DNA of 64,000 bases from Giardia intestinalis (lineage: Eukaryota): assembly GCA_000002435.2 (NCBI GenBank), contig CM018789.1; one strand, written 5' to 3'. Shown piece after piece: positions 1 to 64,000 of the stretch. Below the pieces are notes generated by a model. That model worked only from the letters and a program-made list of their open reading frames with translations, ran no database searches and was not told the DNA's origin. The translations under genes were made by a program, and so were the position numbers. Each line of letters starts with the position of its first letter. Position 1 is the stretch's first letter.

Positions 1-2472
1 TCCAACGCCACTTGGTATGTGCAGTTGATCGAGGCCTCCAACTGGGGCATTCTTGTTCTGGGAATTACTGGCGGTCTGTGCAGTAGTAATGGCATTGATG
101 TGACCGTCACCTTCTTCGCTGTGTATACAGACTCGAACACACAGAACATGATTGAGCAGCCTATTCTTACCGAGCCCATGACTCTAACAGACACTTTATC
201 TGCTTCCCACAAGTACCACATAAAGAATACTGATATCTGGCAATCATATTTGAATCTTAAGAATAAAGACGGCGTTACATTTTACGCCAATCTGACATTC
301 AAGTACACATTCTTTTCTACAGAGAAACACTACATCCCCATCTCCGCCGTCACAGAGCCGTGCATAGTCAGAACCCTGACTACTAAACTACTTGAGATTG
401 ACTACTCAACGAGCATACTAGAAACGTACGATCAGGAGGGATGCTATATGCTATCTGATTACGTTTACCTTGTCCTTCCATTGACGTCATCAAAACAGCA
501 AGCTGCACTATTAGAAGAAAATCTGAAGGAACTGGTTGTCTTGGAAGAGCTTTTGCTGAACAACTTCTACTCTTTGGAGGATGTTTGGGCATTTATTGAC
601 AGCACAAACGTTATGGACATAGCAGCAGCTATTGAGTGGAGCAAGAGCTCCATTCCACATCTCCAGCTGAAAGCTAACCGTGCCCGCACATCAGAGACTT
701 GGGAGCGATACTCTTCGGGAGAGTATCCCACAGGAAATACAGCAGCCTTTGAGGCTGAGATCATTACCATGTTCAACATGCGCAATAGTAGTCTAGACAT
801 GCGTGTGCTAGCACCTTCGCTCTACAAGTATTGGCGCCTTGCCACTACCACTCTTCCATTGATAAATACCAGCCTCGGTGAAAGAACTATCAAAAGCAAT
901 GCCATGCCAGCGATTCCGTTACCCTTGTCGTTTCGGCTCTCTACTATCCGGAATTTTATCCCAGATTACAGTGTATTTCCAACGCTTGCAGAGCAACTGA
1001 AAAAAGACTTAAATACAGATCTATCCACCGATATCATCACTAATCAGGCTAAGTATAACGTCAGCGGTCTACTAGGTTCCAAAGTGATCAACTTCACAAT
1101 CGGTAAGACCATCCTTTACAACGCAACACCCCTCTCGTTTTATCAGTACAACAACTTCATCATGCTCGTGCTGACACTCGGCAACAGCACTAACAAACAA
1201 TCGAATGTAGATACCAATATATTAATTATGCAATCACCAATTTACACGCCTTTCCTGCTATTATCAGATGCTTCCGAGACTCAAGTGGAGACCATTGACG
1301 ACTACCTCACTATTTACTGTCCATCGTGCATTTTGTATGATCAAGTTCTCTACGTCACTGACCTTCACCTCATTGAGTTCATTTCCCGCTCGAACGTACA
1401 GTCGTTACCTGTCTACCTGTCCACACGCGCCCCAGTGAACGCAGTACGGTACAACTACAGCTACACCATCCGCATCGGTGTACAGATAAACCAATCAAAT
1501 GTGTCCTTCCGCTTTCCTATCTATAATAAGGATATATCTCTCTCTACCCAGTTTATCCCCAATGTCTGCTTCATTAACGGGTACATGAAAGCTTGTCTTA
1601 AGTCGAACAAACTATTTATTTTGCTTGAGTTGGTGAACTGCATTGATATGCGGCCGAGTTCCATTGTCTTCACGTTGGCGGCAAAAGAGGATCTAGAGCC
1701 AGCTGTCGCGATGCAGCTAGGGGTACGTAACAAGGCACTCACTACTGTCAATGAGAACGAAAACTGGGTCTCGTATGCACATGTATTTGATGATGATAAG
1801 GACGTCAATGCTAGTCTTATCATGATGCTGGCAACAAACAACACCTTAGACGTCGTGCTCAGGGCCTCAATAGGCAATACACTTGTCACCAGGCTCGTAC
1901 CAATAGATGTCACTTTATTCTCCATTGAGGAGCAGTACTGGGTGGTGTATCTAATTATCTGGATTGCCATGATAAGCGGTTTGAGCATGTGCACCTGGGT
2001 GATCATAAAAACTCATAGGCTACGGAGCCTCAAAAGGAAGATCATCACTTTAGCAAACTATGAGCTTACCAGGAACCCTACCCTGTATAGATCTATCGAA
2101 AACTCGTTCCAAAAGCATATAAATGAGAATGGTATAAGCCACTCATTGCTGGCTCTACACGTTCTACTGAAAAGGGACTGGTCGATCGATGAGATAGCAC
2201 AAGAGTGCCAGACGACTCCAAGGGTCATTAGCGGATGGAAGGAGAACCTTAAGGGCTTCCTAGATGGACATGATAGGGCTGATAAAAGGAGAGCAAGCGC
2301 GCTTGAGAAGATGAAGCACAAGCTAATGGTGGCAGAACGGCGGAAGAATATGCAGAGGAAGACATCCATCCAATTCTTGAAGAAGAGCAGAAGGAAAGGT
2401 ATGCCTTCACAAACACACAGCACAGACAATCTCCTGTCCACTGATTCAGAAATGACGCACGCCAATAGCTGA
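1..2472 (+). CDS. Hypothetical large type-I membrane glycoprotein-like protein (5'-partial; ORF open from window edge)
   Basis: Frame is open from nt 1; track ORF at 19 begins with GTG. Hydrophobic N-terminal segment, many NxS/T sequons, and a single C-terminal TM helix (WVVYLIIWIAMISGLSMCTWVII) followed by a basic tail. 817 codons without a stop at ~48% GC. Stop TGA at 2470-2472. Confidence 0.55.
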   Translation, partial: SNATWYVQLIEASNWGILVLGITGGLCSSNGIDVTVTFFAVYTDSNTQNMIEQPILTEPMTLTDTLSASHKYHIKNTDIWQSYLNLKNKDGVTFYANLTFKYTFFSTEKHYIPISAVTEPCIVRTLTTKLLEIDYSTSILETYDQEGCYMLSDYVYLVLPLTSSKQQAALLEENLKELVVLEELLLNNFYSLEDVWAFIDSTNVMDIAAAIEWSKSSIPHLQLKANRARTSETWERYSSGEYPTGNTAAFEAEIITMFNMRNSSLDMRVLAPSLYKYWRLATTTLPLINTSLGERTIKSNAMPAIPLPLSFRLSTIRNFIPDYSVFPTLAEQLKKDLNTDLSTDIITNQAKYNVSGLLGSKVINFTIGKTILYNATPLSFYQYNNFIMLVLTLGNSTNKQSNVDTNILIMQSPIYTPFLLLSDASETQVETIDDYLTIYCPSCILYDQVLYVTDLHLIEFISRSNVQSLPVYLSTRAPVNAVRYNYSYTIRIGVQINQSNVSFRFPIYNKDISLSTQFIPNVCFINGYMKACLKSNKLFILLELVNCIDMRPSSIVFTLAAKEDLEPAVAMQLGVRNKALTTVNENENWVSYAHVFDDDKDVNASLIMMLATNNTLDVVLRASIGNTLVTRLVPIDVTLFSIEEQYWVVYLIIWIAMISGLSMCTWVIIKTHRLRSLKRKIITLANYELTRNPTLYRSIENSFQKHINENGISHSLLALHVLLKRDWSIDEIAQECQTTPRVISGWKENLKGFLDGHDRADKRRASALEKMKHKLMVAERRKNMQRKTSIQFLKKSRRKGMPSQTHSTDNLLSTDSEMTHANS

Positions 2473-2632
2473 CTGTAAAGTTTAACCACAATCCGTCTAG
2501 AGGTTGCAGAGATTTTTCTTTTATCAATCTACTAGTATTTGCCAAGACTACAATTAATTGTATCCCCCTGCATGCTGTGACACCTGGACATGAAAAATTA
2601 AATTTAAATATTAAGAAAATTGCCAGCATAAA

Positions 2633-3316
2633 ATGTCCAGCGGCGGACACCATTATATCTTCAAGTACATCATCGTAGGCGACTCTGCGGTCGGAAAGTC
2701 CTGCCTCTTGTTGAGGTTCGTTGAACAGAAGTTTATCCCTCTGCATGATGTAACAGTGGGAGTGGAGTTTTGCAACAAGACCCTTCAGGTGCCCTCGAAA
2801 GATGGCTCTGAAAAGACCGTCAAGGTGCAGATTTGGGACACTGCAGGCCAGGAGCAGTTTCGTTCCATAACAAGAAGCTATTACAGAGGAGCGGCCGGCG
2901 CTCTTCTCGTTTATGACGTCACGAACAGGAGTAGCTTTGAAGCCCTTGAGGGTTGGCTTAAGGACATGCTCGCCGGGGTGGGCATGGAAGCCAGTCCGAA
3001 CGGCGTTAGCGGCATGGTTATTATGTTAGTGGGAAACAAGACAGATCTCGAGCACAAGAGGAAAGTCTCGAAGGAAGAGGGCGAGCAGTTTGCCCGTGAC
3101 CACGGCCTTCTCTTCATCGAAACCTCAGCAAAAGACGACCTGAACGTCTCGGAGAGCTTTAACGAGACGGCGCGGACCATTCTTGAGAAAGTGGAAACAG
3201 GGGAGATCGACTGCGTCTCTAAGGATAGTGGGGTGAAGGCAGGGGCTCTCAATATGAGCGCTGCAGCGACCACTGCCTCGTCCACTGACAGCACATTTGG
3301 AAATTGCTCCTGTTGA
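2633..3316 (+). CDS. Rab2: Rab2-family small GTPase
   Basis: G1 GDSAVGKS, YIFKYIIVGD, WDTAGQE, GNKTDL and ETSAK motifs with Rab2-specific context (YRGAAGALLVYDVT), and a C-terminal CSC prenylation motif. ATG at 2633 lies in an A/T-rich context (cataaaATG). Confidence 0.9.
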   Translation: MSSGGHHYIFKYIIVGDSAVGKSCLLLRFVEQKFIPLHDVTVGVEFCNKTLQVPSKDGSEKTVKVQIWDTAGQEQFRSITRSYYRGAAGALLVYDVTNRSSFEALEGWLKDMLAGVGMEASPNGVSGMVIMLVGNKTDLEHKRKVSKEEGEQFARDHGLLFIETSAKDDLNVSESFNETARTILEKVETGEIDCVSKDSGVKAGALNMSAAATTASSTDSTFGNCSC

Positions 3317-3437
3317 TCTCTCCCTGCCCCGCTCCCGTTATGAATGTGTTCCCAGTAAACTTGATTGCCTTATATGCTGTACGTGGCTACCAATCTATCT
3401 ATGCAGCAGAGGGCCCGCATTCGTCCCATTGTATAAA

Positions 3438-4346
3438 ATGGGAGACTTGTTATATGCACCGTTCTATGCACGACTACCGTCTCTGCCAGCTCTGTCTCCA
3501 TCCAAACATTTACATTATGTGCCCCTCCGCACGGAGGTTGTTCCAAAAGCAGACTCCACTAACACGACAACCTCCAACGCACCCTCTTCTCTGGCCAACA
3601 GGAAGGCGTCCATACGCCCGCCATCTGCAAACATGATACAGCCTCATCCTCACAGACGTGCTGCACAGTTTTACGACGGCCATACAGTCATCGTCCCGCC
3701 CGTTCAGGAGACAGTCAAGATTCCTACCCGGACACAACACATTAAAGCTCAAGATGCCTTTCTGAAACAGGTAGAGCATATAAACTGTGAGTACTCCCCA
3801 TCAAAGATACGAACCTCCCGCGGTATTAAAGCAGAGCTACTTCCCTCTGTGCTGCTGGAGTGCTGCAAAGATGAACCCTGCTATGCATACTTGCTCTCCG
3901 AGTTGGCTAAGGCTGTGGAAAGGCATAAGAGCAGGCTCAAACCTGCTGCAGAGGTCGAGGGCTGTGAAGCAAACCTAGAATCCAAGGAGTCACGAGTTAC
4001 TGATAGAGCTCAAACAGAGAGTCCTAACGCAAAGGAAGGACCTGACGATGAGATAGAGAGGCTTGGAGAGACATCTGGAAACATAGTGTCATTGGCGAAG
4101 CTAGTTGCAAAGAAGGAGATCGAGGCAAGTACGTATCGCAAACGCATGGATCATATGAAGACAACCCTCACAAAGCTGAATAAAGAAATTCAAATAGCCA
4201 AGACAACAATAGGTGCGCTGAATGCAGAGATTGCACGTCTTGAATCAATATACCAAATTTCAATGGAGTCCAGAGCGCCTGGTACACTGAAAGAGCGAAT
4301 GATGAACTTAGATAAGACTGCCCATATGATACTCGCCGGCGAGTAG
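3438..4346 (+). CDS. Hypothetical protein with C-terminal coiled coil
   Basis: The track ORF begins at a TTG (3297) that overlaps the end of the Rab gene. The first in-frame ATG with an A/T-rich context (tgtataaaATG) is at 3438. The C-terminal heptad-rich segment suggests a coiled coil. Stop TAG at 4344-4346. Confidence 0.45.
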   Translation: MGDLLYAPFYARLPSLPALSPSKHLHYVPLRTEVVPKADSTNTTTSNAPSSLANRKASIRPPSANMIQPHPHRRAAQFYDGHTVIVPPVQETVKIPTRTQHIKAQDAFLKQVEHINCEYSPSKIRTSRGIKAELLPSVLLECCKDEPCYAYLLSELAKAVERHKSRLKPAAEVEGCEANLESKESRVTDRAQTESPNAKEGPDDEIERLGETSGNIVSLAKLVAKKEIEASTYRKRMDHMKTTLTKLNKEIQIAKTTIGALNAEIARLESIYQISMESRAPGTLKERMMNLDKTAHMILAGE

Positions 4347-6140
4347 CTAACGCTTTTGACGCTGAAACATCGATCCACGTTGGCTCCTTTGGGACTGGGA
4401 GGGCTGTCCTGGTTGCACAGACCCAGTACTTCCCAATGGAGGAAGCGCTGGTGTTATAGAGCTGCCTCGCCTTGCCGACAATTCAGCATTCTGTGCCTTA
4501 AGACTTGATAGCGTGTAAAGTAAATCTGAACGTTCTTGGCACTCCTTGAAGACTGTCTGCTGCAGGCACTGGATCTTCTTCTCCAGGTCAGAGATGTACT
4601 TCCGTGCTTCTTCTAATAATTTGGTTGACGTGGTCTCACCTCGGAGACTTTCTGCCTCTCGTGTCTTCTCTGCTAGTTTAGTCTCTAGATCTACAATGTG
4701 AGACCTCATATCCTGGATTTTCAGATCCATGTCACAGATAAGCTTCTCTTTCTGTTCCTTCTCACTACGCAGCTGTGCAGCTTTCTTCTCCACATCGAGG
4801 GCTTGGTTCTCAAGGAGCTCATTATCGCGCTGCAACTCGCGCAACCTCTTTCGTAGTGCTTCTTCAGCTGCTGAGCTTGTCTTGCCGGATTCTTGTAAAG
4901 CATAACGGAGATCTTCGAGCTCTGTGCTTAGCTTTTTGTTACGCTGGAGAAGAGCCTCTTGCTCTCCTTGTAACTTAGAATACCTTTGATTTGCTGCATC
5001 TGATTCAGTCGTTTCCATAGTCAGAGCCTTGTGTAGGTCTGCTAGCTCTTGTTCTAATGCCTTATATTTGGATGTAGTTTCAGTCTCAAGCCTTTTCAGC
5101 TGAAGTAGTGCATCTGCGAGTCTGTTTGACAGTGCGGTGAGTGTTGATTGGTGGGACTCTATGTCCGCTTGGTGGAGCTTACGGAACTCAGACAGCTCCT
5201 TCAGGAACACTTGTAGGTTGCTCTGCAAAGCCTCTGCATTTTCCTTGCTGCTTTGTAGCTGTTTCAAAAGATCTGCAAGTTCATCATTCCTTGTTTGGAG
5301 CTCACATGTAAGCAAGTTTATTCGTTGTAAGCTTTCTTTCTCACTTGTATTCAGAGTATTGCATTGATTGATTCGTGTTTGCAGTTCGGCTCGAAGCTGA
5401 TCTATCTCTGTTGTCATAACAGAAACCTGCTTCTCCAGTGTCTCATTTGTCGTAGTAAGTAAAGAAATAGCCTCCTTCAGCTCCTGAACCTCCACCCCGA
5501 GTATCTTGTTGTGAGAGTTAACCTCGTTTAGTGTGGACTGCAGAGCTGCTATTTCCTCCTCTAACGTAAGCCTCACTAATCTAAGGTCCTCCTGGGCGGC
5601 AGATAGGCACGTCTGTAAACGCTTTCCCTCGAGCTCGGAGGCTTCCAGCTGCTCACTATAACTGTTCTGTAGGCTCAGTACTAATCTGTGGAGAGCATCC
5701 ATCATTCCAGGAATGATTGTTGGGTCAGTAGCCTTAAGGCATTGGAGTGCTTCTCGGAGAGACACTATTTCTTCACGCAGGCTGCCGAGACCTGTTTGGA
5801 GCCGCTGAATACACGAGAGCAGAGCCTTATTCCGTTCCTCCATCTCTTTCGTCTTTATCATTGCACGATCCCTCTCCGCAGAGGCCTCGTCTGCCCGGGC
5901 TTTGAAGGCTTCGGTTAGATTTGTCAGAGCATCCATCGAAGTGAGCGTATTCATCTGAGATGACTGGGCGTTACTCTTCATTCGCATAAGACTTGCATTT
6001 TCTGTTTCTAGCTCGGCAATCCGCCGCTTCAAGCGCTCCACCTCATGGAGAATAAGGTAGCTAACACCACAGAAAGAACAACTATTCTCGTCCTTTCCTG
6101 TGTCCGCTAAGTCATCTGGCAGGGGCTTCAAAGGCTCCAT
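4347..6140 (-). CDS. Long coiled-coil protein with N-terminal CxxC...H zinc-binding-like motif
   Basis: The track start at 6200 is TTG; the first ATG is at 6140 (MEPLKPLPDD). The N-terminus has CSFCGVSYLILHEV, followed by about 550 aa of heptad-repeat sequence and a Q/S-rich tail. Confidence 0.6.
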   Translation of the reverse strand: MEPLKPLPDDLADTGKDENSCSFCGVSYLILHEVERLKRRIAELETENASLMRMKSNAQSSQMNTLTSMDALTNLTEAFKARADEASAERDRAMIKTKEMEERNKALLSCIQRLQTGLGSLREEIVSLREALQCLKATDPTIIPGMMDALHRLVLSLQNSYSEQLEASELEGKRLQTCLSAAQEDLRLVRLTLEEEIAALQSTLNEVNSHNKILGVEVQELKEAISLLTTTNETLEKQVSVMTTEIDQLRAELQTRINQCNTLNTSEKESLQRINLLTCELQTRNDELADLLKQLQSSKENAEALQSNLQVFLKELSEFRKLHQADIESHQSTLTALSNRLADALLQLKRLETETTSKYKALEQELADLHKALTMETTESDAANQRYSKLQGEQEALLQRNKKLSTELEDLRYALQESGKTSSAAEEALRKRLRELQRDNELLENQALDVEKKAAQLRSEKEQKEKLICDMDLKIQDMRSHIVDLETKLAEKTREAESLRGETTSTKLLEEARKYISDLEKKIQCLQQTVFKECQERSDLLYTLSSLKAQNAELSARRGSSITPALPPLGSTGSVQPGQPSQSQRSQRGSMFQRQKR

Positions 6141-6211
6141 CTGATCCGCTTGGAACCGTGCAGTGAGCCCAATCGGCCTAACAAAATAGTTAACTAACAA
6201 AACACTTAAAA

Positions 6212-7924
6212 ATGTTCAAGAAGAAGAACAAGAAGAATGCGTTTAACGAACAGATCGAAAGCAGCTCCATCTCCCAGCCCTTTGATCTTAAGCGCGGGAT
6301 AAGTGTGCGGTACGATCCCCAGACGGGGAAGTTCACTGGCTTACCGGAGGAGTGGCAAAAGCTGGGGCTTATCCCAGAGTCTATGATAAGTACTATCACA
6401 GATATGGCCAACGCAGCTCCTAGCTTAGAGGACGGTGGGAACGGTGACAAACCTCTCATTAAATTATCTAGCCAGTCTATTGACAAGCAGATAGACTTTC
6501 ACACGGGTAACATAGCTCCTTCCTTCTTGGCCACAAACGCTACTCTAGACTCTCTCTACCATATAGATCAGATGGACATTCTTACAGACGCCGTGAAACC
6601 GACGCTTCCTAGCAAGAAGCTGCTGCGCAGCCTCCAAACGCAAAACATCTTCATCAGTAGACCCACCGGCTTTACACACAAGAATCACGTGACCGTAGAT
6701 CCTACTAATGCAACAAGGTACATTGGTCTGCCGAAGGAGTGGGAGGCGAAGCTGGAGGCCGTGGGGTTGGATATCCAGAAAATAGGGCAGAACAAGGACG
6801 ATCTGGACGCTCTCTGCGCAATCATGGATAACTTTTATGATGATAAGATACCCATAAAACCAGATGATCAGGATTTCATGATCCAGGCATTTGATGGAAC
6901 GGACAAGTATGCAGTCCCCAAGTTCCACAGCCTCCCCACAGCAGACACATATAATGACATTCTCGAGAAGCTCCACGACAACTTCACAGAAGTTAATACA
7001 ATTGCAGATGTCTATAGCAATCCACAGGAGGTCGGGCACGGGTCGTCCGGGCATGTCTATCGCGCCACAGAGATAAAGACTGGCAATGTCGTTGCCATAA
7101 AATCTATATCTGCAATAAATTTCCTTACAGACGATGGAAAGAAGGTCCGTGACATAAAATCTGCGGAAGCTGCGACACTCATGGCTCTGAAGAATGAAGT
7201 AGCCCTCATGTATCTTTCAAAAGAGTGCGAGTACATAGTAAAGCTCCACAAAGTATACTTTTCCAAGGCAGCCAAGGAGTTTTATATGATTATGGATTAC
7301 TGCAACGCTAACTGTCTGACCAACATCTTGTCCAGGCACGGATACATAAAGAACGAGCGTGTCTCCTGTATGATTATTCGTGACATTCTAAAAGCCCTGA
7401 ACCATTTACACGAGAACCATAGAATTTACCGGGATCTGAAGTCTGACAATGTCCTTCTAAACGCTGAGCTCATCAACAGCTTAGCCCAGGACGGGGCCAT
7501 AACAAAGAAGAAGAAGTTTTCGCTAAAGCTGTCTGACTTTGGCTTTGCAGTCCAGCTGAATACGAAGCAGCCTACGCGCAAGTCTGTGGTAGGCACTCCA
7601 TTTTGGATGGCTCCCGAGCTCATACGCGGCACAGAATACAACACAAAGGTAGATTGCTGGTCACTGGGAATTGTTGTGCTGGAGCTTTGCGAGTCTCTTC
7701 CCCCGCACATGGAGATGCAGCCACTCAAGGCTGTTTTCAAAATTGTCACCAGCCCTGCTCCCAGCTTCAAGAAGCCATCGCAGTGGACACCAGAGCTCAA
7801 CGACTTTTTGGCCAGGTGCCTCGATAAGGACCCTGATAGTAGATGGAGCTGTGCCCAGCTCCTTGAGCATCCATGGATTAAGAGTGTGGACAACGCCCCC
7901 TTGGATTTAAGTGATTACTTCTAG
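6212..7924 (+). CDS. PAK: p21-activated kinase (PAK/Ste20) with two tandem CRIB/PBD-like modules
   Basis: Kinase motifs GHGSSGHVYRA, VAIK, HRDLKSDNVLL, DFGFA and GTPFWMAPE. The CRIB consensus ISxPxxFxHxxHV is at aa 148-160 (ISRPTGFTHKNHV). An upstream degenerate copy at aa 20-57 lacks the His pair. ATG lies in an A-rich context (cttaaaaATG). Confidence 0.9.
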   Translation: MFKKKNKKNAFNEQIESSSISQPFDLKRGISVRYDPQTGKFTGLPEEWQKLGLIPESMISTITDMANAAPSLEDGGNGDKPLIKLSSQSIDKQIDFHTGNIAPSFLATNATLDSLYHIDQMDILTDAVKPTLPSKKLLRSLQTQNIFISRPTGFTHKNHVTVDPTNATRYIGLPKEWEAKLEAVGLDIQKIGQNKDDLDALCAIMDNFYDDKIPIKPDDQDFMIQAFDGTDKYAVPKFHSLPTADTYNDILEKLHDNFTEVNTIADVYSNPQEVGHGSSGHVYRATEIKTGNVVAIKSISAINFLTDDGKKVRDIKSAEAATLMALKNEVALMYLSKECEYIVKLHKVYFSKAAKEFYMIMDYCNANCLTNILSRHGYIKNERVSCMIIRDILKALNHLHENHRIYRDLKSDNVLLNAELINSLAQDGAITKKKKFSLKLSDFGFAVQLNTKQPTRKSVVGTPFWMAPELIRGTEYNTKVDCWSLGIVVLELCESLPPHMEMQPLKAVFKIVTSPAPSFKKPSQWTPELNDFLARCLDKDPDSRWSCAQLLEHPWIKSVDNAPLDLSDYF

Positions 7925-8223
7925 CTGACTACCTTATTTACCTTCATGCTTTGCCGCGTGGATCCTAGAATAAATTCCCATCCTTATATTTCATATTATG
8001 ACTTCATGACTTATTTAACTAGAAAGAAAACTCTGTTGAAGGCTGTGGATTATTTTCAAAAGATAAAATAAGTGGGATAATATGAGGTGTAACATGAAGT
8101 GTGGTAGTGCTAGGTTTAAGAATTCGATAGAAGGATAGTGTGTATATCAATATCTCCGTGCACCAATATCTCTAGTCCAGAGTAGACAAATACATGGAAA
8201 GAAAAAGTAGACTAACTGCAGCC

Positions 8224-9987
8224 CTAATGCTCTGAAAGATTTGGAGGAGTAGACATTCCTAACTCGATATATATCGCCTCATCAGATCCGTCTCCATAAA
8301 GGCTATAGCCCTGGGTGATGAAAAGGTCGTTCCTAGTGTCTTCGAGGAGAGAGTCCGCAGGCCGATGTTTTTTATCACTGGTTTGGACTCGCTGTTTCGC
8401 CTCTGAAATAGGATCCAAACACGGCTCCTCTTGCAAACATGTGTTCGCCCCTCTCTCTTTGGCACCAGGCTTTTGCCCAGAATCACAAAGTGTAGGTGTG
8501 GAGTGGAGCTTAAGCACTCGTCTTGCTCGCTTTACTGTGCCATGTGTGGCAGTATCAATGGCAAGCTTGGGGACAGTCTTCGGACTATTATCCTTGCAGG
8601 AGGTCTTGGAGTCTAGTAGTTGTTCTATCACAGAAGGCTTCAGTCCGTGCAAATTACTCTCTCGCAGCGTCATATCTGGATCTAGATCGTTGATTGTCAA
8701 AATGGATGATCGGAGGGTATTGAGTACATTCTCGACGAGCTTGTCTTTAAGATCAGGATATTCTCTGCTCAAATTGTTTGTTGTAAGGCTGGGACGAGGA
8801 TCTAGTGTCTGTGGAGCAGCAATTGCTGAACATATTGAGTCTCGCGAAAGCTTAGAATTGTGCAAGGCCAATGTACTACTACGAATAGGTTCGAACATAT
8901 TCTTTACGATGTTATTCGCGCTGCCAATCCCTGATGACCTACTGTGTGAACTTCCAATGTAGAGTGGTGTGTATGCAGAGGCCTCCTCAGTGGAGAGAGG
9001 AATACCAGTCAGCGTGGTGTCCAAAAGACTCTTCGTGCCAGTGCTCTGGCTTCGAGATAAGATCAGCGCACTTGTCCCAAAGGTCTTGCACTGGGGAAGA
9101 ATGATTCTTTCTACTGGAACCAGGGGTTCTTGCGTCTTTATCTGGTTGGAGTGAGACAATTTCGGGTCCACTCTTCCAGGCTTAACACATAAGCACTTGG
9201 AGATTGCAAGGGAGTCACTGAGTGCCAGTGGATTTGGTATCAGTTCTGAGCTCTGTTTATAGTCTGGCTTTTGTTTTGACTTTTGTCTTAACTTTTCTTT
9301 GAAGCCTCGCTGTCCAAGAATGCTTTCTGACCGCTTTGGGTTCGTTACCGCCCGTCCCGTTACTGCATCCGATGGGTCTGGCCTTTTCTTTTTAGTGTGA
9401 GCAATCACCCTCCTTACTTCGCCAAGGGTGCTTAGGGATGAGGACCGCGCCCGTTGATAATAGATTTCTTCGAGAGTCTCCTGCTGATGCTTAGTTCTGT
9501 TGGACGGGTTAATGTATTGAAACGTAAGCTCACCCATTGAGGTACGATCCTCGCTGGCTGCTAATTTGGTTGTAATTCGCTGCTGGATTTCTTTAGAGTC
9601 AAGTGCATATGCTATTGTTCCGGGGAAAAATACTGTGTTGTCCGATGTTCCTTTGTCATTCAATGGCTGGCACTCCAGTGCCTTGTGAAAGGCCTCTGGT
9701 GGAGGACAAATGTTTTTCGCAAGCGACAATCTCTGCTGCTCAGTCTTTAAAATAACTTCATCCGATCGACGATTCTTCTGCTGCCAGGCCTTCTTCTTCG
9801 CCATTGCAGGCTTATAAAAGTAGTCATCATAGATGTCGTCTGCCAATCGAAGACAGTGGGACTCTGCCCGAACTACCTCAGCTGGTATGTACCGCACCTC
9901 GTACTCGTAGAGCAGCGTATTGTCTGTCTTCTTAGCTGTGGGCACTTTGTGCAGAGAATACACCGGGCTCAAGGCCGGTCTAATCAT
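8224..9987 (-). CDS. Hypothetical Ser/Thr-rich low-complexity protein
   Basis: 587-codon ORF that begins at a genuine ATG (9985-9987) with an A-rich upstream sequence (ccgccaaaaATG). Stop TAG at 8224-8226. No recognisable domain. Confidence 0.5.
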   Translation of the reverse strand: MIRPALSPVYSLHKVPTAKKTDNTLLYEYEVRYIPAEVVRAESHCLRLADDIYDDYFYKPAMAKKKAWQQKNRRSDEVILKTEQQRLSLAKNICPPPEAFHKALECQPLNDKGTSDNTVFFPGTIAYALDSKEIQQRITTKLAASEDRTSMGELTFQYINPSNRTKHQQETLEEIYYQRARSSSLSTLGEVRRVIAHTKKKRPDPSDAVTGRAVTNPKRSESILGQRGFKEKLRQKSKQKPDYKQSSELIPNPLALSDSLAISKCLCVKPGRVDPKLSHSNQIKTQEPLVPVERIILPQCKTFGTSALILSRSQSTGTKSLLDTTLTGIPLSTEEASAYTPLYIGSSHSRSSGIGSANNIVKNMFEPIRSSTLALHNSKLSRDSICSAIAAPQTLDPRPSLTTNNLSREYPDLKDKLVENVLNTLRSSILTINDLDPDMTLRESNLHGLKPSVIEQLLDSKTSCKDNSPKTVPKLAIDTATHGTVKRARRVLKLHSTPTLCDSGQKPGAKERGANTCLQEEPCLDPISEAKQRVQTSDKKHRPADSLLEDTRNDLFITQGYSLYGDGSDEAIYIELGMSTPPNLSEH

Positions 9988-10164
9988 TTTTTGGCGGTAG
10001 TTGAAGGGCCTCGGCGTCCCAGAGAAATAGAGAGCAATTATCCAGGCCTATGCGCCAAATAATGGGAGGATTTCTGCAATGAACCCAAGTGCGGGTCGGG
10101 CTGGATAGTGCCGCTTGCATCACAATCTTTCATATGCCATTTCTTCTAAAACAATGTATGGACC

Positions 10165-11931
10165 ATGAATAAATATCAACTACAACAAATAATGCTCGAC
10201 TCGGCGGTCGTTAACGCTATCCTGGAGATCCTCAAGGCTATCAACGACAAGGCTGGAGTCGTAGAGCAAAAGGATGTTACACGCGCAAGCGCCCTAGTCG
10301 CACGTCAATACAGTCTGCCACAGGCACCCTCTGTTGCGGACATTGCGTCCTCTCTTCCAGCAGCTCAGAAGCTAGAGTTATCTAGCTATCTTGTGCGAAA
10401 GCCTATCAGGTCCGCCTCGGGAGTTCAAGTAATTGCAGTTATGTGTAAGCCCCATCGCTGCCCGCACCAGGTCCGTACAGGTGCATCGTGCACATACTGT
10501 GGCGGCGGGCCAGATTCCGATTTTGCCTACTCGACTCAATCATACACCGGCTTTGAGCCGACTTCGATGAGAGCTATTCGGGCGAGGTATGATCCCACGG
10601 AGCAGGTTCGAGTCCGGATGGAGCAGCTTAGGCAGCTTGGTCACACCACGAACAAGATAGAAGTTGTCCTCATGGGAGGAACATTTCTTTCGACGCCACG
10701 CTCTTATCGCGACTCGTTCATATCTGGCATCTACACAGGGCTGACGGGGCATATCCCAGCGGGTCCCAAGCGAAACATAGTCCCAGAATCAATTTCCTAT
10801 GCTGCTCGCTCGTCTATTAAGTGTGTTGCACTGACCATTGAAACACGTCCAGACTATTGCGAGCCGCGGCATCTAGCTGACATGCTGCGGTACGGAACGA
10901 CACGTCTTGAGATTGGTGTTCAGTCTGTCTACGATGATGTCTGTGGAGACATCAACCGTGGTCATACAGTGCGGAGCGTAATTCGCTGCTTTGGACAGAG
11001 TAAGGACGCCGGATTCAAAATGATTGCACACATGATGCCCAATCTTCCTTTTACAAGTACCTTTAGAGACATCTTTGGATTCCAGGAGCTGTTTCAGTCA
11101 ACAAACTACCGTCCTGACGGTCTGAAGATCTATCCCACGCTGATAATACGTGGCACAGAGCTCTATGAGCGCTGGCGTTTGAACAAGTACCTGCGTAACT
11201 TACCGACGCACAAGCTCATTTATTTATTAACCATCATCTATGTTTTAGCGCCCCCATGGGTAAGGATCTATCGAATAATGCGAGATATACCTCTGCCACT
11301 TATCTCTGCTGGCGTGGACTCGTCGAACTTACGCGAGCTTGCTCTGGCGTCCCTAGCACGCTCTGAAACACAGTCACTGGAAATCAGACAACGGGAGTCA
11401 GGAATTGTCGAAGCGGCTTCCAATGAAATGACTAAGAAGTCTCTATACACACAGGACGGAGGAAACGCCCGTGAGTCTTCTACTGATATTACCCCAGAGA
11501 TCTGTAGGAGAGACTACTGGGCAAACGGAGGTTGGGAGACCTTTCTCAGCATTGAGGCGCCAATAGACTTGGACACCACTCCTACCTCAAAGGCTCGAAC
11601 GTCTCCGCCTGTCCTCTACGCCCTGTGCAGATTGAGAAGACTTCCGCGAGGTGGCGGAGGGCGTTTTCTGGGCATTCGTCCAGAGCTACAGGGGAAGACG
11701 TCTCTGATCCGAGAGGTGCATGTATATGGTAATGCAGTGGGCTTGAGTGAGCGAGGAGTCAGTGTCCAACACAGAGGCTATGGGCGTATACTCGTCAGGG
11801 AGGCGGAGCGCATAGCCAGAAATGAGCACAAAAGCGTCAAACTTGCCATCATAGCGGGCGTTGGAACTAGGGAATACTACTCTAAATTGGGCTACGCCCT
11901 TGATGGCCCATATATGTCACGGACACTCTAG
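10165..11931 (+). CDS. ELP3: Elongator complex protein 3 (radical-SAM + GNAT acetyltransferase)
   Basis: Radical-SAM cysteine motif CPHQVRTGASCTYCGGGPDSDFAYSTQSYTGFEPTSMRAIRARYDP, the GGTFLS motif, and a C-terminal GNAT region (RGYGRILVREAERIA). Full-length collinearity with ELP3. Confidence 0.92.
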   Translation: MNKYQLQQIMLDSAVVNAILEILKAINDKAGVVEQKDVTRASALVARQYSLPQAPSVADIASSLPAAQKLELSSYLVRKPIRSASGVQVIAVMCKPHRCPHQVRTGASCTYCGGGPDSDFAYSTQSYTGFEPTSMRAIRARYDPTEQVRVRMEQLRQLGHTTNKIEVVLMGGTFLSTPRSYRDSFISGIYTGLTGHIPAGPKRNIVPESISYAARSSIKCVALTIETRPDYCEPRHLADMLRYGTTRLEIGVQSVYDDVCGDINRGHTVRSVIRCFGQSKDAGFKMIAHMMPNLPFTSTFRDIFGFQELFQSTNYRPDGLKIYPTLIIRGTELYERWRLNKYLRNLPTHKLIYLLTIIYVLAPPWVRIYRIMRDIPLPLISAGVDSSNLRELALASLARSETQSLEIRQRESGIVEAASNEMTKKSLYTQDGGNARESSTDITPEICRRDYWANGGWETFLSIEAPIDLDTTPTSKARTSPPVLYALCRLRRLPRGGGGRFLGIRPELQGKTSLIREVHVYGNAVGLSERGVSVQHRGYGRILVREAERIARNEHKSVKLAIIAGVGTREYYSKLGYALDGPYMSRTL

Positions 11932-12063
11932 CCCCCAGCCAGTGTAGTCAAGAACAAGCAAGGTACTATTTACTGATACAAAATTAGAGTTAAGACAGAA
12001 CACATACAAGCACATAGACACCTGTACACATAGATTTAGACGAATTTGGTAGGGTTTGTGCAA

Positions 12064-12972
12064 TTACTCATCGACCTGAGAGGACCTGAGAATGCGGGAC
12101 AGCGTGGACACAGAGATGACCCTAGTTAGGGTCCCACTGGTTATGAGCTCATCGAGCATCCGTGTCAATGACTTATTCTTATTTTTACACATCTCGCGGA
12201 TCATTGCTGTTTCTTCATCGCTTAGACCCTTTGGTCTCCCCAGCCTCTTGTTCTCATCGCGATTATTTGGTTTGATGCCTTTTAGTCTGATTATCCTGTA
12301 AACCTGGGAGCGCGAGACTCCAAATGTATTCATAATGGTTCTAATCGGCGTATCTTCCTTGTGCATATCCATGATTTTGCGCCAATCAGAGGCAGAGAGG
12401 CGTTTGTGTGTGTCAACTCTGGTGATGGGTTCAGTCTCAGCGGTAGAAGGGTCAGAGACAGCGGATTGTGGATAACCATATCTACTTCCAACCAAGGTTG
12501 TCCGAGGTGAGCCAGAAAATTGTCCGGGAAACACATTGTTAGGCAAGTAAGGATAACAGGAGATTCCCGGCTGTAGAGAGGGAATGGTGTGCGGCGCTCC
12601 TTGACAGATGCCTGTCGGCCAAATCCCAGGCAGATTGGACACATTAGGGAAGGCCCCTAGCCTAGCTATGCTGTTAGTCCCAAAGCTAGCAGGAGGTATT
12701 TGTTGGAGAGACTGCAGTGGAATGGTGGAAATGGCTGGCGATTGTGTAGCCCCGTTCAGATTCGGCAGCCCCTGGATGGCCGAAAGGGATGTTGTTCCAG
12801 GGTATGACACGCCTCCCAGCTGTATAACCGAAGAGGATGCTGGGTCGTCGCCTTGAACTGATCCTGTAACAGTGGGGAAAAGCTGCATATAGGCTTCTCC
12901 TTGCGATTGCTGAGTAGTGGCTGGATCTGGAAAGGTTGTTTGAGAGATAACTCCATAGAAGGACCCCTGCAT
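12064..12972 (-). CDS. Paired-/Tc1-type bipartite helix-turn-helix DNA-binding protein with P/Q/G-rich N-terminal region (Pax-like transcription factor candidate)
   Basis: The C-terminal 110 aa align residue-by-residue with the N-terminal paired-like DNA-binding domain of Tc1 transposases: first HTH TIMNTFGVSRSQVYRII, the GRPKGLSDEE linker, and second HTH SLTRMLDELI...RVISVSTLSRILR. The ORF stops immediately after the HTH, so no DDE domain follows. ATG at 12970-12972. Confidence 0.7.
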   Translation of the reverse strand: MQGSFYGVISQTTFPDPATTQQSQGEAYMQLFPTVTGSVQGDDPASSSVIQLGGVSYPGTTSLSAIQGLPNLNGATQSPAISTIPLQSLQQIPPASFGTNSIARLGAFPNVSNLPGIWPTGICQGAPHTIPSLQPGISCYPYLPNNVFPGQFSGSPRTTLVGSRYGYPQSAVSDPSTAETEPITRVDTHKRLSASDWRKIMDMHKEDTPIRTIMNTFGVSRSQVYRIIRLKGIKPNNRDENKRLGRPKGLSDEETAMIREMCKNKNKSLTRMLDELITSGTLTRVISVSTLSRILRSSQVDE

Positions 12973-13150
12973 AACCCAACCGCTTTATTATTTCAATTTA
13001 AATTAGACCAAGCAAAGCTGTTATTTCTCTGCTCTGAATTTTGGCGTTTAACATTCTTTTTCTAAATCCGACCTATATGAATGTTTACAGGATAGTATAC
13101 GTTTTCATCGTATAAAAACGCCAACGAGTTTTTTTTAATCGGACTATGGT

Positions 13151-14620
13151 ATGATCATCCAACACCCGGATTCCTGCGCCCTAGGCCTATCAAGTCCTGT
13201 GTGCAGCACAGTGCTGTGCATCCGTGAGATAATCGATATCATTGCAAATGCATGTTTACAGGATAAACATTTAGGCAAGAAAACACACACTCTCACGCTT
13301 TCTGACGCGAGTATTTTTTCTGAACCGCTATCTAAACGCTATCCTGCTAGAGACGCTTCCGTGGCTACAGACACCAGAGTTCGACACTGCCAGGAGCGTC
13401 CTAGCATCAGAGGTTGCACCACAGGAGGCATGGTAGCTGTGAACTGTAAGCTCGATGGCGGCAGGTTCATTACATTAACAATAGCAATCTCCGGCCTTCC
13501 TATCTCATGTGAAGAAGGTCAAAGACTGGCCAATCTTATCTTTTTGGACAACCACAAGGAGTGTGAAAGTAACGATAAGTTGTCACTACTTGAACGTTTT
13601 GTCCTGGATCTAAGGAGTGTGATTATATCTGCAAACAGATCTACCGGAAAGCCTGCCATCATTGAAATCCTTGATGCTGCAAGCAGGCTTCGATTTACGC
13701 TCCACATTCCTCAGAAGGACCTGCGCTACTGCGCACACTATACTCTGGAGGAGCCGGGCATGCTCCTTGAACTGGCACTTCCAATGGAGACAAGTCTCGG
13801 CAAAACCCTTAGGTCCTATCTTGATGCCCTGGCTCTAGGGTTCTTTTTCATTCTTCATCCCAGGATAGTGTTCTATGCTCCCGTGCTGGGGTTAAGCGAA
13901 GACTTTCTTCCTCGGTATCAACTGACAGCCGATGAGGATTATCTACGTACTACACTGGCTAGGCTATATAAAAAGGACCTTGTCGTTGCTACCAGTGACA
14001 CTTCCAAGAATGACTACTCTCTAGCTGTTTCCATTTGCATGTCGCCATCTTCAGAGCGCTTAGATCACTTTTCGGTGGAGTACTTGGTAGTAGTTAATAG
14101 CACACCATTGACAGGACTACGCTCTCCCTTATGTCCCACAGCATTGGAGAGTCTAGACTTCCTTGCGGAGTATGATATAACTCTCAATAGATTTGCTCTG
14201 GCTGATGAGCTTACTTTGGAGAGACCCTTTAGTTCATTTTACAGAGCAGCTCCTCAAGGTGGTGCACTAATAGAATCCTGTGTTATCGTTGTAGCCATTT
14301 ACTCTAACAATTGTGCAGGGTTTACAACTCCAGACAAAACGTCTCTGGTTGCTCATCCTGTCCTCTCCTCTGATGTACTGAATAACCTTATATCTGCCTT
14401 TTCGGAGTGCACGTCTAGATTTCCGTCTGGTTTGAAGAAAATAAGTGATCAGAAGCAGCAGCTGCAGCAGATGTCCATTAAGCATATCCTCGCCGACATA
14501 GGAGTACTCTCGTCACTTCTTTTAACTGAAGAGGAATCAAATGCATTCACTCGCAAACACCATGCCATGTCCCTTGAGGAGGCTATCTTTAAAGCTTTTT
14601 CGCCCATCTTAGGTGAGTGA
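13151..14620 (+). CDS. Hypothetical protein
   Basis: 489-codon ORF starting at ATG 13151 after a T-rich tract (ttttttttaatcgg...ATG). No recognisable motif. Confidence 0.5.
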   Translation: MIIQHPDSCALGLSSPVCSTVLCIREIIDIIANACLQDKHLGKKTHTLTLSDASIFSEPLSKRYPARDASVATDTRVRHCQERPSIRGCTTGGMVAVNCKLDGGRFITLTIAISGLPISCEEGQRLANLIFLDNHKECESNDKLSLLERFVLDLRSVIISANRSTGKPAIIEILDAASRLRFTLHIPQKDLRYCAHYTLEEPGMLLELALPMETSLGKTLRSYLDALALGFFFILHPRIVFYAPVLGLSEDFLPRYQLTADEDYLRTTLARLYKKDLVVATSDTSKNDYSLAVSICMSPSSERLDHFSVEYLVVVNSTPLTGLRSPLCPTALESLDFLAEYDITLNRFALADELTLERPFSSFYRAAPQGGALIESCVIVVAIYSNNCAGFTTPDKTSLVAHPVLSSDVLNNLISAFSECTSRFPSGLKKISDQKQQLQQMSIKHILADIGVLSSLLLTEEESNAFTRKHHAMSLEEAIFKAFSPILGE

Positions 14621-14659
14621 AAAGCAACCTATAGAGTGGTTGGAAGTGCTCTGGTAGCC

Positions 14660-15592
14660 TCAGTCAGCTATCTCGTCGTGTCCCATGGTGATCGTGCACA
14701 GGTTTGGCACGTCTTCACGTTTATACTGGTTGAGGACAGACTTGCACTGACAAAGAACCTCTGGTTTTTCCAGATCGGTTGGAGATGGCTTGAATGTATC
14801 GCCTGTACCAATGCAGTGCCCAGTAGAGCAGTGCCGTATAACGACTGGCTGATCTACTAGCACTGGGTGGCCCTCCATCTCCAGTCTGACACTGGTGTGG
14901 TATGGTTCAATAACGAACTCTGCATCCTTGTGGAGACAGTTAATGTCTCCTATGACAGTGTGAATAGTAGAAGTATTTGCTGTCCTAACGCACCCTAGAA
15001 CAACCTGGCCGCAGCCCTTGTAACGATCAGACTCGTCTATCATGTCTTGGTTGCACGTTATGTAGACGCGCTCTCCGTAACGAACAGGGGCATCCTCCCC
15101 AATCATATTATTAGCAGACATAGTGGACATCTTTGTTTCATAATTAGCAAGCTCCTCGTCCTTGAAAAGGTACTTGAGGCGCTTGCCATATTTAAGGATG
15201 CCCTGGTCACTGACTGCGCTGTCTTGTGCCCGTGTGACAGTAAATACGGATCTTCGAATGGGGGCAATGTCCGATGTGAAGGAAACGCGACTTCCTCGAT
15301 CATACTCTTTAACCGCATATCTAGGGTCGCAGGCCAACATAAAAGGCTTTGTATTGTGATTGATAATCATAACACGATCGTTTGGGAAAAGAACCTTACC
15401 CTCAGCTAGCTCTACAGGCTTCAAGATGTTTTCCAGTTGCTTGATGACCTGGACCGACTTTAAGTCCCCTCTGGAGGCAGTATCAAGATACTTTGCAAGC
15501 ACCTCATCACGATAGGCCCGTTCCTCAACCCAGTTATTTATCATTGTTCTACATGAATAGATGTTCTGCACGACTCCTCCGAGATGCTGCAT
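14660..15592 (-). CDS. Hypothetical protein
   Basis: 310-codon ORF with ATG at 15590-15592 and an A/T-rich upstream region. No confident domain assignment. Confidence 0.5.
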   Translation of the reverse strand: MQHLGGVVQNIYSCRTMINNWVEERAYRDEVLAKYLDTASRGDLKSVQVIKQLENILKPVELAEGKVLFPNDRVMIINHNTKPFMLACDPRYAVKEYDRGSRVSFTSDIAPIRRSVFTVTRAQDSAVSDQGILKYGKRLKYLFKDEELANYETKMSTMSANNMIGEDAPVRYGERVYITCNQDMIDESDRYKGCGQVVLGCVRTANTSTIHTVIGDINCLHKDAEFVIEPYHTSVRLEMEGHPVLVDQPVVIRHCSTGHCIGTGDTFKPSPTDLEKPEVLCQCKSVLNQYKREDVPNLCTITMGHDEIAD

Positions 15593-15647
15593 TCTATAGT
15601 TTTAGGTCTGAGTTTTTAAATTTTGGTCCAGAGTTCCCCTCCACCAT

Positions 15648-16610
15648 ATGCCAAAGCTTCTCACGCGCACGCATGTGCCTTTAGGCTCGTGCACCTCCAT
15701 GACGCCTATACAACCCTTTTATTCAGGAGTGTTAATAGGCACAAGTACTGGCCACTTATTTCTGATTACCTACGTTAAAGGAAGAGCGAGAGTAAGCACT
15801 CCGAAAGGGACTGTAGAAAGGAAGAGTCCAGTTGTTGAGCTTACCATTTGCAAAAACCAACTGGCGGTTATGCGCAACTCTGGGCTTCTACAGATTTATG
15901 AACTACGGCTGGATGAATCTAGTGCTTCACCATGCTGTTTGCAGCTTATCTGCGAACACTTTGTTGACGAATGCCCAAGGTTTAGGCCGCTGTTTCTAGA
16001 CACGGAAACACTGCTTGTTGTTCGCAATAGTGCCTTACACAACCTCTTAAACAAGGAGGAGCAGGTACTGCTGGGCTCTGGTACACTCCTTGGTATAGAA
16101 CAGCTGAGCACACATAGTACTCAGTTTGTTCTCTACGGGGATGGGCTTACATTATGGAAGTGGACGAGAACATGTCCTACTATTCAGTTACAAAGTTATC
16201 TACTAGACCTACACAGATATGCTGCAATTGAGACAGAAGTTACTCCATGTATAATGGATTTCTCTATCCATCAGGGGTTTGCCTTCTGTGCTACTAACAT
16301 GGGTCTATTACTATACTTTCCAGAACCGCAAATTTCAGAGCCCCTTACGGTAGATGGAAAAATTTATCCGATGGTTTATCCGACAATCTGCTTAACAACA
16401 CGAAGGCTTCTCTTTTGGGACAATCTAATAGTACCGTGTGGGGGACATGGTCTAGAACTTCTTTCACTTAAGGTATCTGAAAACACAACCCCCGATATAA
16501 CTGGGATAACCGTCATGACATTTGAAGATAGCTCTACATGTGGCGCTGTTTCTAGTGGACTGCTTTGGATATGCACTGGTGGAGCAGGGATATGCCTGCT
16601 AACAGATTAA
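15648..16610 (+). CDS. Hypothetical protein
   Basis: 320-codon ORF from ATG 15648. Its TAA stop (16608-16610) overlaps the stop of the convergent gene on the other strand. Confidence 0.5.
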   Translation: MPKLLTRTHVPLGSCTSMTPIQPFYSGVLIGTSTGHLFLITYVKGRARVSTPKGTVERKSPVVELTICKNQLAVMRNSGLLQIYELRLDESSASPCCLQLICEHFVDECPRFRPLFLDTETLLVVRNSALHNLLNKEEQVLLGSGTLLGIEQLSTHSTQFVLYGDGLTLWKWTRTCPTIQLQSYLLDLHRYAAIETEVTPCIMDFSIHQGFAFCATNMGLLLYFPEPQISEPLTVDGKIYPMVYPTICLTTRRLLFWDNLIVPCGGHGLELLSLKVSENTTPDITGITVMTFEDSSTCGAVSSGLLWICTGGAGICLLTD

Positions 16611-17656
16611 AAGTTGGTGACCAACTTGGAGAGGGCTGCTCTATTCATCACATTGAAATCTGTAGCCAGCTTTATAGCATATAGTGCCCACTCCCGAGCA
16701 CCCGGGCAACCAAAATCTCCCGAGCAGTGTATCACAATAGAAGGCAGGCCATCTAGAATTCGAAGCGTCTCCTGGCTTGCTGGACATGATGCTAACAGTT
16801 GTGCAATTATAGTAAGCAAGCCGCTCCTATAGCCCGGCCAAAATATTCCGTGTGAAACTATATCATCGCAACTAACGGAAATATTAAATCGTGCACCTTC
16901 GTTCAGTAATTCTTCAATGTGTTTTTCTTGATCCTTTATTATAAACCCTGTGAATCCGAATTGGCCCGACCTATTCGGCTGCATTCTGATTGCATGTTGA
17001 AGAAGGAAAATGCAAACACCCATACATCCAGCCTCTGTATACTCTTTTCGAGATATTGCATCGGTGAGATGTTCTGTAGAGAGGCGTATTATGTCTAAAA
17101 GCGACAGAAGTGTCTGAAAGCTATCATAAGAAGCTAGACCTAAACATCCACTACTCTGGCGAACAACTTGCTCCAGAAAGTCTCTGCATTCGAGTAAATA
17201 ATCTACGGCTTCAGTATCTATCAAAGGGCCGGCCTCCATGGTAGAGTTGACATTCAGGCGTCCATTGAGTAGGGAGACAAGTGAATCGGTACCGGCTGCT
17301 CCTAGATGATTGATGTCCTCCTTCCCTTGCATATCAAACCCTGGAACATATGGTATTCCGATTTCCTTTCCAGCCGGAAACGATACTCTTGAGTAGAGTG
17401 TCGAGACACCAAGGATGGTGCAACAACTTTCAACTAACCGGCGTATGACAGAGCTTGAAAGGGCAGACGTGGAGGCAACTGTTGACAAAAGATCCATGGT
17501 CACCTGGTCGATGGGGAGATCTGAGACATCGCAGAAGCATGCATGGCTGGTCACCAGACGTTCGACAACAAGAAGGGCAACCCGGCCACAGCGCGACTCC
17601 TGGTCGGCGGCTGCCAACAGATACCTGTGTGCCTCTGCAAATAGCATAGATAGCAT
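16607..17656 (-). CDS. Hypothetical protein (helical/ARM-like); start uncertain
   Basis: The track ORF (to 18118, GTG start) reads straight through the tRNA-Leu gene and the inverted repeat, so the N-terminal 113 aa are rejected. The first ATG outside the repeat is at 17654-17656 (MLSMLFAEAH). Its position is conserved with Met 23616 (MCGTS) of the decayed paralog on the right flank. Confidence 0.5.
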   Translation of the reverse strand: MLSMLFAEAHRYLLAAADQESRCGRVALLVVERLVTSHACFCDVSDLPIDQVTMDLLSTVASTSALSSSVIRRLVESCCTILGVSTLYSRVSFPAGKEIGIPYVPGFDMQGKEDINHLGAAGTDSLVSLLNGRLNVNSTMEAGPLIDTEAVDYLLECRDFLEQVVRQSSGCLGLASYDSFQTLLSLLDIIRLSTEHLTDAISRKEYTEAGCMGVCIFLLQHAIRMQPNRSGQFGFTGFIIKDQEKHIEELLNEGARFNISVSCDDIVSHGIFWPGYRSGLLTIIAQLLASCPASQETLRILDGLPSIVIHCSGDFGCPGAREWALYAIKLATDFNVMNRAALSKLVTNF

Positions 17657-17978
17657 CTTACCAGATGCAGGAACAGGAATGGGCGAGGAGACTGGAGCCG
17701 CGGGGGTGGGGGTGGCCACCTGCAGCAGAAGGCCGAGCACGAAGACGAGGGCCTCACGTCCATCGGCGTTGAGCCGCGGGAAGGCCTGGTCCAGGGCGGC
17801 GAGGAGGGAGGGGCACGCGCGGACACTCGCGCAAGCGGGGGGCGGCCCGCCCTCCAGGACGCGGCCCAGACGGCGCAGCCCGCGGGTCAGGTCCTCGGGG
17901 GCGGCGAGCCCGCGGACAAACGCGGCGGGGTCGTCGAGGCCCCCGCAGCCGACCGGCTTGGTCATTGGGTCGGAAACG

Positions 17979-18061
17979 TGCAACCTGTGGGGCTCGAACC
18001 CACGCGGGATGACTCCCATTACGGCCTTAACGTAACGCCTTAACCACTCGGCCAAAGTTGC
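17979..18061 (-). tRNA. tRNA-Leu(AAG): tRNA-Leu (anticodon AAG), type II with long variable arm
   Basis: Hand-folded. Acceptor stem GCAACTT/AGGTTGC (7 bp, one G-U). D-arm GCC-GAGTGGTTAA-GGC. Anticodon stem TTACG/CGTAA with loop TTAAGGC (U33, AAG, G37). 15-nt variable arm. T-arm GTGGG-TTCGAGC-CCCAC. Discriminator A. No encoded CCA. Confidence 0.85.
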
Positions 18062-18547
18062 GCGCCAGCGGCAGTCCATGATAGACCCGTTTTCAAGGGT
18101 CTTTGGTATTGGTTCCACAAATCAATGTTAGACTGCATCGCCCGCCACAGAGGATGCGCGCGTAGGAGTCGCATACTTCACTTACAAGCAGCATAGGGCT
18201 GGCTAGCGTGCGACACACGGTTTGCTCGTCGAAGCGGACTGGACTCCTAGCTGAGCGCTGTGCTGGCGAAAGAAACACAGAGTTTCATGTCGTAAAACAA
18301 GGGTGGTTGTGAGGTAGTTACCTCTACCGAACGCTGGCCAGAGCCGTTGCTAGCGTTTTCACCAAAGGCCGCAATAACGCGCCGATCCGGCCGTTAGGCA
18401 GCGGGAGGAACCACGGTCCCCAGGGATATGCTAGCAGCACAAGAACCGTGCAAGAATTGAGCGTGGACATGCACGAGTTCTTTTACTGCGGAAGTGGACT
18501 GTATGCCGAGGCTTGTGCGATCATCAGCCTTTTGGTGCCAAGCCCTA

Positions 18548-19040
18548 CTAAGTAGAAATGAGCTGCTGTATCAGGATAACAGGGTTCACTACAAGATAGG
18601 TAGGTGGCCAGACAGCGCAGCCCCTAAGCCCTTGCAAAGCTGGTTCTACAGGTCGATCTGGAGCTAAGGTTGCGCAACGACCGCAGTCTTGCGGGTCACG
18701 GCGAACTGGCACGTGAGCCCTCGAGATCCGCGAGCCATACGTCGTGTAGCTCCGCCAGCCCTCTTCTTCTAGAATAAGTAGGAGTTCCTGAGAAGCTTCG
18801 CTCCATGGGCAATAATAGAAGGCCTGCTTCCTAAGGATCGCGGTCCATATATCTCCGCATAGAAGACCTGAACAAGCCGAGTGGCGTCCTGTAGCGTCAA
18901 GGATAGCCTCAGCGTGGGACTTGGCCCAGGACTTTGCAGGCGCGTACTCTATGCAGCCACGTGCCGCTTTAGCGAGGTTCTGTCTTACTCGTCCGATTTC
19001 GGGCCTCCCCAGATGAAACCCCAGGAAGCAGTGGCGCATG
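18548..19040 (-). other. 164-codon ATG-initiated ORF inside IR-L (Arg-rich, GC-rich); doubtful as protein-coding, overlaps candidate ncRNA
   Basis: The track ORF starts at GTG 19066; the first ATG is at 19040. The translation is Arg/Ala/Gly-rich with no recognisable motif. The opposite strand carries similar-length ORFs, as expected for ~60% GC DNA. Confidence 0.2.
18596..19006 (-). ncRNA. Candidate RNase P/MRP-like RNA (left copy) - speculative
   Basis: Mirror image of 22060-22470 (see that entry). The CR-I-like GCAAAGUCCUGGGCC is at 18921-18935 (reverse complement). Confidence 0.2.
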
Positions 19041-19943
19041 CGCCGCGCCGGCGGGGCTCTGGTCACGGTGTGCTGTCAGTTTGACGCAGGTTGCACGGTC
19101 CACTTTCCGAAAAATGGAGCGTTATGAGCTGTTGTTTATTGCATAACTATAGCGTAAAATTGAACGGGTTATCTAGAGCCCGAGGTAGCTCTCTGGTCGC
19201 ATAACTAGAAAGCTTCATATCTGGACGGATCCAGCCCTTGAGAGCATTGTAGGACAGGGCCGATTTGAATGGATAAGAAGCTGTGAGGCAATTTCTCGTT
19301 TAGTGAAGTCACAATCAGACTGTTTAAAGAGCAATATTATACTACGCTTGACTGCAATTTTATGAGGGACTCAAGCTCTTAGATGTCCCTATCTTCACTT
19401 GCATGGCAATAGGCAGACCACTAGCCCATTTTTACATAGTTCTACTAATAAGGTCCCACATCATCATACGCACATGCGGTGGAGTATTCGTTCTAAGAGC
19501 CACGGTAACAGTTCACTGCTATTTTTATATACTAAGATTGTTACATTTACTTCCCGCTCAGCGAGACTATAGCATCGAAGCTTGGTATATCGAACCACTT
19601 TGCATTTTTCAACATAATAACAATATCTGATCAAAAGCACCACAATCAACAAGATACTGGCTTCATATATGAATAGCGCAGGGATGTAACACTGATGTGC
19701 ACTAACGGGCAAAACTAACATTGATAGTGAATTATTGCCTATTAAAACGAAAATCCATTAGATTTTTGTGCCTTTACCTCGTGGACTTTGATAGATGGTA
19801 TCACTGGACTGTCGTATCTTATAAATTCAGATGCCAGAATCCTAGTAAGTTAAAATACGTCCATTTACTAATAGTATTCTATCTCATAAAAATTACAATT
19901 CTTCTTATATGTGTGTTATCAAATGAGATATCAATTTCGCTAA

Positions 19944-21455
19944 ATGCTGATTTCTATAGTGCTCTCCATAGCATCAGCATGCAGCATGGAAACGCCTTTC
20001 ACTGAGGAGCCCAGTCATGGGATGGGTGTACGCTTCACTCAGCGTGGATTGGAAAAATTTTGCCAGAAAGGTTATGCCCTTATTCCTGATATCATCTCTG
20101 CAATGCCTTCACTTCAGGTCCCAGAAGTAACTGTTGGACCTCTCAAGTTTACTTTGTCAAATGTCAAACCTCGCGCAGCGCGCGTCTCGACTATGAAGGT
20201 TCATTTGCAGGACAACAACTTTGTCAAGATGGAGGCCCGGGACGGACTCATGCAGATCTCGATGCGGCTCAAGGCAGTCATCACCGGGATCACCGGGACC
20301 GTCGACTGCATCTTCACCCTCAAGGATTTCGGGGCAGACATCTCCCTGAGGCTCGGGGATGACTCCACCTGTCCCTACCACTTTGGGCTCTCCGAGATAT
20401 CAAATGTCGTGTACTCGTCTGGGTTTGACATCGATGCCATCGGACTTGACACGGGGGGATCTGTCCTTGCAACTGCCATCCAGGGCATGGCGCCCACGTT
20501 GGAGGATTTGATGAAGAACACTGTGCTGCAGTCCCTCCTGGACACAATCTTCAATTCAGTAAAACAGTCAATGCTTAACCTGCTCACAGTTGTCCAGATC
20601 GACGACTATCTGACTGACCAGCGCTACATCAACGGCATCAATGTCGTCGATAACAAGATAGTGGCAGACCAGGGTGGCTTTTCAATGATCATCACTGTCC
20701 CAGATTGGTCGGTTAGAGCTCTCTATCCAAACAAGATCACCTCTCCCCCTCCGAAGACGGTCTACACCGACCGAGACTATGAGTTCTATGTAGACAGGGA
20801 ATCAGTTAACTCCTACCTGTATGCCTGGCATGTGGCGTATGACAAGTTCAAGGCAGATAGTCTCACTGTCCCGTACAGCACCATCAGGGGGCAGAACATA
20901 CCCGGCCTTGCAGAGGCCCTTGTGAAGGCCGGACTACTAAGCACTGTTAACGACCTTGGACTCGGAGTCACTCTGACTCTATCGATCAGTCCCTCCAAGG
21001 ATGCCGCACCCCACATACCGTGGATCGGGGCGGCTGCGCTACCGGTCAACCTCACGGGGGCACTTTCTGTAACGGCCAGTAAGGCTTCCACCTCTGCTTC
21101 TAAACTGTTGGTTAGTGCAGAAGGCAATGTGCTCTTTGTTTCTGCGCTTAAGCTTAGAAAGTTCGTTTATGGGTTTGGTCTTGACCAAGTCTATGCACAT
21201 ATAGAGTTTCTTGATGTGTACGAAATTGCTATCATCAAGAATAACGTTGGATCTATACATGACTTCATCCCTCTGTTAAAATTTCTGCTTCTAAATAAGT
21301 ACCTCCCATTTGCCAATCCAATCCTCACTGAAACAGGGATATGGCGTATGAATGGGAACTTTATTAGTTATGATGCCATCAGTACCATTTATTTATGCAA
21401 CGAAGATAGAGTGCTTTTTGCTACTGATGTAGAAAAGAACCAATACTTCGCTTGA
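19944..21455 (+). CDS. Secreted BPI/LBP-fold-like (TULIP superfamily) lipid-binding protein candidate
   Basis: Signal-peptide-like N-terminus MLISIVLSIASACS. The N-terminal region is collinear with the BPI N-terminal domain: GVRFTQRGLEKF vs VVVRISQKGLDYA, and LKFTLSNVK vs LKFSISNANIK. ATG 19944 is preceded by an in-frame TAA. AGTAAAT heptamer about 105 nt after the stop. Sits in a ~35% GC island. Confidence 0.5.
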   Translation: MLISIVLSIASACSMETPFTEEPSHGMGVRFTQRGLEKFCQKGYALIPDIISAMPSLQVPEVTVGPLKFTLSNVKPRAARVSTMKVHLQDNNFVKMEARDGLMQISMRLKAVITGITGTVDCIFTLKDFGADISLRLGDDSTCPYHFGLSEISNVVYSSGFDIDAIGLDTGGSVLATAIQGMAPTLEDLMKNTVLQSLLDTIFNSVKQSMLNLLTVVQIDDYLTDQRYINGINVVDNKIVADQGGFSMIITVPDWSVRALYPNKITSPPPKTVYTDRDYEFYVDRESVNSYLYAWHVAYDKFKADSLTVPYSTIRGQNIPGLAEALVKAGLLSTVNDLGLGVTLTLSISPSKDAAPHIPWIGAAALPVNLTGALSVTASKASTSASKLLVSAEGNVLFVSALKLRKFVYGFGLDQVYAHIEFLDVYEIAIIKNNVGSIHDFIPLLKFLLLNKYLPFANPILTETGIWRMNGNFISYDAISTIYLCNEDRVLFATDVEKNQYFA

Positions 21456-22026
21456 ACGTTCATTCTACGACTTATTAGTATGCACATGGGTTGATATCAT
21501 GTCACTCGAGTAACTTTACTTGGCGAACAATCTGCTACCTTTAGTCACAACATAGAATAGTAAATGTTAGTATCTCTCAATCCAGATGTAATTTGTAGCA
21601 ACAGTATTTAAAGATCAGTGATGCGTTATCCAACTTTGTAATTGAATGCAGAGCAACCCTGTTGTTCAAATAACAAGTGTAAAGTTAGTCTGAAAAACAG
21701 ATGCAAGTTCTTTTAATAAAGTATTTGCTTTCACTACTCATCGTTCAACTAGTGTCTTAACAACAGAAGCAGTTTTTTAGTTAGATATCTTTATTGAATA
21801 CTATTTAAATTCTAAAATCCTTTTAGCATCGATAAGATAAGGGCGAGACCGTGCTAAGATATGTAGTCTTTATTTTGTATAGTGAGTAATCCGCCGCAAT
21901 CAGCTATTTCTTCGTTGAGTGCAGCAGAATCTATCTGATAACAAAGCAAACAAACACCTTTATACAGTAAGACTACAGCGGCAGCGCAAACAGCACACCG
22001 TGACCAGAGCCCCGCCGGCGCGGCGC

Positions 22027-22518
22027 ATGCGCCACTGCTTCCTGGGGTTTCATCTGGGGAGGCCCGAAATCGGACGAGTAAGACAGAACCTCGCTAAAGC
22101 GGCACGTGGCTGCATAGAGTACGCGCCTGCAAAGTCCTGGGCCAAGTCCCACGCTGAGGCTATCCTTGACGCTACAGGACGCCACTCGGCTTGTTCAGGT
22201 CTTCTATGCGGAGATATATGGACCGCGATCCTTAGGAAGCAGGCCTTCTATTATTGCCCATGGAGCGAAGCTTCTCAGGAACTCCTACTTATTCTAGAAG
22301 AAGAGGGCTGGCGGAGCTACACGACGTATGGCTCGCGGATCTCGAGGGCTCACGTGCCAGTTCGCCGTGACCCGCAAGACTGCGGTCGTTGCGCAACCTT
22401 AGCTCCAGATCGACCTGTAGAACCAGCTTTGCAAGGGCTTAGGGGCTGCGCTGTCTGGCCACCTACCTATCTTGTAGTGAACCCTGTTATCCTGATACAG
22501 CAGCTCATTTCTACTTAG
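22027..22518 (+). other. 164-codon ORF inside IR-R (copy of 18548-19040); doubtful as protein-coding
   Basis: Predicted protein identical to the left-arm ORF. The track start at 21919 is a GTG. Confidence 0.2.
22060..22470 (+). ncRNA. Candidate RNase P/MRP-like RNA (right copy) - speculative
   Basis: GCAAAGUCCUGGGCC at 22128-22142 resembles CR-I (GGAAAGUCCGGGC). CAAGGGCUUAGG at 22432-22443 resembles CR-V (...GGCUUA). The two are about 300 nt apart and can pair as a 7-bp P4 helix, AAGUCCU with AGGGCUU (one G-U). Same strand as tRNA-Leu 0.5 kb downstream. The coding quality of the region is poor. Confidence 0.2.
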
Positions 22519-23004
22519 TAGGGCTTGGCACCAAAAGGCTGATGATCGCACAAGCCTCGGCATACAGTCCACTTCCGCAGTAAAAGAACTCGTGCATGTC
22601 CACGCTCAATTCTTGCACGGTTCTTGTGCTGCTAGCATATCCCTGGGGACCGTGGTTCCTCCCGCTGCCTAACGGCCGGATCGGCGCGTTATTGCGGCCT
22701 TTGGTGAAAACGCTAGCAACGGCTCTGGCCAGCGTTCGGTAGAGGTAACTACCTCACAACCACCCTTGTTTTACGACATGAAACTCTGTGTTTCTTTCGC
22801 CAGCACAGCGCTCAGCTAGGAGTCCAGTCCGCTTCGACGAGCAAACCGTGTGTCGCACGCTAGCCAGCCCTATGCTGCTTGTAAGTGAAGTATGCGACTC
22901 CTACGCGCGCATCCTCTGTGGCGGGCGATGCAGTCTAACATTGATTTGTGGAACCAATACCAAAGACCCTTGAAAACGGGTCTATCATGGACTGCCGCTG
23001 GCGC

Positions 23005-23087
23005 GCAACTTTGGCCGAGTGGTTAAGGCGTTACGTTAAGGCCGTAATGGGAGTCATCCCGCGTGGGTTCGAGCCCCACAGGTTGCA
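23005..23087 (+). tRNA. tRNA-Leu(AAG): tRNA-Leu (anticodon AAG), identical second copy
   Basis: Same hand-folded cloverleaf as 17979-18061. Anticodon AAG at 23038-23040. Confidence 0.85.
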
Positions 23088-23519
23088 CGTTTCCGACCCA
23101 ATGACCAAGCCGGTCGGCTGCGGGGGCCTCGACGACCCCGCCGCGTTTGTCCGCGGGCTCGCCGCCCCCGAGGACCTGACCCGCGGGCTGCGCCGTCTGG
23201 GCCGCGTCCTGGAGGGCGGGCCGCCCCCCGCTTGCGCGAGTGTCCGCGCGTGCCCCTCCCTCCTCGCCGCCCTGGACCAGGCCTTCTACTGCTCTGCCTG
23301 CGTGGTGGGTGTCCCCAGGCAACTGTCCTCCCCGTCTCCGTCGCTGACACTGCCTGCCCCTCTCTGCGCTACGATCCGGCCTCCTCCCTCCTCTATGTCC
23401 TGGCCCCCACGACTGATGTAGGAGTCGTTCTGTGCTGCGTCTGCTTCCAGGAGCCCGCAACTCTGGACCCGGCGCTACGGGGGTTCGAGTGGTTCACTCA
23501 GACCGGCACGGAGTTTTAC

Positions 23520-24038
23520 ATGTCCCGGGTTGTTGTCTCGAGTCCCGAGGAGCATCTCTCGTACCGCTGCAAAGAGGGTCCTGAGCTTGCAGAGGCGCAG
23601 GTCGGGGCCGTCTGCATGTGTGGCACCTCGGCTGTCGTCGCCGTGTCGGCCGTTTCCGAGACCGGCGAGCGCTCCGATCTGCCGGTCCTCCTGGTCGTCT
23701 CCGGCCTGCTGTCGCATCTCTCGTTCTCCACGATAGAACTCGATGACTTCGGGGCCCAGAACCTACCCCCGGAGTCAGAGTCGTTCCGCATCTTCTCTCT
23801 GTCCCCATCCTCGGCTGCCCCGGGAAGCCTCTGTCTGGCCTTCTGCAAGGGAAGCCTCCTCCACTTCCACAGGATGCCCGTGGAGAGCGGCACAGACAGC
23901 CCCCGCTCTGTCGGCACATGCGAGCTGGCCCCTTCGACACACACGTTCTGCGCCCTGTACGAGACAGAAGGGGCCCTGCGGTGCGTCTTCACGGCCGTGG
24001 ATGGAGCGCGCCTGTTCCTCTGCATGGCGAGTACGTAG
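23520..24038 (+). pseudogene. Truncated, diverged paralog of the 16607-17656 gene (probable pseudogene)
   Basis: The translation aligns with the left-flank protein: LPVLLVVSGLLSHLSFSTIELDDFGAQ vs ALLVVERLVTSHACFCDVSDLPIDQ, and ALYETEGALRCVFTAV vs KEYTEAGCMGVCIFLL. It is about half the length and stops 110 codons early. The 420 bp that follow are GC-rich and lack an ORF. The DNA just outside the IR boundary shows indel-laden homology. Confidence 0.4.
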
Positions 24039-24434
24039 GTGAGTTCCGGCCGTCGCGCTGGGGTCGGGGGGAGGTCGCAGAAGGACCAGGAGGGGAGGCA
24101 GAGGAAGCACAAGGCACGGGTCAGCGATGCGTAGGGCTGTCCTTCCGCTGCCCAGTGCATACAAGGGTGCGCACAGCCACGACCGTCGCGCAGACGAGCC
24201 AATGGCAGGAGCGGGCCCGCACCTCTTCCTGCGCCGTGGAGTCTGAGGATCCGAGCTGGGGTCCCGGGGATGACACACAGGGGCACAGACACGCAGGCGC
24301 ACCTCTTCAGTGCCCCACAAACGGATGCTCTCGTGCAGAGGCCACGGGAGTCTATGAATGAGGCCCACGAGAGCCCAGAGATCGGGCACCCACTGCTCAC
24401 CCACGCCAGAGCACCGCCCACATGTCCATACAGC

Positions 24435-24449
24435 ATTTACTACCTAAGT
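24435..24449 (-). promoter_or_regulatory. VSP-type extended polyadenylation signal ACTTAGGTAGTAAAT (contains AGTAAAT)
   Basis: Reverse complement of 24435-24449, 10-24 nt after the VSP TAA (24459-24461). Matches ACTYAGRTAGTRAAY at every position. Confidence 0.7.
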
Positions 24450-24458
24450 GGATGCCAC

Positions 24459-26357
24459 TTACGCCTTCCCGCGGCAGATGAACCACCAGCAAAGGAAGCC
24501 CACGAGGCCTCCGACGACGACGATGACAGCAACAGAGATGCCGGCTATGGCCCCAGTGGAGAGACCACTCTTGTTTGTACTACCACCGGCGTTGTTATCG
24601 TTACCACCATCGTTAGTGCCATCTGTCTTGACGTAGCAGGTGACAGGACCACTATTACCAGTTGGAGGGGCACAGCTTATACAATTTGGGACACCAACAA
24701 TATGGCTACCATCATTGGGATCATTGGTGTCGCACTTCACACATTTTGCTCCGGCAAGATAGTATCCCGGAAGGCACGTTTTGCATGCCTCCTTGTTTGC
24801 TACCTCACATGTTTTACAACCAGATGCACATGCTGGACAAGATCCAGTGCTAGCTTCTGGTTGTTGTCCATTAGCACAATTCGTACATTTTCCATTCTGA
24901 GCATTGCTACATAGGTTGCTGCCTGGGTATGCAGCCGACTGATAGCATCCGCCAGATTGCAAGAAGTATGTGGTTGTACACGCTTTGCATGTTCCATCAT
25001 TGTTATCATTTGGCGTGCATCCAGTTACTGCCCTTGTCGTTGTCGACACACAGACGCCGTCCACTGGGACGTATCCGGCCTTGCACTTGCTGCAGTACTT
25101 CGAGCCCCCAACGACGGCCGTGCACTGGCCAGCCTCGCAGTTCTCTGCGTACCTTCCCGTGCACTCTGGGATGCATGTGCCGGTGGCTCCAGTATTGCTT
25201 TTACTCAATACAAGCCCAGGATAACAAGCTGTACAGGAGGCTTCACTATCACCATCACATTCTGCACAAGAATTATGGCAATTAGTACATATCCCGCTGA
25301 CATCACGAGTTCCTGCAGGACAGCCCTCCATACACATGTTCTTTAAGGGGTTTAGGCTTTTACCTCCAGTACACTCTTCACACATATTCTCTTCATTACA
25401 CTTTATACAATCCTGTATATCACATAGTACACACTTCGTTCCGTCGGCGTTGGGTTGATTAGTACCTGCTATACAAGCAGAGCACGTGATGAGAATTGTA
25501 CCTTCAGGATTATCCTTCAGAGCACACGTTTTGCAGTCTGCTATCCCTTCTGAGCATTTCTTACACATTTTTCCATTAGTAGGATCGTCAGCATCATCAG
25601 TGAAGTGGGAGTTATCATTACATCCACTTTTATCAATACATGTATTAGAGTCCTCGGTTTCGCCCTTTTTTAGATATGGCTTGTTAGCGGTTGCCTTGCA
25701 CTTCGTGCATTTTCCTGCTCCACCATCGCATTTAGCACAGTTATCCCTATCAGTACACGCTGTACACGTACTTCCAGCATTACCAAGATTTGTACCGAAA
25801 AATCCCTCTAGACACGTTTTGCATATAGCAACATCTGAGCTAGGAGGATCACATGTCGCACAGCCCTCCAAGCCTTTCTTGCCTCCAACTCCAGTTGCAT
25901 CATTGCATGCAATACAAGAGTCCTTATTGTTAGCTGCACTTGGGTTTTTAAAATAGCCAACTACGCAACCCTCACAAACGCCAGGAGTTGTTGATGACAC
26001 ACGACTAGCAGCTGCGGCATCAGCGCAAATAAAGCGTCCAACGTCCCCGCCAATTGCATAGCATCCGTTCTTATGGAGGAAGTATCCTTGAGCGCATTGG
26101 GTGCACGTTCCGTCAGCTGCTCGGGCTTTGAGCTGGCATCCACTGGCGCCTGCCTCTGCCTTACACCCTCCATCAACGAGGTACTCGTCAGTCTTAGCGC
26201 ACTGCGAGCAATACTTCTTGCCGTTGATCCACACGTCGCATTTGCTTGTCAAGCACTTTCCTGCTTGGCCTTCCCCTGCCTCCGTGCACGTCTCTGCCTC
26301 CGGCGCTGCCCAAGCCAATTGCAAAACAAATCCCGCAACGATCAATCTACAGAACAT
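24459..26357 (-). CDS. VSP: Variant-specific surface protein (VSP)
   Basis: Signal peptide MFCRLIVAGFVLQLAWA. About 12% Cys with many CXXC motifs. GGCY motif (LQSGGCYQS). C-terminal TM helix, then the invariant CRGKA terminus. Extended poly(A) signal follows the stop. Confidence 0.93.
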   Translation of the reverse strand: MFCRLIVAGFVLQLAWAAPEAETCTEAGEGQAGKCLTSKCDVWINGKKYCSQCAKTDEYLVDGGCKAEAGASGCQLKARAADGTCTQCAQGYFLHKNGCYAIGGDVGRFICADAAAASRVSSTTPGVCEGCVVGYFKNPSAANNKDSCIACNDATGVGGKKGLEGCATCDPPSSDVAICKTCLEGFFGTNLGNAGSTCTACTDRDNCAKCDGGAGKCTKCKATANKPYLKKGETEDSNTCIDKSGCNDNSHFTDDADDPTNGKMCKKCSEGIADCKTCALKDNPEGTILITCSACIAGTNQPNADGTKCVLCDIQDCIKCNEENMCEECTGGKSLNPLKNMCMEGCPAGTRDVSGICTNCHNSCAECDGDSEASCTACYPGLVLSKSNTGATGTCIPECTGRYAENCEAGQCTAVVGGSKYCSKCKAGYVPVDGVCVSTTTRAVTGCTPNDNNDGTCKACTTTYFLQSGGCYQSAAYPGSNLCSNAQNGKCTNCANGQQPEASTGSCPACASGCKTCEVANKEACKTCLPGYYLAGAKCVKCDTNDPNDGSHIVGVPNCISCAPPTGNSGPVTCYVKTDGTNDGGNDNNAGGSTNKSGLSTGAIAGISVAVIVVVGGLVGFLCWWFICRGKA

Positions 26358-26782
26358 TAAGATTGCAGATATGTTACATGTAATCTATCAAAGATTGACA
26401 TGGGCTAACATACGATCGGATACTACGATTGTCTTGTTGGAAGTATACACTGGGCGCCTTCTCAACACAGTGTTCTCTGTAAATAGTCTATGCGCAAACT
26501 CTAGCCCCCACCAGATTCGTAACGCCAATCCTCAAACACTTCGTTTGCAACGAAGCAGCTAGTGCACATCTATCAACATGCAAAGCCATTCCTACTTTAA
26601 AAGGAACCTTTCTCTCACGTTAGGCCTGCTATGGCACGAGGCTTCCGACTGTCTCAATTTCCAGAGAGCCTAAGAATAGCGCCTTCCATACAGTAGCTCT
26701 CATTTTAGCGAAGGTATAACTATGATCCTGAAGGATCGTCTGAATACTCGTTGGAGCAAAAAATTTTAAATCTCGAGAGTCA

Positions 26783-28687
26783 ATGGACTTTGATCAGGCA
26801 CAACAGATACCGTCAGCAGTGGGGCCTGTTGGCATTCTGTCAGTCGAGCAGTACACAAGCCTCATTGAGTCTTATACATCAGTCTTAAACCCCCATGACG
26901 GAACACTTGTGTCAACGTGTCCGTCCATTAAAGTCCTTTCTCTACGGATCGAGGATACGAAGGTTCCAAACCCAAGGCTTTATTTCTGCATAGACAGCGA
27001 TGTGGAGGGCGTTCGCCAGACGACACTGGCTTTGCATTTAGAAACGCTGCAGAACCTCTGGAGGGCATTAAAAACGGTCTTCCACAAGACAATGGTGGCC
27101 GTACCGATTCTTCCACCCGAGATATCATCGAAGTCCTACTTAAGCTCTCGGTTTATGCGGGGCATTGTCCTTTACCTCGCAGCTCTCCTTCGGCGCTTAC
27201 TATCGCACTCTATCATCAAGCGCCACGAAGTAATGGTGCAGCTATTCACCCGCCACGAAAGCGATGTCTTGCCGATGCTCCAGAAGCTTGCAAATCCAGA
27301 TTTTACACAAGGGCATGCACCAGGGGACGACATCATTAGAAATATAGTAAGTCGGGCACACGGGCATCTCCATAGTAATTTGCACGAGTCTGGCTTAATG
27401 CTTGCCCTCAATCTATCATTACTCTACAACTTTTCCTTGGACGACGCCGCGTTCCTCAAGACAGCCTACTACGGACCCAATTTTGCAAAGCTGATAACAG
27501 ACCGCACAATCACCAAGAGCGCTCTAGCAACCTTTAGAGGGAAAACACGGATTAATGCTGCGTATCTTCAGTCTATTGACCAAGTCTTAGATATGCCAAG
27601 GGGCCAATTCCTCAATACGTTTCTTTATGGACTAATTGATCTAGAGGATTTTCTGTCGCCGAATTTCGGTAAAAAGATCCGCGGGATTTTCCTCAAGCGT
27701 CATCTTATCATAGAGGAGAACCTCAAATCAGCTTATGACAGCGTCAAGCGTCTCTCTGCTTCGGTTGCCGAAATAATAACTGCTGAAACAAGTATTTCAT
27801 CCTCAATGTCAGGACTTGCAGATTCTCTTACCTTTTTATTTGTGTCAGAGACGAAATTTGATGGCGTCCTGGCCGGCCCCGCAACAAACTCAGTGGCGGC
27901 ATGTGTCAATCCACCAACCCAGTCAGACTTCCTCCATACTCAGATAGCTAACCAGTTGCGTGCAGACGTCTATCCACGCTTGGCTGCTTCGTTGGATATC
28001 ATCTCTGCAATGGCTAAGATGGCTACAATGCGCTATGACTACATAATAGTTGGAGAATTTCTCGCTTCTATCCTGAAAAAGAAGGCCAGCGATATTATTT
28101 ACCTAAAGGTCCAGCAGGAGACTATCGGCGATGTTGTACTAATTAACAAAGATGCTGTAAAGAGACAAATAGATGCCATACGCGCATCCGATCTGCATAC
28201 CTTTTCATATGGGATATATAAAGACACCGAAAGAGAGTCTCCCCTGTCCTTGAGTCTTGCTTATGAAAGTGACAAGTCAGAGCTAGAGGGTATTTTAAAT
28301 GCAATAGACGATGAAGCAACGGTTTCCTTTAACAGCTTATGCTCGAGGCTGTCCTTGTCTAGAGCCCAAATAGACTTGTTAGATTCTTTCAGACGCGTTC
28401 ATGCAGCATTTATTGAGCATATCATGTATTCAATTGTTATGGAGTCAAGATTCGTGTATGAGTATCTCTTTTACAAGTGTATGGTATCAGAGTTAATCGT
28501 GCACTCTATGGGCCGCTTATCAGCGATTTTCGGCAGAACGATCCATTTAGAGTCTAACCTGTGGGAGTATTCCGATGAATGGATCAGAAAGACTCGCGGG
28601 CAAGAGACACCATGGCACAAGATAAATGAACTAGACAACGAGCGCTACGAGTTGGAGGTTGACCTGCACAAAGAGCAGGGTCAGTGA
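26783..28687 (+). CDS. Hypothetical protein
   Basis: 634-codon ORF. ATG 26783 follows an A/T-rich tract (aaaaaattttaaatctcgagagtcaATG). No domain recognised. Confidence 0.55.
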   Translation: MDFDQAQQIPSAVGPVGILSVEQYTSLIESYTSVLNPHDGTLVSTCPSIKVLSLRIEDTKVPNPRLYFCIDSDVEGVRQTTLALHLETLQNLWRALKTVFHKTMVAVPILPPEISSKSYLSSRFMRGIVLYLAALLRRLLSHSIIKRHEVMVQLFTRHESDVLPMLQKLANPDFTQGHAPGDDIIRNIVSRAHGHLHSNLHESGLMLALNLSLLYNFSLDDAAFLKTAYYGPNFAKLITDRTITKSALATFRGKTRINAAYLQSIDQVLDMPRGQFLNTFLYGLIDLEDFLSPNFGKKIRGIFLKRHLIIEENLKSAYDSVKRLSASVAEIITAETSISSSMSGLADSLTFLFVSETKFDGVLAGPATNSVAACVNPPTQSDFLHTQIANQLRADVYPRLAASLDIISAMAKMATMRYDYIIVGEFLASILKKKASDIIYLKVQQETIGDVVLINKDAVKRQIDAIRASDLHTFSYGIYKDTERESPLSLSLAYESDKSELEGILNAIDDEATVSFNSLCSRLSLSRAQIDLLDSFRRVHAAFIEHIMYSIVMESRFVYEYLFYKCMVSELIVHSMGRLSAIFGRTIHLESNLWEYSDEWIRKTRGQETPWHKINELDNERYELEVDLHKEQGQ

Positions 28688-28716
28688 TCTCCGCCAGTGA
28701 TCTCTAGCACTTCCTG

Positions 28717-31632
28717 CTATGAGATGTCTTTTCCAAAGACTTCTTGTACAAGTGTGTGCATAAGATTATAGTCTGACATGTGTACTATGTGTGCATCTCG
28801 CCCGGTTCTCCTATCCATTTTTGTGGACCCTTGTAGCATAGGATCCATAACTGATAAATCATACAGAAGCCTCTTTGTGGGCACCTTAGCTACCTTGTCT
28901 AGAAATATGTGATGCTTCTCTTTCTCAGGCCCCTTGCTCTTACCGTCAGGAAGAAGCAGTGCGCTTCTAAAATCAACGTATCCATCTTGGAGAGATGAAA
29001 TCATATAAATAGATTTAAATCGACCGAGATTGCTGTGCTTTGCAAGAATCTCCAGCAGGGGTACGCTGGTCAATTCCTTCAATAGATTGGCATCATGGGG
29101 GACATCCTTCATAAATGGATAGCTATAATACATGCACTCAAGCTGCTTTTTCGTAAGCTTGCCTCCCATAAGCTCTCGTAAGGAGATTTCTTTGCTGTTG
29201 GATGACATCAAGGTCATCCCAAATCTGACAAGCCCGTTACCTCCTTTAGCACCAGCCAGGGGTCCGTTCAGAAAAACGGCTTTATTCAGAAGGTCGAGAA
29301 ATCCAGAAAACGCAGATGATAGGATGCACGCTTCTATGACCAAGCATCCCATACTGTGCCCCACCATATTTATGCGACCTACGTTAGTCTTCCGGGTCTG
29401 GATGTAATCCCTTATCTCTTCAGCTAGCTTAATCCCCAATTCGAGAATGCTACTCTGTGTATGCTCCTGATATGATCTGCTCAGGAGGACATGTGGTTGT
29501 TTGGGAAACCACTGCTTCTGCATCGTGCCGTGAACTATTGCATACTGCATGAGGCAATTAGACATTAGTCGCAAGTCACAGTACGTGCCCCGATAACCGT
29601 GCGCGAACACATAGAGATCCCTGCTCTGTCTCTTCTGTCTAACCAAGTCGGTTATAGATGGTTGCTCCTCTATATTCATAGGCACTGACCGAATGTCCTT
29701 ATGCACATTTTTTGTAAGAGATAGGATAGGAGGAAATGTAAACACACGGGAAGGAGAGTCTGAGCCCCATATTAATTCAATTGGAAAGAGATCATCTCTG
29801 TATCGCTCCACTAACAAGAGTAGACCCTTAGTGGAATTGGTATCTGAAATAGACAAAAGAGAAGGTGGTAGCGATGGAGTCTGGTGCTCTTGGGATACAT
29901 CGTTGAACTTAGCGTTCGATGAAGCCATCGAGTCCTTTATTGTTTTCATCATGGCTAACTCTATATCCGTTCCTTTTCGTTTGGAGTCATCTTTGGGCTC
30001 TAAGACACAAGGAGGAAAGTTGGCAGGACTGGATCCTCTTTTTGCTCTAAAAGCCCTACTCGATGCCTTCTGTCGCTTCTTTTCAGGACCTGAATCTCGC
30101 TCAGCAGAGCTATAAGCGTCCGGTTGTAGGGTATGACTTAGTAAGTGCTTGGCTTTATTTTGTATGGCTTTAAGCTTGATGGTTTCTCGTTCTAGAAGTG
30201 CTTTCATGTAATCCGATGTGTAAAGGTCCACCTTGTCGGGAGAGCAGTTGTGTGTAGATGTATTCAGGGCAGTGGATACAGAGTTAACGCTTTTCTGTTT
30301 AATGATTGGTGCCCGGCGTTCTTGCGGGTCTTCGATGGTAGAGCTGGGCTCGGCAAAGCTTTTACTCTTTGGGGAGTCTTCCAACGATGAGATAGGCAGT
30401 TTTGATTCAAAGTAGTGTGTTAGAGTATCGTAAGCTACCGCTGCAATGGACGCTTCAGAAGATTCTAGAATCAATCTAGTATACTTCTTACACTCCAAAA
30501 AGTATATTGAATCCAACCTTTCTTCAGGTAAAGTGGTATATCTTTGCACATAGGTGTCAAGCAAATTGGAAGTGCCGATATTAGCAATCTTGTTAAGATA
30601 GTAAAGCTTAAAGAAAATAAGAGTCACACGCTTCAATGTTGCAAAGTCAAAACTGTCTGGTGTGGAATTGCACTGAGATAGTATTTTTCTAAGATGCGCA
30701 GGGGTCTCAAGGAACATATGTTCTCTCCCCGAGAGGTTGACTAGGGGGTCTGTTGACATAGGAGGTCCAAGCTCATCTCCTGAGAACCTCAGTGTTACAT
30801 GCACAGGCGTTGAAGATTCCTGAGAAAAAGCTAGATCAATAGTCCTCTGACTAGAATTGAAGATGGCGGAGTTGAGTACCTGGACAGTGTCTGTGACTGT
30901 AGGGACTGGCGCGGACAGCAGGTCATCAAAATCATTTGTTAGTTTCTCCGGAGAAAGGTACTTTCTTGGTTGAGCCTCAGGTATGCTCACCAAATCATCA
31001 TATTGAAGGGTTGTCTCGGTGGAGAACATGAGTTTAAGAAAGGCTGTCAAGCACTCAGGCTTATGAAGCCAAAGGGCTGTGATCTTATCATCTGGGAGAG
31101 CCAGCACCTCTACGGGGTACCAACTAATTATTGTACTCACATGTGAAAAGAAGGTATAGCTTATGTGTTCCGAGAAGCATGTAATGCACGGAAGCAGGAG
31201 AGAATTAAGGCGGTATCTTTTCCTGACAAGCCTCTTGAACGAGGAAAGGGGCAGGTCCGCCTTAGGCGGCATGGTCACCGATTTCCTGGCTTTTCCATAG
31301 AGAGATACCGATATGATGGAAGATGAGTCTATGTTGTAGACGTGGAACAGGGAGAAGCAGAGCTGAACGTTTAAATCTATCAACTGATCTGCATAGCGTA
31401 TTGCAAAAACGGCAGTGCGCATACCGTTCTCATGGTTAGCGGGTGGATACTCTGGATGAAGATATGTATTCGATGTGTTCATAGAAATATACTTATTTGT
31501 CCTAATGGCCAACAAGCCAGGTGGTTGTGGATGTTCAAAAGTTACGGCCAGGAACATGAAACCTTCCGTTACGATATCGATATTTCGTAGTGAATGAAAG
31601 CAGATACTCAAATCCGTCTTAAGGATCTTCAT
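28717..31632 (-). CDS. FAM135/DUF676-family putative serine esterase/lipase (alpha/beta hydrolase)
   Basis: C-terminal region VFAHGYRGTYCDLR...INMVGHSMGCLVIEA contains the GHSMG nucleophile elbow and the HGxxG oxyanion motif typical of DUF676. Long N-terminal extension. ATG 31630-31632. Confidence 0.75.
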   Translation of the reverse strand: MKILKTDLSICFHSLRNIDIVTEGFMFLAVTFEHPQPPGLLAIRTNKYISMNTSNTYLHPEYPPANHENGMRTAVFAIRYADQLIDLNVQLCFSLFHVYNIDSSSIISVSLYGKARKSVTMPPKADLPLSSFKRLVRKRYRLNSLLLPCITCFSEHISYTFFSHVSTIISWYPVEVLALPDDKITALWLHKPECLTAFLKLMFSTETTLQYDDLVSIPEAQPRKYLSPEKLTNDFDDLLSAPVPTVTDTVQVLNSAIFNSSQRTIDLAFSQESSTPVHVTLRFSGDELGPPMSTDPLVNLSGREHMFLETPAHLRKILSQCNSTPDSFDFATLKRVTLIFFKLYYLNKIANIGTSNLLDTYVQRYTTLPEERLDSIYFLECKKYTRLILESSEASIAAVAYDTLTHYFESKLPISSLEDSPKSKSFAEPSSTIEDPQERRAPIIKQKSVNSVSTALNTSTHNCSPDKVDLYTSDYMKALLERETIKLKAIQNKAKHLLSHTLQPDAYSSAERDSGPEKKRQKASSRAFRAKRGSSPANFPPCVLEPKDDSKRKGTDIELAMMKTIKDSMASSNAKFNDVSQEHQTPSLPPSLLSISDTNSTKGLLLLVERYRDDLFPIELIWGSDSPSRVFTFPPILSLTKNVHKDIRSVPMNIEEQPSITDLVRQKRQSRDLYVFAHGYRGTYCDLRLMSNCLMQYAIVHGTMQKQWFPKQPHVLLSRSYQEHTQSSILELGIKLAEEIRDYIQTRKTNVGRINMVGHSMGCLVIEACILSSAFSGFLDLLNKAVFLNGPLAGAKGGNGLVRFGMTLMSSNSKEISLRELMGGKLTKKQLECMYYSYPFMKDVPHDANLLKELTSVPLLEILAKHSNLGRFKSIYMISSLQDGYVDFRSALLLPDGKSKGPEKEKHHIFLDKVAKVPTKRLLYDLSVMDPMLQGSTKMDRRTGRDAHIVHMSDYNLMHTLVQEVFGKDIS

Positions 31633-32039
31633 TTGGAGTTATAGACGCTTACTTAGGAGATTGGATTTTCAAGCAATGTAAATCTTTTATTAAATTTTGT
31701 ACCAAATGCTGTTCTCATGATCATTCTATCGTGACAAAATCCTTAGATTCTGGGCTACACTGAACTGCCTCTTGTCGTCTACTGTCCACACAAGATGACA
31801 TACTCTTGAGTATTCTTGAATTAACACTAAAACGAGCCTCCGACAGTTAGAGATAAGATATCACTGATTGGATTCACTGATTTAGCTTGTTCCACTGCCT
31901 ATTTGCTTAGCTATAACAAGGAAGAGAAATATACACGAGAATGTGGTCGTGCTCTGCTTACAGTTGACACTCTCTATAGAGCCAGAAACAGAGGGCCTCT
32001 TCACAGCTCAAGCCCACCTGGTTACACTCCCGCTTGCCC

Positions 32040-35000
32040 TTATTCCTCTGAAAGCCACGCCTGGATCGCTTCAGAGTCTTGAATCTGCTTCTTGATGTCC
32101 GTAAATGAAGGAATAGACTTTATGTACCCTGTCACTGCAGCCTTGCTACAAAGCTTGGAGTGTATCAGCAGAGTCCATATAAGAATGAAATTCTTGGAGC
32201 AGTACACCGTCTCCTTCCAGCGCCGAAAGACGTGCCCCGCTAGCGTACTGAGCGGAATTCCCTGGGATGCAAATCTTTCTCCCAGCTCAGAGAAGATATT
32301 GGACAGCTCTGTTGATGAAGCGGAAGGCACGAAGCTCAGCGCTATCCCACAGACAATGTCGAATGTATTGTGAATGCAATCTCCCCTGAAGAGGAACTCA
32401 TTCTGCTCAAGGTACTGGGAGAAGATGACTGATACTGGGAGTTTCTTCTTATGCATGCTATTTTCGCAGACAACAACGTTGTAAATAGAGAAGACATCTG
32501 CCAACGCTTTGTTTTCTCTGAGAACATCATAGATCTCCTCCAACTCTTGTGCTGACGATGGTTTTCTAGTGTATATGGCCCCTATTACATTGACAAGCTC
32601 ATAGACTGCCATCTTCTCTCCCACCCTGGAGGCTGCAGACGCATGGCTTTGCTTGGCTACTGCCAGGATCTTCTGAGACGGAGAGTCGTCATCCTCGTTG
32701 CTGGCGACCAAAAACCCTGAAACTATGGCCTTCCCCAGCTTATGTGCGCATTCCTCCTTCCGGGCACGAGAGGCCAAGTCTCTAGCAATCGAGAAGAAAC
32801 TAAAGACCTGTTTGTGTATCAATGTAATGATCATATACGCGATACCGTTCATTAGGGTGTTCTTCCGTTCAATTGACTGCTCATTATCTAAAGACAATAG
32901 TGCTCCGTCAAGAAGCAACTCCCACAGACTGTCAGGGATCACGTCTGCAACTTCGCGGCTAATGCATGAGAGGAGGTCTGGAATGCAAGTAGCTACCGCG
33001 GAAATGGTACTGGTGTGTGTCCCCGCCTCCAGAACGGTGTCAATGAGAAGTTCCGAAAGAATGTCGCTCCATGTATCCAGTTGTGTGACAAACAGACCGG
33101 TTTCTTGATCATACTCCAAATTCAAAACACACTGTAGCGCAGAAGTAAGCGATGCTTCCAGGGTCTCTGTCCGCAGAGCCGCAAGTAGCTCCTTCCGTGC
33201 ATCACTGTTAGTCGGCAAAGCCAGTATCGGCTTCCTCGCAGGAGCTCGATGAGGTTTAGTCTCGATATCAAGAGTATTCTCTGGTACACTTGTGTCGTTA
33301 GCTGGGACTGAGATAAGTGGCGGTCTGTTTGTAGTCAAAATTTTATGCTTCTTACAAGTGTTCATGAGGGAGTGAAGCTTCTTCTTCAGTTGTGTTAAGA
33401 AGGAGACCCTGCACATCCTATCGTCAGAGAGGTTCTTATCGAATAAACTTTCTAACTCTTCATTTAGCTCCAGAATGAGAAAGCGGAAGTGAGATACATG
33501 CACTGTATCTGTTTGCATGGGCGCCAAATAGTGAGTGTACAAGTTAGAAATCTCTGAAAAGAGCCTTATCACATCCAGTGCTGGTGCATCTACCCCAATC
33601 TTCTCGGCAAGTGCATGCATAATTGCACCAGGAGCTCGCTTTACATGCTTAAGCAATCTCTCGTGGTCGTCATTGGACCCCTGTGTCACTCTCGCACGAT
33701 GTCCAGCCATTTCTGGCGTAGTCCAAAGCAAGTCCTCTAAGTTCCCATCCGAAATCACCTGGTAAAGCGGAGCGTCTCCATTGGTAAAGACTTTCTTAGC
33801 GAAAGGAAATGTTACGTGCACAAGCTCGGTGTTGGCAAACAAATACTTTATGAGTATGCCATAGTTCTGGCTGGACTGAGCCGCACTAGTTGCAGCCACA
33901 AGCTCCCCGTCGTTAAGATACTGTCTCAGGGAATCGAGCGACTTGAAAATTGTTCGCTTTGAACTATCCTTTGATCGTGTAATGGTAGATGGTCCCAAGA
34001 GCCCATCGAGTTCAGTTTTAAGATGAGTTGAATATTTATCAACTAGATAATAACGAATGCATGTGCCCACGATCTTTAGCATGGCAATCGCAGCCTCATA
34101 GAGTGTGTAGTTGGGCATGTATCCATCTGGAGAAAACTTCATGACATCGATACGCTGCCTATATCTCTTTTCAGCGTGCAGCCTGTTGATTTCTAAGTTA
34201 ACTGACGGAAGATATAACTTGCTGAAGTACTGTTGGCGTATGTACTTCGCCCAAGTATCTGTTTGAAAAATATAGTTATACGAAGTGTTGTAGCAGACTA
34301 GATTAAGGAAGATGCGCTGCAGGCAGGCAGAGGTAATGAACGCACTGGCTCTAATAACGTAGAGTTGAGCCGCAAAGACGGCCAGGTTCACAGTATACAA
34401 ATTCTGGAGGCCCCTTATATAATCTCTAATGCATTGCTGGTCTTGCTCACTGTGCTGAATGATGGTACCGTTTGTAGTTTTATCTAATATGGCTTGTTGG
34501 AGCTCTATTTTCTTAAAGAATGGGACCTCCAGATCAATGTTGTATACCATATCTTCCAGCTTTAACTCCATGATTTCCCTAAAGACTATGCACATGAAAT
34601 TTCCATATGCTCTTTCAGATGTATTAATTATATTCTTTTCCTCACACTTTTTCCGGAAAAGCTTGCTAAAATTGGGATAGGAATTGATAAGCTGTTTTGC
34701 CAGAGAGGTTGATGAGATGAGGTCGCTGAAGATCGACGCATACACAGGAACAAAGACACGCTCTAGTGCGGCCTTCTCAAGGATGCAGTTACAAAAGACA
34801 AGCAGTGAGATAGCAAGAAACCGCAGGCTCTGTGGGACAAGGTAGGTGCTCAGTATGGAAAGGATTTTGGAGACTGTGGCCTTGCTGTTAGATTCCGTAA
34901 CTTGATTCAGCACATACCCCAGCTCTGCTATCATGCTAGAGCATGTAGCTTTGAAACAGAGGAACTCTTCTGGATCTACGCCTGCGAGCTCCTCCAGCTC

Positions 35001-36314
35001 AGTCAACAAGAGTATTGACGGTACTGTGGAAGGATAATAGTTGTGCAGCTGCAGAGATTGCAAGTCGGGGCGAGTAATGTCTGGCTGCTCTATTGTGCCT
35101 GCAGTGACTATAGTCCTCGTGATAACATCTGCTAGTTTAAACGTTGCCATGCGATTCCCATAAATTGTTTTCTTTAGGCTTTGCTTCGCCTCAGAACCCA
35201 TCATCTTGTTGAGTGCATGGCGATCATGCCTGATGGTTCTACGTACTAATATGAGCCTTTCCTGGCTAATCGAGGTGGGCTCCACTCCGTGATCCATTTG
35301 ATGATAGATCTTGCGCAGTGCGGTGGGCTGGTAGACACGCGCACCCATGTCCGTTCCCAAGAATGCCAGATCAGCCTTTTCAATCGACAGACATGCCTGC
35401 AGAAGTGCCTTATTTCTTCTCATTCTAAATTCCCTGTGCGTCATCTTAATACTAGACTCCTCAGATGTGTCTAGCATACTGATCTTTGATGACTTCTCTT
35501 CCAACGCGAGCAATGAACGGTGGAGGTCAACCAACTTTCCATACAGTGCAGAAGATGGAGCTAGGCTTTTTCCATCAGCAAAGAACGAGCCGATCTCCGA
35601 GGGAGAAGCCCCTGTAATCGACGAATGCCTGTCTAAAGGGACGCTTTCTTGCTCCGCTTGCTCTTGCATAGTTTGATGAGCATCGTGTTCTGTCTGATTT
35701 TCAATAGGTGCAACTGTGCACGGGCCTGGCTTATCAAGGATATTGCCTTCGGAGCTGGTTTTAGCTTTGTTGTCAGACTCCTGCTTCTGCTCAAGCTCTG
35801 GCTCCGGCTTGAGGTCGGCCTTAACTTTATGCTTTGTAGAAATATGCAAACTAATAGTGTGCTGTGAACTGTTCACAGGCTTTTTGGTGCTGTCTTGATG
35901 GGGCTTTTCGCAAGAATCAGCGGAGGCAGGAGTCGAAGAGGTGTCGAGAATAGTCGCAGAAGACGAGCCACCGCAACTATTATTCCACATTTCCCTAGTC
36001 AGCCCCGATACAGCACTGCTTCTGGACTTAGTAGACTGATGTTCAGTGTGGCCATTGCCCTTTTGATCGTGAGGCTTGGCATGATGATGGAAGTGATCGC
36101 TTCTCTTTTTAGAGTGGTGGTGTTCAGACGTATGCTTGCCATCTGCAGCGCGTTTCCCTTCGCTGATGCTCAAAGAAGCATGTTCCTCAAAGGTAAGCGC
36201 TGCTGGGTTTTCTGTGAAAGAAAGAGTGAACGTAGGCTCAGTGTCATTCTTAGTAACTATGACCTTAATTCCTTGATCAGTATACCGTGTGGCCTTCGTA
36301 GCACCGTCAGACAT
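32040..36314 (-). CDS. Hypothetical large protein (1424 aa) with His-rich N-terminal stretch
   Basis: Uninterrupted 4.3-kb ORF. ATG 36312-36314 has an A/T-rich upstream region. N-terminal HHHSKKRSDHFHHHAKPH cluster, and a long helical-repeat-like remainder. No confident family. Confidence 0.6.
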   Translation of the reverse strand: MSDGATKATRYTDQGIKVIVTKNDTEPTFTLSFTENPAALTFEEHASLSISEGKRAADGKHTSEHHHSKKRSDHFHHHAKPHDQKGNGHTEHQSTKSRSSAVSGLTREMWNNSCGGSSSATILDTSSTPASADSCEKPHQDSTKKPVNSSQHTISLHISTKHKVKADLKPEPELEQKQESDNKAKTSSEGNILDKPGPCTVAPIENQTEHDAHQTMQEQAEQESVPLDRHSSITGASPSEIGSFFADGKSLAPSSALYGKLVDLHRSLLALEEKSSKISMLDTSEESSIKMTHREFRMRRNKALLQACLSIEKADLAFLGTDMGARVYQPTALRKIYHQMDHGVEPTSISQERLILVRRTIRHDRHALNKMMGSEAKQSLKKTIYGNRMATFKLADVITRTIVTAGTIEQPDITRPDLQSLQLHNYYPSTVPSILLLTELEELAGVDPEEFLCFKATCSSMIAELGYVLNQVTESNSKATVSKILSILSTYLVPQSLRFLAISLLVFCNCILEKAALERVFVPVYASIFSDLISSTSLAKQLINSYPNFSKLFRKKCEEKNIINTSERAYGNFMCIVFREIMELKLEDMVYNIDLEVPFFKKIELQQAILDKTTNGTIIQHSEQDQQCIRDYIRGLQNLYTVNLAVFAAQLYVIRASAFITSACLQRIFLNLVCYNTSYNYIFQTDTWAKYIRQQYFSKLYLPSVNLEINRLHAEKRYRQRIDVMKFSPDGYMPNYTLYEAAIAMLKIVGTCIRYYLVDKYSTHLKTELDGLLGPSTITRSKDSSKRTIFKSLDSLRQYLNDGELVAATSAAQSSQNYGILIKYLFANTELVHVTFPFAKKVFTNGDAPLYQVISDGNLEDLLWTTPEMAGHRARVTQGSNDDHERLLKHVKRAPGAIMHALAEKIGVDAPALDVIRLFSEISNLYTHYLAPMQTDTVHVSHFRFLILELNEELESLFDKNLSDDRMCRVSFLTQLKKKLHSLMNTCKKHKILTTNRPPLISVPANDTSVPENTLDIETKPHRAPARKPILALPTNSDARKELLAALRTETLEASLTSALQCVLNLEYDQETGLFVTQLDTWSDILSELLIDTVLEAGTHTSTISAVATCIPDLLSCISREVADVIPDSLWELLLDGALLSLDNEQSIERKNTLMNGIAYMIITLIHKQVFSFFSIARDLASRARKEECAHKLGKAIVSGFLVASNEDDDSPSQKILAVAKQSHASAASRVGEKMAVYELVNVIGAIYTRKPSSAQELEEIYDVLRENKALADVFSIYNVVVCENSMHKKKLPVSVIFSQYLEQNEFLFRGDCIHNTFDIVCGIALSFVPSASSTELSNIFSELGERFASQGIPLSTLAGHVFRRWKETVYCSKNFILIWTLLIHSKLCSKAAVTGYIKSIPSFTDIKKQIQDSEAIQAWLSEE

Positions 36315-36411
36315 TCCTTAGAGTGTAATTATTCTTCCTTTTATTTGTATGCAATTTTAAATTAAAACTCATATTAATATTCCAGATGTGTCAAGTTTCG
36401 TTGAAAAATTA

Positions 36412-38331
36412 ATGGTATCTCTGACTGCTATCGTGGACAAGCTTACGGCTGTCTGCAAGGCGTGTTCTGAGGTGTGGGCAGACACGGGCATGAATGCTGA
36501 CGAAGTAGAGGCGCAACGGCAAGCGTTCTTGACATCGGTAATAGATTTTGCTGATCAATTTTGCGACAAGCAAAAGCAACTTATCACAGAGCTCAACACA
36601 CAATTAGAAGAATATGCTTTTAAAATCTTAGATCTTGGCCGCCAATTAGGCCAGAGCATTGCAATTCCAGATGCTCCTACTAAAACTGTATCTTTACAAA
36701 TACTCAAGGAGATATACGAGCGCTACTCCGTGACGCTTTTAGAAAGGAAAGAAAAGCACACAATGCTAGTCCAGAAGCTAATTTACCTCCTGGAAGGGCT
36801 GGGAGACGAGGAGTCGCTTGCTTCGGCAGCAAAGCTAAGTCACAAGGTGGACGTCTATGACAATAAGCTACTTATCGATTTGGAACATCAGATAGCGAAA
36901 ATAGAGGAGCGCTCAGAGCCATCTCTTCAACGGATCAGACGATACTTAGATGCTATGGCTTCTATCAATAAGCTGTTGCAGCGGGATTTAGCACAGTATG
37001 CAAGAAGCTCCAACGATGGTGTCATGATGGATGTTTTTGAAGGCCACTTGAGACCAAAGTATGAAGAGCATGTTAAGGCAGCGCTACGCGCGCTGGAGCA
37101 AGAAGCAAGGGCCAGGGCCAAGGAGGTGTCGCGTTTGAAAGTGGAAATCAGTGACGTTTTATCCCTCCTCCACAGCAGCGGGTTGACCGTATCGTCTGAT
37201 CCGCTATCAGTAGTTTCTCCAGAAGCACAGCACTGTCTAGGTACAGAGGGGGTTATTTCAGACTACGCTTTATCCATTCTAATGAAGGAATTGTCTAGGT
37301 TAAAGGAGATGCGTCTTGCCCAACTTCCAAAGATTATAGCATCGCTACAACAAGAAATTAACAACAGTAGGAGAGAGGTTTTTGGGGCTCTAGGGCAGGC
37401 CTATGGCGAAGATAGCCGGGCAGACAACAATAAAAGTGCGTTGGACGAGCCTCCGAGTGAAAGTCTGCTACTCCGATTGGAAGAAGAACTAAAGCAGATC
37501 CGCGCAATAGAAGAGCACTGCGAGCCTATCTGCATAGCCATACGCAGATACAATGAGGTCGTAGCGCTGCAGGAAGAGCTCAGGGTCATAATGTCAGACA
37601 AGACCAGGCTTACTAGTAAAAGCAGGGAGGCTGCACGCATACGTCACCATGAAGAGGACCTTAAAAAGCAAATTCAGAACTTGCTACCGAAGACCCTGGC
37701 TGCTCTCAGACTTAAGCTCACCGAAATGGCCACAACTCTTCCACCAGAGCTACTTGACCAACTTCGCGGTGGAGATCCAACCAAGCCCATTCTGTTTTTT
37801 GGAAGGAACTATGAAGAGGAGCTAGCAATGCAACTTGCAACAAAAGACCAGAAGATTGTACGAAAGTATCAGATGTATTTAGTTGCGTACCGTCGTAATT
37901 CAAGCAACATAGAGATTCTAAAGCTGCGGGATGGTGAAGATAAGCCGGTTAAGCGTCAAGTTACAGTGTCGTTCCAGCCGGTTGAGCTTCCTGTCATATC
38001 TGGCAGTGCATTAGGTAGTGCCTGTGGATCATGTGATGCATCGGCGCTATCTGCGACAGCTGACAGTGCAGATGATCATATGGACGCTGCGCATGATCTC
38101 ACACTTGATGCATTGAAGAGCGACCCACAGGATGCCCCAGAGGAGAGGCGACGACCTGTTCTTAAGAAGTCTGTTCAGCTAGCCAAATCCAGGGGTGTTG
38201 AGGCCAGTTTAGGGCCAGAACGAGTGCGGATGAAGTCAGTGGCACCGCGTGCGGCGGTTTCATCGAGTTCTGCTGGAAAAGGCAATGTAACTGGCGTTGG
38301 AATTAAATCCAAGCGTATTCCAAAGCCATAG
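36412..38331 (+). CDS. PRC1/MAP65/Ase1-family microtubule-bundling protein candidate
   Basis: The track start at 36388 is GTG; the ATG is at 36412 (ttgaaaaattaATG). The N-terminus is collinear with the PRC1 dimerisation/rod region: IVDKLTAVCKACSEVWADTGMNADEV vs IVCLQKALNHLREIWELIGIPEDQR. Helical spectrin-like core and a basic unstructured tail ending GIKSKRIPKP. Confidence 0.55.
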   Translation: MVSLTAIVDKLTAVCKACSEVWADTGMNADEVEAQRQAFLTSVIDFADQFCDKQKQLITELNTQLEEYAFKILDLGRQLGQSIAIPDAPTKTVSLQILKEIYERYSVTLLERKEKHTMLVQKLIYLLEGLGDEESLASAAKLSHKVDVYDNKLLIDLEHQIAKIEERSEPSLQRIRRYLDAMASINKLLQRDLAQYARSSNDGVMMDVFEGHLRPKYEEHVKAALRALEQEARARAKEVSRLKVEISDVLSLLHSSGLTVSSDPLSVVSPEAQHCLGTEGVISDYALSILMKELSRLKEMRLAQLPKIIASLQQEINNSRREVFGALGQAYGEDSRADNNKSALDEPPSESLLLRLEEELKQIRAIEEHCEPICIAIRRYNEVVALQEELRVIMSDKTRLTSKSREAARIRHHEEDLKKQIQNLLPKTLAALRLKLTEMATTLPPELLDQLRGGDPTKPILFFGRNYEEELAMQLATKDQKIVRKYQMYLVAYRRNSSNIEILKLRDGEDKPVKRQVTVSFQPVELPVISGSALGSACGSCDASALSATADSADDHMDAAHDLTLDALKSDPQDAPEERRRPVLKKSVQLAKSRGVEASLGPERVRMKSVAPRAAVSSSSAGKGNVTGVGIKSKRIPKP

Positions 38332-38536
38332 AGATCAGATCTCTCCTGGAGGTCTGCAGGGATACCTGTTGAGGAAAGGATCAGGGGAATGGACAGAGGA
38401 ATCATCAGAAGTGAGCCTTCTGACAAATGCGCATTGTCATCATTTTATTTATTTCCGGTTCCCGTGGAGATCAACCGCTGTCGGTGTACCCCCTCGTCAT
38501 TCTACTGGTGGATTAGTTTTGTCTGTGTACCCCAAC

Positions 38537-39517
38537 CTACTTATTCACTTTACCTGACTGGTTCGGCCCAGGGTCAGACAGCTGCTGACGGTGTGTACGG
38601 AGACTCTCTAGAAGTATGTCCGTCGGGGTCTGAAGCTTCTGAGAAACCAGGTTAGCATAGTCCTGCTCCTCCTTTCGAGCTCGATGCTCTTCATTGATGG
38701 TGGCAGATAAGGAAGCCGACATAGTGTCTTCGATGCCCATGTGCGTTAGCTCGTTCTGGGCCCGGAGCATGGCTTCTGAGGGAGCCCTCTTAGTACGCAA
38801 AGACAGGCTTCTATCGTCTTCACTGGCCATACGCTCCACCTCGTGGATAGAACACATCTGACTTGGCCGTGAATACAGACTACTTTCTTGGTCTAAGTTA
38901 ACCTGCTGAAGAACCCGCCGCTTGTGATCTGCGAGCACCTTATCATATGGTTGAAACTTGGCTAACGGAGGGATTGTTGTAACGCTAACAGGCAGCGGTG
39001 CTTCAGTGATGATCTGTTCAGCTGGCACCTTATACCGAAGCACACAGGAATAGAGAGATGTGAATGACAACGTAGACATGCTCAGGAAGTCGCGAAGTAG
39101 CCCAATCACCCCTTCGGGCAACCCAGGAAAACCTGTACAGATGGAGTGCAGAGTCCTTGAAATGAGCTCTGGGTGGTCTATCTGCTCTTCACTGGCGAGA
39201 TCAATTAGGAGCTTCCTCCAACCGCGAAGAAGCACGCACGTCAGTGGCAAGCTTATTACATTTGGGAAGCAAAAGTGGAAGAGGGGGTACGCACAGAGCT
39301 CTGCAGCCACAGAGACAGACTCGATTCCTTGACCACCCTCTGGCACTAGAAGGGCGGCGATGGCATCAATAAGTTGTTGGTACGATCGTATGTTATAAAG
39401 AGCGGCCACATCCGTTGAACGCAGCCTGAGCTGTCGAAGAAGCTGGAGAACTGACACGTTATATTCAACATCTCTTTTAGCAACTTCTTTACCACTAGCT
39501 TGGATAAGTGCATTCAT
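38537..39517 (-). CDS. Hypothetical protein
   Basis: The track start at 39520 is TTG; the adjacent ATG is at 39515-39517. 326 codons with no recognised domain. Confidence 0.5.
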   Translation of the reverse strand: MNALIQASGKEVAKRDVEYNVSVLQLLRQLRLRSTDVAALYNIRSYQQLIDAIAALLVPEGGQGIESVSVAAELCAYPLFHFCFPNVISLPLTCVLLRGWRKLLIDLASEEQIDHPELISRTLHSICTGFPGLPEGVIGLLRDFLSMSTLSFTSLYSCVLRYKVPAEQIITEAPLPVSVTTIPPLAKFQPYDKVLADHKRRVLQQVNLDQESSLYSRPSQMCSIHEVERMASEDDRSLSLRTKRAPSEAMLRAQNELTHMGIEDTMSASLSATINEEHRARKEEQDYANLVSQKLQTPTDILLESLRTHRQQLSDPGPNQSGKVNK

Positions 39518-39593
39518 CAATGCCCTAAAGAGACAAGTGAATAAGTGTCCTTAAGGACGCAGCAAGCGATATTTATTTCTAAATTTTAAAAAA

Positions 39594-40745
39594 ATGTTCA
39601 AGACACCCCTGTTGTACCTGCCCGGACCAACGGCTGTTCCAGATAGTATCCTCAGAGCAAGGATGGGGCCATTGATGGATGACCAGGCCCTATATAAGGA
39701 GATTTCTGGGGCAGTCCAGCGTATATTAAAGACCAAGTCTAGCGTTCACATCTTGGCGGGGGAGGGGATGCTTGCTCTGGACTCTGTTTCCTGTTCTCTG
39801 ATTGAGCAGGGAGACAGCGTCTTAATTATTTCCAATGGTGTTTTTGGAGATTGGTTTTTGGATCTAGTTGGCAAATACACTAGCTCATACACTATTTTCC
39901 AATGCGGTCCCACATCCGGTGTTTCTGCTTCAGCATTGGGAGAGTTTCTTATAGCTCAAGAGCAGAAGGGCGTCTCTTTTAAGCTGGCTACTTTGGTGCA
40001 CTGCGACACGCCCTCTGGCGTTCTCAATGATATAGCATCTCTGGTTCCAGTGCTCTCCCGCCACTCGATCCTCTCCGTGGTTGACGTAGTGGCCTCTTCC
40101 TTCGGAATCTCTATAGATCTTGACCTTTGCGGAGTCGACGTGGCCTTGATGGGCTCTCAAAAGGCCCTCTCATGTCCCAGTGGACTGAGCATGTTGGCGA
40201 TTTCAGAAAGAGCCTGGCGTGCCATGGAGACACGAAGGACTCCCATACCAAGCTACTACTGCAATTTACTTCTGTTCAAGAACGCACCTGCTACCTTTCC
40301 ATACACTGTCTCATCTTACGATCTCCTGGGTCTCCGAGAGGCATTGCGCTTGCTAGAAGAGGAGGGTCTAGACAATGTTTATCGTAGGCACATGCGTATT
40401 GCCGAGGCTGTGCGGTATGCTGTGCAGAAGTCAGGGCTCACTCTTTACTTAGTGAGTGACTACTCGCCAACGATCACTGCCTTTCACGTTCCTCAGGGAA
40501 CAACATCCGATGCAATCTTGCAAACGATGTTGAATGACTATGGTATCAGATTTTCGAGCAGTCTTGGCTCACTGGACAAAAAGGTGATGAGAATAGGCCA
40601 CATGGGCTTCAATTCTAATGTTCCAGTAGTGCTCTATGTTCTCAAGTGTCTAACCCGAACATTGCGGTCCCACGGTGTCTGTTTAAGGGATGACATGGGA
40701 GAGAGTTTCTTTGAGAGATACCATAGTATGGTAGAAGTAGAATAG
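39594..40745 (+). CDS. Class-V PLP-dependent aminotransferase (alanine-glyoxylate/serine-pyruvate aminotransferase family)
   Basis: N-terminal LLYLPGPTAVPDSIL. PLP-lysine motif LMGSQKALSCPSG (compare AGXT YSGSQKALNAPPG). C-terminal KKVMRIGHMG. Full-length collinearity with AGXT. ATG lies in an A/T-rich context (ttttaaaaaaATG). Confidence 0.85.
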   Translation: MFKTPLLYLPGPTAVPDSILRARMGPLMDDQALYKEISGAVQRILKTKSSVHILAGEGMLALDSVSCSLIEQGDSVLIISNGVFGDWFLDLVGKYTSSYTIFQCGPTSGVSASALGEFLIAQEQKGVSFKLATLVHCDTPSGVLNDIASLVPVLSRHSILSVVDVVASSFGISIDLDLCGVDVALMGSQKALSCPSGLSMLAISERAWRAMETRRTPIPSYYCNLLLFKNAPATFPYTVSSYDLLGLREALRLLEEEGLDNVYRRHMRIAEAVRYAVQKSGLTLYLVSDYSPTITAFHVPQGTTSDAILQTMLNDYGIRFSSSLGSLDKKVMRIGHMGFNSNVPVVLYVLKCLTRTLRSHGVCLRDDMGESFFERYHSMVEVE

Positions 40746-40760
40746 TTTAGAAATTTACAA

Positions 40761-42290
40761 TCATGGAATCCTCCACACGGAAGAAGGCAGTTTGATGCGT
40801 GCTGAGCGAAAGTCTGAATAGATCGGTTCCTCATTTGGCAGAACCACTATTATCTGCTTGATACTCTTCGTGCTTGCATGTGACTCGGGTGAGGGTCCCT
40901 CTTGATGGTCAGTTTTATTATTACCTTTGTCAAGGGAGCAACTCCTAGCATCAATTTTGATGCTAATCTTGGCAGTCACGGACTTTGGATCCTCATCATT
41001 TGGATTTAGCTTCGATTTATTACTGCCTCTATTGCTGCTTCGTGTTGGTCTTACGGGGGCATTTTTTGAGTCTTTGCTGGCCTCAACTGATGGCTGGGGT
41101 TTAGCATCGCTCTGTTTATCGTAGCTGTTGTCTTTTTGCAACGACGTTCCATCGGCAAAAACGACGGATATACGAGAACCAGTTACTGATCCTCGCCCCA
41201 GTTGTTGTTTGACAGGCGATCCACGATCGTGGTCATCAGTTGTTATAGACGAAATAGAGACGTTGTGTGAATCAATTGTGTTCAAGTGGCTAGAGCCCCT
41301 AAAGTCTGTACTCTTGTGTTCAGGTCTGTGGTCTGGCCCCTTTTGCTTTATGACTACAGCCTTGCCTCCAGCAGCGCCAGGCTCCTTCGGCGTACTACTT
41401 GCTAGTGCCTCCATCGGTGAGACCATATCTGTGATATCTAAATTATTACTGACAACTGAGACCGGGATCGGGACTGGCTCCTCATTGGGACAAGGCTTCG
41501 CTGGAACAGAAGATGTTGGACACGGTAGATCCATAATAATATCTGTGCTTTGGTCCAATGCACCGGCATCGGTGTGTGGTCTAGGCAGCTCTGAGGATGC
41601 TCGAGGAACTACCCGAGCGTCGTTCGAAGAGGATCCATGTGAAAAAGTAGCTGGAATATTGACTGTTTTGCCATCCTGTATGCGTATGTCCTTAAGGGAC
41701 GGCGTTTGATATAAGTCTTGGCCTTGTCTAGAGAACACCTGCCTATTCCGTGTGAGAATGACAGAGGAGCTCACAATATCGTCTAAATGCTGCTTTTGCT
41801 CATTGAAAGCGCTCTTATTTTGTTTTGCATGCCGATTGGTTTGGCGAACAGGCGACTCCACTGTGTCATGGAAAGATCTCCTGTTCTTGCGGTTACCATG
41901 GGATTCGTATCTATCCTCACGATGCTGCCTGTCTCTTGAAACAAAGGCACCACTGTCTTGTCGCTCTTTGATCGAATAGTTGTGCATACTGTGTTCGTTC
42001 TGTCCTTCTCTTTGCTGTCTTCGTCTGTGCGTGTTCTTGAAGGTCTGTAGGGTATTATCAGAGATGTGGCTATGAGACTTAGCAATGGGTTGATCTAATC
42101 TATCGGCCTGTACCAATGGACCGGATTGATCCGTGGGGTAATTGTTATTTGTCTTTGAAGCATTAACCGACAAAGTAATCTTCTTTGTATGAACATGATG
42201 CTTCCTTCCTTCGTCTAAAGAGACGTCCAACTCACTATTGTAGGATTCCTCCCAATCGAAGCTACTATACTGATCATTCCAATCGGCCAT
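40761..42290 (-). CDS. Hypothetical low-complexity (S/R/D/H-rich) protein
   Basis: 509-codon ORF. ATG 42288-42290 is preceded by an A/T-rich sequence. It is divergent from the UBC gene only 29 bp away. Confidence 0.5.
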   Translation of the reverse strand: MADWNDQYSSFDWEESYNSELDVSLDEGRKHHVHTKKITLSVNASKTNNNYPTDQSGPLVQADRLDQPIAKSHSHISDNTLQTFKNTHRRRQQREGQNEHSMHNYSIKERQDSGAFVSRDRQHREDRYESHGNRKNRRSFHDTVESPVRQTNRHAKQNKSAFNEQKQHLDDIVSSSVILTRNRQVFSRQGQDLYQTPSLKDIRIQDGKTVNIPATFSHGSSSNDARVVPRASSELPRPHTDAGALDQSTDIIMDLPCPTSSVPAKPCPNEEPVPIPVSVVSNNLDITDMVSPMEALASSTPKEPGAAGGKAVVIKQKGPDHRPEHKSTDFRGSSHLNTIDSHNVSISSITTDDHDRGSPVKQQLGRGSVTGSRISVVFADGTSLQKDNSYDKQSDAKPQPSVEASKDSKNAPVRPTRSSNRGSNKSKLNPNDEDPKSVTAKISIKIDARSCSLDKGNNKTDHQEGPSPESHASTKSIKQIIVVLPNEEPIYSDFRSARIKLPSSVWRIP

Positions 42291-42319
42291 TATTTTTTAA
42301 ATATAAAATCATTGGGCTC

Positions 42320-43294
42320 ATGAACGTGGTATACAGGCGTATTTCCCACGAGCTAAAGCTCATCAGTATGGCTGGGGAAACATATTTCAGGGTATACCTT
42401 GACCCCAGCAATATGCTGAATGTTCACTTTACCTTTCTCGGGCCCTCTGACAGCCCATTTTCCAAGGGGTTATACCACGGGATCATTCATCTTCCACAAG
42501 ACTACCCCCACAAGCCTCCTGAAATTGTCTTCTTGACAAGCAGCGGTCGTTTTGAAACAAATAGGTATATCTGCACTAGCTTTACCTCCTTCCACCCGGA
42601 GTCTTGGAATCCGACCTGGGGGATTCGAAATATTATAATAGGTCTCAGGTCTCTCTTTGATGAGGAGACTCCTGGCAGCATCGGAAGTATCACTGCTTCT
42701 CCGGAGGTCAGAGAGAAGTATGCATTGGATAGCCACTCCTTTACGTGTCGTGTTTGCGGCTGCTCCCATGCCGACCTTGTCTCAGTCCTACACGAGTCTC
42801 CAGTATCTACCCAAGAGCCTGCAGATCATAACTCAAGTCAGACACCTCCAACAACGGATACAGTAGTACCCGGTGATGTTGCTGTAGAGGCATGTACCGA
42901 TATGTCAGTGAGTAATGAACCTAGTCAAGATCAGGAACAGGAACAAGAGCAGATAACAGAAGCACACTCACAAGATGTACTAGATGAGAAGCCAGAGAAG
43001 CTGCCAACAGAACCCTTCAGTGTGGATGACCCCAGCCATGCTCCTCAAATGCCTTCAGACTATAATACTCTCAGCTTCTCTAGTCTAGCACTTGCTGCCA
43101 TATCGCGGGGCTTGCTCCGTGCAACGCAAAGTATGAGCCCGGAAGATCACCAACCCGAAGAGACCCAGGGCCTAGACCTGTTGGCTCATCTTGTTGCAGG
43201 GGCGTCTATTCCGTCATCTGTTTTTAAACTTGTCTCACACTTACGAGAGAATGCAGAAGCTATTTGTGCTGGAGTGCAACCCCATAGTAATTAG
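42320..43294 (+). CDS. Ubiquitin-conjugating enzyme E2, UBE2J/Ubc6 (ER-associated) type
   Basis: UBC fold with HPPKGRFE-like PHKPPEIVFLTSSGRFETNRYICTSFTSFHPESWNPTWGIRNIIIGLRSLF, which is the Ubc6/UBE2J-specific HPxxWxPxW context around the catalytic Cys. The track ORF starts upstream at a non-ATG codon that overlaps the neighbouring gene; the ATG is at 42320 (aaatataaaatcattgggctcATG). Confidence 0.85.
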   Translation: MNVVYRRISHELKLISMAGETYFRVYLDPSNMLNVHFTFLGPSDSPFSKGLYHGIIHLPQDYPHKPPEIVFLTSSGRFETNRYICTSFTSFHPESWNPTWGIRNIIIGLRSLFDEETPGSIGSITASPEVREKYALDSHSFTCRVCGCSHADLVSVLHESPVSTQEPADHNSSQTPPTTDTVVPGDVAVEACTDMSVSNEPSQDQEQEQEQITEAHSQDVLDEKPEKLPTEPFSVDDPSHAPQMPSDYNTLSFSSLALAAISRGLLRATQSMSPEDHQPEETQGLDLLAHLVAGASIPSSVFKLVSHLRENAEAICAGVQPHSN

Positions 43295-43393
43295 TGGAAC
43301 AACTAAATCTCTTGCTGCATTTCATTCTAGTTTAATTCCGGCCGCCCACTTGTGTCCAAGGTGAGTAAATTTGGCCTTTCTTTTCGAAATAAA

Positions 43394-43993
43394 ATGACTA
43401 CTGAAGTTAAGCCAACCAAGCCTTTAACTAGTTTCTTTCTGTTCAAAAGGGACAATCAGGCTAAAGTCGCTGAATTTCCTCGAGGTGAGCAAGCAAAAGA
43501 ACTGGGCAGGCTTTGGCAGGAGCTTTCTGACGACGAAAAAAATGCATACAGCAAACGGCACAAAGATGCTATGGAGCAGTATACTTATGACTTAGAGCAG
43601 TGGTACCTAGCTCATCCGGAAGAGCGGATCAAAGACAAAGAAGAGGCAGAGCGTCAGCGGCAGAAGAATAGAGAGAAAAAGGAGAAGGAGAAAGAAAAGC
43701 GCCCTGGTCAGCAATCTGCAAAGGTCGCCCAGAAAAGAAGCAAGGCAGCTGACGCGGACAATTTACTAATGTGCTTTACAGTGGCACAGCTCAAAAAGCG
43801 CCGCCTAGAATTCAGTGATGTTCCAATATATCCTACAAACACCGTCAAGCGGACCATAAAGACGGCTCTTAACGAGATGAGTGATGCAGATAAAGAGTTG
43901 TGGCTCAATTTCTGGTACGACCTTGACGAGGAGAACAAAAATAAAGTCAAACAATTCTACCTAGAATGGAAGGAGCTCAAAGCTAAGGACTAA
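43394..43993 (+). CDS. HMG-box DNA-binding protein with K/E-rich tail
   Basis: KPTKPLTSFFLFKRDNQAKVAEFP...ELGRLWQELSDDEKNAYSKRHKDAMEQY is a canonical HMG box. ATG 43394 follows an A/T-rich sequence (ttttcgaaataaaATG). AGTAAAC poly(A) heptamer at 44021-44027. Confidence 0.8.
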   Translation: MTTEVKPTKPLTSFFLFKRDNQAKVAEFPRGEQAKELGRLWQELSDDEKNAYSKRHKDAMEQYTYDLEQWYLAHPEERIKDKEEAERQRQKNREKKEKEKEKRPGQQSAKVAQKRSKAADADNLLMCFTVAQLKKRRLEFSDVPIYPTNTVKRTIKTALNEMSDADKELWLNFWYDLDEENKNKVKQFYLEWKELKAKD

Positions 43994-44037
43994 GAGGAAA
44001 GACAAATAGCAACGTGCATGAGTAAACCAGATGGCCG

Positions 44038-45615
44038 TTATACCTCTGCGTTAGCTAGTATATGGCAATTTGTGGACTCGACGTGTACGAAGCACCGCTC
44101 TACAAAGTCAAGTCTTTGAATGTGATCCTGGAGACCGTGCACTATGTCATGGCAGCTACACACATACATCTGGTCAGGAAGACAGATCGTCACCTCTACC
44201 GTAGACTCCTTCCCGCACTGATAGGCGAGCACTTCGTTGATGCGTTCAATGGACGGATCAAAGTGCATGGCATGAAGAACTAGTCGGGCCTGGTCTTCCA
44301 CACCTAAAGAGCGCCCAATCATCGAGCGTATCTGCGTCCGTGCGGCAAGGGTCCAGTTAATCAGTATATAAATGCACAAAATAAGGGAGCCCACGGGATC
44401 AATGTAAGAAAGATTAACAGTCCCGTCATGCCCATTGAACTTGGACCCGACGAAGGCAGCTACAAACCCGAGGGAATTGGAAAGGACATCGTTTCGGTGA
44501 TCGTCACGATAGGCTAAACACGCATCAGATAAGATCTTAGCCTCCCTCCCCACAAAGTGACAAAAGAGACACAAGAATAGCTTTAGTACAATGGTGAAAC
44601 CTATTATAACAATTTGCAAGGTGTCAAAACGAGCTGGGTTGTCGGGAACGCCCTTAGCCAGCTGTATGATCTGCTGAATGGATTCATAAGCAAGAGTTGC
44701 AGCGAATGTCCCCATGATGCATGCAAAGGATAGCACACCAAGGGTCTCATAACGCCTCTTTCCGATGGGATAAGTGATACTTTGCTTCTGGAGCTTCAGT
44801 GAGTCCTGGTGTCCCGTCTTCTCAGCCCCCGAGCGAGCCAAGCGTGCGCATATGAAGAGAACCAGTCCCGAGAGGATATCAAGGCACGAGTCCACCATGG
44901 ATGCCAAGACAGACATAGATAGCGAAAGCGAGTAGGCAATTATCTTGAGAATGACCAACAATATATTACTACCGAAAGAAAGATTGACACAAAGCTTACC
45001 AGCACTGCAAGTGCGTAACAAAGAAAGGTCCTCGGCGGGAGAAGGTACCGCCATGTCATCAAGGTCCTTGCAGAAGCTCAACAGGTATTGTCTAAAGTGG
45101 CAATCGTCTTTGCCACAATCGGTCTTTTGCAAGATTGTGCGTATACGCTCGTACAAGGTGGTCCTCAGAATAGGAATATCATCTGCGAAAGGGTTAGACT
45201 TAGAGCCAGCAGCCTTCTTTTCGAGAATCTCAAGATGTTCTAACCGCGCCTTAACGCTCCGAAGAAAGGCTATGTTATTGTGTTCCTGTAAATGTGGACA
45301 TTGTTCAATTGGTCCGTTGTCTCCTGCCACACAATTGCAAGAGTTATATCCATCCATGACAAGTGACAAGTCCTCTATGCCTAGAGAATTACCAGAGGCT
45401 TTCGCAAGACTCTCTTGGAGTGTTTCAAATTCAGTAAGCCGGAGAGCTTCAGCAAACAAGGAGGGCACACCTGGAAGAGGTGGAACGGTCATCCATTGCA
45501 GAGCCTGCGGCTCTTCTACAATGAGATCTTGCTGCTCGAGATGTGCGCTGCTATGGTGTGTCAATGTGTCATTGTCGAGACCAGTCTCTACACGGAGGTT
45601 CATCACCTTTGCCAT
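44038..45615 (-). CDS. Cation diffusion facilitator (CDF) metal transporter, Mn-type (DxxxD/DxxxD)
   Basis: Six-TM core with SMVDSCLDILSG (TM2 DxxxD) and RDDHRNDVLSN (TM5 DxxxD). C-terminal cytoplasmic domain with the HxLxxW..H.I...LQ..I-like signature (VHVESTNCHILANAEV end). About 190-aa N-terminal extension. Confidence 0.85.
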   Translation of the reverse strand: MAKVMNLRVETGLDNDTLTHHSSAHLEQQDLIVEEPQALQWMTVPPLPGVPSLFAEALRLTEFETLQESLAKASGNSLGIEDLSLVMDGYNSCNCVAGDNGPIEQCPHLQEHNNIAFLRSVKARLEHLEILEKKAAGSKSNPFADDIPILRTTLYERIRTILQKTDCGKDDCHFRQYLLSFCKDLDDMAVPSPAEDLSLLRTCSAGKLCVNLSFGSNILLVILKIIAYSLSLSMSVLASMVDSCLDILSGLVLFICARLARSGAEKTGHQDSLKLQKQSITYPIGKRRYETLGVLSFACIMGTFAATLAYESIQQIIQLAKGVPDNPARFDTLQIVIIGFTIVLKLFLCLFCHFVGREAKILSDACLAYRDDHRNDVLSNSLGFVAAFVGSKFNGHDGTVNLSYIDPVGSLILCIYILINWTLAARTQIRSMIGRSLGVEDQARLVLHAMHFDPSIERINEVLAYQCGKESTVEVTICLPDQMYVCSCHDIVHGLQDHIQRLDFVERCFVHVESTNCHILANAEV

Positions 45616-45760
45616 TTTATTCTACTCACTTTTCACCCATAACCCTTTTCTGGCTTCTAATTTTCTGGCTGAAAATTACCTAGATAAGAACACATACAAG
45701 GAGCACGCCGAGTATGACATCAGCTGTGTCTACAATCTGTATCTACAGCAACGATATAAA

Positions 45761-46915
45761 ATGCGAAAGACATCTGTTTGGATTCTCGCACTCCTTATTA
45801 GATGCGTGCTAATTTGGCTAGGGACTTACATAAGTGATCCACCGGCGTTATCGATGACAGATATCGACTATCTCGTTGTTTGGGATGGAGTATGCCTGGC
45901 ACCAGTTCCCAGTGAGCGGCCAACATATCGCTACTCTCCAATCTTTAAGGTAATATGTTGGCCTATGTGCAGGTGGCCCACATATGGCAAAGTTCTTTAC
46001 TCACTATCAGACCTTATATTTGCCTTACTCGCGTACAGAATTACACGGCATAGTCAAAGAGTACATCACCTCTGGCTGATGAACCCGTTCGTCATTGCCT
46101 TGTCTGTGCGGGGAAGCTTCGACAGCATTGTCCAAACGCTGGTGGCATGGATGCTATTGACTATTAAGCAGCATAAGTATTTGATGTCAGGCCTTCTGCT
46201 TGGTCTATGTATTCACTTGCGCATATATCCCATAATCTTTACCCCTTTCCTTCTGCTCTATGCCTTATTAGATAGGAAGGCTGATCAAAGGGAGCCGCTG
46301 GATGGAATTTTTCGGGCAGGATTGCTTTTATGTTGCACGCTGATATCATTCTTTGCAACCACCCTGATATCGATGTTGATAGATGATGGATACTTGTCAT
46401 CAGGATTGCTTTATCATGTCTCTGGACGTGTTGATCACAGGCACAACTTGAGCATTTTGTGGGCCGTCCAGCTCGCATGCTCGAAGGGCAAAGAAGTTTA
46501 CTGCTGGCCATTTGCAAAGCTATTTCAAACAGTGATCTTAGCCGCTCTCATTATCCAACGCGTTCTAGCGTTAAGAACGTTAGAACCAATTGAGAATGAA
46601 GAGGCTCAATCTGTGCTCAAGCGAAGATACTTCTATCATCAACTTCTCAGTGATCTAGACCAGGCCTGCCGGGCATTCGTGGCATTTAATTCAGTTGTTA
46701 CAGCCCAGTATTTTTCGTGGACATTTGCCACTTTCACGCTCTCGCCCAACGCTGTTCTCAACAAAACAAGTTATGGCAAACTGGCCACTTTTGTTGGTAG
46801 TCTTGGTCTTTCCTTATGCATTTCCGGAGCACTAGAGTTCTCCGGAAAAACGAAATATTTATCATTGATTACCCTGGCAAACACTGCCGCGATGGGCTCT
46901 CTTCTATTCTTGTAA
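45761..46915 (+). CDS. PIGM: GPI mannosyltransferase I (PIG-M)
   Basis: TDIDYLVVWDG DXD-type motif, RPTYRYSPIF (PIG-M RATYRYTPLL), and NPFVIALSVRGSFDSIVQ (PIG-M NPLPMAVSSRGNADSIV). Multi-TM. The track ORF 44945-46915 is inflated by an antisense extension over the CDF gene; the ATG is at 45761 (acgatataaaATG). Confidence 0.85.
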   Translation: MRKTSVWILALLIRCVLIWLGTYISDPPALSMTDIDYLVVWDGVCLAPVPSERPTYRYSPIFKVICWPMCRWPTYGKVLYSLSDLIFALLAYRITRHSQRVHHLWLMNPFVIALSVRGSFDSIVQTLVAWMLLTIKQHKYLMSGLLLGLCIHLRIYPIIFTPFLLLYALLDRKADQREPLDGIFRAGLLLCCTLISFFATTLISMLIDDGYLSSGLLYHVSGRVDHRHNLSILWAVQLACSKGKEVYCWPFAKLFQTVILAALIIQRVLALRTLEPIENEEAQSVLKRRYFYHQLLSDLDQACRAFVAFNSVVTAQYFSWTFATFTLSPNAVLNKTSYGKLATFVGSLGLSLCISGALEFSGKTKYLSLITLANTAAMGSLLFL

Positions 46916-46949
46916 CATTTGGAATAGCCGTAGCACAGTCCTGAAGCCA

Positions 46950-48700
46950 GAATATTGGGGTGAGGCTGTTGCCTGTTATTTGAATGATCTTCCCATGTGA
47001 CCCACCGCCGCCCTGGGCAAGTCCCTCGCTCGTTCACCAACCGAGATCCAGATCCAGAGTTCGATCTCAGGTGTCAGGCGACTCCGACGGGAGAAGAACT
47101 TTTGTTCTTCCCTCTTCCCAAGGACGAGGCAGGGCAACCACGATCAGGGGACGATCATGATGCGCTCCACAAGGCAGTCCCGAGCCTCCTGGAGACCCAG
47201 ACACTGGTCTTCTTCGAGACCGAGCAGACTGCGTTCCACCGATTGCACATGGGTGGTGTCCGCATGGCATACATGGAGATGCAGACTGATGGGCACAGCG
47301 GTTTCGCTCGACATAACGAGCACCCTAACAGTAGACGGCCTCTGCCAGGCGAGTGTGCCCCGTCCCGAGGAGTTGCGTCGAGGCCTTCCTCTAATTGCGC
47401 CACGCTGCACCCCTGGACTCGGTCCCTCAGGACCCTGAGCATGCTTCTGTGCTGCGTGGGATAGAACCTGCTCACCAGGAACTGAAGGAGATACCTCGCT
47501 CACTGCCTTGCCGACGACACATCCATCTTCCATAGTAGCAACAGTGACGCGACGGGGATAGCCACAGAGGCGACAGGCCTGGCGAAGCAACATGGCTCGA
47601 CGGTCAACACTGGGTGTAGGAGCACGGAGGGGCAGGAGGCCTTCTTCCTGGCCGGTCTTAAGGAGCTTCCAAGGCAACGAAGAGCTTGAAGCTAGTGATG
47701 GCACCAATCACTCGCCCCGCCTGTCCAGACGGACCCACACGCGGCCCATATGAATCCCTCGACAGGCAAGTCGGGATCCTTGGAGTGTCTGGCTGACAGA
47801 AGTGGACTGATCCTGCCCACACCGGAGAGCGGTGACCTGGGCCACCCGCCAGGCGTCTGCCGCAGCAGCTGGCAGTGCTTGACACCCTCGAGTAGACGGG
47901 TGCCGATTGTAGAGCGAGACAACCAAGCGGTGAACCGGTCCCGATCGCTCGTGATGCTTTGGATGACGCCTCGGTGGACCGAAGCATCACCTCCAAGCGC
48001 ACCATATGATGCGAGGATGGATGGAGCCCACAGGTCAGCTGAGCCAGACGCACTGCACAGGGTGAGCGTCGACATGATCTCGTCCTGGGTGACGGAGCAT
48101 CTGCAAAAGTGCACTGCGATCCATAAGCAGAGGGCCGGGCCTCCTCCTCGACACCACCGCATGGGAGCTGTCCGCCGGCATCCACGAACGCGTACTCTAA
48201 CTCCAAGATAGAGGTGCACGGGGAGCGCACCCTCCCGGTCATACTCGGGACTGATGGTGCAATCCACGAGGAGACAAGGAGGCACCCCGAGGAACGGGGT
48301 AGGCACCCGGGGCCGTGGGGTGGGATCTTTGTCGTAGAGCACCGGCACCACAAAGCGATCCTGGAGTATATGACCAGAGTCAAGCTCCCAAGACCAGATC
48401 GCCGCGACTGACGCAAGGCCCGAGACAACGGGCGCCCACCGGTGCCAGGTGGTGGTTGCCCCAAGCCAGCCAGAGGATGGGAGAGATCCTAGAGGTAACG
48501 TGAGGAGCAGCGGCTTCCGGGGGAGGCGGGCATAGGAGTTCTTCCGCTGGGATCGAGGGCATCTAACTCTCGGAGTTCTGATCTCAGCTACTGCAGGAGT
48601 GAGAGGCTTGCCTAGGGTGGTGGTGGCTCACATGGGAGATTACTCTGATAATAGGTGACAACCTCATCTCAGTGAAACGAAGAGTAAACTGGGCTGAGAG
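46950..48700. other. GC-rich (~60% GC) 1.7-kb block with no dominant reading frame: possible decayed gene/mobile-element remnant or non-coding transcript
   Basis: All six frames give overlapping 60-270-codon ORFs with Arg/Pro/Gly-rich translations; none spans the block. Two tandem AGTRAAY heptamers on the + strand (48683-48689, 48699-48705) lie at the 3' edge. Confidence 0.3.
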
Positions 48701-48747
48701 TAAATGGGGGTGTACATTTTTGAAAAGCTGACGAACCAGCCAAATCT

Positions 48748-49032
48748 ATGTCTGGACTTAGCGACCGTGTTTCTAAGATACTCACAGACTCTACACACAT
48801 AGCGGATGCCATGAGCCAGAGCGTGGTTGATGGAGCTGTTACAGGAGTCGCCTGTCGGAGCATAAGCGAAAGTACGCGACCAATAGTTACCCAACAGGTC
48901 GCTCTCAACGAAACTGCTGCGCAGAGGCTTGGAGATCTCCTCCAGCAATCGTTTGAGAGTGAACGGATAGATAGCATCCACAGCTATGACGGCACGACCT
49001 ATTGCGAGATCTCGTGCTGGGGCGCATTCTGA
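48748..49032 (+). CDS. Small hypothetical ORF (94 aa), weak call
   Basis: ATG-initiated ORF with balanced composition. It is overlapped by two antisense ORFs of similar length, so the coding strand is uncertain. Confidence 0.25.
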   Translation: MSGLSDRVSKILTDSTHIADAMSQSVVDGAVTGVACRSISESTRPIVTQQVALNETAAQRLGDLLQQSFESERIDSIHSYDGTTYCEISCWGAF

Positions 49033-49083
49033 AAACGCAGAATAAATTGCAGCAGCTCTCTTGATAAATTACAATCCAACTAA

Positions 49084-50871
49084 ATGAAAAGTATAAACCT
49101 TGATGATATCAAGGATTTACTGAAGAAGGCGCCTGCCGAAAGACTAATTTTGTTTTTCAAGCGCCAGTCAGAGTGGGCCGACTCGAGGGCCCCGCCACCA
49201 CTTAAGCGTGACACACCTCAATGCCAGGTAGATCCATCCACAAGTTTAGAACTGGTCAAGGCTGCCCTTCCGCATTACAGAGCTGCCATGCGCGAACTTG
49301 GCATTGATGAAGTCGATATTATGGCATACCTAGCTCGCTATGACGGAGCGTCTTCTATACCTCCGATGGAAGAAGTGCTAGAAGGCTTCTACAACGAAAA
49401 CAGATTGATCCGCTCCGAATACAAGCCACTGGATTTACAAGCAATAACGCCCGTGGATGCTCTTTTTCAATGTTATAACGGCTTGCCCACACCGAACGGA
49501 CTCCAGAGAGCTATTTTATCGCATATAGTAGATAACATCTCTACACGCGTGCGACATGGATACCCTCTCAAGGGGTTGATTGTGCTGGCTACGGGACTGG
49601 GTAAAACGTACCTATCTATATTTCTGCTCGATAGATTCCTTTGCAGTATATACGGTTCATTTCGTCACTTTCTAACCACAGAGCAGGGTGTTGTGCTATT
49701 TGTGGTTAACAGCACCGTTATCAAAGACCAAGCGTTTATGAGATACAAGGCATACTTCTCACGACTTGCGGACCCCGGTACAGACGTGGAGAGCCTGTTC
49801 CTAAAGATAGAGCCAGGTACCGATAGTGTCAGACTGGAGCAGGCTCTGCTCCGTGCAAGGCTTGTTTTTGTCTTGTTCCAATCCTTGCACACCCTGCAAA
49901 AGTATCCACATATATTCAATAGGATTTACTACATAATTGTGGACGAAGTCCATCACATAATAGCGCCTAAGTATTGCAGTAGCATTTCTCTGCTGACCAG
50001 CCACCCGAAGCTTCGACTCCTAGTGGGCCTAACTGCTACTCTGGTGCACAGAGACGATCCTACGGCAGATAGAATAAAGCAGATCTTTGACAACAATCTT
50101 TTTGTAGACTTGCCGTGGACAACTGCCAAGAGTCTACAATTCTTCCCACAGGTCGAATATTATGAGTATGGACACGGATCATATCAGACTCTGGTTGCTG
50201 GCCTGAGGAACAAAACGGCTTCAGTTCAGAACTTCCTCACTGCTATACGTAAGAGTTTAGAGCGTGGTGTCACTACAGCGGGAGAGGCTGTTGTTGATGA
50301 TATAATTCGTTTCATCGCTCATAAAAAGTGCAAACGATCTATTATATTTTTCGGATCAATAACAGACCTAAATAGCTTCTACTCACTTTCTAAGAACGCT
50401 ACAGACAAGCTGTGCAGACAAAGCGAGCAAGGGGATATTGAGTTCTTCCCAATACACTACCAGATCAAAAAGCAGGTGCTTGCAGATAGATTTGCTCGCT
50501 TCTGTTCACCGCCATCTGAAACAGACAGGTTTGTGCTGCTCACAGTTGGCATGGCAACAGAAGGCTTTGACTTCCAGTTCATAGACATGGTTGTTATGCT
50601 CCGGAGAACAGAGTCTGAAAGGATCTTTGTTCAGCAACTCGGGCGTGGTCTGCGGAAGTACCCTGGAAAGGACGTCGTGTACGTGCTGGACTATGTGTAC
50701 GGTCTGCGTAACCGATGGGCTCGCTGTGCCGCTGCCGCCACTGCAGACCTCGATGCCTTGCGGGAGGACATTCTGTCCTTTTGGCCGGTGACAACACTGG
50801 CACCCCCGTATCTTCCCCTTCAAGGGGTGCACACCTCCCAAGACACCGACTCCATTAGCGTACTGGATTGA
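49084..50871 (+). CDS. Superfamily-2 DEVH-box helicase (ResIII/XPB-like core) with ~150-aa N-terminal extension
   Basis: Motif I LATGLGKTY, II IIVDEVHH, III GLTATL, and VI QQLGRGLR with an upstream TVGMATEGFDF. ATG 49084 follows an A/T-rich sequence (aattacaatccaactaaATG). Confidence 0.8.
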   Translation: MKSINLDDIKDLLKKAPAERLILFFKRQSEWADSRAPPPLKRDTPQCQVDPSTSLELVKAALPHYRAAMRELGIDEVDIMAYLARYDGASSIPPMEEVLEGFYNENRLIRSEYKPLDLQAITPVDALFQCYNGLPTPNGLQRAILSHIVDNISTRVRHGYPLKGLIVLATGLGKTYLSIFLLDRFLCSIYGSFRHFLTTEQGVVLFVVNSTVIKDQAFMRYKAYFSRLADPGTDVESLFLKIEPGTDSVRLEQALLRARLVFVLFQSLHTLQKYPHIFNRIYYIIVDEVHHIIAPKYCSSISLLTSHPKLRLLVGLTATLVHRDDPTADRIKQIFDNNLFVDLPWTTAKSLQFFPQVEYYEYGHGSYQTLVAGLRNKTASVQNFLTAIRKSLERGVTTAGEAVVDDIIRFIAHKKCKRSIIFFGSITDLNSFYSLSKNATDKLCRQSEQGDIEFFPIHYQIKKQVLADRFARFCSPPSETDRFVLLTVGMATEGFDFQFIDMVVMLRRTESERIFVQQLGRGLRKYPGKDVVYVLDYVYGLRNRWARCAAAATADLDALREDILSFWPVTTLAPPYLPLQGVHTSQDTDSISVLD

Positions 50872-51326
50872 GGAATACCGCATTCTCCTTTGCCTTCTTT
50901 CCGGGCATCCACTGACTTACTTGTACAGTCTATATGAACCACAGGAAGACACGCAGAAACTGTAGGTGCAGCAAGTAGGCGCAAGAAGAAGCAGACTTGG
51001 ACGAGCAACTCACAAACCGCTGGCGTTTACTCACCGGCGTTTCTTAATAACATATCGGGTACCATCAATTATAAAGGATCTTGAGCTAGGAGCCCCTCCA
51101 CGGTATAGTGACCACCCTTTGCACATAATTTCTTTGACCGCTATAGTTTGCTAAAATTTCCTTGGTTCAAATCTCCAACAGAAGCATCCTTTCAAAGTGA
51201 GCTCCATACTGCCTTTACTCCAGACACACGACTGTCTACGATTCAATCTCCCAACTGATCAAGGTCAACGTAAAAAATTAAAGTCACCAGCTGACACGAC
51301 GTTACTTTTAATAATTAATAAATAAA

Positions 51327-52253
51327 ATGTCGGCTATAAAACACTATACTGCACTTCAGAAGTCCATTCTCAGAGCCCTTGCAGAGCAAGTATGCGCAAC
51401 GATCACTCCCCAGCAATCCGTGGAGCAACTGACAGAAAACCCCGTCATGTTACATGGGTACGTCTCCAAGATACGTATCAATTGGCTAGATATTGCACAA
51501 AGACTGGGGCAGGCGCGTGCAAGCGTCTACCATTGGTACAACGAAACACATTTGCGGCACATATCGGGGGTCAAAATGTCCAGCGAAGACAAGGATTTGG
51601 TAAAGGCCGCCATATCTAGCGCCATAGACTCGGGAGACATCTATAAGAAGGGGTTCTACATGCGCATCAGAAACATGTTTGCCGAGAAGTACTCCAGACA
51701 AGAAATAATGATGCAATATAACAACCTCTTGAGGAGCAAAGAAATACGAAAAATTCTGCACTCAAAACGCATCGACTTTACCGAAGTGCGAAGCAAAGCG
51801 TGGCGGGAGCAGAAGCACCTGAAGACTGTTCCGAGCGTAACAACAGAGCCGTACAAGGAGAGTGTGTCCTTTGGCAACGCACCAGCAGTTCACGTTTGCC
51901 TTCCGTCCAGTCAGAGTAATGTGCGGGCACCCGCAACACCAGCTATATCTTTGAGTGTGGATGCTGCACATGCACTATGCGAGGCGCCACAATACTTTTA
52001 CGTGCCACCCATGACAACAGTCAGGTGCATGTCGGCTTCTTCACTGGCCAGAAACGGAGGTTGGGGCTTCCGTGTGCCATCAGCACCGATCGTGTTCAAC
52101 ATTCCTGACTCGTCCTGGATGCCGATCCAGTCCACAATTCCTCAATGGAGTGCACAGTATCTTCCCAATATGGCGTGGATACGGAGTGCTACAGACGCAG
52201 ATGCTAAGAATGACAGCAGGGATGATTTTATCAAGCCAGCTAATAGGGCGTAG
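51327..52253 (+). CDS. Hypothetical protein
   Basis: 308-codon ORF. ATG lies in a strongly A/T-rich context (ttttaataattaataaataaaATG). No recognised domain. Confidence 0.55.
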   Translation: MSAIKHYTALQKSILRALAEQVCATITPQQSVEQLTENPVMLHGYVSKIRINWLDIAQRLGQARASVYHWYNETHLRHISGVKMSSEDKDLVKAAISSAIDSGDIYKKGFYMRIRNMFAEKYSRQEIMMQYNNLLRSKEIRKILHSKRIDFTEVRSKAWREQKHLKTVPSVTTEPYKESVSFGNAPAVHVCLPSSQSNVRAPATPAISLSVDAAHALCEAPQYFYVPPMTTVRCMSASSLARNGGWGFRVPSAPIVFNIPDSSWMPIQSTIPQWSAQYLPNMAWIRSATDADAKNDSRDDFIKPANRA

Positions 52254-52303
52254 CAGCATCACACGAACTGGGAATGCAAGTAAGCCCTCAGCGGACTCCT
52301 GCG

Positions 52304-52876
52304 TCACTCAAAGTAGAGCGCCAACTTGTTGAGTATTCTCTGGTGAGTCTCCTCTATGTTATTTGTTGCCTCGACATTTATCCTCATCCCCTTACGGTCG
52401 AGCTCTCTGTAAATCTCCTGAGTCTCACTATTATAAATGGCTATTCTCTTCATGAGGGTCTCCTCGTTGTCATCGATACGCGTGCTTTTCGACAAGATGC
52501 GCTGGCGAATGCGGTTTCGAAGTGTCTCCTCGGAGCAGCTGAGCGTCAACATAATGTGGGGTGTTTCGCCGAAAATCTTAAGGAAACAATTATAATTATT
52601 AACAGAACGGGGAAATCCATCAATAATGATTACCTCCTTGTTAGAAGTTACACAGAAGTCATGTAAAAGAGCTGCAGTTATCATCCCATCAACAATAACG
52701 CCGTTCGCTATGCACTCCTTTATATATGCAGCATGCTCCGAGCCCGCCCTATTCATCTCAGCTCGGAGGCAATCGCCTGCACCAACACATGCCACCTTGG
52801 GGTGCTTTGCAAGGAGATCTGCCTGGGTACTCTTACCTGCCCCAGGTCCTCCAAGAAGAAAGACTATCACCTTCAT
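52304..52876 (-). CDS. Adenylate kinase / UMP-CMP kinase (short type, no LID insert)
   Basis: P-loop GGPGAGKST, NMP-binding GFPR, and RxxxR...RIDDNEETLMKRIAIY (AK1/UMP-CMPK-type RxDDNxET). 190 aa. ATG 52874-52876. Confidence 0.88.
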   Translation of the reverse strand: MKVIVFLLGGPGAGKSTQADLLAKHPKVACVGAGDCLRAEMNRAGSEHAAYIKECIANGVIVDGMITAALLHDFCVTSNKEVIIIDGFPRSVNNYNCFLKIFGETPHIMLTLSCSEETLRNRIRQRILSKSTRIDDNEETLMKRIAIYNSETQEIYRELDRKGMRINVEATNNIEETHQRILNKLALYFE

Positions 52877-52930
52877 ATAATTTTTTTGACCTTCCCCGCT
52901 CTGACAAACAATTAATTCGGCACACAGTTA

Positions 52931-54628
52931 CTATGGCAAATTGACCTGAGACTTAGCTGGCGTTGTCACGCCACACTCTTTACAGAACTCGGAGAAATCC
53001 CGGAAGCCTGCATCAGGGTCTTCTACACTAGCGTAAATGAATAGATGCCCTATTGTGGCAACTGCCAATACGTTATCGCACGGGTGATAGGCTAGGTGCC
53101 GAACACCCAGTATTCTATTCAAATTGGTCGCGGGAACGAAGGAGTTAAGGTCATAACAGCCATTGTTCAGCAGGGGCCGTGCGGCCACAGAGTATCCAGG
53201 GTACCTAACCTTCGGCCTCTTTTGCTTAATTGCGTCTCGGGTGACCTTAAAGCTCATTGCGGTTCCGTGTAGGTTGTAAATTTGAATGGAGGAGTTGTAG
53301 CTCCCCGTGGCGATAAACTGGCTCTTCCGGTCAATAGCCATGTTGAAACTGTCATACAGTGTCAAGGGATCACAGTATAAGCTTTGCACAAGCTCTGAAG
53401 GAAAGTTGACATTTATGGCATAGATGGAGAGGGGTTGGCCGGGATTCCGTATGTCATAGATGCACAAGTCTAATAGGTCGCGGGCGGCAACAGTGGTCGG
53501 AGAGATGAACTTGACGCTTTCTATTTGGAGGGGGTTTGGCTTGGCCATGACAAGCCTGAAAGTATCGCAGATTGCATTCATACGGGGGTCAATAAGTTTG
53601 ACCTTTCCATAATTGGTTCCGAATGCTATTAGCGAGCTCGTGGTAGGATCTAAGTCTGCTGAGCATATGGTCTCCACTATGTCTGAAAGGTTATGCGGCC
53701 GTAAATCGACCAGCATATGAGCAACAGTGTTGTCCTCTACCCACCACTGAGTTATTGTGAGGTCGTCGGAGGAAATAAACTGCTCCGAACCGGGTCCCAT
53801 GCAGACACTATTGATGTGGTAATTCGAAGCATGGGTGAAGTTCTTTCTTACCGCGATGGAGACCGTCGACGTTACAGGCTCCGTTGGACTGGCAGCAATA
53901 TTATCTGGGTACCTGTCCAGAAAGAGGTCATCTGCATGTGCACCTGTCCGGGTTTCTAAACCTGGTATTGGCTTTGTAGGGGCTCTAGACACAGACTCTT
54001 CTTCAACAGGGCGATCTATGTACCTGGCTGGCGGTCGCTCTGGCACACTTTCTGAGACAGAACTGGATGGTGAGCCGCCTGCTAGTGCCGGAGGGTGTGC
54101 CAAGTGAGTCTTGGGCACTTTAGTAGGGAACACCAAATCATCTACGCTGGTAATGTCCTTGTCCTTGTTAAAGCTTCCCCATGTATAGGTGTCACTTCCT
54201 AGACTGGCTGTTCCAACAGTATCTCTAATTCGCCACAACTTAATGTCCTTGTCGTTAGCGGAGAGGAAGTACATGTGCTGAGATAGGGGAGTTAAGAAGT
54301 TTATAGATGTTATCCTAGCCTGCACGTCCAGACTGCGCATATAATCGTATTCTGCCACGTGAGACTGGAACTCTAACATAAAATCATATTCGATAGACGG
54401 GTGGAGGGTCCCAGTTCGCGTCCGCTTAGGAGGTGCACCTGGATTTACGCACCGAAAAATAACGATTCTTCCACCGCAATCACCGACGGCTATGTGGTCT
54501 CCAGAGTTGCTAAATGCTAAGGACGATATGTAATCCGTTCTAGGAATAGAGAGAGGATCACAACAGTCACCGAATACCTGGCAATATCGATAATCGAGGT
54601 GATCCAGCAGGTACGGAGCGTGAGTCAT
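52931..54628 (-). CDS. Protein phosphatase 2A regulatory subunit B (B55/PR55) WD40 protein
   Basis: EYDFMLEFQSHVAEYDYMRSLDVQARITSINFL...LSANDKDIKLWRI and FTHASNYHINSVCMGPGSEQFISSDDLTITQW match PR55 block-for-block. The track start at 54694 is GTG; the ATG is at 54626-54628 (MTHAPYLLDHLD), preceded by an A/T-rich region. Confidence 0.9.
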   Translation of the reverse strand: MTHAPYLLDHLDYRYCQVFGDCCDPLSIPRTDYISSLAFSNSGDHIAVGDCGGRIVIFRCVNPGAPPKRTRTGTLHPSIEYDFMLEFQSHVAEYDYMRSLDVQARITSINFLTPLSQHMYFLSANDKDIKLWRIRDTVGTASLGSDTYTWGSFNKDKDITSVDDLVFPTKVPKTHLAHPPALAGGSPSSSVSESVPERPPARYIDRPVEEESVSRAPTKPIPGLETRTGAHADDLFLDRYPDNIAASPTEPVTSTVSIAVRKNFTHASNYHINSVCMGPGSEQFISSDDLTITQWWVEDNTVAHMLVDLRPHNLSDIVETICSADLDPTTSSLIAFGTNYGKVKLIDPRMNAICDTFRLVMAKPNPLQIESVKFISPTTVAARDLLDLCIYDIRNPGQPLSIYAINVNFPSELVQSLYCDPLTLYDSFNMAIDRKSQFIATGSYNSSIQIYNLHGTAMSFKVTRDAIKQKRPKVRYPGYSVAARPLLNNGCYDLNSFVPATNLNRILGVRHLAYHPCDNVLAVATIGHLFIYASVEDPDAGFRDFSEFCKECGVTTPAKSQVNLP

Positions 54629-54823
54629 TTTGCTGGATGTTATTATTTTAAAAGCATCATGATTGAATGCATATTGAACCGCGCTGCGAGCCACGCTGTA
54701 AGCAAGTCAGAGTTTGCTCACCAGCATGGCAGTGAGGGAGCTGGCACACAGGTGCCATTGTCACAGCACATGCACATCCTAACAGATTTCATTGTTGTTT
54801 TTTGGGCAAAAAAATCAAAAAAG

Positions 54824-55990
54824 ATGGGCTCCATGTGTTCAACTGCGGGGTCTGACCCGCGCTTCAACGAGCTTAACATAAGGTTAGTTGGCTCCTTCGA
54901 AGATTCGTGGCCCTTGTCTCCGGAGCTGTTGGAGAAATACAGATGCCTTATTTCAGAGGGTAGGGAAATAGATGACTTTTTCCAGACAGCCGATTCTGGG
55001 CTTAAACTCTACCAAATAGCTACTCGGGAGAAGACAGAACAGGCAATGAATGCTTGCTTGGAGCAGATCGTCAAGGTGTCCGAGACAATTGCCCGCTATT
55101 TAGTGTTTCAGGAGTCGTTTGTACCGGCTTTAATTTATCTATTAGACTGTATTAACAAGAGTGCTGATTCTCCGTTTATCACAGATGCCGACGACCTTTG
55201 GATGAATATTACGAAGATGAATAATCCAAAGATATCTTCCTTACTAATCTTATTGACACAGCTGTTCGACATCTGCTCTTCCATAGACAAGAAGTTCCTC
55301 AACAAAAACTTCGACAGCTCAGTTGGAATCTTCCGGCGTCTGGCCCATGACAGGCATCTCGACATCAATCACTCCCTCAGTAGGCTTGCCACGTCTCAGA
55401 CGGTCTCCATGTCGCTGTCAGGCCCCGGCCCCACCCTTCGGCAGTTCATTCAGTCATGCGCATGCATGCCCACGCTCGAGCCAAGACACGTGCAGTGTCA
55501 GCGATCTTGTACTTGTGGCTGTGGCGTCATTCAGTGTGCGTGTGGGTGCCCTGAGTGCTGCTCTTGTCATGACTATACGCCCCCGCCTTTTCTTTTCGAG
55601 ATGACAGACGCCAAAGCGCCCATGGATGTCATGGAAGGAAGGATTGGTTTTCTGCTGACGGTCTTGAATGGGATTCTGGGAACTCTAGACAAAAACCCAT
55701 CTCTTCGCACGGGTCTAGATAGCGTTTACTACAGGCGGGTTCTCCTCTGCGGAACTACGTGTTTGAATAATCTCTACACAGATTATCTTCAGCGCTTCAA
55801 GAACCTTGACGCGTGCTCGGCCACGGGGATATTCCATGGTAGCTGCCCGCTTAGTGTTCTGCGCGTATGCAGCGCGATTACGTCGGGGGAGGACGAGAGC
55901 CTGTTTTTGCGCCACAATCTTGCGGACAACGCGCGAAAACCTAATGATAAGCCCGCCGATAGTAACGCTATCCTTACCTTTGCGTCTTAG
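54824..55990 (+). CDS. Hypothetical protein with N-myristoylation/palmitoylation-type N-terminus (MGSMCS) and Cys-rich cluster
   Basis: The ATG at 54824 follows an A-rich tract (aaaaaaatcaaaaaagATG). The track ORF starts further upstream at a non-ATG codon that overlaps the divergent PR55 gene. MGxxxS motif plus Cys5. CACMPTLEP...CTCGCGVIQCACGCPECCSCH cluster. Confidence 0.55.
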   Translation: MGSMCSTAGSDPRFNELNIRLVGSFEDSWPLSPELLEKYRCLISEGREIDDFFQTADSGLKLYQIATREKTEQAMNACLEQIVKVSETIARYLVFQESFVPALIYLLDCINKSADSPFITDADDLWMNITKMNNPKISSLLILLTQLFDICSSIDKKFLNKNFDSSVGIFRRLAHDRHLDINHSLSRLATSQTVSMSLSGPGPTLRQFIQSCACMPTLEPRHVQCQRSCTCGCGVIQCACGCPECCSCHDYTPPPFLFEMTDAKAPMDVMEGRIGFLLTVLNGILGTLDKNPSLRTGLDSVYYRRVLLCGTTCLNNLYTDYLQRFKNLDACSATGIFHGSCPLSVLRVCSAITSGEDESLFLRHNLADNARKPNDKPADSNAILTFAS

Positions 55991-56145
55991 ACAGCGTAAT
56001 TATGGTAGTTTGTAAATTATGTTATCTGTCCGCAGTCCATGCATCCACTCACTAGCTTCCCACAAGAACGCGGTGGTGCTACTGCGCATCATTGTAGAAG
56101 AAGAGACAGAAGAGAAGGTAAATCAAAAATATCTCAAAGCTCTAG

Positions 56146-57693
56146 ATGGAGCTTTATGTCGTGTACTCGACAAAACTGGTGGAGGCCAGGGCATGGCTTC
56201 CTTTCTCAACGGTCTCCATGGAGTGCTCGTCCGTTCTGTCTGTGGCAGAGGCGGATTTAGAAAGGTTTTGCATCGATATGGTGCAATGGCTCAAAGATGT
56301 GCCAGAGAATGCTTTATTGTCATGTTTATCGCAACAGTCCCAAGAAGACGCCAGTAAGCTAGGGAATACCGTTAACATTTACCGAATAACCTGTCATGTT
56401 AGCTTTAGAGACGCCGATATGTCCCAGAACAAGTATTTGGCGCGTCTGAAAGCACTGTTGCATCGCTGTGCAACAGGGTGTACTATAGTATTTCAGGTGG
56501 AGACATATCGGCCAGTATACCGTCAAACTATCGTGGATTTTTGTATAACGTCCGCATTTTTGGCACAGCGCCTGGATTTCTACCAGTATTTAGAGTTTCT
56601 TGAGGTTAGCCAGTCGAAAGCTCAAGTTTCAGCAGCCAATCCCGCGTCTCCAGATGAGAGTGCTAAAGAATTCATTAAAAACAGCTTCCACAGACTAGTT
56701 GCACCAGTAATGAGCTTTAGAACCATTGACACATTGAGGAGTAGCTACTCAGGTGCACAAACAGAGGAGTCCAGAGAAAAGTTCAGGCTTGATCTTTCGC
56801 GCAGACTGTTTAATGAAACGGTATTTGAAGAGGTTGAGGAGGCACTTTCCAAGGAGCTTACAATTCCCTTGTCCAAACTGTCGGTAATTGTCCTCAATGC
56901 TTGTGAGAAGGCTCCTTTTCACAACGATTATTGTAATCTGCTTTTTTCTCTCTATGGCCTGTCAAACATAAAGTCTAGTCAGTACATACGTGGCCGTCAT
57001 ACGTCACTAACCTTAGAGAACGAGCTATATAGGTGCACGTTTCTTTACATGTGCATGTATGAATACATCTGGCTGGTGCTTCAGAACTCTCTGCTGGACT
57101 CTGTTGAAGAGCCTCAGGAACAAGGGAAAACAACGAAGATGATAAGAGGGAGCTTTACAGAGTCCTTCCACCAGGTGATCACCAGTGTCTATCGTCGGAA
57201 GCTGCAAGGATCACAGGACATAAATTCAGCATACATGGCATATGGTTCTAGCAAGCCTCTTGTGGTGCCAACAGGTCGCCTGGCCATACCATTTTCGCCA
57301 TTTCAGCATACACAAGGGAAAGTGAAGGATCTGACGTCCATGCTGAAGCGACTTGGGTTCACACTCATAACTGCTACCCCTGTCACTCGGCAATCTCCCG
57401 TATCCACACTATCAAAAGAGACATCCATCCCAACGCGGCCTTCGTCCAGTCCTCAGATCGCTCCCAGCAAAACTCCTGACCCAGATTTACCTGTCTGTGG
57501 CACACCCCAAAACATTCAAGCTCAATACAAGCTTGTTGAATGCAATAGCTTTGTTCTCAAGAACGGCCACCCACTTGACCAATTTGAGCAAATAGAGACG
57601 GGTAGGTTTAAAGCAGAAAGCAACAGACGATCAATGGATCAATTTACCATATTATCAATCAAGCAGCGCAACACTATGTTCTGGAACGCTTGA
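56146..57693 (+). CDS. Hypothetical protein (possible 5' frameshift or extension from ATG 56019)
   Basis: 515-codon ORF from ATG 56146, with an in-frame TAG immediately upstream. A second ATG-initiated ORF, 56019-56357, sits in a different frame with a good A/T-rich context. It overlaps by 212 nt and looks protein-like only in its first ~45 codons. Confidence 0.5.
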   Translation: MELYVVYSTKLVEARAWLPFSTVSMECSSVLSVAEADLERFCIDMVQWLKDVPENALLSCLSQQSQEDASKLGNTVNIYRITCHVSFRDADMSQNKYLARLKALLHRCATGCTIVFQVETYRPVYRQTIVDFCITSAFLAQRLDFYQYLEFLEVSQSKAQVSAANPASPDESAKEFIKNSFHRLVAPVMSFRTIDTLRSSYSGAQTEESREKFRLDLSRRLFNETVFEEVEEALSKELTIPLSKLSVIVLNACEKAPFHNDYCNLLFSLYGLSNIKSSQYIRGRHTSLTLENELYRCTFLYMCMYEYIWLVLQNSLLDSVEEPQEQGKTTKMIRGSFTESFHQVITSVYRRKLQGSQDINSAYMAYGSSKPLVVPTGRLAIPFSPFQHTQGKVKDLTSMLKRLGFTLITATPVTRQSPVSTLSKETSIPTRPSSSPQIAPSKTPDPDLPVCGTPQNIQAQYKLVECNSFVLKNGHPLDQFEQIETGRFKAESNRRSMDQFTILSIKQRNTMFWNA

Positions 57694-58722
57694 TCAATCC
57701 GTCAGCATATTCAGGAAGTTCTCCTTCTCAATGGCATTATTTGCAATTCTAAGTTTATAGTAGGACCCATCTCCGCAGACCACAATCATGCAGTCGTTGG
57801 TGATGAACCTGCAGAGAGACACAGGGTCATCCAGGGCTATCTTCGCAAACGACCACTCGGAGTCGAAGTACTTGTTAATAGTGGACATAAACTGCATCTT
57901 GTGCTTCTTGTTGTCGGCCATCTGGGGCTGCATTCCATAGGCCATCTGGGTAGGCTGCATCACGTAAAACGTATGAAGCGTCTTGCGAGACGACGTTACA
58001 GCGATGATGGACGAGTCCGGCGAAAAGCCGATCGACTGGATGTCTGCCTTTTCACTCCCTCGTCGGACCTCCTTGATCTTTTGGAAGGAGTCTGTGGTCC
58101 AAACGCGAATGAGAGTTCCCTTGGAGCTAGCCGTGGCAATGAAGCGTCCATCGAGAGAGAAGTTGAGGCAACGAATATCATTCTCGTGGCAGATGTTGAC
58201 CAGATACGTAGCGCTCATGTTGGCTGAGTAGCGCTTGATAAGCACCTCGCCCATGCGAAGCCCAAGGGTGGCGATCATGACGTCTGTGTCCCCAACCACG
58301 GAAAAGATCCCGTGAGGATTGGGATAAGTGTCAAATGAATCCAGAAGCCTCATGTCTGATAAGTTATAAACGAATACCTTGTTCTCGAAGACGATGAAGA
58401 TCTTCTCTCTGGTCATGCAGGCGTTGAGCACGGGGGTTCTAAAGTGGACCTCTCCGATTGTCCTTCCACTCTGGTCGTCATAGACGGTGACCGCGTCCTT
58501 CGGGTAGCGCGAGTTCATGCCTGTTCCGACGATAGCAAGGATGGACGAACGAAAGAGCATGGCAACAACAGAGCACCCGTCAGGGAAGTCACGGCCGTAG
58601 AGAGGGCGGAACGGAACGGTGTTAAACACACGGAAGCCCCTATTTGTCCCTACAGTGATGCAGGATCCGTCCTGATTGAAAGATAAATAGAGTGCGCTGT
58701 TCTTGCCTGACGTAACCTGCAT
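57694..58722 (-). CDS. WIPI/Atg18-family PROPPIN (phosphoinositide-binding WD40 beta-propeller)
   Basis: LSFNQDGSCITVGTNRGFRVFN start, and GTLIRVWTTDSFQKIKEVRRGSEKADIQSIGFSPDSS containing the [LF]RRG phosphoinositide-binding motif (here VRRG). 342 aa. ATG 58720-58722. Confidence 0.85.
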   Translation of the reverse strand: MQVTSGKNSALYLSFNQDGSCITVGTNRGFRVFNTVPFRPLYGRDFPDGCSVVAMLFRSSILAIVGTGMNSRYPKDAVTVYDDQSGRTIGEVHFRTPVLNACMTREKIFIVFENKVFVYNLSDMRLLDSFDTYPNPHGIFSVVGDTDVMIATLGLRMGEVLIKRYSANMSATYLVNICHENDIRCLNFSLDGRFIATASSKGTLIRVWTTDSFQKIKEVRRGSEKADIQSIGFSPDSSIIAVTSSRKTLHTFYVMQPTQMAYGMQPQMADNKKHKMQFMSTINKYFDSEWSFAKIALDDPVSLCRFITNDCMIVVCGDGSYYKLRIANNAIEKENFLNMLTD

Positions 58723-58787
58723 TAACCTTTTTTAGTTTCCTCGGTGCTTTTTTTAATATAAAGAAAATTAAACACTTGCTGGTTTAA

Positions 58788-61757
58788 TTACCATTTGTCC
58801 CCGGGCTTCTTTTTAGCGTTCCCGCGGTGCCGCATCTCATCCCGCTTCTCCGCCTTTTTAGAGCGTGTTTTTATATGGCTTCCAGAGTACTTTTTGTTGT
58901 CTTTCCGCGACATGGAGACTCTATCTCGACACCCAGAGCCTCCTTCCCAGTGTGCAGTCCTCTTATGCGTAAGGTCTCTCTTGCAATATGGGCACGTTGG
59001 TTGCACGCCCGAATCTTTTCCGCAGAACCCACAGACTTGCATGCTTGCCACTGAATTTCCGCATGCACATGCTTTACTGTGGCACGTATCGCAAGGATAT
59101 GCAAGTCCACATGCAAAACGGAACCAGCGGTAGCTGTGGGACGCGTGCTTGCAGGATCCGTTGTTTGGTAGGGGGCCTGGTTGAATCTGCTGCTTCTTCT
59201 GCTGAATAGATGCTGTCTTAGGAAGGTGTATAGTCATGCCATTTTGCAGTGCAAAGATTGCCGTGCTGTAGCATAGACGTATCTTGTCAAAGCATATTGG
59301 GCAGAAGCTCTGGACAAAGCTCACCTTGTGGCCACCTTGAATCAGTCTCCATCCGTTGTGTTCACTGGTACTATGGCAAGACGTGCACTGGCATATGATT
59401 CCACACTTATTGATATTGGCTAGATTGATAGGTAGACAGGAGGTATGTGATTCAACGAGTAAAGCCTCCGCACCATGGGGACCGCCTGAGAAACCGTTAA
59501 AGATCAATGACTCTGCTATGATCTGCATGGTGTGACCACAGCCAGTACAGTTTGTTGAACCAAAAAGTGTTGCACCCTCTCCCTCCCTGGGAGTTAGGAC
59601 GAGAACTGCTATGCGTAGGCACTTTGAGCAAACAGTCGTGATATGCGGTGTCTTAAATTGGAGTAGGATGGCTCCAGTCAGAGATAGGTTCTTAATGTAG
59701 AGGCGTAGGCCACTCAGCCTTTTTCGCTGCCTCTCGTGCTGCTTCTTTTCGTTGTCTAACTCGTCTAGTATATCGTGTTTGCTGTCAGCATCATCAGCAG
59801 CAGCAGCAGCGAACGCGTCCTTATTGAGCAGAAAGTTCTCACACACTGATGCCGGAATACCGCTAAAGTCATAGTTGCCAATGCATGATTCTGTGCTCTC
59901 TTCGCTACTATTGTCTGTGTCATCGGCGCTATTTGATCCACTGCTGTCTGAAGACGTGGTATCTTCTTCGTCAAATGGAGTGTATCCATCCGCCTTAATC
60001 TTCCCCAGAGCCCGCGCTACTTTCAAGGCACTGGCCTTCTCCGCACTGGCATTCAGAAGGTCCGCGAGAATGTCTGGAAGAAAGATAGTAAAGAATGCAT
60101 GTATGTCCGTAAAAGTAGTCAATCTATCGTCAACTGGTATTTTCGATAGAGTCCCAGGCAGGGCGGCAATTAGATCCGACACCTGCTTATGGATGACTTG
60201 CTCATATATTTCTAATTCGTTAGCTGGGCAGGTGTCTTCCAAGAAGGGATCTTTTGTGATAGACGGGGCCATGTGTAGCATTAGATTAATTCCTTTGGTC
60301 AAATAGTACAACACATCATAGTCGTACTTATCAGCTGAATACTCTATGGCTATATCTCTTTTTGCGATGGACTGTACTATTTGTAGGAGTGTGTGCTTAG
60401 GATCTGGATTTACGAGCGGGGTCTTGGCCCTCTCGCCGAGCATAACGTTTATTATTAGAGGAAGATGCATGTCGGGGAACTCAGAAATCCCTTTGCAAAG
60501 AGACGGAAAGTTTGGTCGCAGCTTCTCTATAGATTCTTCAGACAAAAGAGAAAATGGGAAATTGAACTGGAGAAGAATGGTATCAGATGTGGAAGAGAGA
60601 ACAGTGAATCCGTTCTCAAAGAAATATCGCCCCAGCTTTAATAATTGAATCGTTGAGATGCATCGGGGAGCAATCGTCAATCCGTCGCTCATTACCGGAT
60701 TGTAAATCCCACGTATCTCACTGATCTGCTGTCCATTCTGATTGGTGACTGTGACCTTTGTATCAACTGGTTTAACTGTCGTTTCGCCCCCGAGGAGTGC
60801 CTCAAATATTTGCGAATATGTTGCACTATTTTCTTCAGTCCATGAAGGATTGCTATTGATGGGGATTACATTAATGGAGCGAGTGCTAGGGACATAGGGA
60901 GTAGCTTGAAGTTCAGATTCCTTAGAACACATAGAGGACTTGGCAAAATAGGCGAGCTTATGCTTCACAGCATGCTTTAGCTCTTCGGGAATCTCACCAG
61001 CTGAGCGTGCGTAGAGATCCGCATAGTATTCTCCAAGGGTTTTGAAGTCAGAGAGAGATCTGAATTTCAGGTCCTTGGGTGCTGAAACCTCCCAAGTAAT
61101 TACATCGCCGGTCGATGTGGCTAAAGTATTCTCCAAGTCCTTGACAGCCTTAGTGTCGGCTGCTGGAATGGTGACTAACGCAGTACATCTTTCCACTGGA
61201 TTAATGACCGACTCGACTGAGGCTTTCTTTGATGACGATATGGTTGACTCTGGTGCAGAGGCTGAGCAGCGAGGTGATGGTGGTAGCTGAAGAGTGAGAT
61301 CCTTGGTATCTGCGGATTTAATAGGAGGTGGTTCTGATCGAAGTTGGTAGCGCATAATGGTCGTTGTGCCTTCATAATGTTGATACCTTTCAAAGTAGGT
61401 CCAGAGCTTTAAAAGCGATGCGTCATAATCCTCGGCTAGCCTTCTCACAGTCTCCTCTACTCCAAGCTCTCCAATCATGTCGGTGACATGCTTGGCTAAT
61501 GCCTCTTTAAAGAAAGGTGGAAGGTCTTTTCCAGCAATCGCTACCTTGACTTTCGAAGGCTTATATGTCTTTGTGGAGAAGGCCAATATAACTGTGTACC
61601 CGGGTACATCAATTCTACTTGCATCCAGGGCCTGTAGTCTAAGCTTGCACGTGAAATAGTTCTCACGATATAACGGTCCTTTCTCAATAATGGTCACAGC
61701 ATCTGCCCCGAGAATGTCTTCAAGAGCAGAATGCTCTTTCCTATATAGATTGCTCAT
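58788..61757 (-). CDS. Large hypothetical protein with C-terminal Cys/His-rich zinc-finger clusters and acidic Ser/Asp tracts
   Basis: The track start at 61775 is TTG; the ATG is at 61755-61757 (MSNLYRKEH). The C-terminal 300 aa hold more than 40 Cys/His in CxxC/HxxC arrangements (CPICFDKIRLC, CDTCHSKACACG, CGFCGKD...CPYCKRDL). Basic tail. Confidence 0.6.
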   Translation of the reverse strand: MSNLYRKEHSALEDILGADAVTIIEKGPLYRENYFTCKLRLQALDASRIDVPGYTVILAFSTKTYKPSKVKVAIAGKDLPPFFKEALAKHVTDMIGELGVEETVRRLAEDYDASLLKLWTYFERYQHYEGTTTIMRYQLRSEPPPIKSADTKDLTLQLPPSPRCSASAPESTISSSKKASVESVINPVERCTALVTIPAADTKAVKDLENTLATSTGDVITWEVSAPKDLKFRSLSDFKTLGEYYADLYARSAGEIPEELKHAVKHKLAYFAKSSMCSKESELQATPYVPSTRSINVIPINSNPSWTEENSATYSQIFEALLGGETTVKPVDTKVTVTNQNGQQISEIRGIYNPVMSDGLTIAPRCISTIQLLKLGRYFFENGFTVLSSTSDTILLQFNFPFSLLSEESIEKLRPNFPSLCKGISEFPDMHLPLIINVMLGERAKTPLVNPDPKHTLLQIVQSIAKRDIAIEYSADKYDYDVLYYLTKGINLMLHMAPSITKDPFLEDTCPANELEIYEQVIHKQVSDLIAALPGTLSKIPVDDRLTTFTDIHAFFTIFLPDILADLLNASAEKASALKVARALGKIKADGYTPFDEEDTTSSDSSGSNSADDTDNSSEESTESCIGNYDFSGIPASVCENFLLNKDAFAAAAADDADSKHDILDELDNEKKQHERQRKRLSGLRLYIKNLSLTGAILLQFKTPHITTVCSKCLRIAVLVLTPREGEGATLFGSTNCTGCGHTMQIIAESLIFNGFSGGPHGAEALLVESHTSCLPINLANINKCGIICQCTSCHSTSEHNGWRLIQGGHKVSFVQSFCPICFDKIRLCYSTAIFALQNGMTIHLPKTASIQQKKQQIQPGPLPNNGSCKHASHSYRWFRFACGLAYPCDTCHSKACACGNSVASMQVCGFCGKDSGVQPTCPYCKRDLTHKRTAHWEGGSGCRDRVSMSRKDNKKYSGSHIKTRSKKAEKRDEMRHRGNAKKKPGDKW

Positions 61758-61828
61758 GACGACTGCTACAAACAACTATAGAAAGTTTAGGAAATTTCGT
61801 TTTTACTCTTAAATCTTTGCGCTAGACC

Positions 61829-64000
61829 ATGACAAGAGTTATTGAGCTGGGGGAGTATTCAGACCATGCATACGCTGCCATCTTTCCTGGACTGGGCCTC
61901 CTTCTCACTGATCCTGAAGGTGTTATCACTCTCTATAGAGACGATGATAAAGGTCCAGGGTTCATTGTTCACAAGGCGAATTCACCAATCACAGCTTTGG
62001 CATGCACCCATAATATTATACTAATCTCATGCGGAGAAACTCTTAGGGTGAGCAGGTATCGTCCTGACCTAGGAAAATTTGATGAGCTCAGTGATACTAC
62101 AAATGAGTGTACTTTGCCGCATGCTGTATCGGTTCTTTACATTCTAGATAGCCACGGCTTCCTTGCTGGAACAGATGTCGGCGAGTGTTATCTTTTCCCG
62201 GTCAATCTTGATGACGAAGTAGAGATTGCTACCCCTTTACCAGAGCCGGTACTTCTTGGCAGACTAAATGACGCGATTACCTCACTTACTAGCTCGGAGA
62301 CAATGATACTTATAACCTCTCAAAGTGGCCAGGTGCTCCTCCTAGACATTTCTTCATACTTTCAGCCAGAAAAGAAGCCAGCAGAAACAGCAACTGTTTT
62401 CTCGACTAGACTCCTTTGCGCAGAGCTGCTACAGCCGGGATCCATATCTTACGTTACTCGCCTGGGTTCTGCACTTTGTGGGAGCGACTTTCTCCTTCCG
62501 GGGGTTGAATTGGCACTTCGATCTGTGTCACGGCCACAAGCGCCCATCATGTCATCGGCTCTTCCAGATAACGACACTGTTATCAACTTGCAATATGTCG
62601 TTTACGAAGGAGAAGCGACACCAGCACTCTTCTCATGTGTGTCAATGTCCCAGGATCAAGTATGTTCGGTGCACCTTGTGCGCTTTACTGGAAAGAAGCA
62701 AACGCCCTTTCTTATTTGTTGCATGCAAAAGTTTCCCAATAAGGCATTCATTGTTTCCCATTATATCCAAACTCGAGATGGGCATATCTGTAGATTAATT
62801 GTACTCACTGCCTCTCCTAACGAGGGGAGGGCTCTACACATATATGACAACTTCTATACGCTGACACATGCAGATAAACAGGCGCTGAAGGGATCCGCAG
62901 CTACAATCAACGACCAAATCCAAGAATTAACAGCACAACTCCTCACAGAAGCTATGACAGAACCTTTCACAAAGAAACAATTAGCCCATCAGGTTAAGAC
63001 TTCTAAACCTAGTGAGCTCAACGAAGAACAGTCTGCTGAAAGCAGTAGCGAGTCTGAGAGTGATCAAGATACTGTCATTCCACTTGGAAAAGATACAGTA
63101 GAGCACGAAACAAAGATCTCATCAGGATCCATCGTGGATAAGATTCCAGAAGGATATAGTCTTCTGGTTGAACGGTTTGCTGATCAAGTCCTTCAAAAGG
63201 TTATTCTACACACGGGCTCCTCTCACACGACCTCTCCTGCCCTACTAGTCAACTTCTTTGTTAAGCTAGGTAGCACCACTCTCCGCTCTTGGGACTTTAC
63301 CTCACTATTAACGAGAATTGAGGCACTCGGTCGCTCGTCCCGCACGTTCCTTTGTTATACTTCCAAAGGATCGGTGCAGATGTCTGCCTTTGATAACGGC
63401 ACATCCTTTATCATCTATTGTAAGCCTCATACCTTAGGGGCACGGGAGCAAACATACACCCTACCACAGCCCGCTATTCATGCGTCTATCTCGGATTACG
63501 GAACTGCTATCCTCAGAGAAACATCTCTATCTGTCTATCCTTATCAGGACTCTCCAACGGCTCCTGAGTTCAAGCGGGAGTGGAAGGTTGTTTTCCCTCC
63601 AACACTTATACCTGTTGCTTGTGCTTTTGGTGACGCCCGCTTTGCGGCTGTCTCCTTCACAAATAGAACGTTGATAGCATACTGTGGTGGCCTTGTTTGC
63701 TATTCTAACGTGTATGCCTGCTCCATTACCTTACTGCTCATGGAAGGGTCAATTCTTTTTGTATTGTCAGAAAACACCTTCTACCTTATAGATTTAGAAG
63801 CCAGAAAGACAATTGTAACAGGTACATCACCGGTCCCTCCTACCCATCTAATTTGGGGCTCCATAGATGAGTTCTGTGTGCTTTTGTACAGCCAAACAGG
63901 CACACTATTTGCGTTAAACATACAATCTATCTTCAGTTCTGTTACTTACACGTGGGTTCCCATTCTATCGGTAGTCGAACAAGAACGGAAACGGATATCT
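61829..64000 (+). CDS. Hypothetical protein, 3'-partial (runs off window); absent from supplied ORF track
   Basis: Hand translation from ATG 61829 is open for 724 codons to the window edge (MTRVIELGEYSDHAYAAIFPGLGLLLTDPEGVITLYRDD...). An in-frame TAG sits at 61823-61825. No stop appears in the window, which explains why the track omits it. It is divergent from the upstream gene by 71 bp. Confidence 0.6.
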   Translation, partial: MTRVIELGEYSDHAYAAIFPGLGLLLTDPEGVITLYRDDDKGPGFIVHKANSPITALACTHNIILISCGETLRVSRYRPDLGKFDELSDTTNECTLPHAVSVLYILDSHGFLAGTDVGECYLFPVNLDDEVEIATPLPEPVLLGRLNDAITSLTSSETMILITSQSGQVLLLDISSYFQPEKKPAETATVFSTRLLCAELLQPGSISYVTRLGSALCGSDFLLPGVELALRSVSRPQAPIMSSALPDNDTVINLQYVVYEGEATPALFSCVSMSQDQVCSVHLVRFTGKKQTPFLICCMQKFPNKAFIVSHYIQTRDGHICRLIVLTASPNEGRALHIYDNFYTLTHADKQALKGSAATINDQIQELTAQLLTEAMTEPFTKKQLAHQVKTSKPSELNEEQSAESSSESESDQDTVIPLGKDTVEHETKISSGSIVDKIPEGYSLLVERFADQVLQKVILHTGSSHTTSPALLVNFFVKLGSTTLRSWDFTSLLTRIEALGRSSRTFLCYTSKGSVQMSAFDNGTSFIIYCKPHTLGAREQTYTLPQPAIHASISDYGTAILRETSLSVYPYQDSPTAPEFKREWKVVFPPTLIPVACAFGDARFAAVSFTNRTLIAYCGGLVCYSNVYACSITLLLMEGSILFVLSENTFYLIDLEARKTIVTGTSPVPPTHLIWGSIDEFCVLLYSQTGTLFALNIQSIFSSVTYTWVPILSVVEQERKRIS

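Follow-up and report, generated by a model that had tools for sequence, protein, structure and literature searches.

Pax1 of Giardia lamblia is reportedly ORF 32686, said to have been described by Wang et al. in 2010 (J Biol Chem 285:32213). The name giardial Pax2 was given by Chuang et al. [quoted passage not shown] Like Pax2, Pax1 is small and nuclear, with a proline-rich N-terminus and a "paired-like" domain at the C-terminal end. It too binds AT-rich initiators and activates cwp genes, and was reported to be functionally redundant with Pax2; the two domains share only ~11% identity (PMC3280250).

In EMSA, recombinant Pax2 shifted double-stranded probes with the AT-rich initiators of cwp1-3, myb2 and ran, and it also bound poly(A) tracts, whether or not these carried T insertions. 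Scanning mutagenesis of cwp1 showed that the elements AGATC and AATAAA were needed for Pax2 binding, and distamycin A partly competed with DNA binding. Deletion of residues 172-302, or mutation of the basic residues in 185-205 or 226-248, reduced nuclear localization, DNA binding and transactivation. Overexpression of Pax2 raised the mRNA of cwp1-3 and myb2 ~3-fold and increased cyst formation, whereas ran and 18S were not raised. The levels of pax2 mRNA and protein themselves hardly differed between vegetative and encysting cells (PMC3280250). ERK1-associated complexes were reported to phosphorylate Pax2 (PMC3280250) and MBF1 co-immunoprecipitated with it (PMC7866390).

A Tc1-like transposase is regarded as the likely source of animal Pax (PMC4901127). 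In the same article, Buerglin and Affolter state that the relationship of Giardia "Pax" to animal Pax "has not been elucidated yet" (PMC4901127). In the paper describing Pax2 the word "transposase" occurs 0 times (PMC3280250).

An ORF with an ATG start and a 302-aa product was found on the minus strand of the 64-kb window, i.e., the whole stretch of Giardia intestinalis DNA that was analyzed (Table 1). When aligned with GL50803_0016640 / XP_001709128.1 of Giardia intestinalis WB, the 302-aa translation had no mismatch. A sequence-only reading of this DNA had proposed a Pax-like factor and had noted that Pax-like regulators of encystation are reported from Giardia; the ORF proved to be 100% identical to one of these, Pax2, and the BLASTP-type comparison with annotated Giardia Pax2 that it had suggested returned 302 identical residues out of 302. 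Length, sequence, domain boundaries (172-299) and the two basic stretches (185-205 and 226-248) all agree with the published Giardia lamblia Pax2. We conclude, with a probability of about 0.9, that the ORF is pax2 of a WB-type Giardia intestinalis (assemblage A). On this view pax2 belongs to the host, is single-copy, has been inherited vertically and encodes a transcription factor that binds DNA in the nucleus. The 2012 publication had already described this gene and domain, as well as how the protein binds DNA and how it is linked to cyst-wall gene expression; all of this is rediscovered here.

Many database gene calls for pax2 comprise 274 aa and start at Met29, leaving out residues 1-28 (12889-12972, minus strand). 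These residues (MQGSFYGVI...) are kept across Giardia lineages. Their conservation, together with that of the AT-rich initiator just upstream of Met1, suggests that the 302-aa start used in PMC3280250 is correct.

Table 1. Coordinates of pax2, its protein regions, candidate regulatory elements and neighboring genes within the window.
Feature	Position	Strand	Remarks
pax2 coding sequence	12064..12972	-	302 codons plus TAA stop at 12064..12066; = GL50803_0016640
N-terminal disordered S/P/G/Q-rich region, residues 1-185	12418..12972	-	composition, pLDDT ~30, no secondary structure
First HTH subdomain (PAI-like), residues 191-230	12283..12402	-	recognition helix SRSQVYRIIR; HTH_7
Basic linker between subdomains, residues 231-251	12220..12282	-	holds KRLGRPK; GRPK 245-248 at 12229..12240
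Second HTH subdomain (RED-like), residues 252-296	12085..12219	-	recognition helix STLSRILR; HTH_32
Conserved AT-rich initiator-type block, GTCTAATTTAAATTGAAATAATAAAGCGGTTG	12973..13008	-	directly upstream of ATG; AATAAA at 12984..12989
Second conserved block, TTAAACGCCA	13042-13051	-	~70-79 nt upstream of pax2 ATG
AGTAAAT, putative poly(A) signal	11968..11974	-	pattern match, 89 nt after stop codon
ELP3 (radical SAM / acetyltransferase), convergent neighbor	10165..11931	+	Pfam ELP3_N, Radical_SAM, Radical_SAM_C
489-aa ORF, divergent from pax2	13151-14620	+	no Pfam match
CFAP161-like flagellar protein gene	14660-15592	-	Pfam

The 36-nt block preceding the start codon was nearly invariant in assemblage A, assemblage B and a divergent lineage with 61% identity. 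The last 40 nt before the ATG contained 70% A+T, compared with 52% in the whole window. This block probably represents the pax2 core promoter. As a conserved AT-rich block with AATAAA, it fits the reported autoregulation of Pax2, which was found on its own promoter by ChIP (PMC3280250). No change was seen in the second conserved block between assemblages A and B and the divergent 61%-identity lineage, and the block may be a promoter element common to pax2 and the divergent neighboring gene. The putative poly(A) signal downstream of the stop codon follows the Giardia consensus AGTRAAY. A scan for bacterial promoters and terminators, which is irrelevant for a eukaryote, found nothing.

The 64-kb window contained exactly three copies of a 12-mer, GTTTACAGGATA (12292-12303, minus strand; 13083-13094 and 13254-13265, plus strand), all of them within 1 kb of pax2. 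About 0.2 copies were expected and none of 100 shuffles reached three. The copies lie in the codons of a recognition helix (QVYRII), in the intergenic region between pax2 and its neighbor and in the 5' part of the divergent 489-aa ORF; they are partly kept in assemblage B (1-2 mismatches) and weakly in the 61%-identity lineage. The motif was chosen post hoc from a repeat list and its clustering may be due to chance.

The N-terminal part of the protein is of low complexity. Residues 1-171 are composed of 12.9% S, 12.3% P, 11.7% G and 9.9% Q, and the sequence-only description of a low-complexity region held with the correction that it is S/P/G/Q-rich instead of P/Q/G-rich. AlphaFold2 assigned a pLDDT of ~30 to residues 1-190, which are predicted to be disordered. 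Conserved motifs among the orthologues nevertheless occur in the N-terminal region, including MQGSFYGVI and YPYLPN. The only Pfam domains found were the C-terminal HTH matches, and the domain spans residues 186-302 of 302. Composition and AlphaFold2 model agreed with the proposed order of a low-complexity region first and an HTH pair last. The protein likewise stops right after the second HTH as described, since its end at residue 302 lies six residues past the last helix (288-296).

The full-length AlphaFold2 model was too disordered for a fold search and the C-terminal domain was modeled alone. In this model, two three-helix bundles reached a pLDDT of ~80-87, the first formed by helices 194-201, 208-217 and 221-230 and the second by helices 252-261, 269-279 and 288-296. 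The intervening linker (231-251) was modeled with low confidence and contained a short extra helix at 240-243. Residues G245, R246 and P247 of the linker were invariant in all six Giardia-lineage orthologues, including that of G. muris. Pfam HTH_7 matched residues 193-227 (E 4.2e-7; 30.4 bits versus a gathering threshold of 23.8). HTH_32 matched residues 239-295 below the cut-off (E 1e-5) and was present in 6/6 orthologues. An IS630 transposase model of NCBIfam spanned both HTHs with its positions 4-107 of 299 (E 8.7e-6, far below the whole-protein cut-off). The IS630, IS481 and IS21 transposase models were all matched only in their N-terminal ~100 positions (E 8.7e-6 to 3.4e-4). The predicted two-HTH module in the C-terminal ~110 aa was thus recovered by HTH_7, HTH_32 and IS630 matches as well as by the two modeled bundles.

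HTH_7 is also matched by serine recombinases (resolvase/invertase). This class was rejected, as Pax2 has no Resolvase catalytic domain and its N-terminus is disordered and of low complexity. Sequence searches of the PDB gave marginal matches only (Sleeping Beauty PAI subdomain, E 0.03-0.4). The best PDB sequence match of the six-orthologue profile was the archaeal CRISPR-repeat-binding protein Cbp1 (2lvs_A; E 5.6e-4, residues ~200-270), and NCBIfam HTH_Cbp1 was matched with E 0.029. Cbp1 is a chain of HTH units with basic linkers, and the resemblance probably reflects a common HTH-linker-HTH pattern.

The profile of the six Giardia orthologues was compared by hhalign with two PDB-verified sequences, using 30 shuffles as a control. 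The DNA-binding domain of Sleeping Beauty was matched with a probability of 94.7-94.9% (E ~5e-8 to 6e-8, score 49 over 102 columns; shuffle maximum 17.7), whereas the PAX6 paired domain was matched with a probability of 10-14% (E 2-3e-3, score 23-24 over ~104 columns; shuffle maximum 15.6). The Sleeping Beauty alignment covered residues 6-108 at 28% identity with the GRP/GRR linker in register, so that GRPK at 245-248, to which the sequence-only reading had drawn attention, is aligned with the GRRR linker of Sleeping Beauty. Taken separately, the first HTH matched the Sleeping Beauty PAI subdomain with a probability of 90% (E 1.6e-6) and the second HTH the RED subdomain with 52% (E 1.5e-4). 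Significant HTH profile matches, on which the earlier interpretation depended, therefore exist in the form of the HTH_7, IS630 and hhalign matches. The model and Foldseek showed two three-helix subdomains (PAI, RED) with an extended linker, as in paired domains, and the bipartite HTH with a GRP-type linker characteristic of Tc1/mariner-IS630 was found as well. The C-terminal 110-120 residues are a bipartite HTH of the Tc1/IS630-transposase / paired-domain superfamily.

If Pax2 were truly orthologous to the Pax proteins of animals, the paired domain would be older than the metazoans. The fold comparison is consistent with this: the best Foldseek matches in the PDB were Pax5, Pax6, Pax8, Prd and Tc3, spanning both subdomains with probabilities of 0.94-0.99, and the first four are all paired domains, aligned over 111-119 columns at ~20% identity. 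The PAX6 score in hhalign also exceeded the shuffle maximum, Pax2 and PAX6 are 13% identical in the published alignment (PMC3280250) and a review cites the Giardia protein as a pre-metazoan PAX (PMC8290160). We nevertheless consider such orthology improbable. The sequence-only reading had named the Pfam PAX profile (PF00292) as a check: no match was obtained at E<=10 in the window protein or in any of the six orthologues. The far stronger match to Sleeping Beauty than to PAX6 in hhalign and the lack of Pax proteins among the matches of an exhaustive HMMER search point in the same direction. Moreover, the paired-specific N-terminal beta-hairpin has no counterpart: its motif (GGVFVNGRPLP) is absent, the sequence before helix 1 being ...RVDTHKRLSASDW, the PAX6 alignment begins at PAX6 residue 16, after the hairpin, and the AlphaFold2 model contains no hairpin before helix 1, with low confidence in this part. 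Finally, the domain is C-terminal, and neither an octapeptide nor a homeodomain was found in Pax2 by Pfam, in agreement with PMC3280250.

Judged by sequence, the domain clearly lies nearer to the DNA-binding domains of Tc1-type transposases than to the paired domains of animals, and it fails the tests by which a paired domain in the strict sense is recognized. Given the stronger Sleeping Beauty match and the missing Pfam PAX match, "Pax-like" is a loose label for what is a bipartite HTH of the Tc1/IS630 type. The Giardia "Pax" proteins may even be unrelated to animal Pax and descend from a Tc1/IS630-type transposase DNA-binding domain that was captured independently and long ago, before the split of G. 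muris and G. intestinalis, an origin to which we give an even chance. To our knowledge, no Tc1/mariner elements have been reported in the present-day Giardia genome.

Orthologues of the window protein were found in assemblage A2 isolate DH (99% identity), assemblage E isolate P15 (93%), assemblage B isolate GS (84%) and, from sequencing runs, in two further Giardia lineages (61-63%). The window shares the gene order CFAP161-like / hypothetical / pax2 / ELP3 with assemblage B and the 61%-identity lineage. Compared with this lineage, the HTH part showed a pN of 0.11 and a pS of 0.78 (saturated) and the N-terminal region a dN/dS of ~0.27, indicating purifying selection on both parts of the protein. 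CFAP161-like and ELP3 are ordinary housekeeping genes whose order is kept across Giardia lineages. The position of the 489-aa ORF also holds an ORF in other Giardia lineages (468 and 445 aa), and its product looks like a lineage-specific protein.

The exhaustive HMMER search covered 1.84 billion representatives. The whole architecture was common only to proteins of the Giardia lineage, among them G. muris GMRT_10103 (194 aa) and a 202-aa Giardia-lineage protein, both of which keep the R-x-G-R-P of the linker and the TLSR of the last helix unchanged. The DNA-binding domain, of transposase type but with no catalytic part, appears to have been fixed before G. muris and G. intestinalis diverged. 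The other ~50 matches were mostly multi-HTH repeat proteins of which single HTH units were aligned; the 25 Pfam families that they matched most often included none of DDE transposases. The best match outside Giardia was a 351-aa protein from sequencing-run assemblies, with four tandem CENP-B_N / pipsqueak-type HTH repeats and the motif ESTLYRIIK, which appears to be an unrelated multi-HTH protein. Pax1 was not identified among the few named matches of this search and is not encoded in the 64-kb window.

The nearest sequence relatives of the domain being transposase DNA-binding domains, the ORF might have no function for the host and be the decayed remnant of a Tc1/IS630-type transposon or a wrong gene call. 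The surroundings of the gene speak against this. The distance from the pax2 stop to the ELP3 stop is 132 bp (11932..12063), which confirms the ~130-bp gap given before and, with convergent ELP3 beyond it, leaves no room for a DDE domain. No DDE/DDD domain was matched by Pfam in the protein. In the 132 bp and the next 1.5 kb on the gene strand, which run antisense to ELP3, no DDE remnant was found (16-29 stops per frame). Flanking inverted repeats did not exceed chance-level matches of 12-15 nt with arms inside other coding regions; the pair 11934-11948 / 13949-13963 was rejected as transposon ends because its arms are 15 nt long and the second lies inside the neighboring coding sequence. The claim of missing terminal repeats thus survived the flank search suggested along with it. 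A second pax2 copy was not found in the 64-kb window (single tblastn match). The gene is syntenic in three lineages and under strong purifying selection, its ORF has stayed intact in all lineages, G. muris among them, and a protein of ~35 kDa was seen with a specific antibody (PMC3280250). Conservation, synteny and the detected protein effectively refute a transposon remnant, to which we assign a negligible probability. The identity with Pax2, the HTH matches and the lack of a DDE domain or terminal inverted repeats support the original idea of a domesticated transposase-type DNA-binding module or Pax-like transcription factor.

With regard to DNA binding by Pax2, the recognition helices SRSQVYRIIR and STLSRILR may contact adjacent major-groove half-sites, while the invariant basic GRPK linker would sit in the AT-rich minor groove in an AT-hook-like manner. 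The partial competition by distamycin supports such a position of the linker, and GRPK (245-248) falls inside the mutated stretch 226-248 of the published work. The disordered S/P/G/Q-rich N-terminus could recruit partners, acting as an activation/interaction region and as a target of regulation. A minor-groove role of the linker and a role of the N-terminus in transactivation and partner binding are suggested by these features. The role of GRPK in AT-rich minor-groove binding is a testable suggestion.

Support for a specific role of Pax2 in encystation comes from a single laboratory, in the form of overexpression and in-vitro EMSA. Loss-of-function data for Pax2 were not found in the literature searched, where the CRISPRi of PMC9295799 concerned PAX1 only. 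A possible, though less likely, alternative is that Pax2 acts as a general AT-rich/initiator-binding architectural or basal factor at many Giardia promoters and is no dedicated encystation regulator. Its constant expression in vegetative and encysting cells and its binding to the constitutive ran core promoter and to plain poly(A) tracts (PMC3280250) fit such a function; the latter suggests that its specificity may be low, and together they keep a general initiator-binding role a live rival. Giardia promoters generally use AT-rich initiators, the conserved putative promoter of pax2 itself included, and the GRP linker seems typical of low-specificity minor-groove binding. Against a general function stand the selective effect of overexpression, which raised cwp1-3 and myb2 and did not raise ran or 18S, and the need for the two specific elements AGATC and AATAAA (PMC3280250). 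Given the constant pax2 levels, measuring expression during encystation, as the sequence-only reading had suggested, would not discriminate.

The comparison with known systems bears on whether "Pax" existed before animals, and herein lies the main remaining value of the result. The animal paired domain (PAX6, PAX5, Prd) is likewise a bipartite PAI+RED domain and likewise occurs in transcription factors, but it is N-terminal and often accompanied by an octapeptide and/or a homeodomain, whereas the domain of Giardia Pax2 is C-terminal and accompanied by neither. In Tc1/mariner and IS630 transposases (Sleeping Beauty, Tc3) the DNA-binding domain is also N-terminal and, in contrast to these mobile elements, Pax2 has no DDE/D domain, inverted repeats or mobility and is encoded by a single-copy syntenic host gene. 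CENP-B and SETMAR are host proteins too, in which a transposase-type double HTH was kept for sequence-specific DNA binding. They derive from other transposase lineages (pogo and Hsmar1, respectively), have no specific sequence similarity to Pax2 and ranked lower in the fold lists. Should the capture in Giardia have been independent, the case for a Pax older than the animals would lose its support, and a transposase double HTH would have become a developmental regulator twice, by convergence, with Giardia as the second instance.

Follow-up and report, generated by a model that had tools for sequence, protein, structure and literature searches.

The 64,000-nucleotide stretch of DNA analyzed here (the window) harbors, at positions 46956-48688, what is very likely a dead Giardia retrotransposon copy of the non-LTR (LINE-like) type, which lies on the + strand, lacks its 5' part and almost certainly belongs to GilD/Genie 2. 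That the copy is a dead non-LTR retrotransposon at all is the most secure component of this assignment and is held with high confidence. The family name was set by elimination and by descriptive features, not by a consensus sequence, and is regarded as probable. For the surrounding block (46916-48747) the initial annotation had considered a dead, Gil-like retroelement among several possibilities, and this suggestion was borne out by a reverse transcriptase (RT) remnant on the + strand, by a dispersed and degenerate family of copies and by the absence of the block from the orthologous sites of Giardia P15 and GS. The block is thus a known kind of genomic fossil in the genome from which this kind was first described, and not a new gene or RNA.

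In composition the block stands apart from the rest of the window. Its GC content is indeed close to the previously noted value of 60% (59.2% for 46916-48747 compared to 47.9% for the whole window), and a uniform GC content of about 50% is not the case. Values of 57-64% were obtained for 300-nt segments from ~46950 to ~48600. The GC level of the block was reached by 33 of 1244 segments of equal length, 31 of which correspond to a VSP-containing region at 21.9-23.4 kb, while the other two are the block itself. Kinship with this other GC-rich region was rejected, as no similarity between it and the block was found. A VSP pseudogene was likewise dismissed, the only VSP-like similarity in the window being located at 24433-24590, and so was rDNA or a structured RNA, for which no Rfam match was obtained in the block. 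Translated in six frames, the block is rich in Arg, Pro and Gly as had been described (28.7% together, compared to 19.4% in the remaining window), and the peptide fragments quoted in the initial annotation were recovered from the translations.

The block had further been described as lacking a dominant reading frame and as containing only short ORFs. This applies insofar as each of the six frames contains 7-29 stops and no intact gene is present in 46916-48747; it does not apply to the minus strand, where two runs without stops were found that are 311 codons (47695-48627) and 276 codons (47661-48488) long. These long open runs are antisense or out-of-frame by-products of a GC content of ~60% and not genes. 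The least interrupted frame of the minus strand and that of the plus strand have their third codon positions in common, which are the most GC-rich positions, and in GC-rich genes it is usually this kind of sharing that keeps an antisense frame open.

At 49084-50871 the window encodes a helicase with 100% identity to XP_001709106.1 of Giardia intestinalis WB, and an Rfam search matched the Giardia snoRNA GlsR14 within the window. Based on these two matches, the window can be assigned to assemblage A, to isolate WB or a near-identical strain. On the left side of the block, a gene for a PIG-M mannosyltransferase ends at 46915, an identification that follows from the P15 and GS orthologues, which match Pfam Mannosyl_trans and PIG-U. 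The block had been placed between PIG-M and the helicase gene. Its position after PIG-M was confirmed, but on the other side a conserved ORF of 94 codons (48748-49032) sits between the block and the helicase gene. The dead copy ends 60 nt upstream of this conserved gene in a gene-dense setting, and GilD-type copies can sit in this way.

To the same gene order, consisting of a cation-efflux gene, PIG-M, the 94-codon ORF and the helicase gene, belong the orthologous loci of P15 (assemblage E) and GS (assemblage B). The intergenic regions between PIG-M and the 94-codon ORF are 457 nt (P15) and 767 nt (GS) long with a GC content of 36-39%, and no similarity to the block was detected in either. Given that these regions are short, AT-rich and free of the block, the latter is an insertion at about 46956-48688 that is present in WB and not in P15 or GS. 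A hidden single-frame gene was rejected on account of the absence of the block from the orthologous loci.

Similarity between the window and P15 stops at ~46943-46966 and restarts at ~48686, and about 350 nt of P15 intergenic DNA are without counterpart in the window. The 3' flank of PIG-M (46916-46955, + strand) lies outside the element and stays collinear with its P15 counterpart as far as ~46943. As a further P15-like stretch, ATTGGGG(C)TG(A/G)GG, follows after ~46943, the left junction can be placed within about 46943-46966; a related copy, the one bearing the ORF P0014, diverges from the window upstream of ~46958. On the right side, homology to P15 restarts at ACTGGGCT. The upstream flank of the 94-codon ORF (48690-48747, + strand), again outside the element, is conserved in P15 and GS, with identities of 86.6% to P15 (window 48710-49179) and 76.6% to GS (window 48717-49179). 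A target-site duplication was not visible in comparison with the P15 and GS empty sites, both junctions being blurred by short similarities.

With the 311-codon run as the query of a protein search, 13 short Giardia proteins annotated as 'hypothetical' (WB, DHA2 and metagenomes) were obtained, which align to the run piecewise and switch frames between copies. In the word-indexed protein searches, both the minus-strand run and the + strand translation retrieved sister copies only. The search for other genomic copies by blastn, which had been recommended before, yielded seven independent copies with 74-84% identity at unrelated loci: L005, L006 and L007 from DHA2, and L008, L009 (with L010 and L011), L012 and L013 from metagenomic Giardia. 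An alignment of these seven with the window copy revealed internal deletions of 24, 29, ~178 and ~660 nt as well as many frame-breaking indels of 1-2 nt, which vary from copy to copy, and each of the eight aligned copies is disrupted by frameshifts, substitutions and internal deletions. The periodicity of substitutions among the copies gave a weak and inconsistent signal. VSP genes are located within ~5 kb of three of the eight copy loci (L005, L007 and L012), and the window copy and those of L006, L008 and L009 lie between ordinary genes. Judged by this alignment, the block is one member of a dispersed, degenerate Giardia repeat family.

The repetitive nature of the block is also reflected in short-read assemblies. 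All Logan short-read contigs that contain the neighboring genes end at window position 48488 or 48495, which pointed to repeated DNA. Exact 31-mers that the window has in common with L008 and L012 are located at 48488-48524, starting at 48488-48494, and explain why the Logan contigs, assembled with k=31, break at the block.

The protein-coding origin of the family was revealed via an intermediate sequence. P0015, an ORF of copy L013, was used as the query of an exhaustive HMMER search, which matched, in addition to sister-copy ORFs, P0028 (E = 3.4e-15), a fragment that has decayed less and is annotated as 'hypothetical protein GLP15_3331, partial' of Giardia P15. P0028 in turn matches Pfam RVT_1 with 39.4 bits (cut-off 29.6 bits; E = 6.7e-10) over profile positions 24-188 of 205. 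In a tblastn search of P0028 against the whole 64-kb window, a match to 47226-47608 with a joint E of 1.7e-25 was obtained, composed of three collinear pieces on the + strand in three different frames, and no other match in the window fell below E = 5. The first piece (47226-47396, frame 3) corresponds to P0028 residues 24-77 and contains motif A as AVSLDIT. The second (47368-47490, frame 1) corresponds to residues 79-118 with 68% identity and carries an in-frame stop (FL*LRH). The third (47510-47608, frame 2) corresponds to residues 127-159 with 64% identity and contains motif C, which reads CLADD in the window and AYADD in P0028, and motif D. Since an RVT_1-positive protein aligns in three collinear pieces and frames, the block is a frameshift-decayed reverse transcriptase gene on the + strand with at least two frameshifts and one stop. 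This agrees with the earlier proposal of a frameshift-decayed unit, the RT remnant being split over three frames. For the window copy, the RT assignment, made at the level of sequence similarity, runs through the single intermediate P0028.

Direct searches gave no such match. Stop-to-stop segments, stop-masked whole frames and ORFs of the eight-copy consensus had no match in Pfam, and the conceptual translation of the + strand did not match any sequence in PDB. R2Bm, two other R2 proteins and L1 ORF2p, taken from PDB alignments, were used as comparison proteins. Both tblastn and custom HMMs of the RT and C-terminal regions remained at noise level, even over the RT region confirmed via P0028. 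The frameshift-tolerant alignment that had been proposed was carried out as a frameshift-aware profile-to-DNA alignment against R2 and L1 with dinucleotide-shuffle controls, and was not successful either, as the scores against these RTs did not rise above noise.

The remainder of the decayed ORF 3' of the RT core (47609-48509, + strand) is found in most copies (6-8 of the 8) with 74-84% identity. It contains many frame-breaking indels among the copies and gave no significant protein match. A possible remnant of a Cys/His and RH(D/N)-like motif is located at ~48000-48112, a resemblance at the level of motifs. For the clade of non-LTR elements that comprises R2, CRE, NeSL and Genie, a C-terminal restriction-like endonuclease is expected, with a Cys/His motif ahead of a PD-(D/E)xK domain, and no significant match to it was obtained by HMM search or frameshift-aware alignment; the best match to the endonuclease region was between R2Bm residues 461-514 (of a 653-residue query; residues 922-975 of the PDB 8gh6 chain) and L006, with E = 0.054.

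These results bear on the idea that a minus-strand run, such as that of 311 codons at 47695-48627, or the ORFs of sister copies encode a real Giardia-specific protein. By base composition, an open run of 311 codons at 60% GC is estimated to occur with a probability of ~4e-5 per start position, and 'hypothetical proteins' have been called on sister copies (e.g. GL50803_0031391 and DHA2_151684). However, the sister-copy proteins match only other copies of the repeat and jump frames between copies, no Pfam or PDB match was found, and the run lies antisense to the RT remnant with third codon positions in common. In addition, its translation looks Trp/Cys/Arg-rich by eye, and P15 and GS lack the locus. 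A real protein is therefore scarcely conceivable.

At both of its edges the element carries inverted-repeat arms. The 5'-side arm (46956-47130, 175 nt, minus orientation) is an inverted duplicate, over ~165 nt, of the 3' region of the element at 48510-48671. The latter constitutes the 3'-side arm on the + strand and presumably represents the 3' UTR; it is also found in L007, L008 and L012. A local alignment of the two arms contains 119 Watson-Crick positions in 178 columns, with the outer 90 nt being best conserved. The left arm and its junction with the body are the same in the window, L006 and the P0014-bearing copy, indicating that the arm structure pre-dates the dispersal of the copies, and the L006 insertion has 3' ends of the element on both of its outer sides. 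The body starts at about the beginning of the RVT_1 core (near profile position 24), and all N-terminal domains are missing. L005, L008 and L013 reach further 5' with sequence that is absent from the window, and are themselves without window 47185-47361.

Beyond the right arm, the element runs on for 17 nt to GTGAAACGAAGAGTAAAC and ends with a terminus at 48672-48689 (+ strand), with the right junction at ~48686-48689. The two AGTRAAY heptamers reported before on the + strand were found at the positions given, AGTAAAC at 48683-48689 and AGTAAAT at 48699-48705, and are the sole matches on either strand within 46801-48800. Their roles differ. The terminus GTGAAACGAAGAGTAAA(C/T) of the window recurs in L007 as well as, in the opposite orientation, in the left arm of L006, which identifies AGTAAAC as the element's own conserved 3' signal. 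The earlier reading, in which the first heptamer marks the 3' edge of a unit on the + strand, was correct, as the conserved 3' end of the element lies there. The second heptamer belongs to the flank, where it is contained in a 16-nt near-duplicate (48697-48712) that forms a direct repeat of 48681-48696. No A-tail is left at the 3' end of the element. As for the class of the element, a non-LTR assignment is in line with the RVT_1-type RT found via P0028, a 3' poly(A) signal, a missing 5' part and the absence of long terminal direct repeats, with no direct repeats of at least 22 nt in 46700-48900.

Inverted arms at both edges of an inserted block of ~1.7 kb, in an arrangement that is common to copies at different loci, would also be compatible with a TIR DNA transposon or a non-autonomous derivative thereof, which would have moved by cut-and-paste with a transposase acting on the ~165-nt arms. 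The internal coding remnant is, however, that of a reverse transcriptase, and none of the frames matched a transposase family. Moreover, the arms are asymmetric, as the right end continues for ~17 nt past the arm to the poly(A) signal, and L005 ends near the start of the right arm and does not match the left one. Together with the lack of a visible target-site duplication relative to the P15 empty site, these observations render a DNA transposon extremely improbable.

When connected through a linker, the arms can fold into a nearly continuous stem with -118.9 kcal/mol (z = -13.9), a stability that was reached by none of 200 shuffled sequences. This stem is an argument for a second alternative, in which the fossil has been co-opted as an ncRNA locus and the double-stranded RNA formed by the arms of read-through or internal transcripts is processed to small RNAs by the Giardia Dicer. 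Oppositely oriented retroposon copies have been described as a source of dsRNA for Giardia RNAi (review, PMC2875222), and the AGTAAAC signal at the 3' end would suit such a transcript. Against it, no Rfam family was matched in the block, and the excess of G:U-compatible differences between the arms on the + strand (15 versus 6) is not significant. The arms are now ~75-78% complementary, a degree of decay that resembles the remainder of the element and speaks against the stem being under selection. An ncRNA function is therefore considered highly unlikely.

For the favored reading, a dead non-LTR retrotransposon, the following history is proposed. The active ancestor would have been transcribed and its RNA polyadenylated at AGTAAAC, and target-primed reverse transcription would then have placed a copy of this RNA at a chromosomal nick. 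The inverted arm may have arisen by priming of the two strands at the break on the 3' ends of RNA, yielding head-to-head 3' ends; alternatively, the transposing unit may already have carried the arm. The ~350 nt of AT-rich P15 intergenic DNA that are missing from the window were presumably lost at or after insertion, or else gained in P15. Subsequently, the copy would have decayed neutrally, and it would have no coding function now. Two observations weigh against the favored reading, namely the position of the copy between housekeeping genes and not in a gene-poor VSP region, and the lack of a visible target-site duplication.

The same arm-to-body junction at three or more loci raises the idea that the armed derivative lacking the 5' part was itself a mobile non-autonomous unit; owing to the arms, transcripts from either strand would end in 3'-UTR sequence recognized by the RT. 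In addition or instead, surviving copies could be sources of hairpin RNA for Dicer and Argonaute. Both ideas are regarded as decidedly unlikely.

With the block read as a retrotransposon fossil, it should be masked as such in the annotation. GL50803_0031391, GL50803_00116745, DHA2_151684, DHA2_152905, DHA2_152276 and DHA2_150217, 'hypothetical proteins' called on copies of the repeat, are best regarded as spurious, and GLP15_3331 should be treated as an RT pseudogene fragment. The repeat copy accounts for the fact that short-read assemblies of assemblage A break at the block, and the insertion, present in WB and absent from P15 and GS, constitutes a dated presence/absence marker. The use of the assignment thus lies in annotation and in the explanation of an assembly break; it opens no new biological question.

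Among known elements, the closest correspondence is to GilD/Genie 2. The GilD family was reportedly published by Arkhipova and Morrison in 2001, and the same family is said to have been named Genie 2 by Burke, Malik, Rich and Eickbush in 2002, who reportedly described inverted repeats of up to 172 bp for it. The arms of the window copy, at ~165 nt, are close to this reported length. Like GilD/Genie 2, the family described here consists of dispersed, internal, RT-derived copies in a WB host, all examined copies of which are broken. GilD has been described as a dead family with internal deletions that adjoins VSP genes (PMC2861651), and several copies of the present family adjoin VSP genes as well. 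The window copy differs in that it lies between PIG-M and the 94-codon ORF and helicase genes and not in a gene-poor VSP region.

WB harbors three retrotransposon families, two of which are telomeric and possibly still active (PMC3091692). One copy of GilM, which is located at chromosome ends and encodes a reverse transcriptase, is 5,474 bp long (PMC7000408). GilM and GilT (Genie 1) share the host and the element class with the block, but are described in the literature as intact, possibly active elements in subtelomeric arrays, and it is by these descriptions that they were set apart from the block, a single internal, decayed copy of 1.7 kb without its 5' part. A published Genie 1 primer, when scanned against metagenomes, gave 68 chance matches, none of which was accompanied by the second primer.

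With R2-type elements, the block shares a single ORF with a central RT, downstream of which the Cys/His and RH(D/N)-like remnant is plausibly placed, although at motif level only, and target-primed reverse transcription is the presumed mechanism in both. It differs from them in lacking rDNA target specificity and any statistically supported similarity to R2 or L1 proteins. A copy that lacks its 5' part and has an inverted segment on that side is also reminiscent of L1 twin priming and of Penelope-like elements, which carry inverted terminal repeats and a GIY-YIG endonuclease. In twin priming, however, it is a 5' internal segment that becomes inverted, with no duplication of the 3' end. In contrast to both, the arm-to-body junction of the present family recurs at different loci, and hence pre-dates those insertions or duplications.

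At the left end of the element, a dead non-LTR retrotransposon copy, the boundary was compared with the orthologous P15 locus that lacks the insertion. This empty site (L082 6236-6250) contains AGTTTATTGGGGCTGGG, which is similar to the outermost part of the inverted arm of the element, read as CGTTTCATTGGGGCGGGG in the sister copy of the DHA2 contig L006 (~10795-10812) and as ATATTGGGGTGAGG in the window (46950-46966). The likeness could be due to chance, to microhomology at integration or to a tiny remnant, and it leaves the left junction ambiguous by ~20 nt.

On the other side, a 94-codon ORF (48748-49032) separates the element from the helicase gene, its ATG only ~60 nt downstream of the element end; a conserved stretch, GTGTA(C/A)ATTTTTGAAAAGCTGAC, adjoins the element end upstream of this ORF. 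No match to the ORF was obtained in Pfam. Gene calls in both P15 and GS include one of 94 residues at the matching position, with 77-87% DNA identity, and the ORF is probably a real small gene.

Short-read assemblies break close to this end of the element. Logan contigs were read for both neighbouring genes, 23 per gene and from at least three sequencing runs, and every one of them starts at 48488 or 48495. These starts coincide with exact 31-mers that the window has in common with the repeat copies in L008 and L012, two metagenomic Giardia contigs. The break at 48488-48495 is an assembly artefact induced by the repeat and does not mark a biological boundary.

Two features were found beside the sister copies in DHA2. 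Directly upstream of the longer copy, L005 carries a tandem array (12366-12827) of ~72-103 nt units that are 82-96% identical to one another; its translation, in which GGSNPRPSAYQTDALPTELTDRGP is repeated, reads like tRNA-gene sequence. In L007, a gene for 1258 residues (95-3871) ends 13 nt from the element copy. The same length was found for P0033, a protein returned by the exhaustive HMMER search with a sister-copy ORF (E = 1.1e-5, four stretches aligned). P0033 is built of long internal repeats, and its match looks like an artefact of repeats or composition.

Elsewhere in the window, Rfam places the C/D-box snoRNA GlsR14 on the minus strand at 38378-38445 (100 bits against a gathering score of 90), which confirms the organism; the gene is otherwise ordinary. 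Further upstream, 17780-19076 and 21990-23286 form an inverted repeat of 1297 nt with 100% identity, which looks like an inverted segmental duplication of very recent origin. Each arm harbors a tRNA-Leu(AAG) gene, at 17978-18061 (minus strand) and 23005-23088 (plus strand), and the 2913 nt spacer contains a 503-codon ORF (19944-21455). GC content reaches its maximum for the window, 66%, within 21900-25000. This region was considered as a possible relative of the retroelement block and rejected, the two being unrelated. In L005 and L007, the 3' ends of VSP genes match its segment 24433-24590 with 75-82% identity, which indicates that a VSP gene or pseudogene adjoins the inverted duplication.
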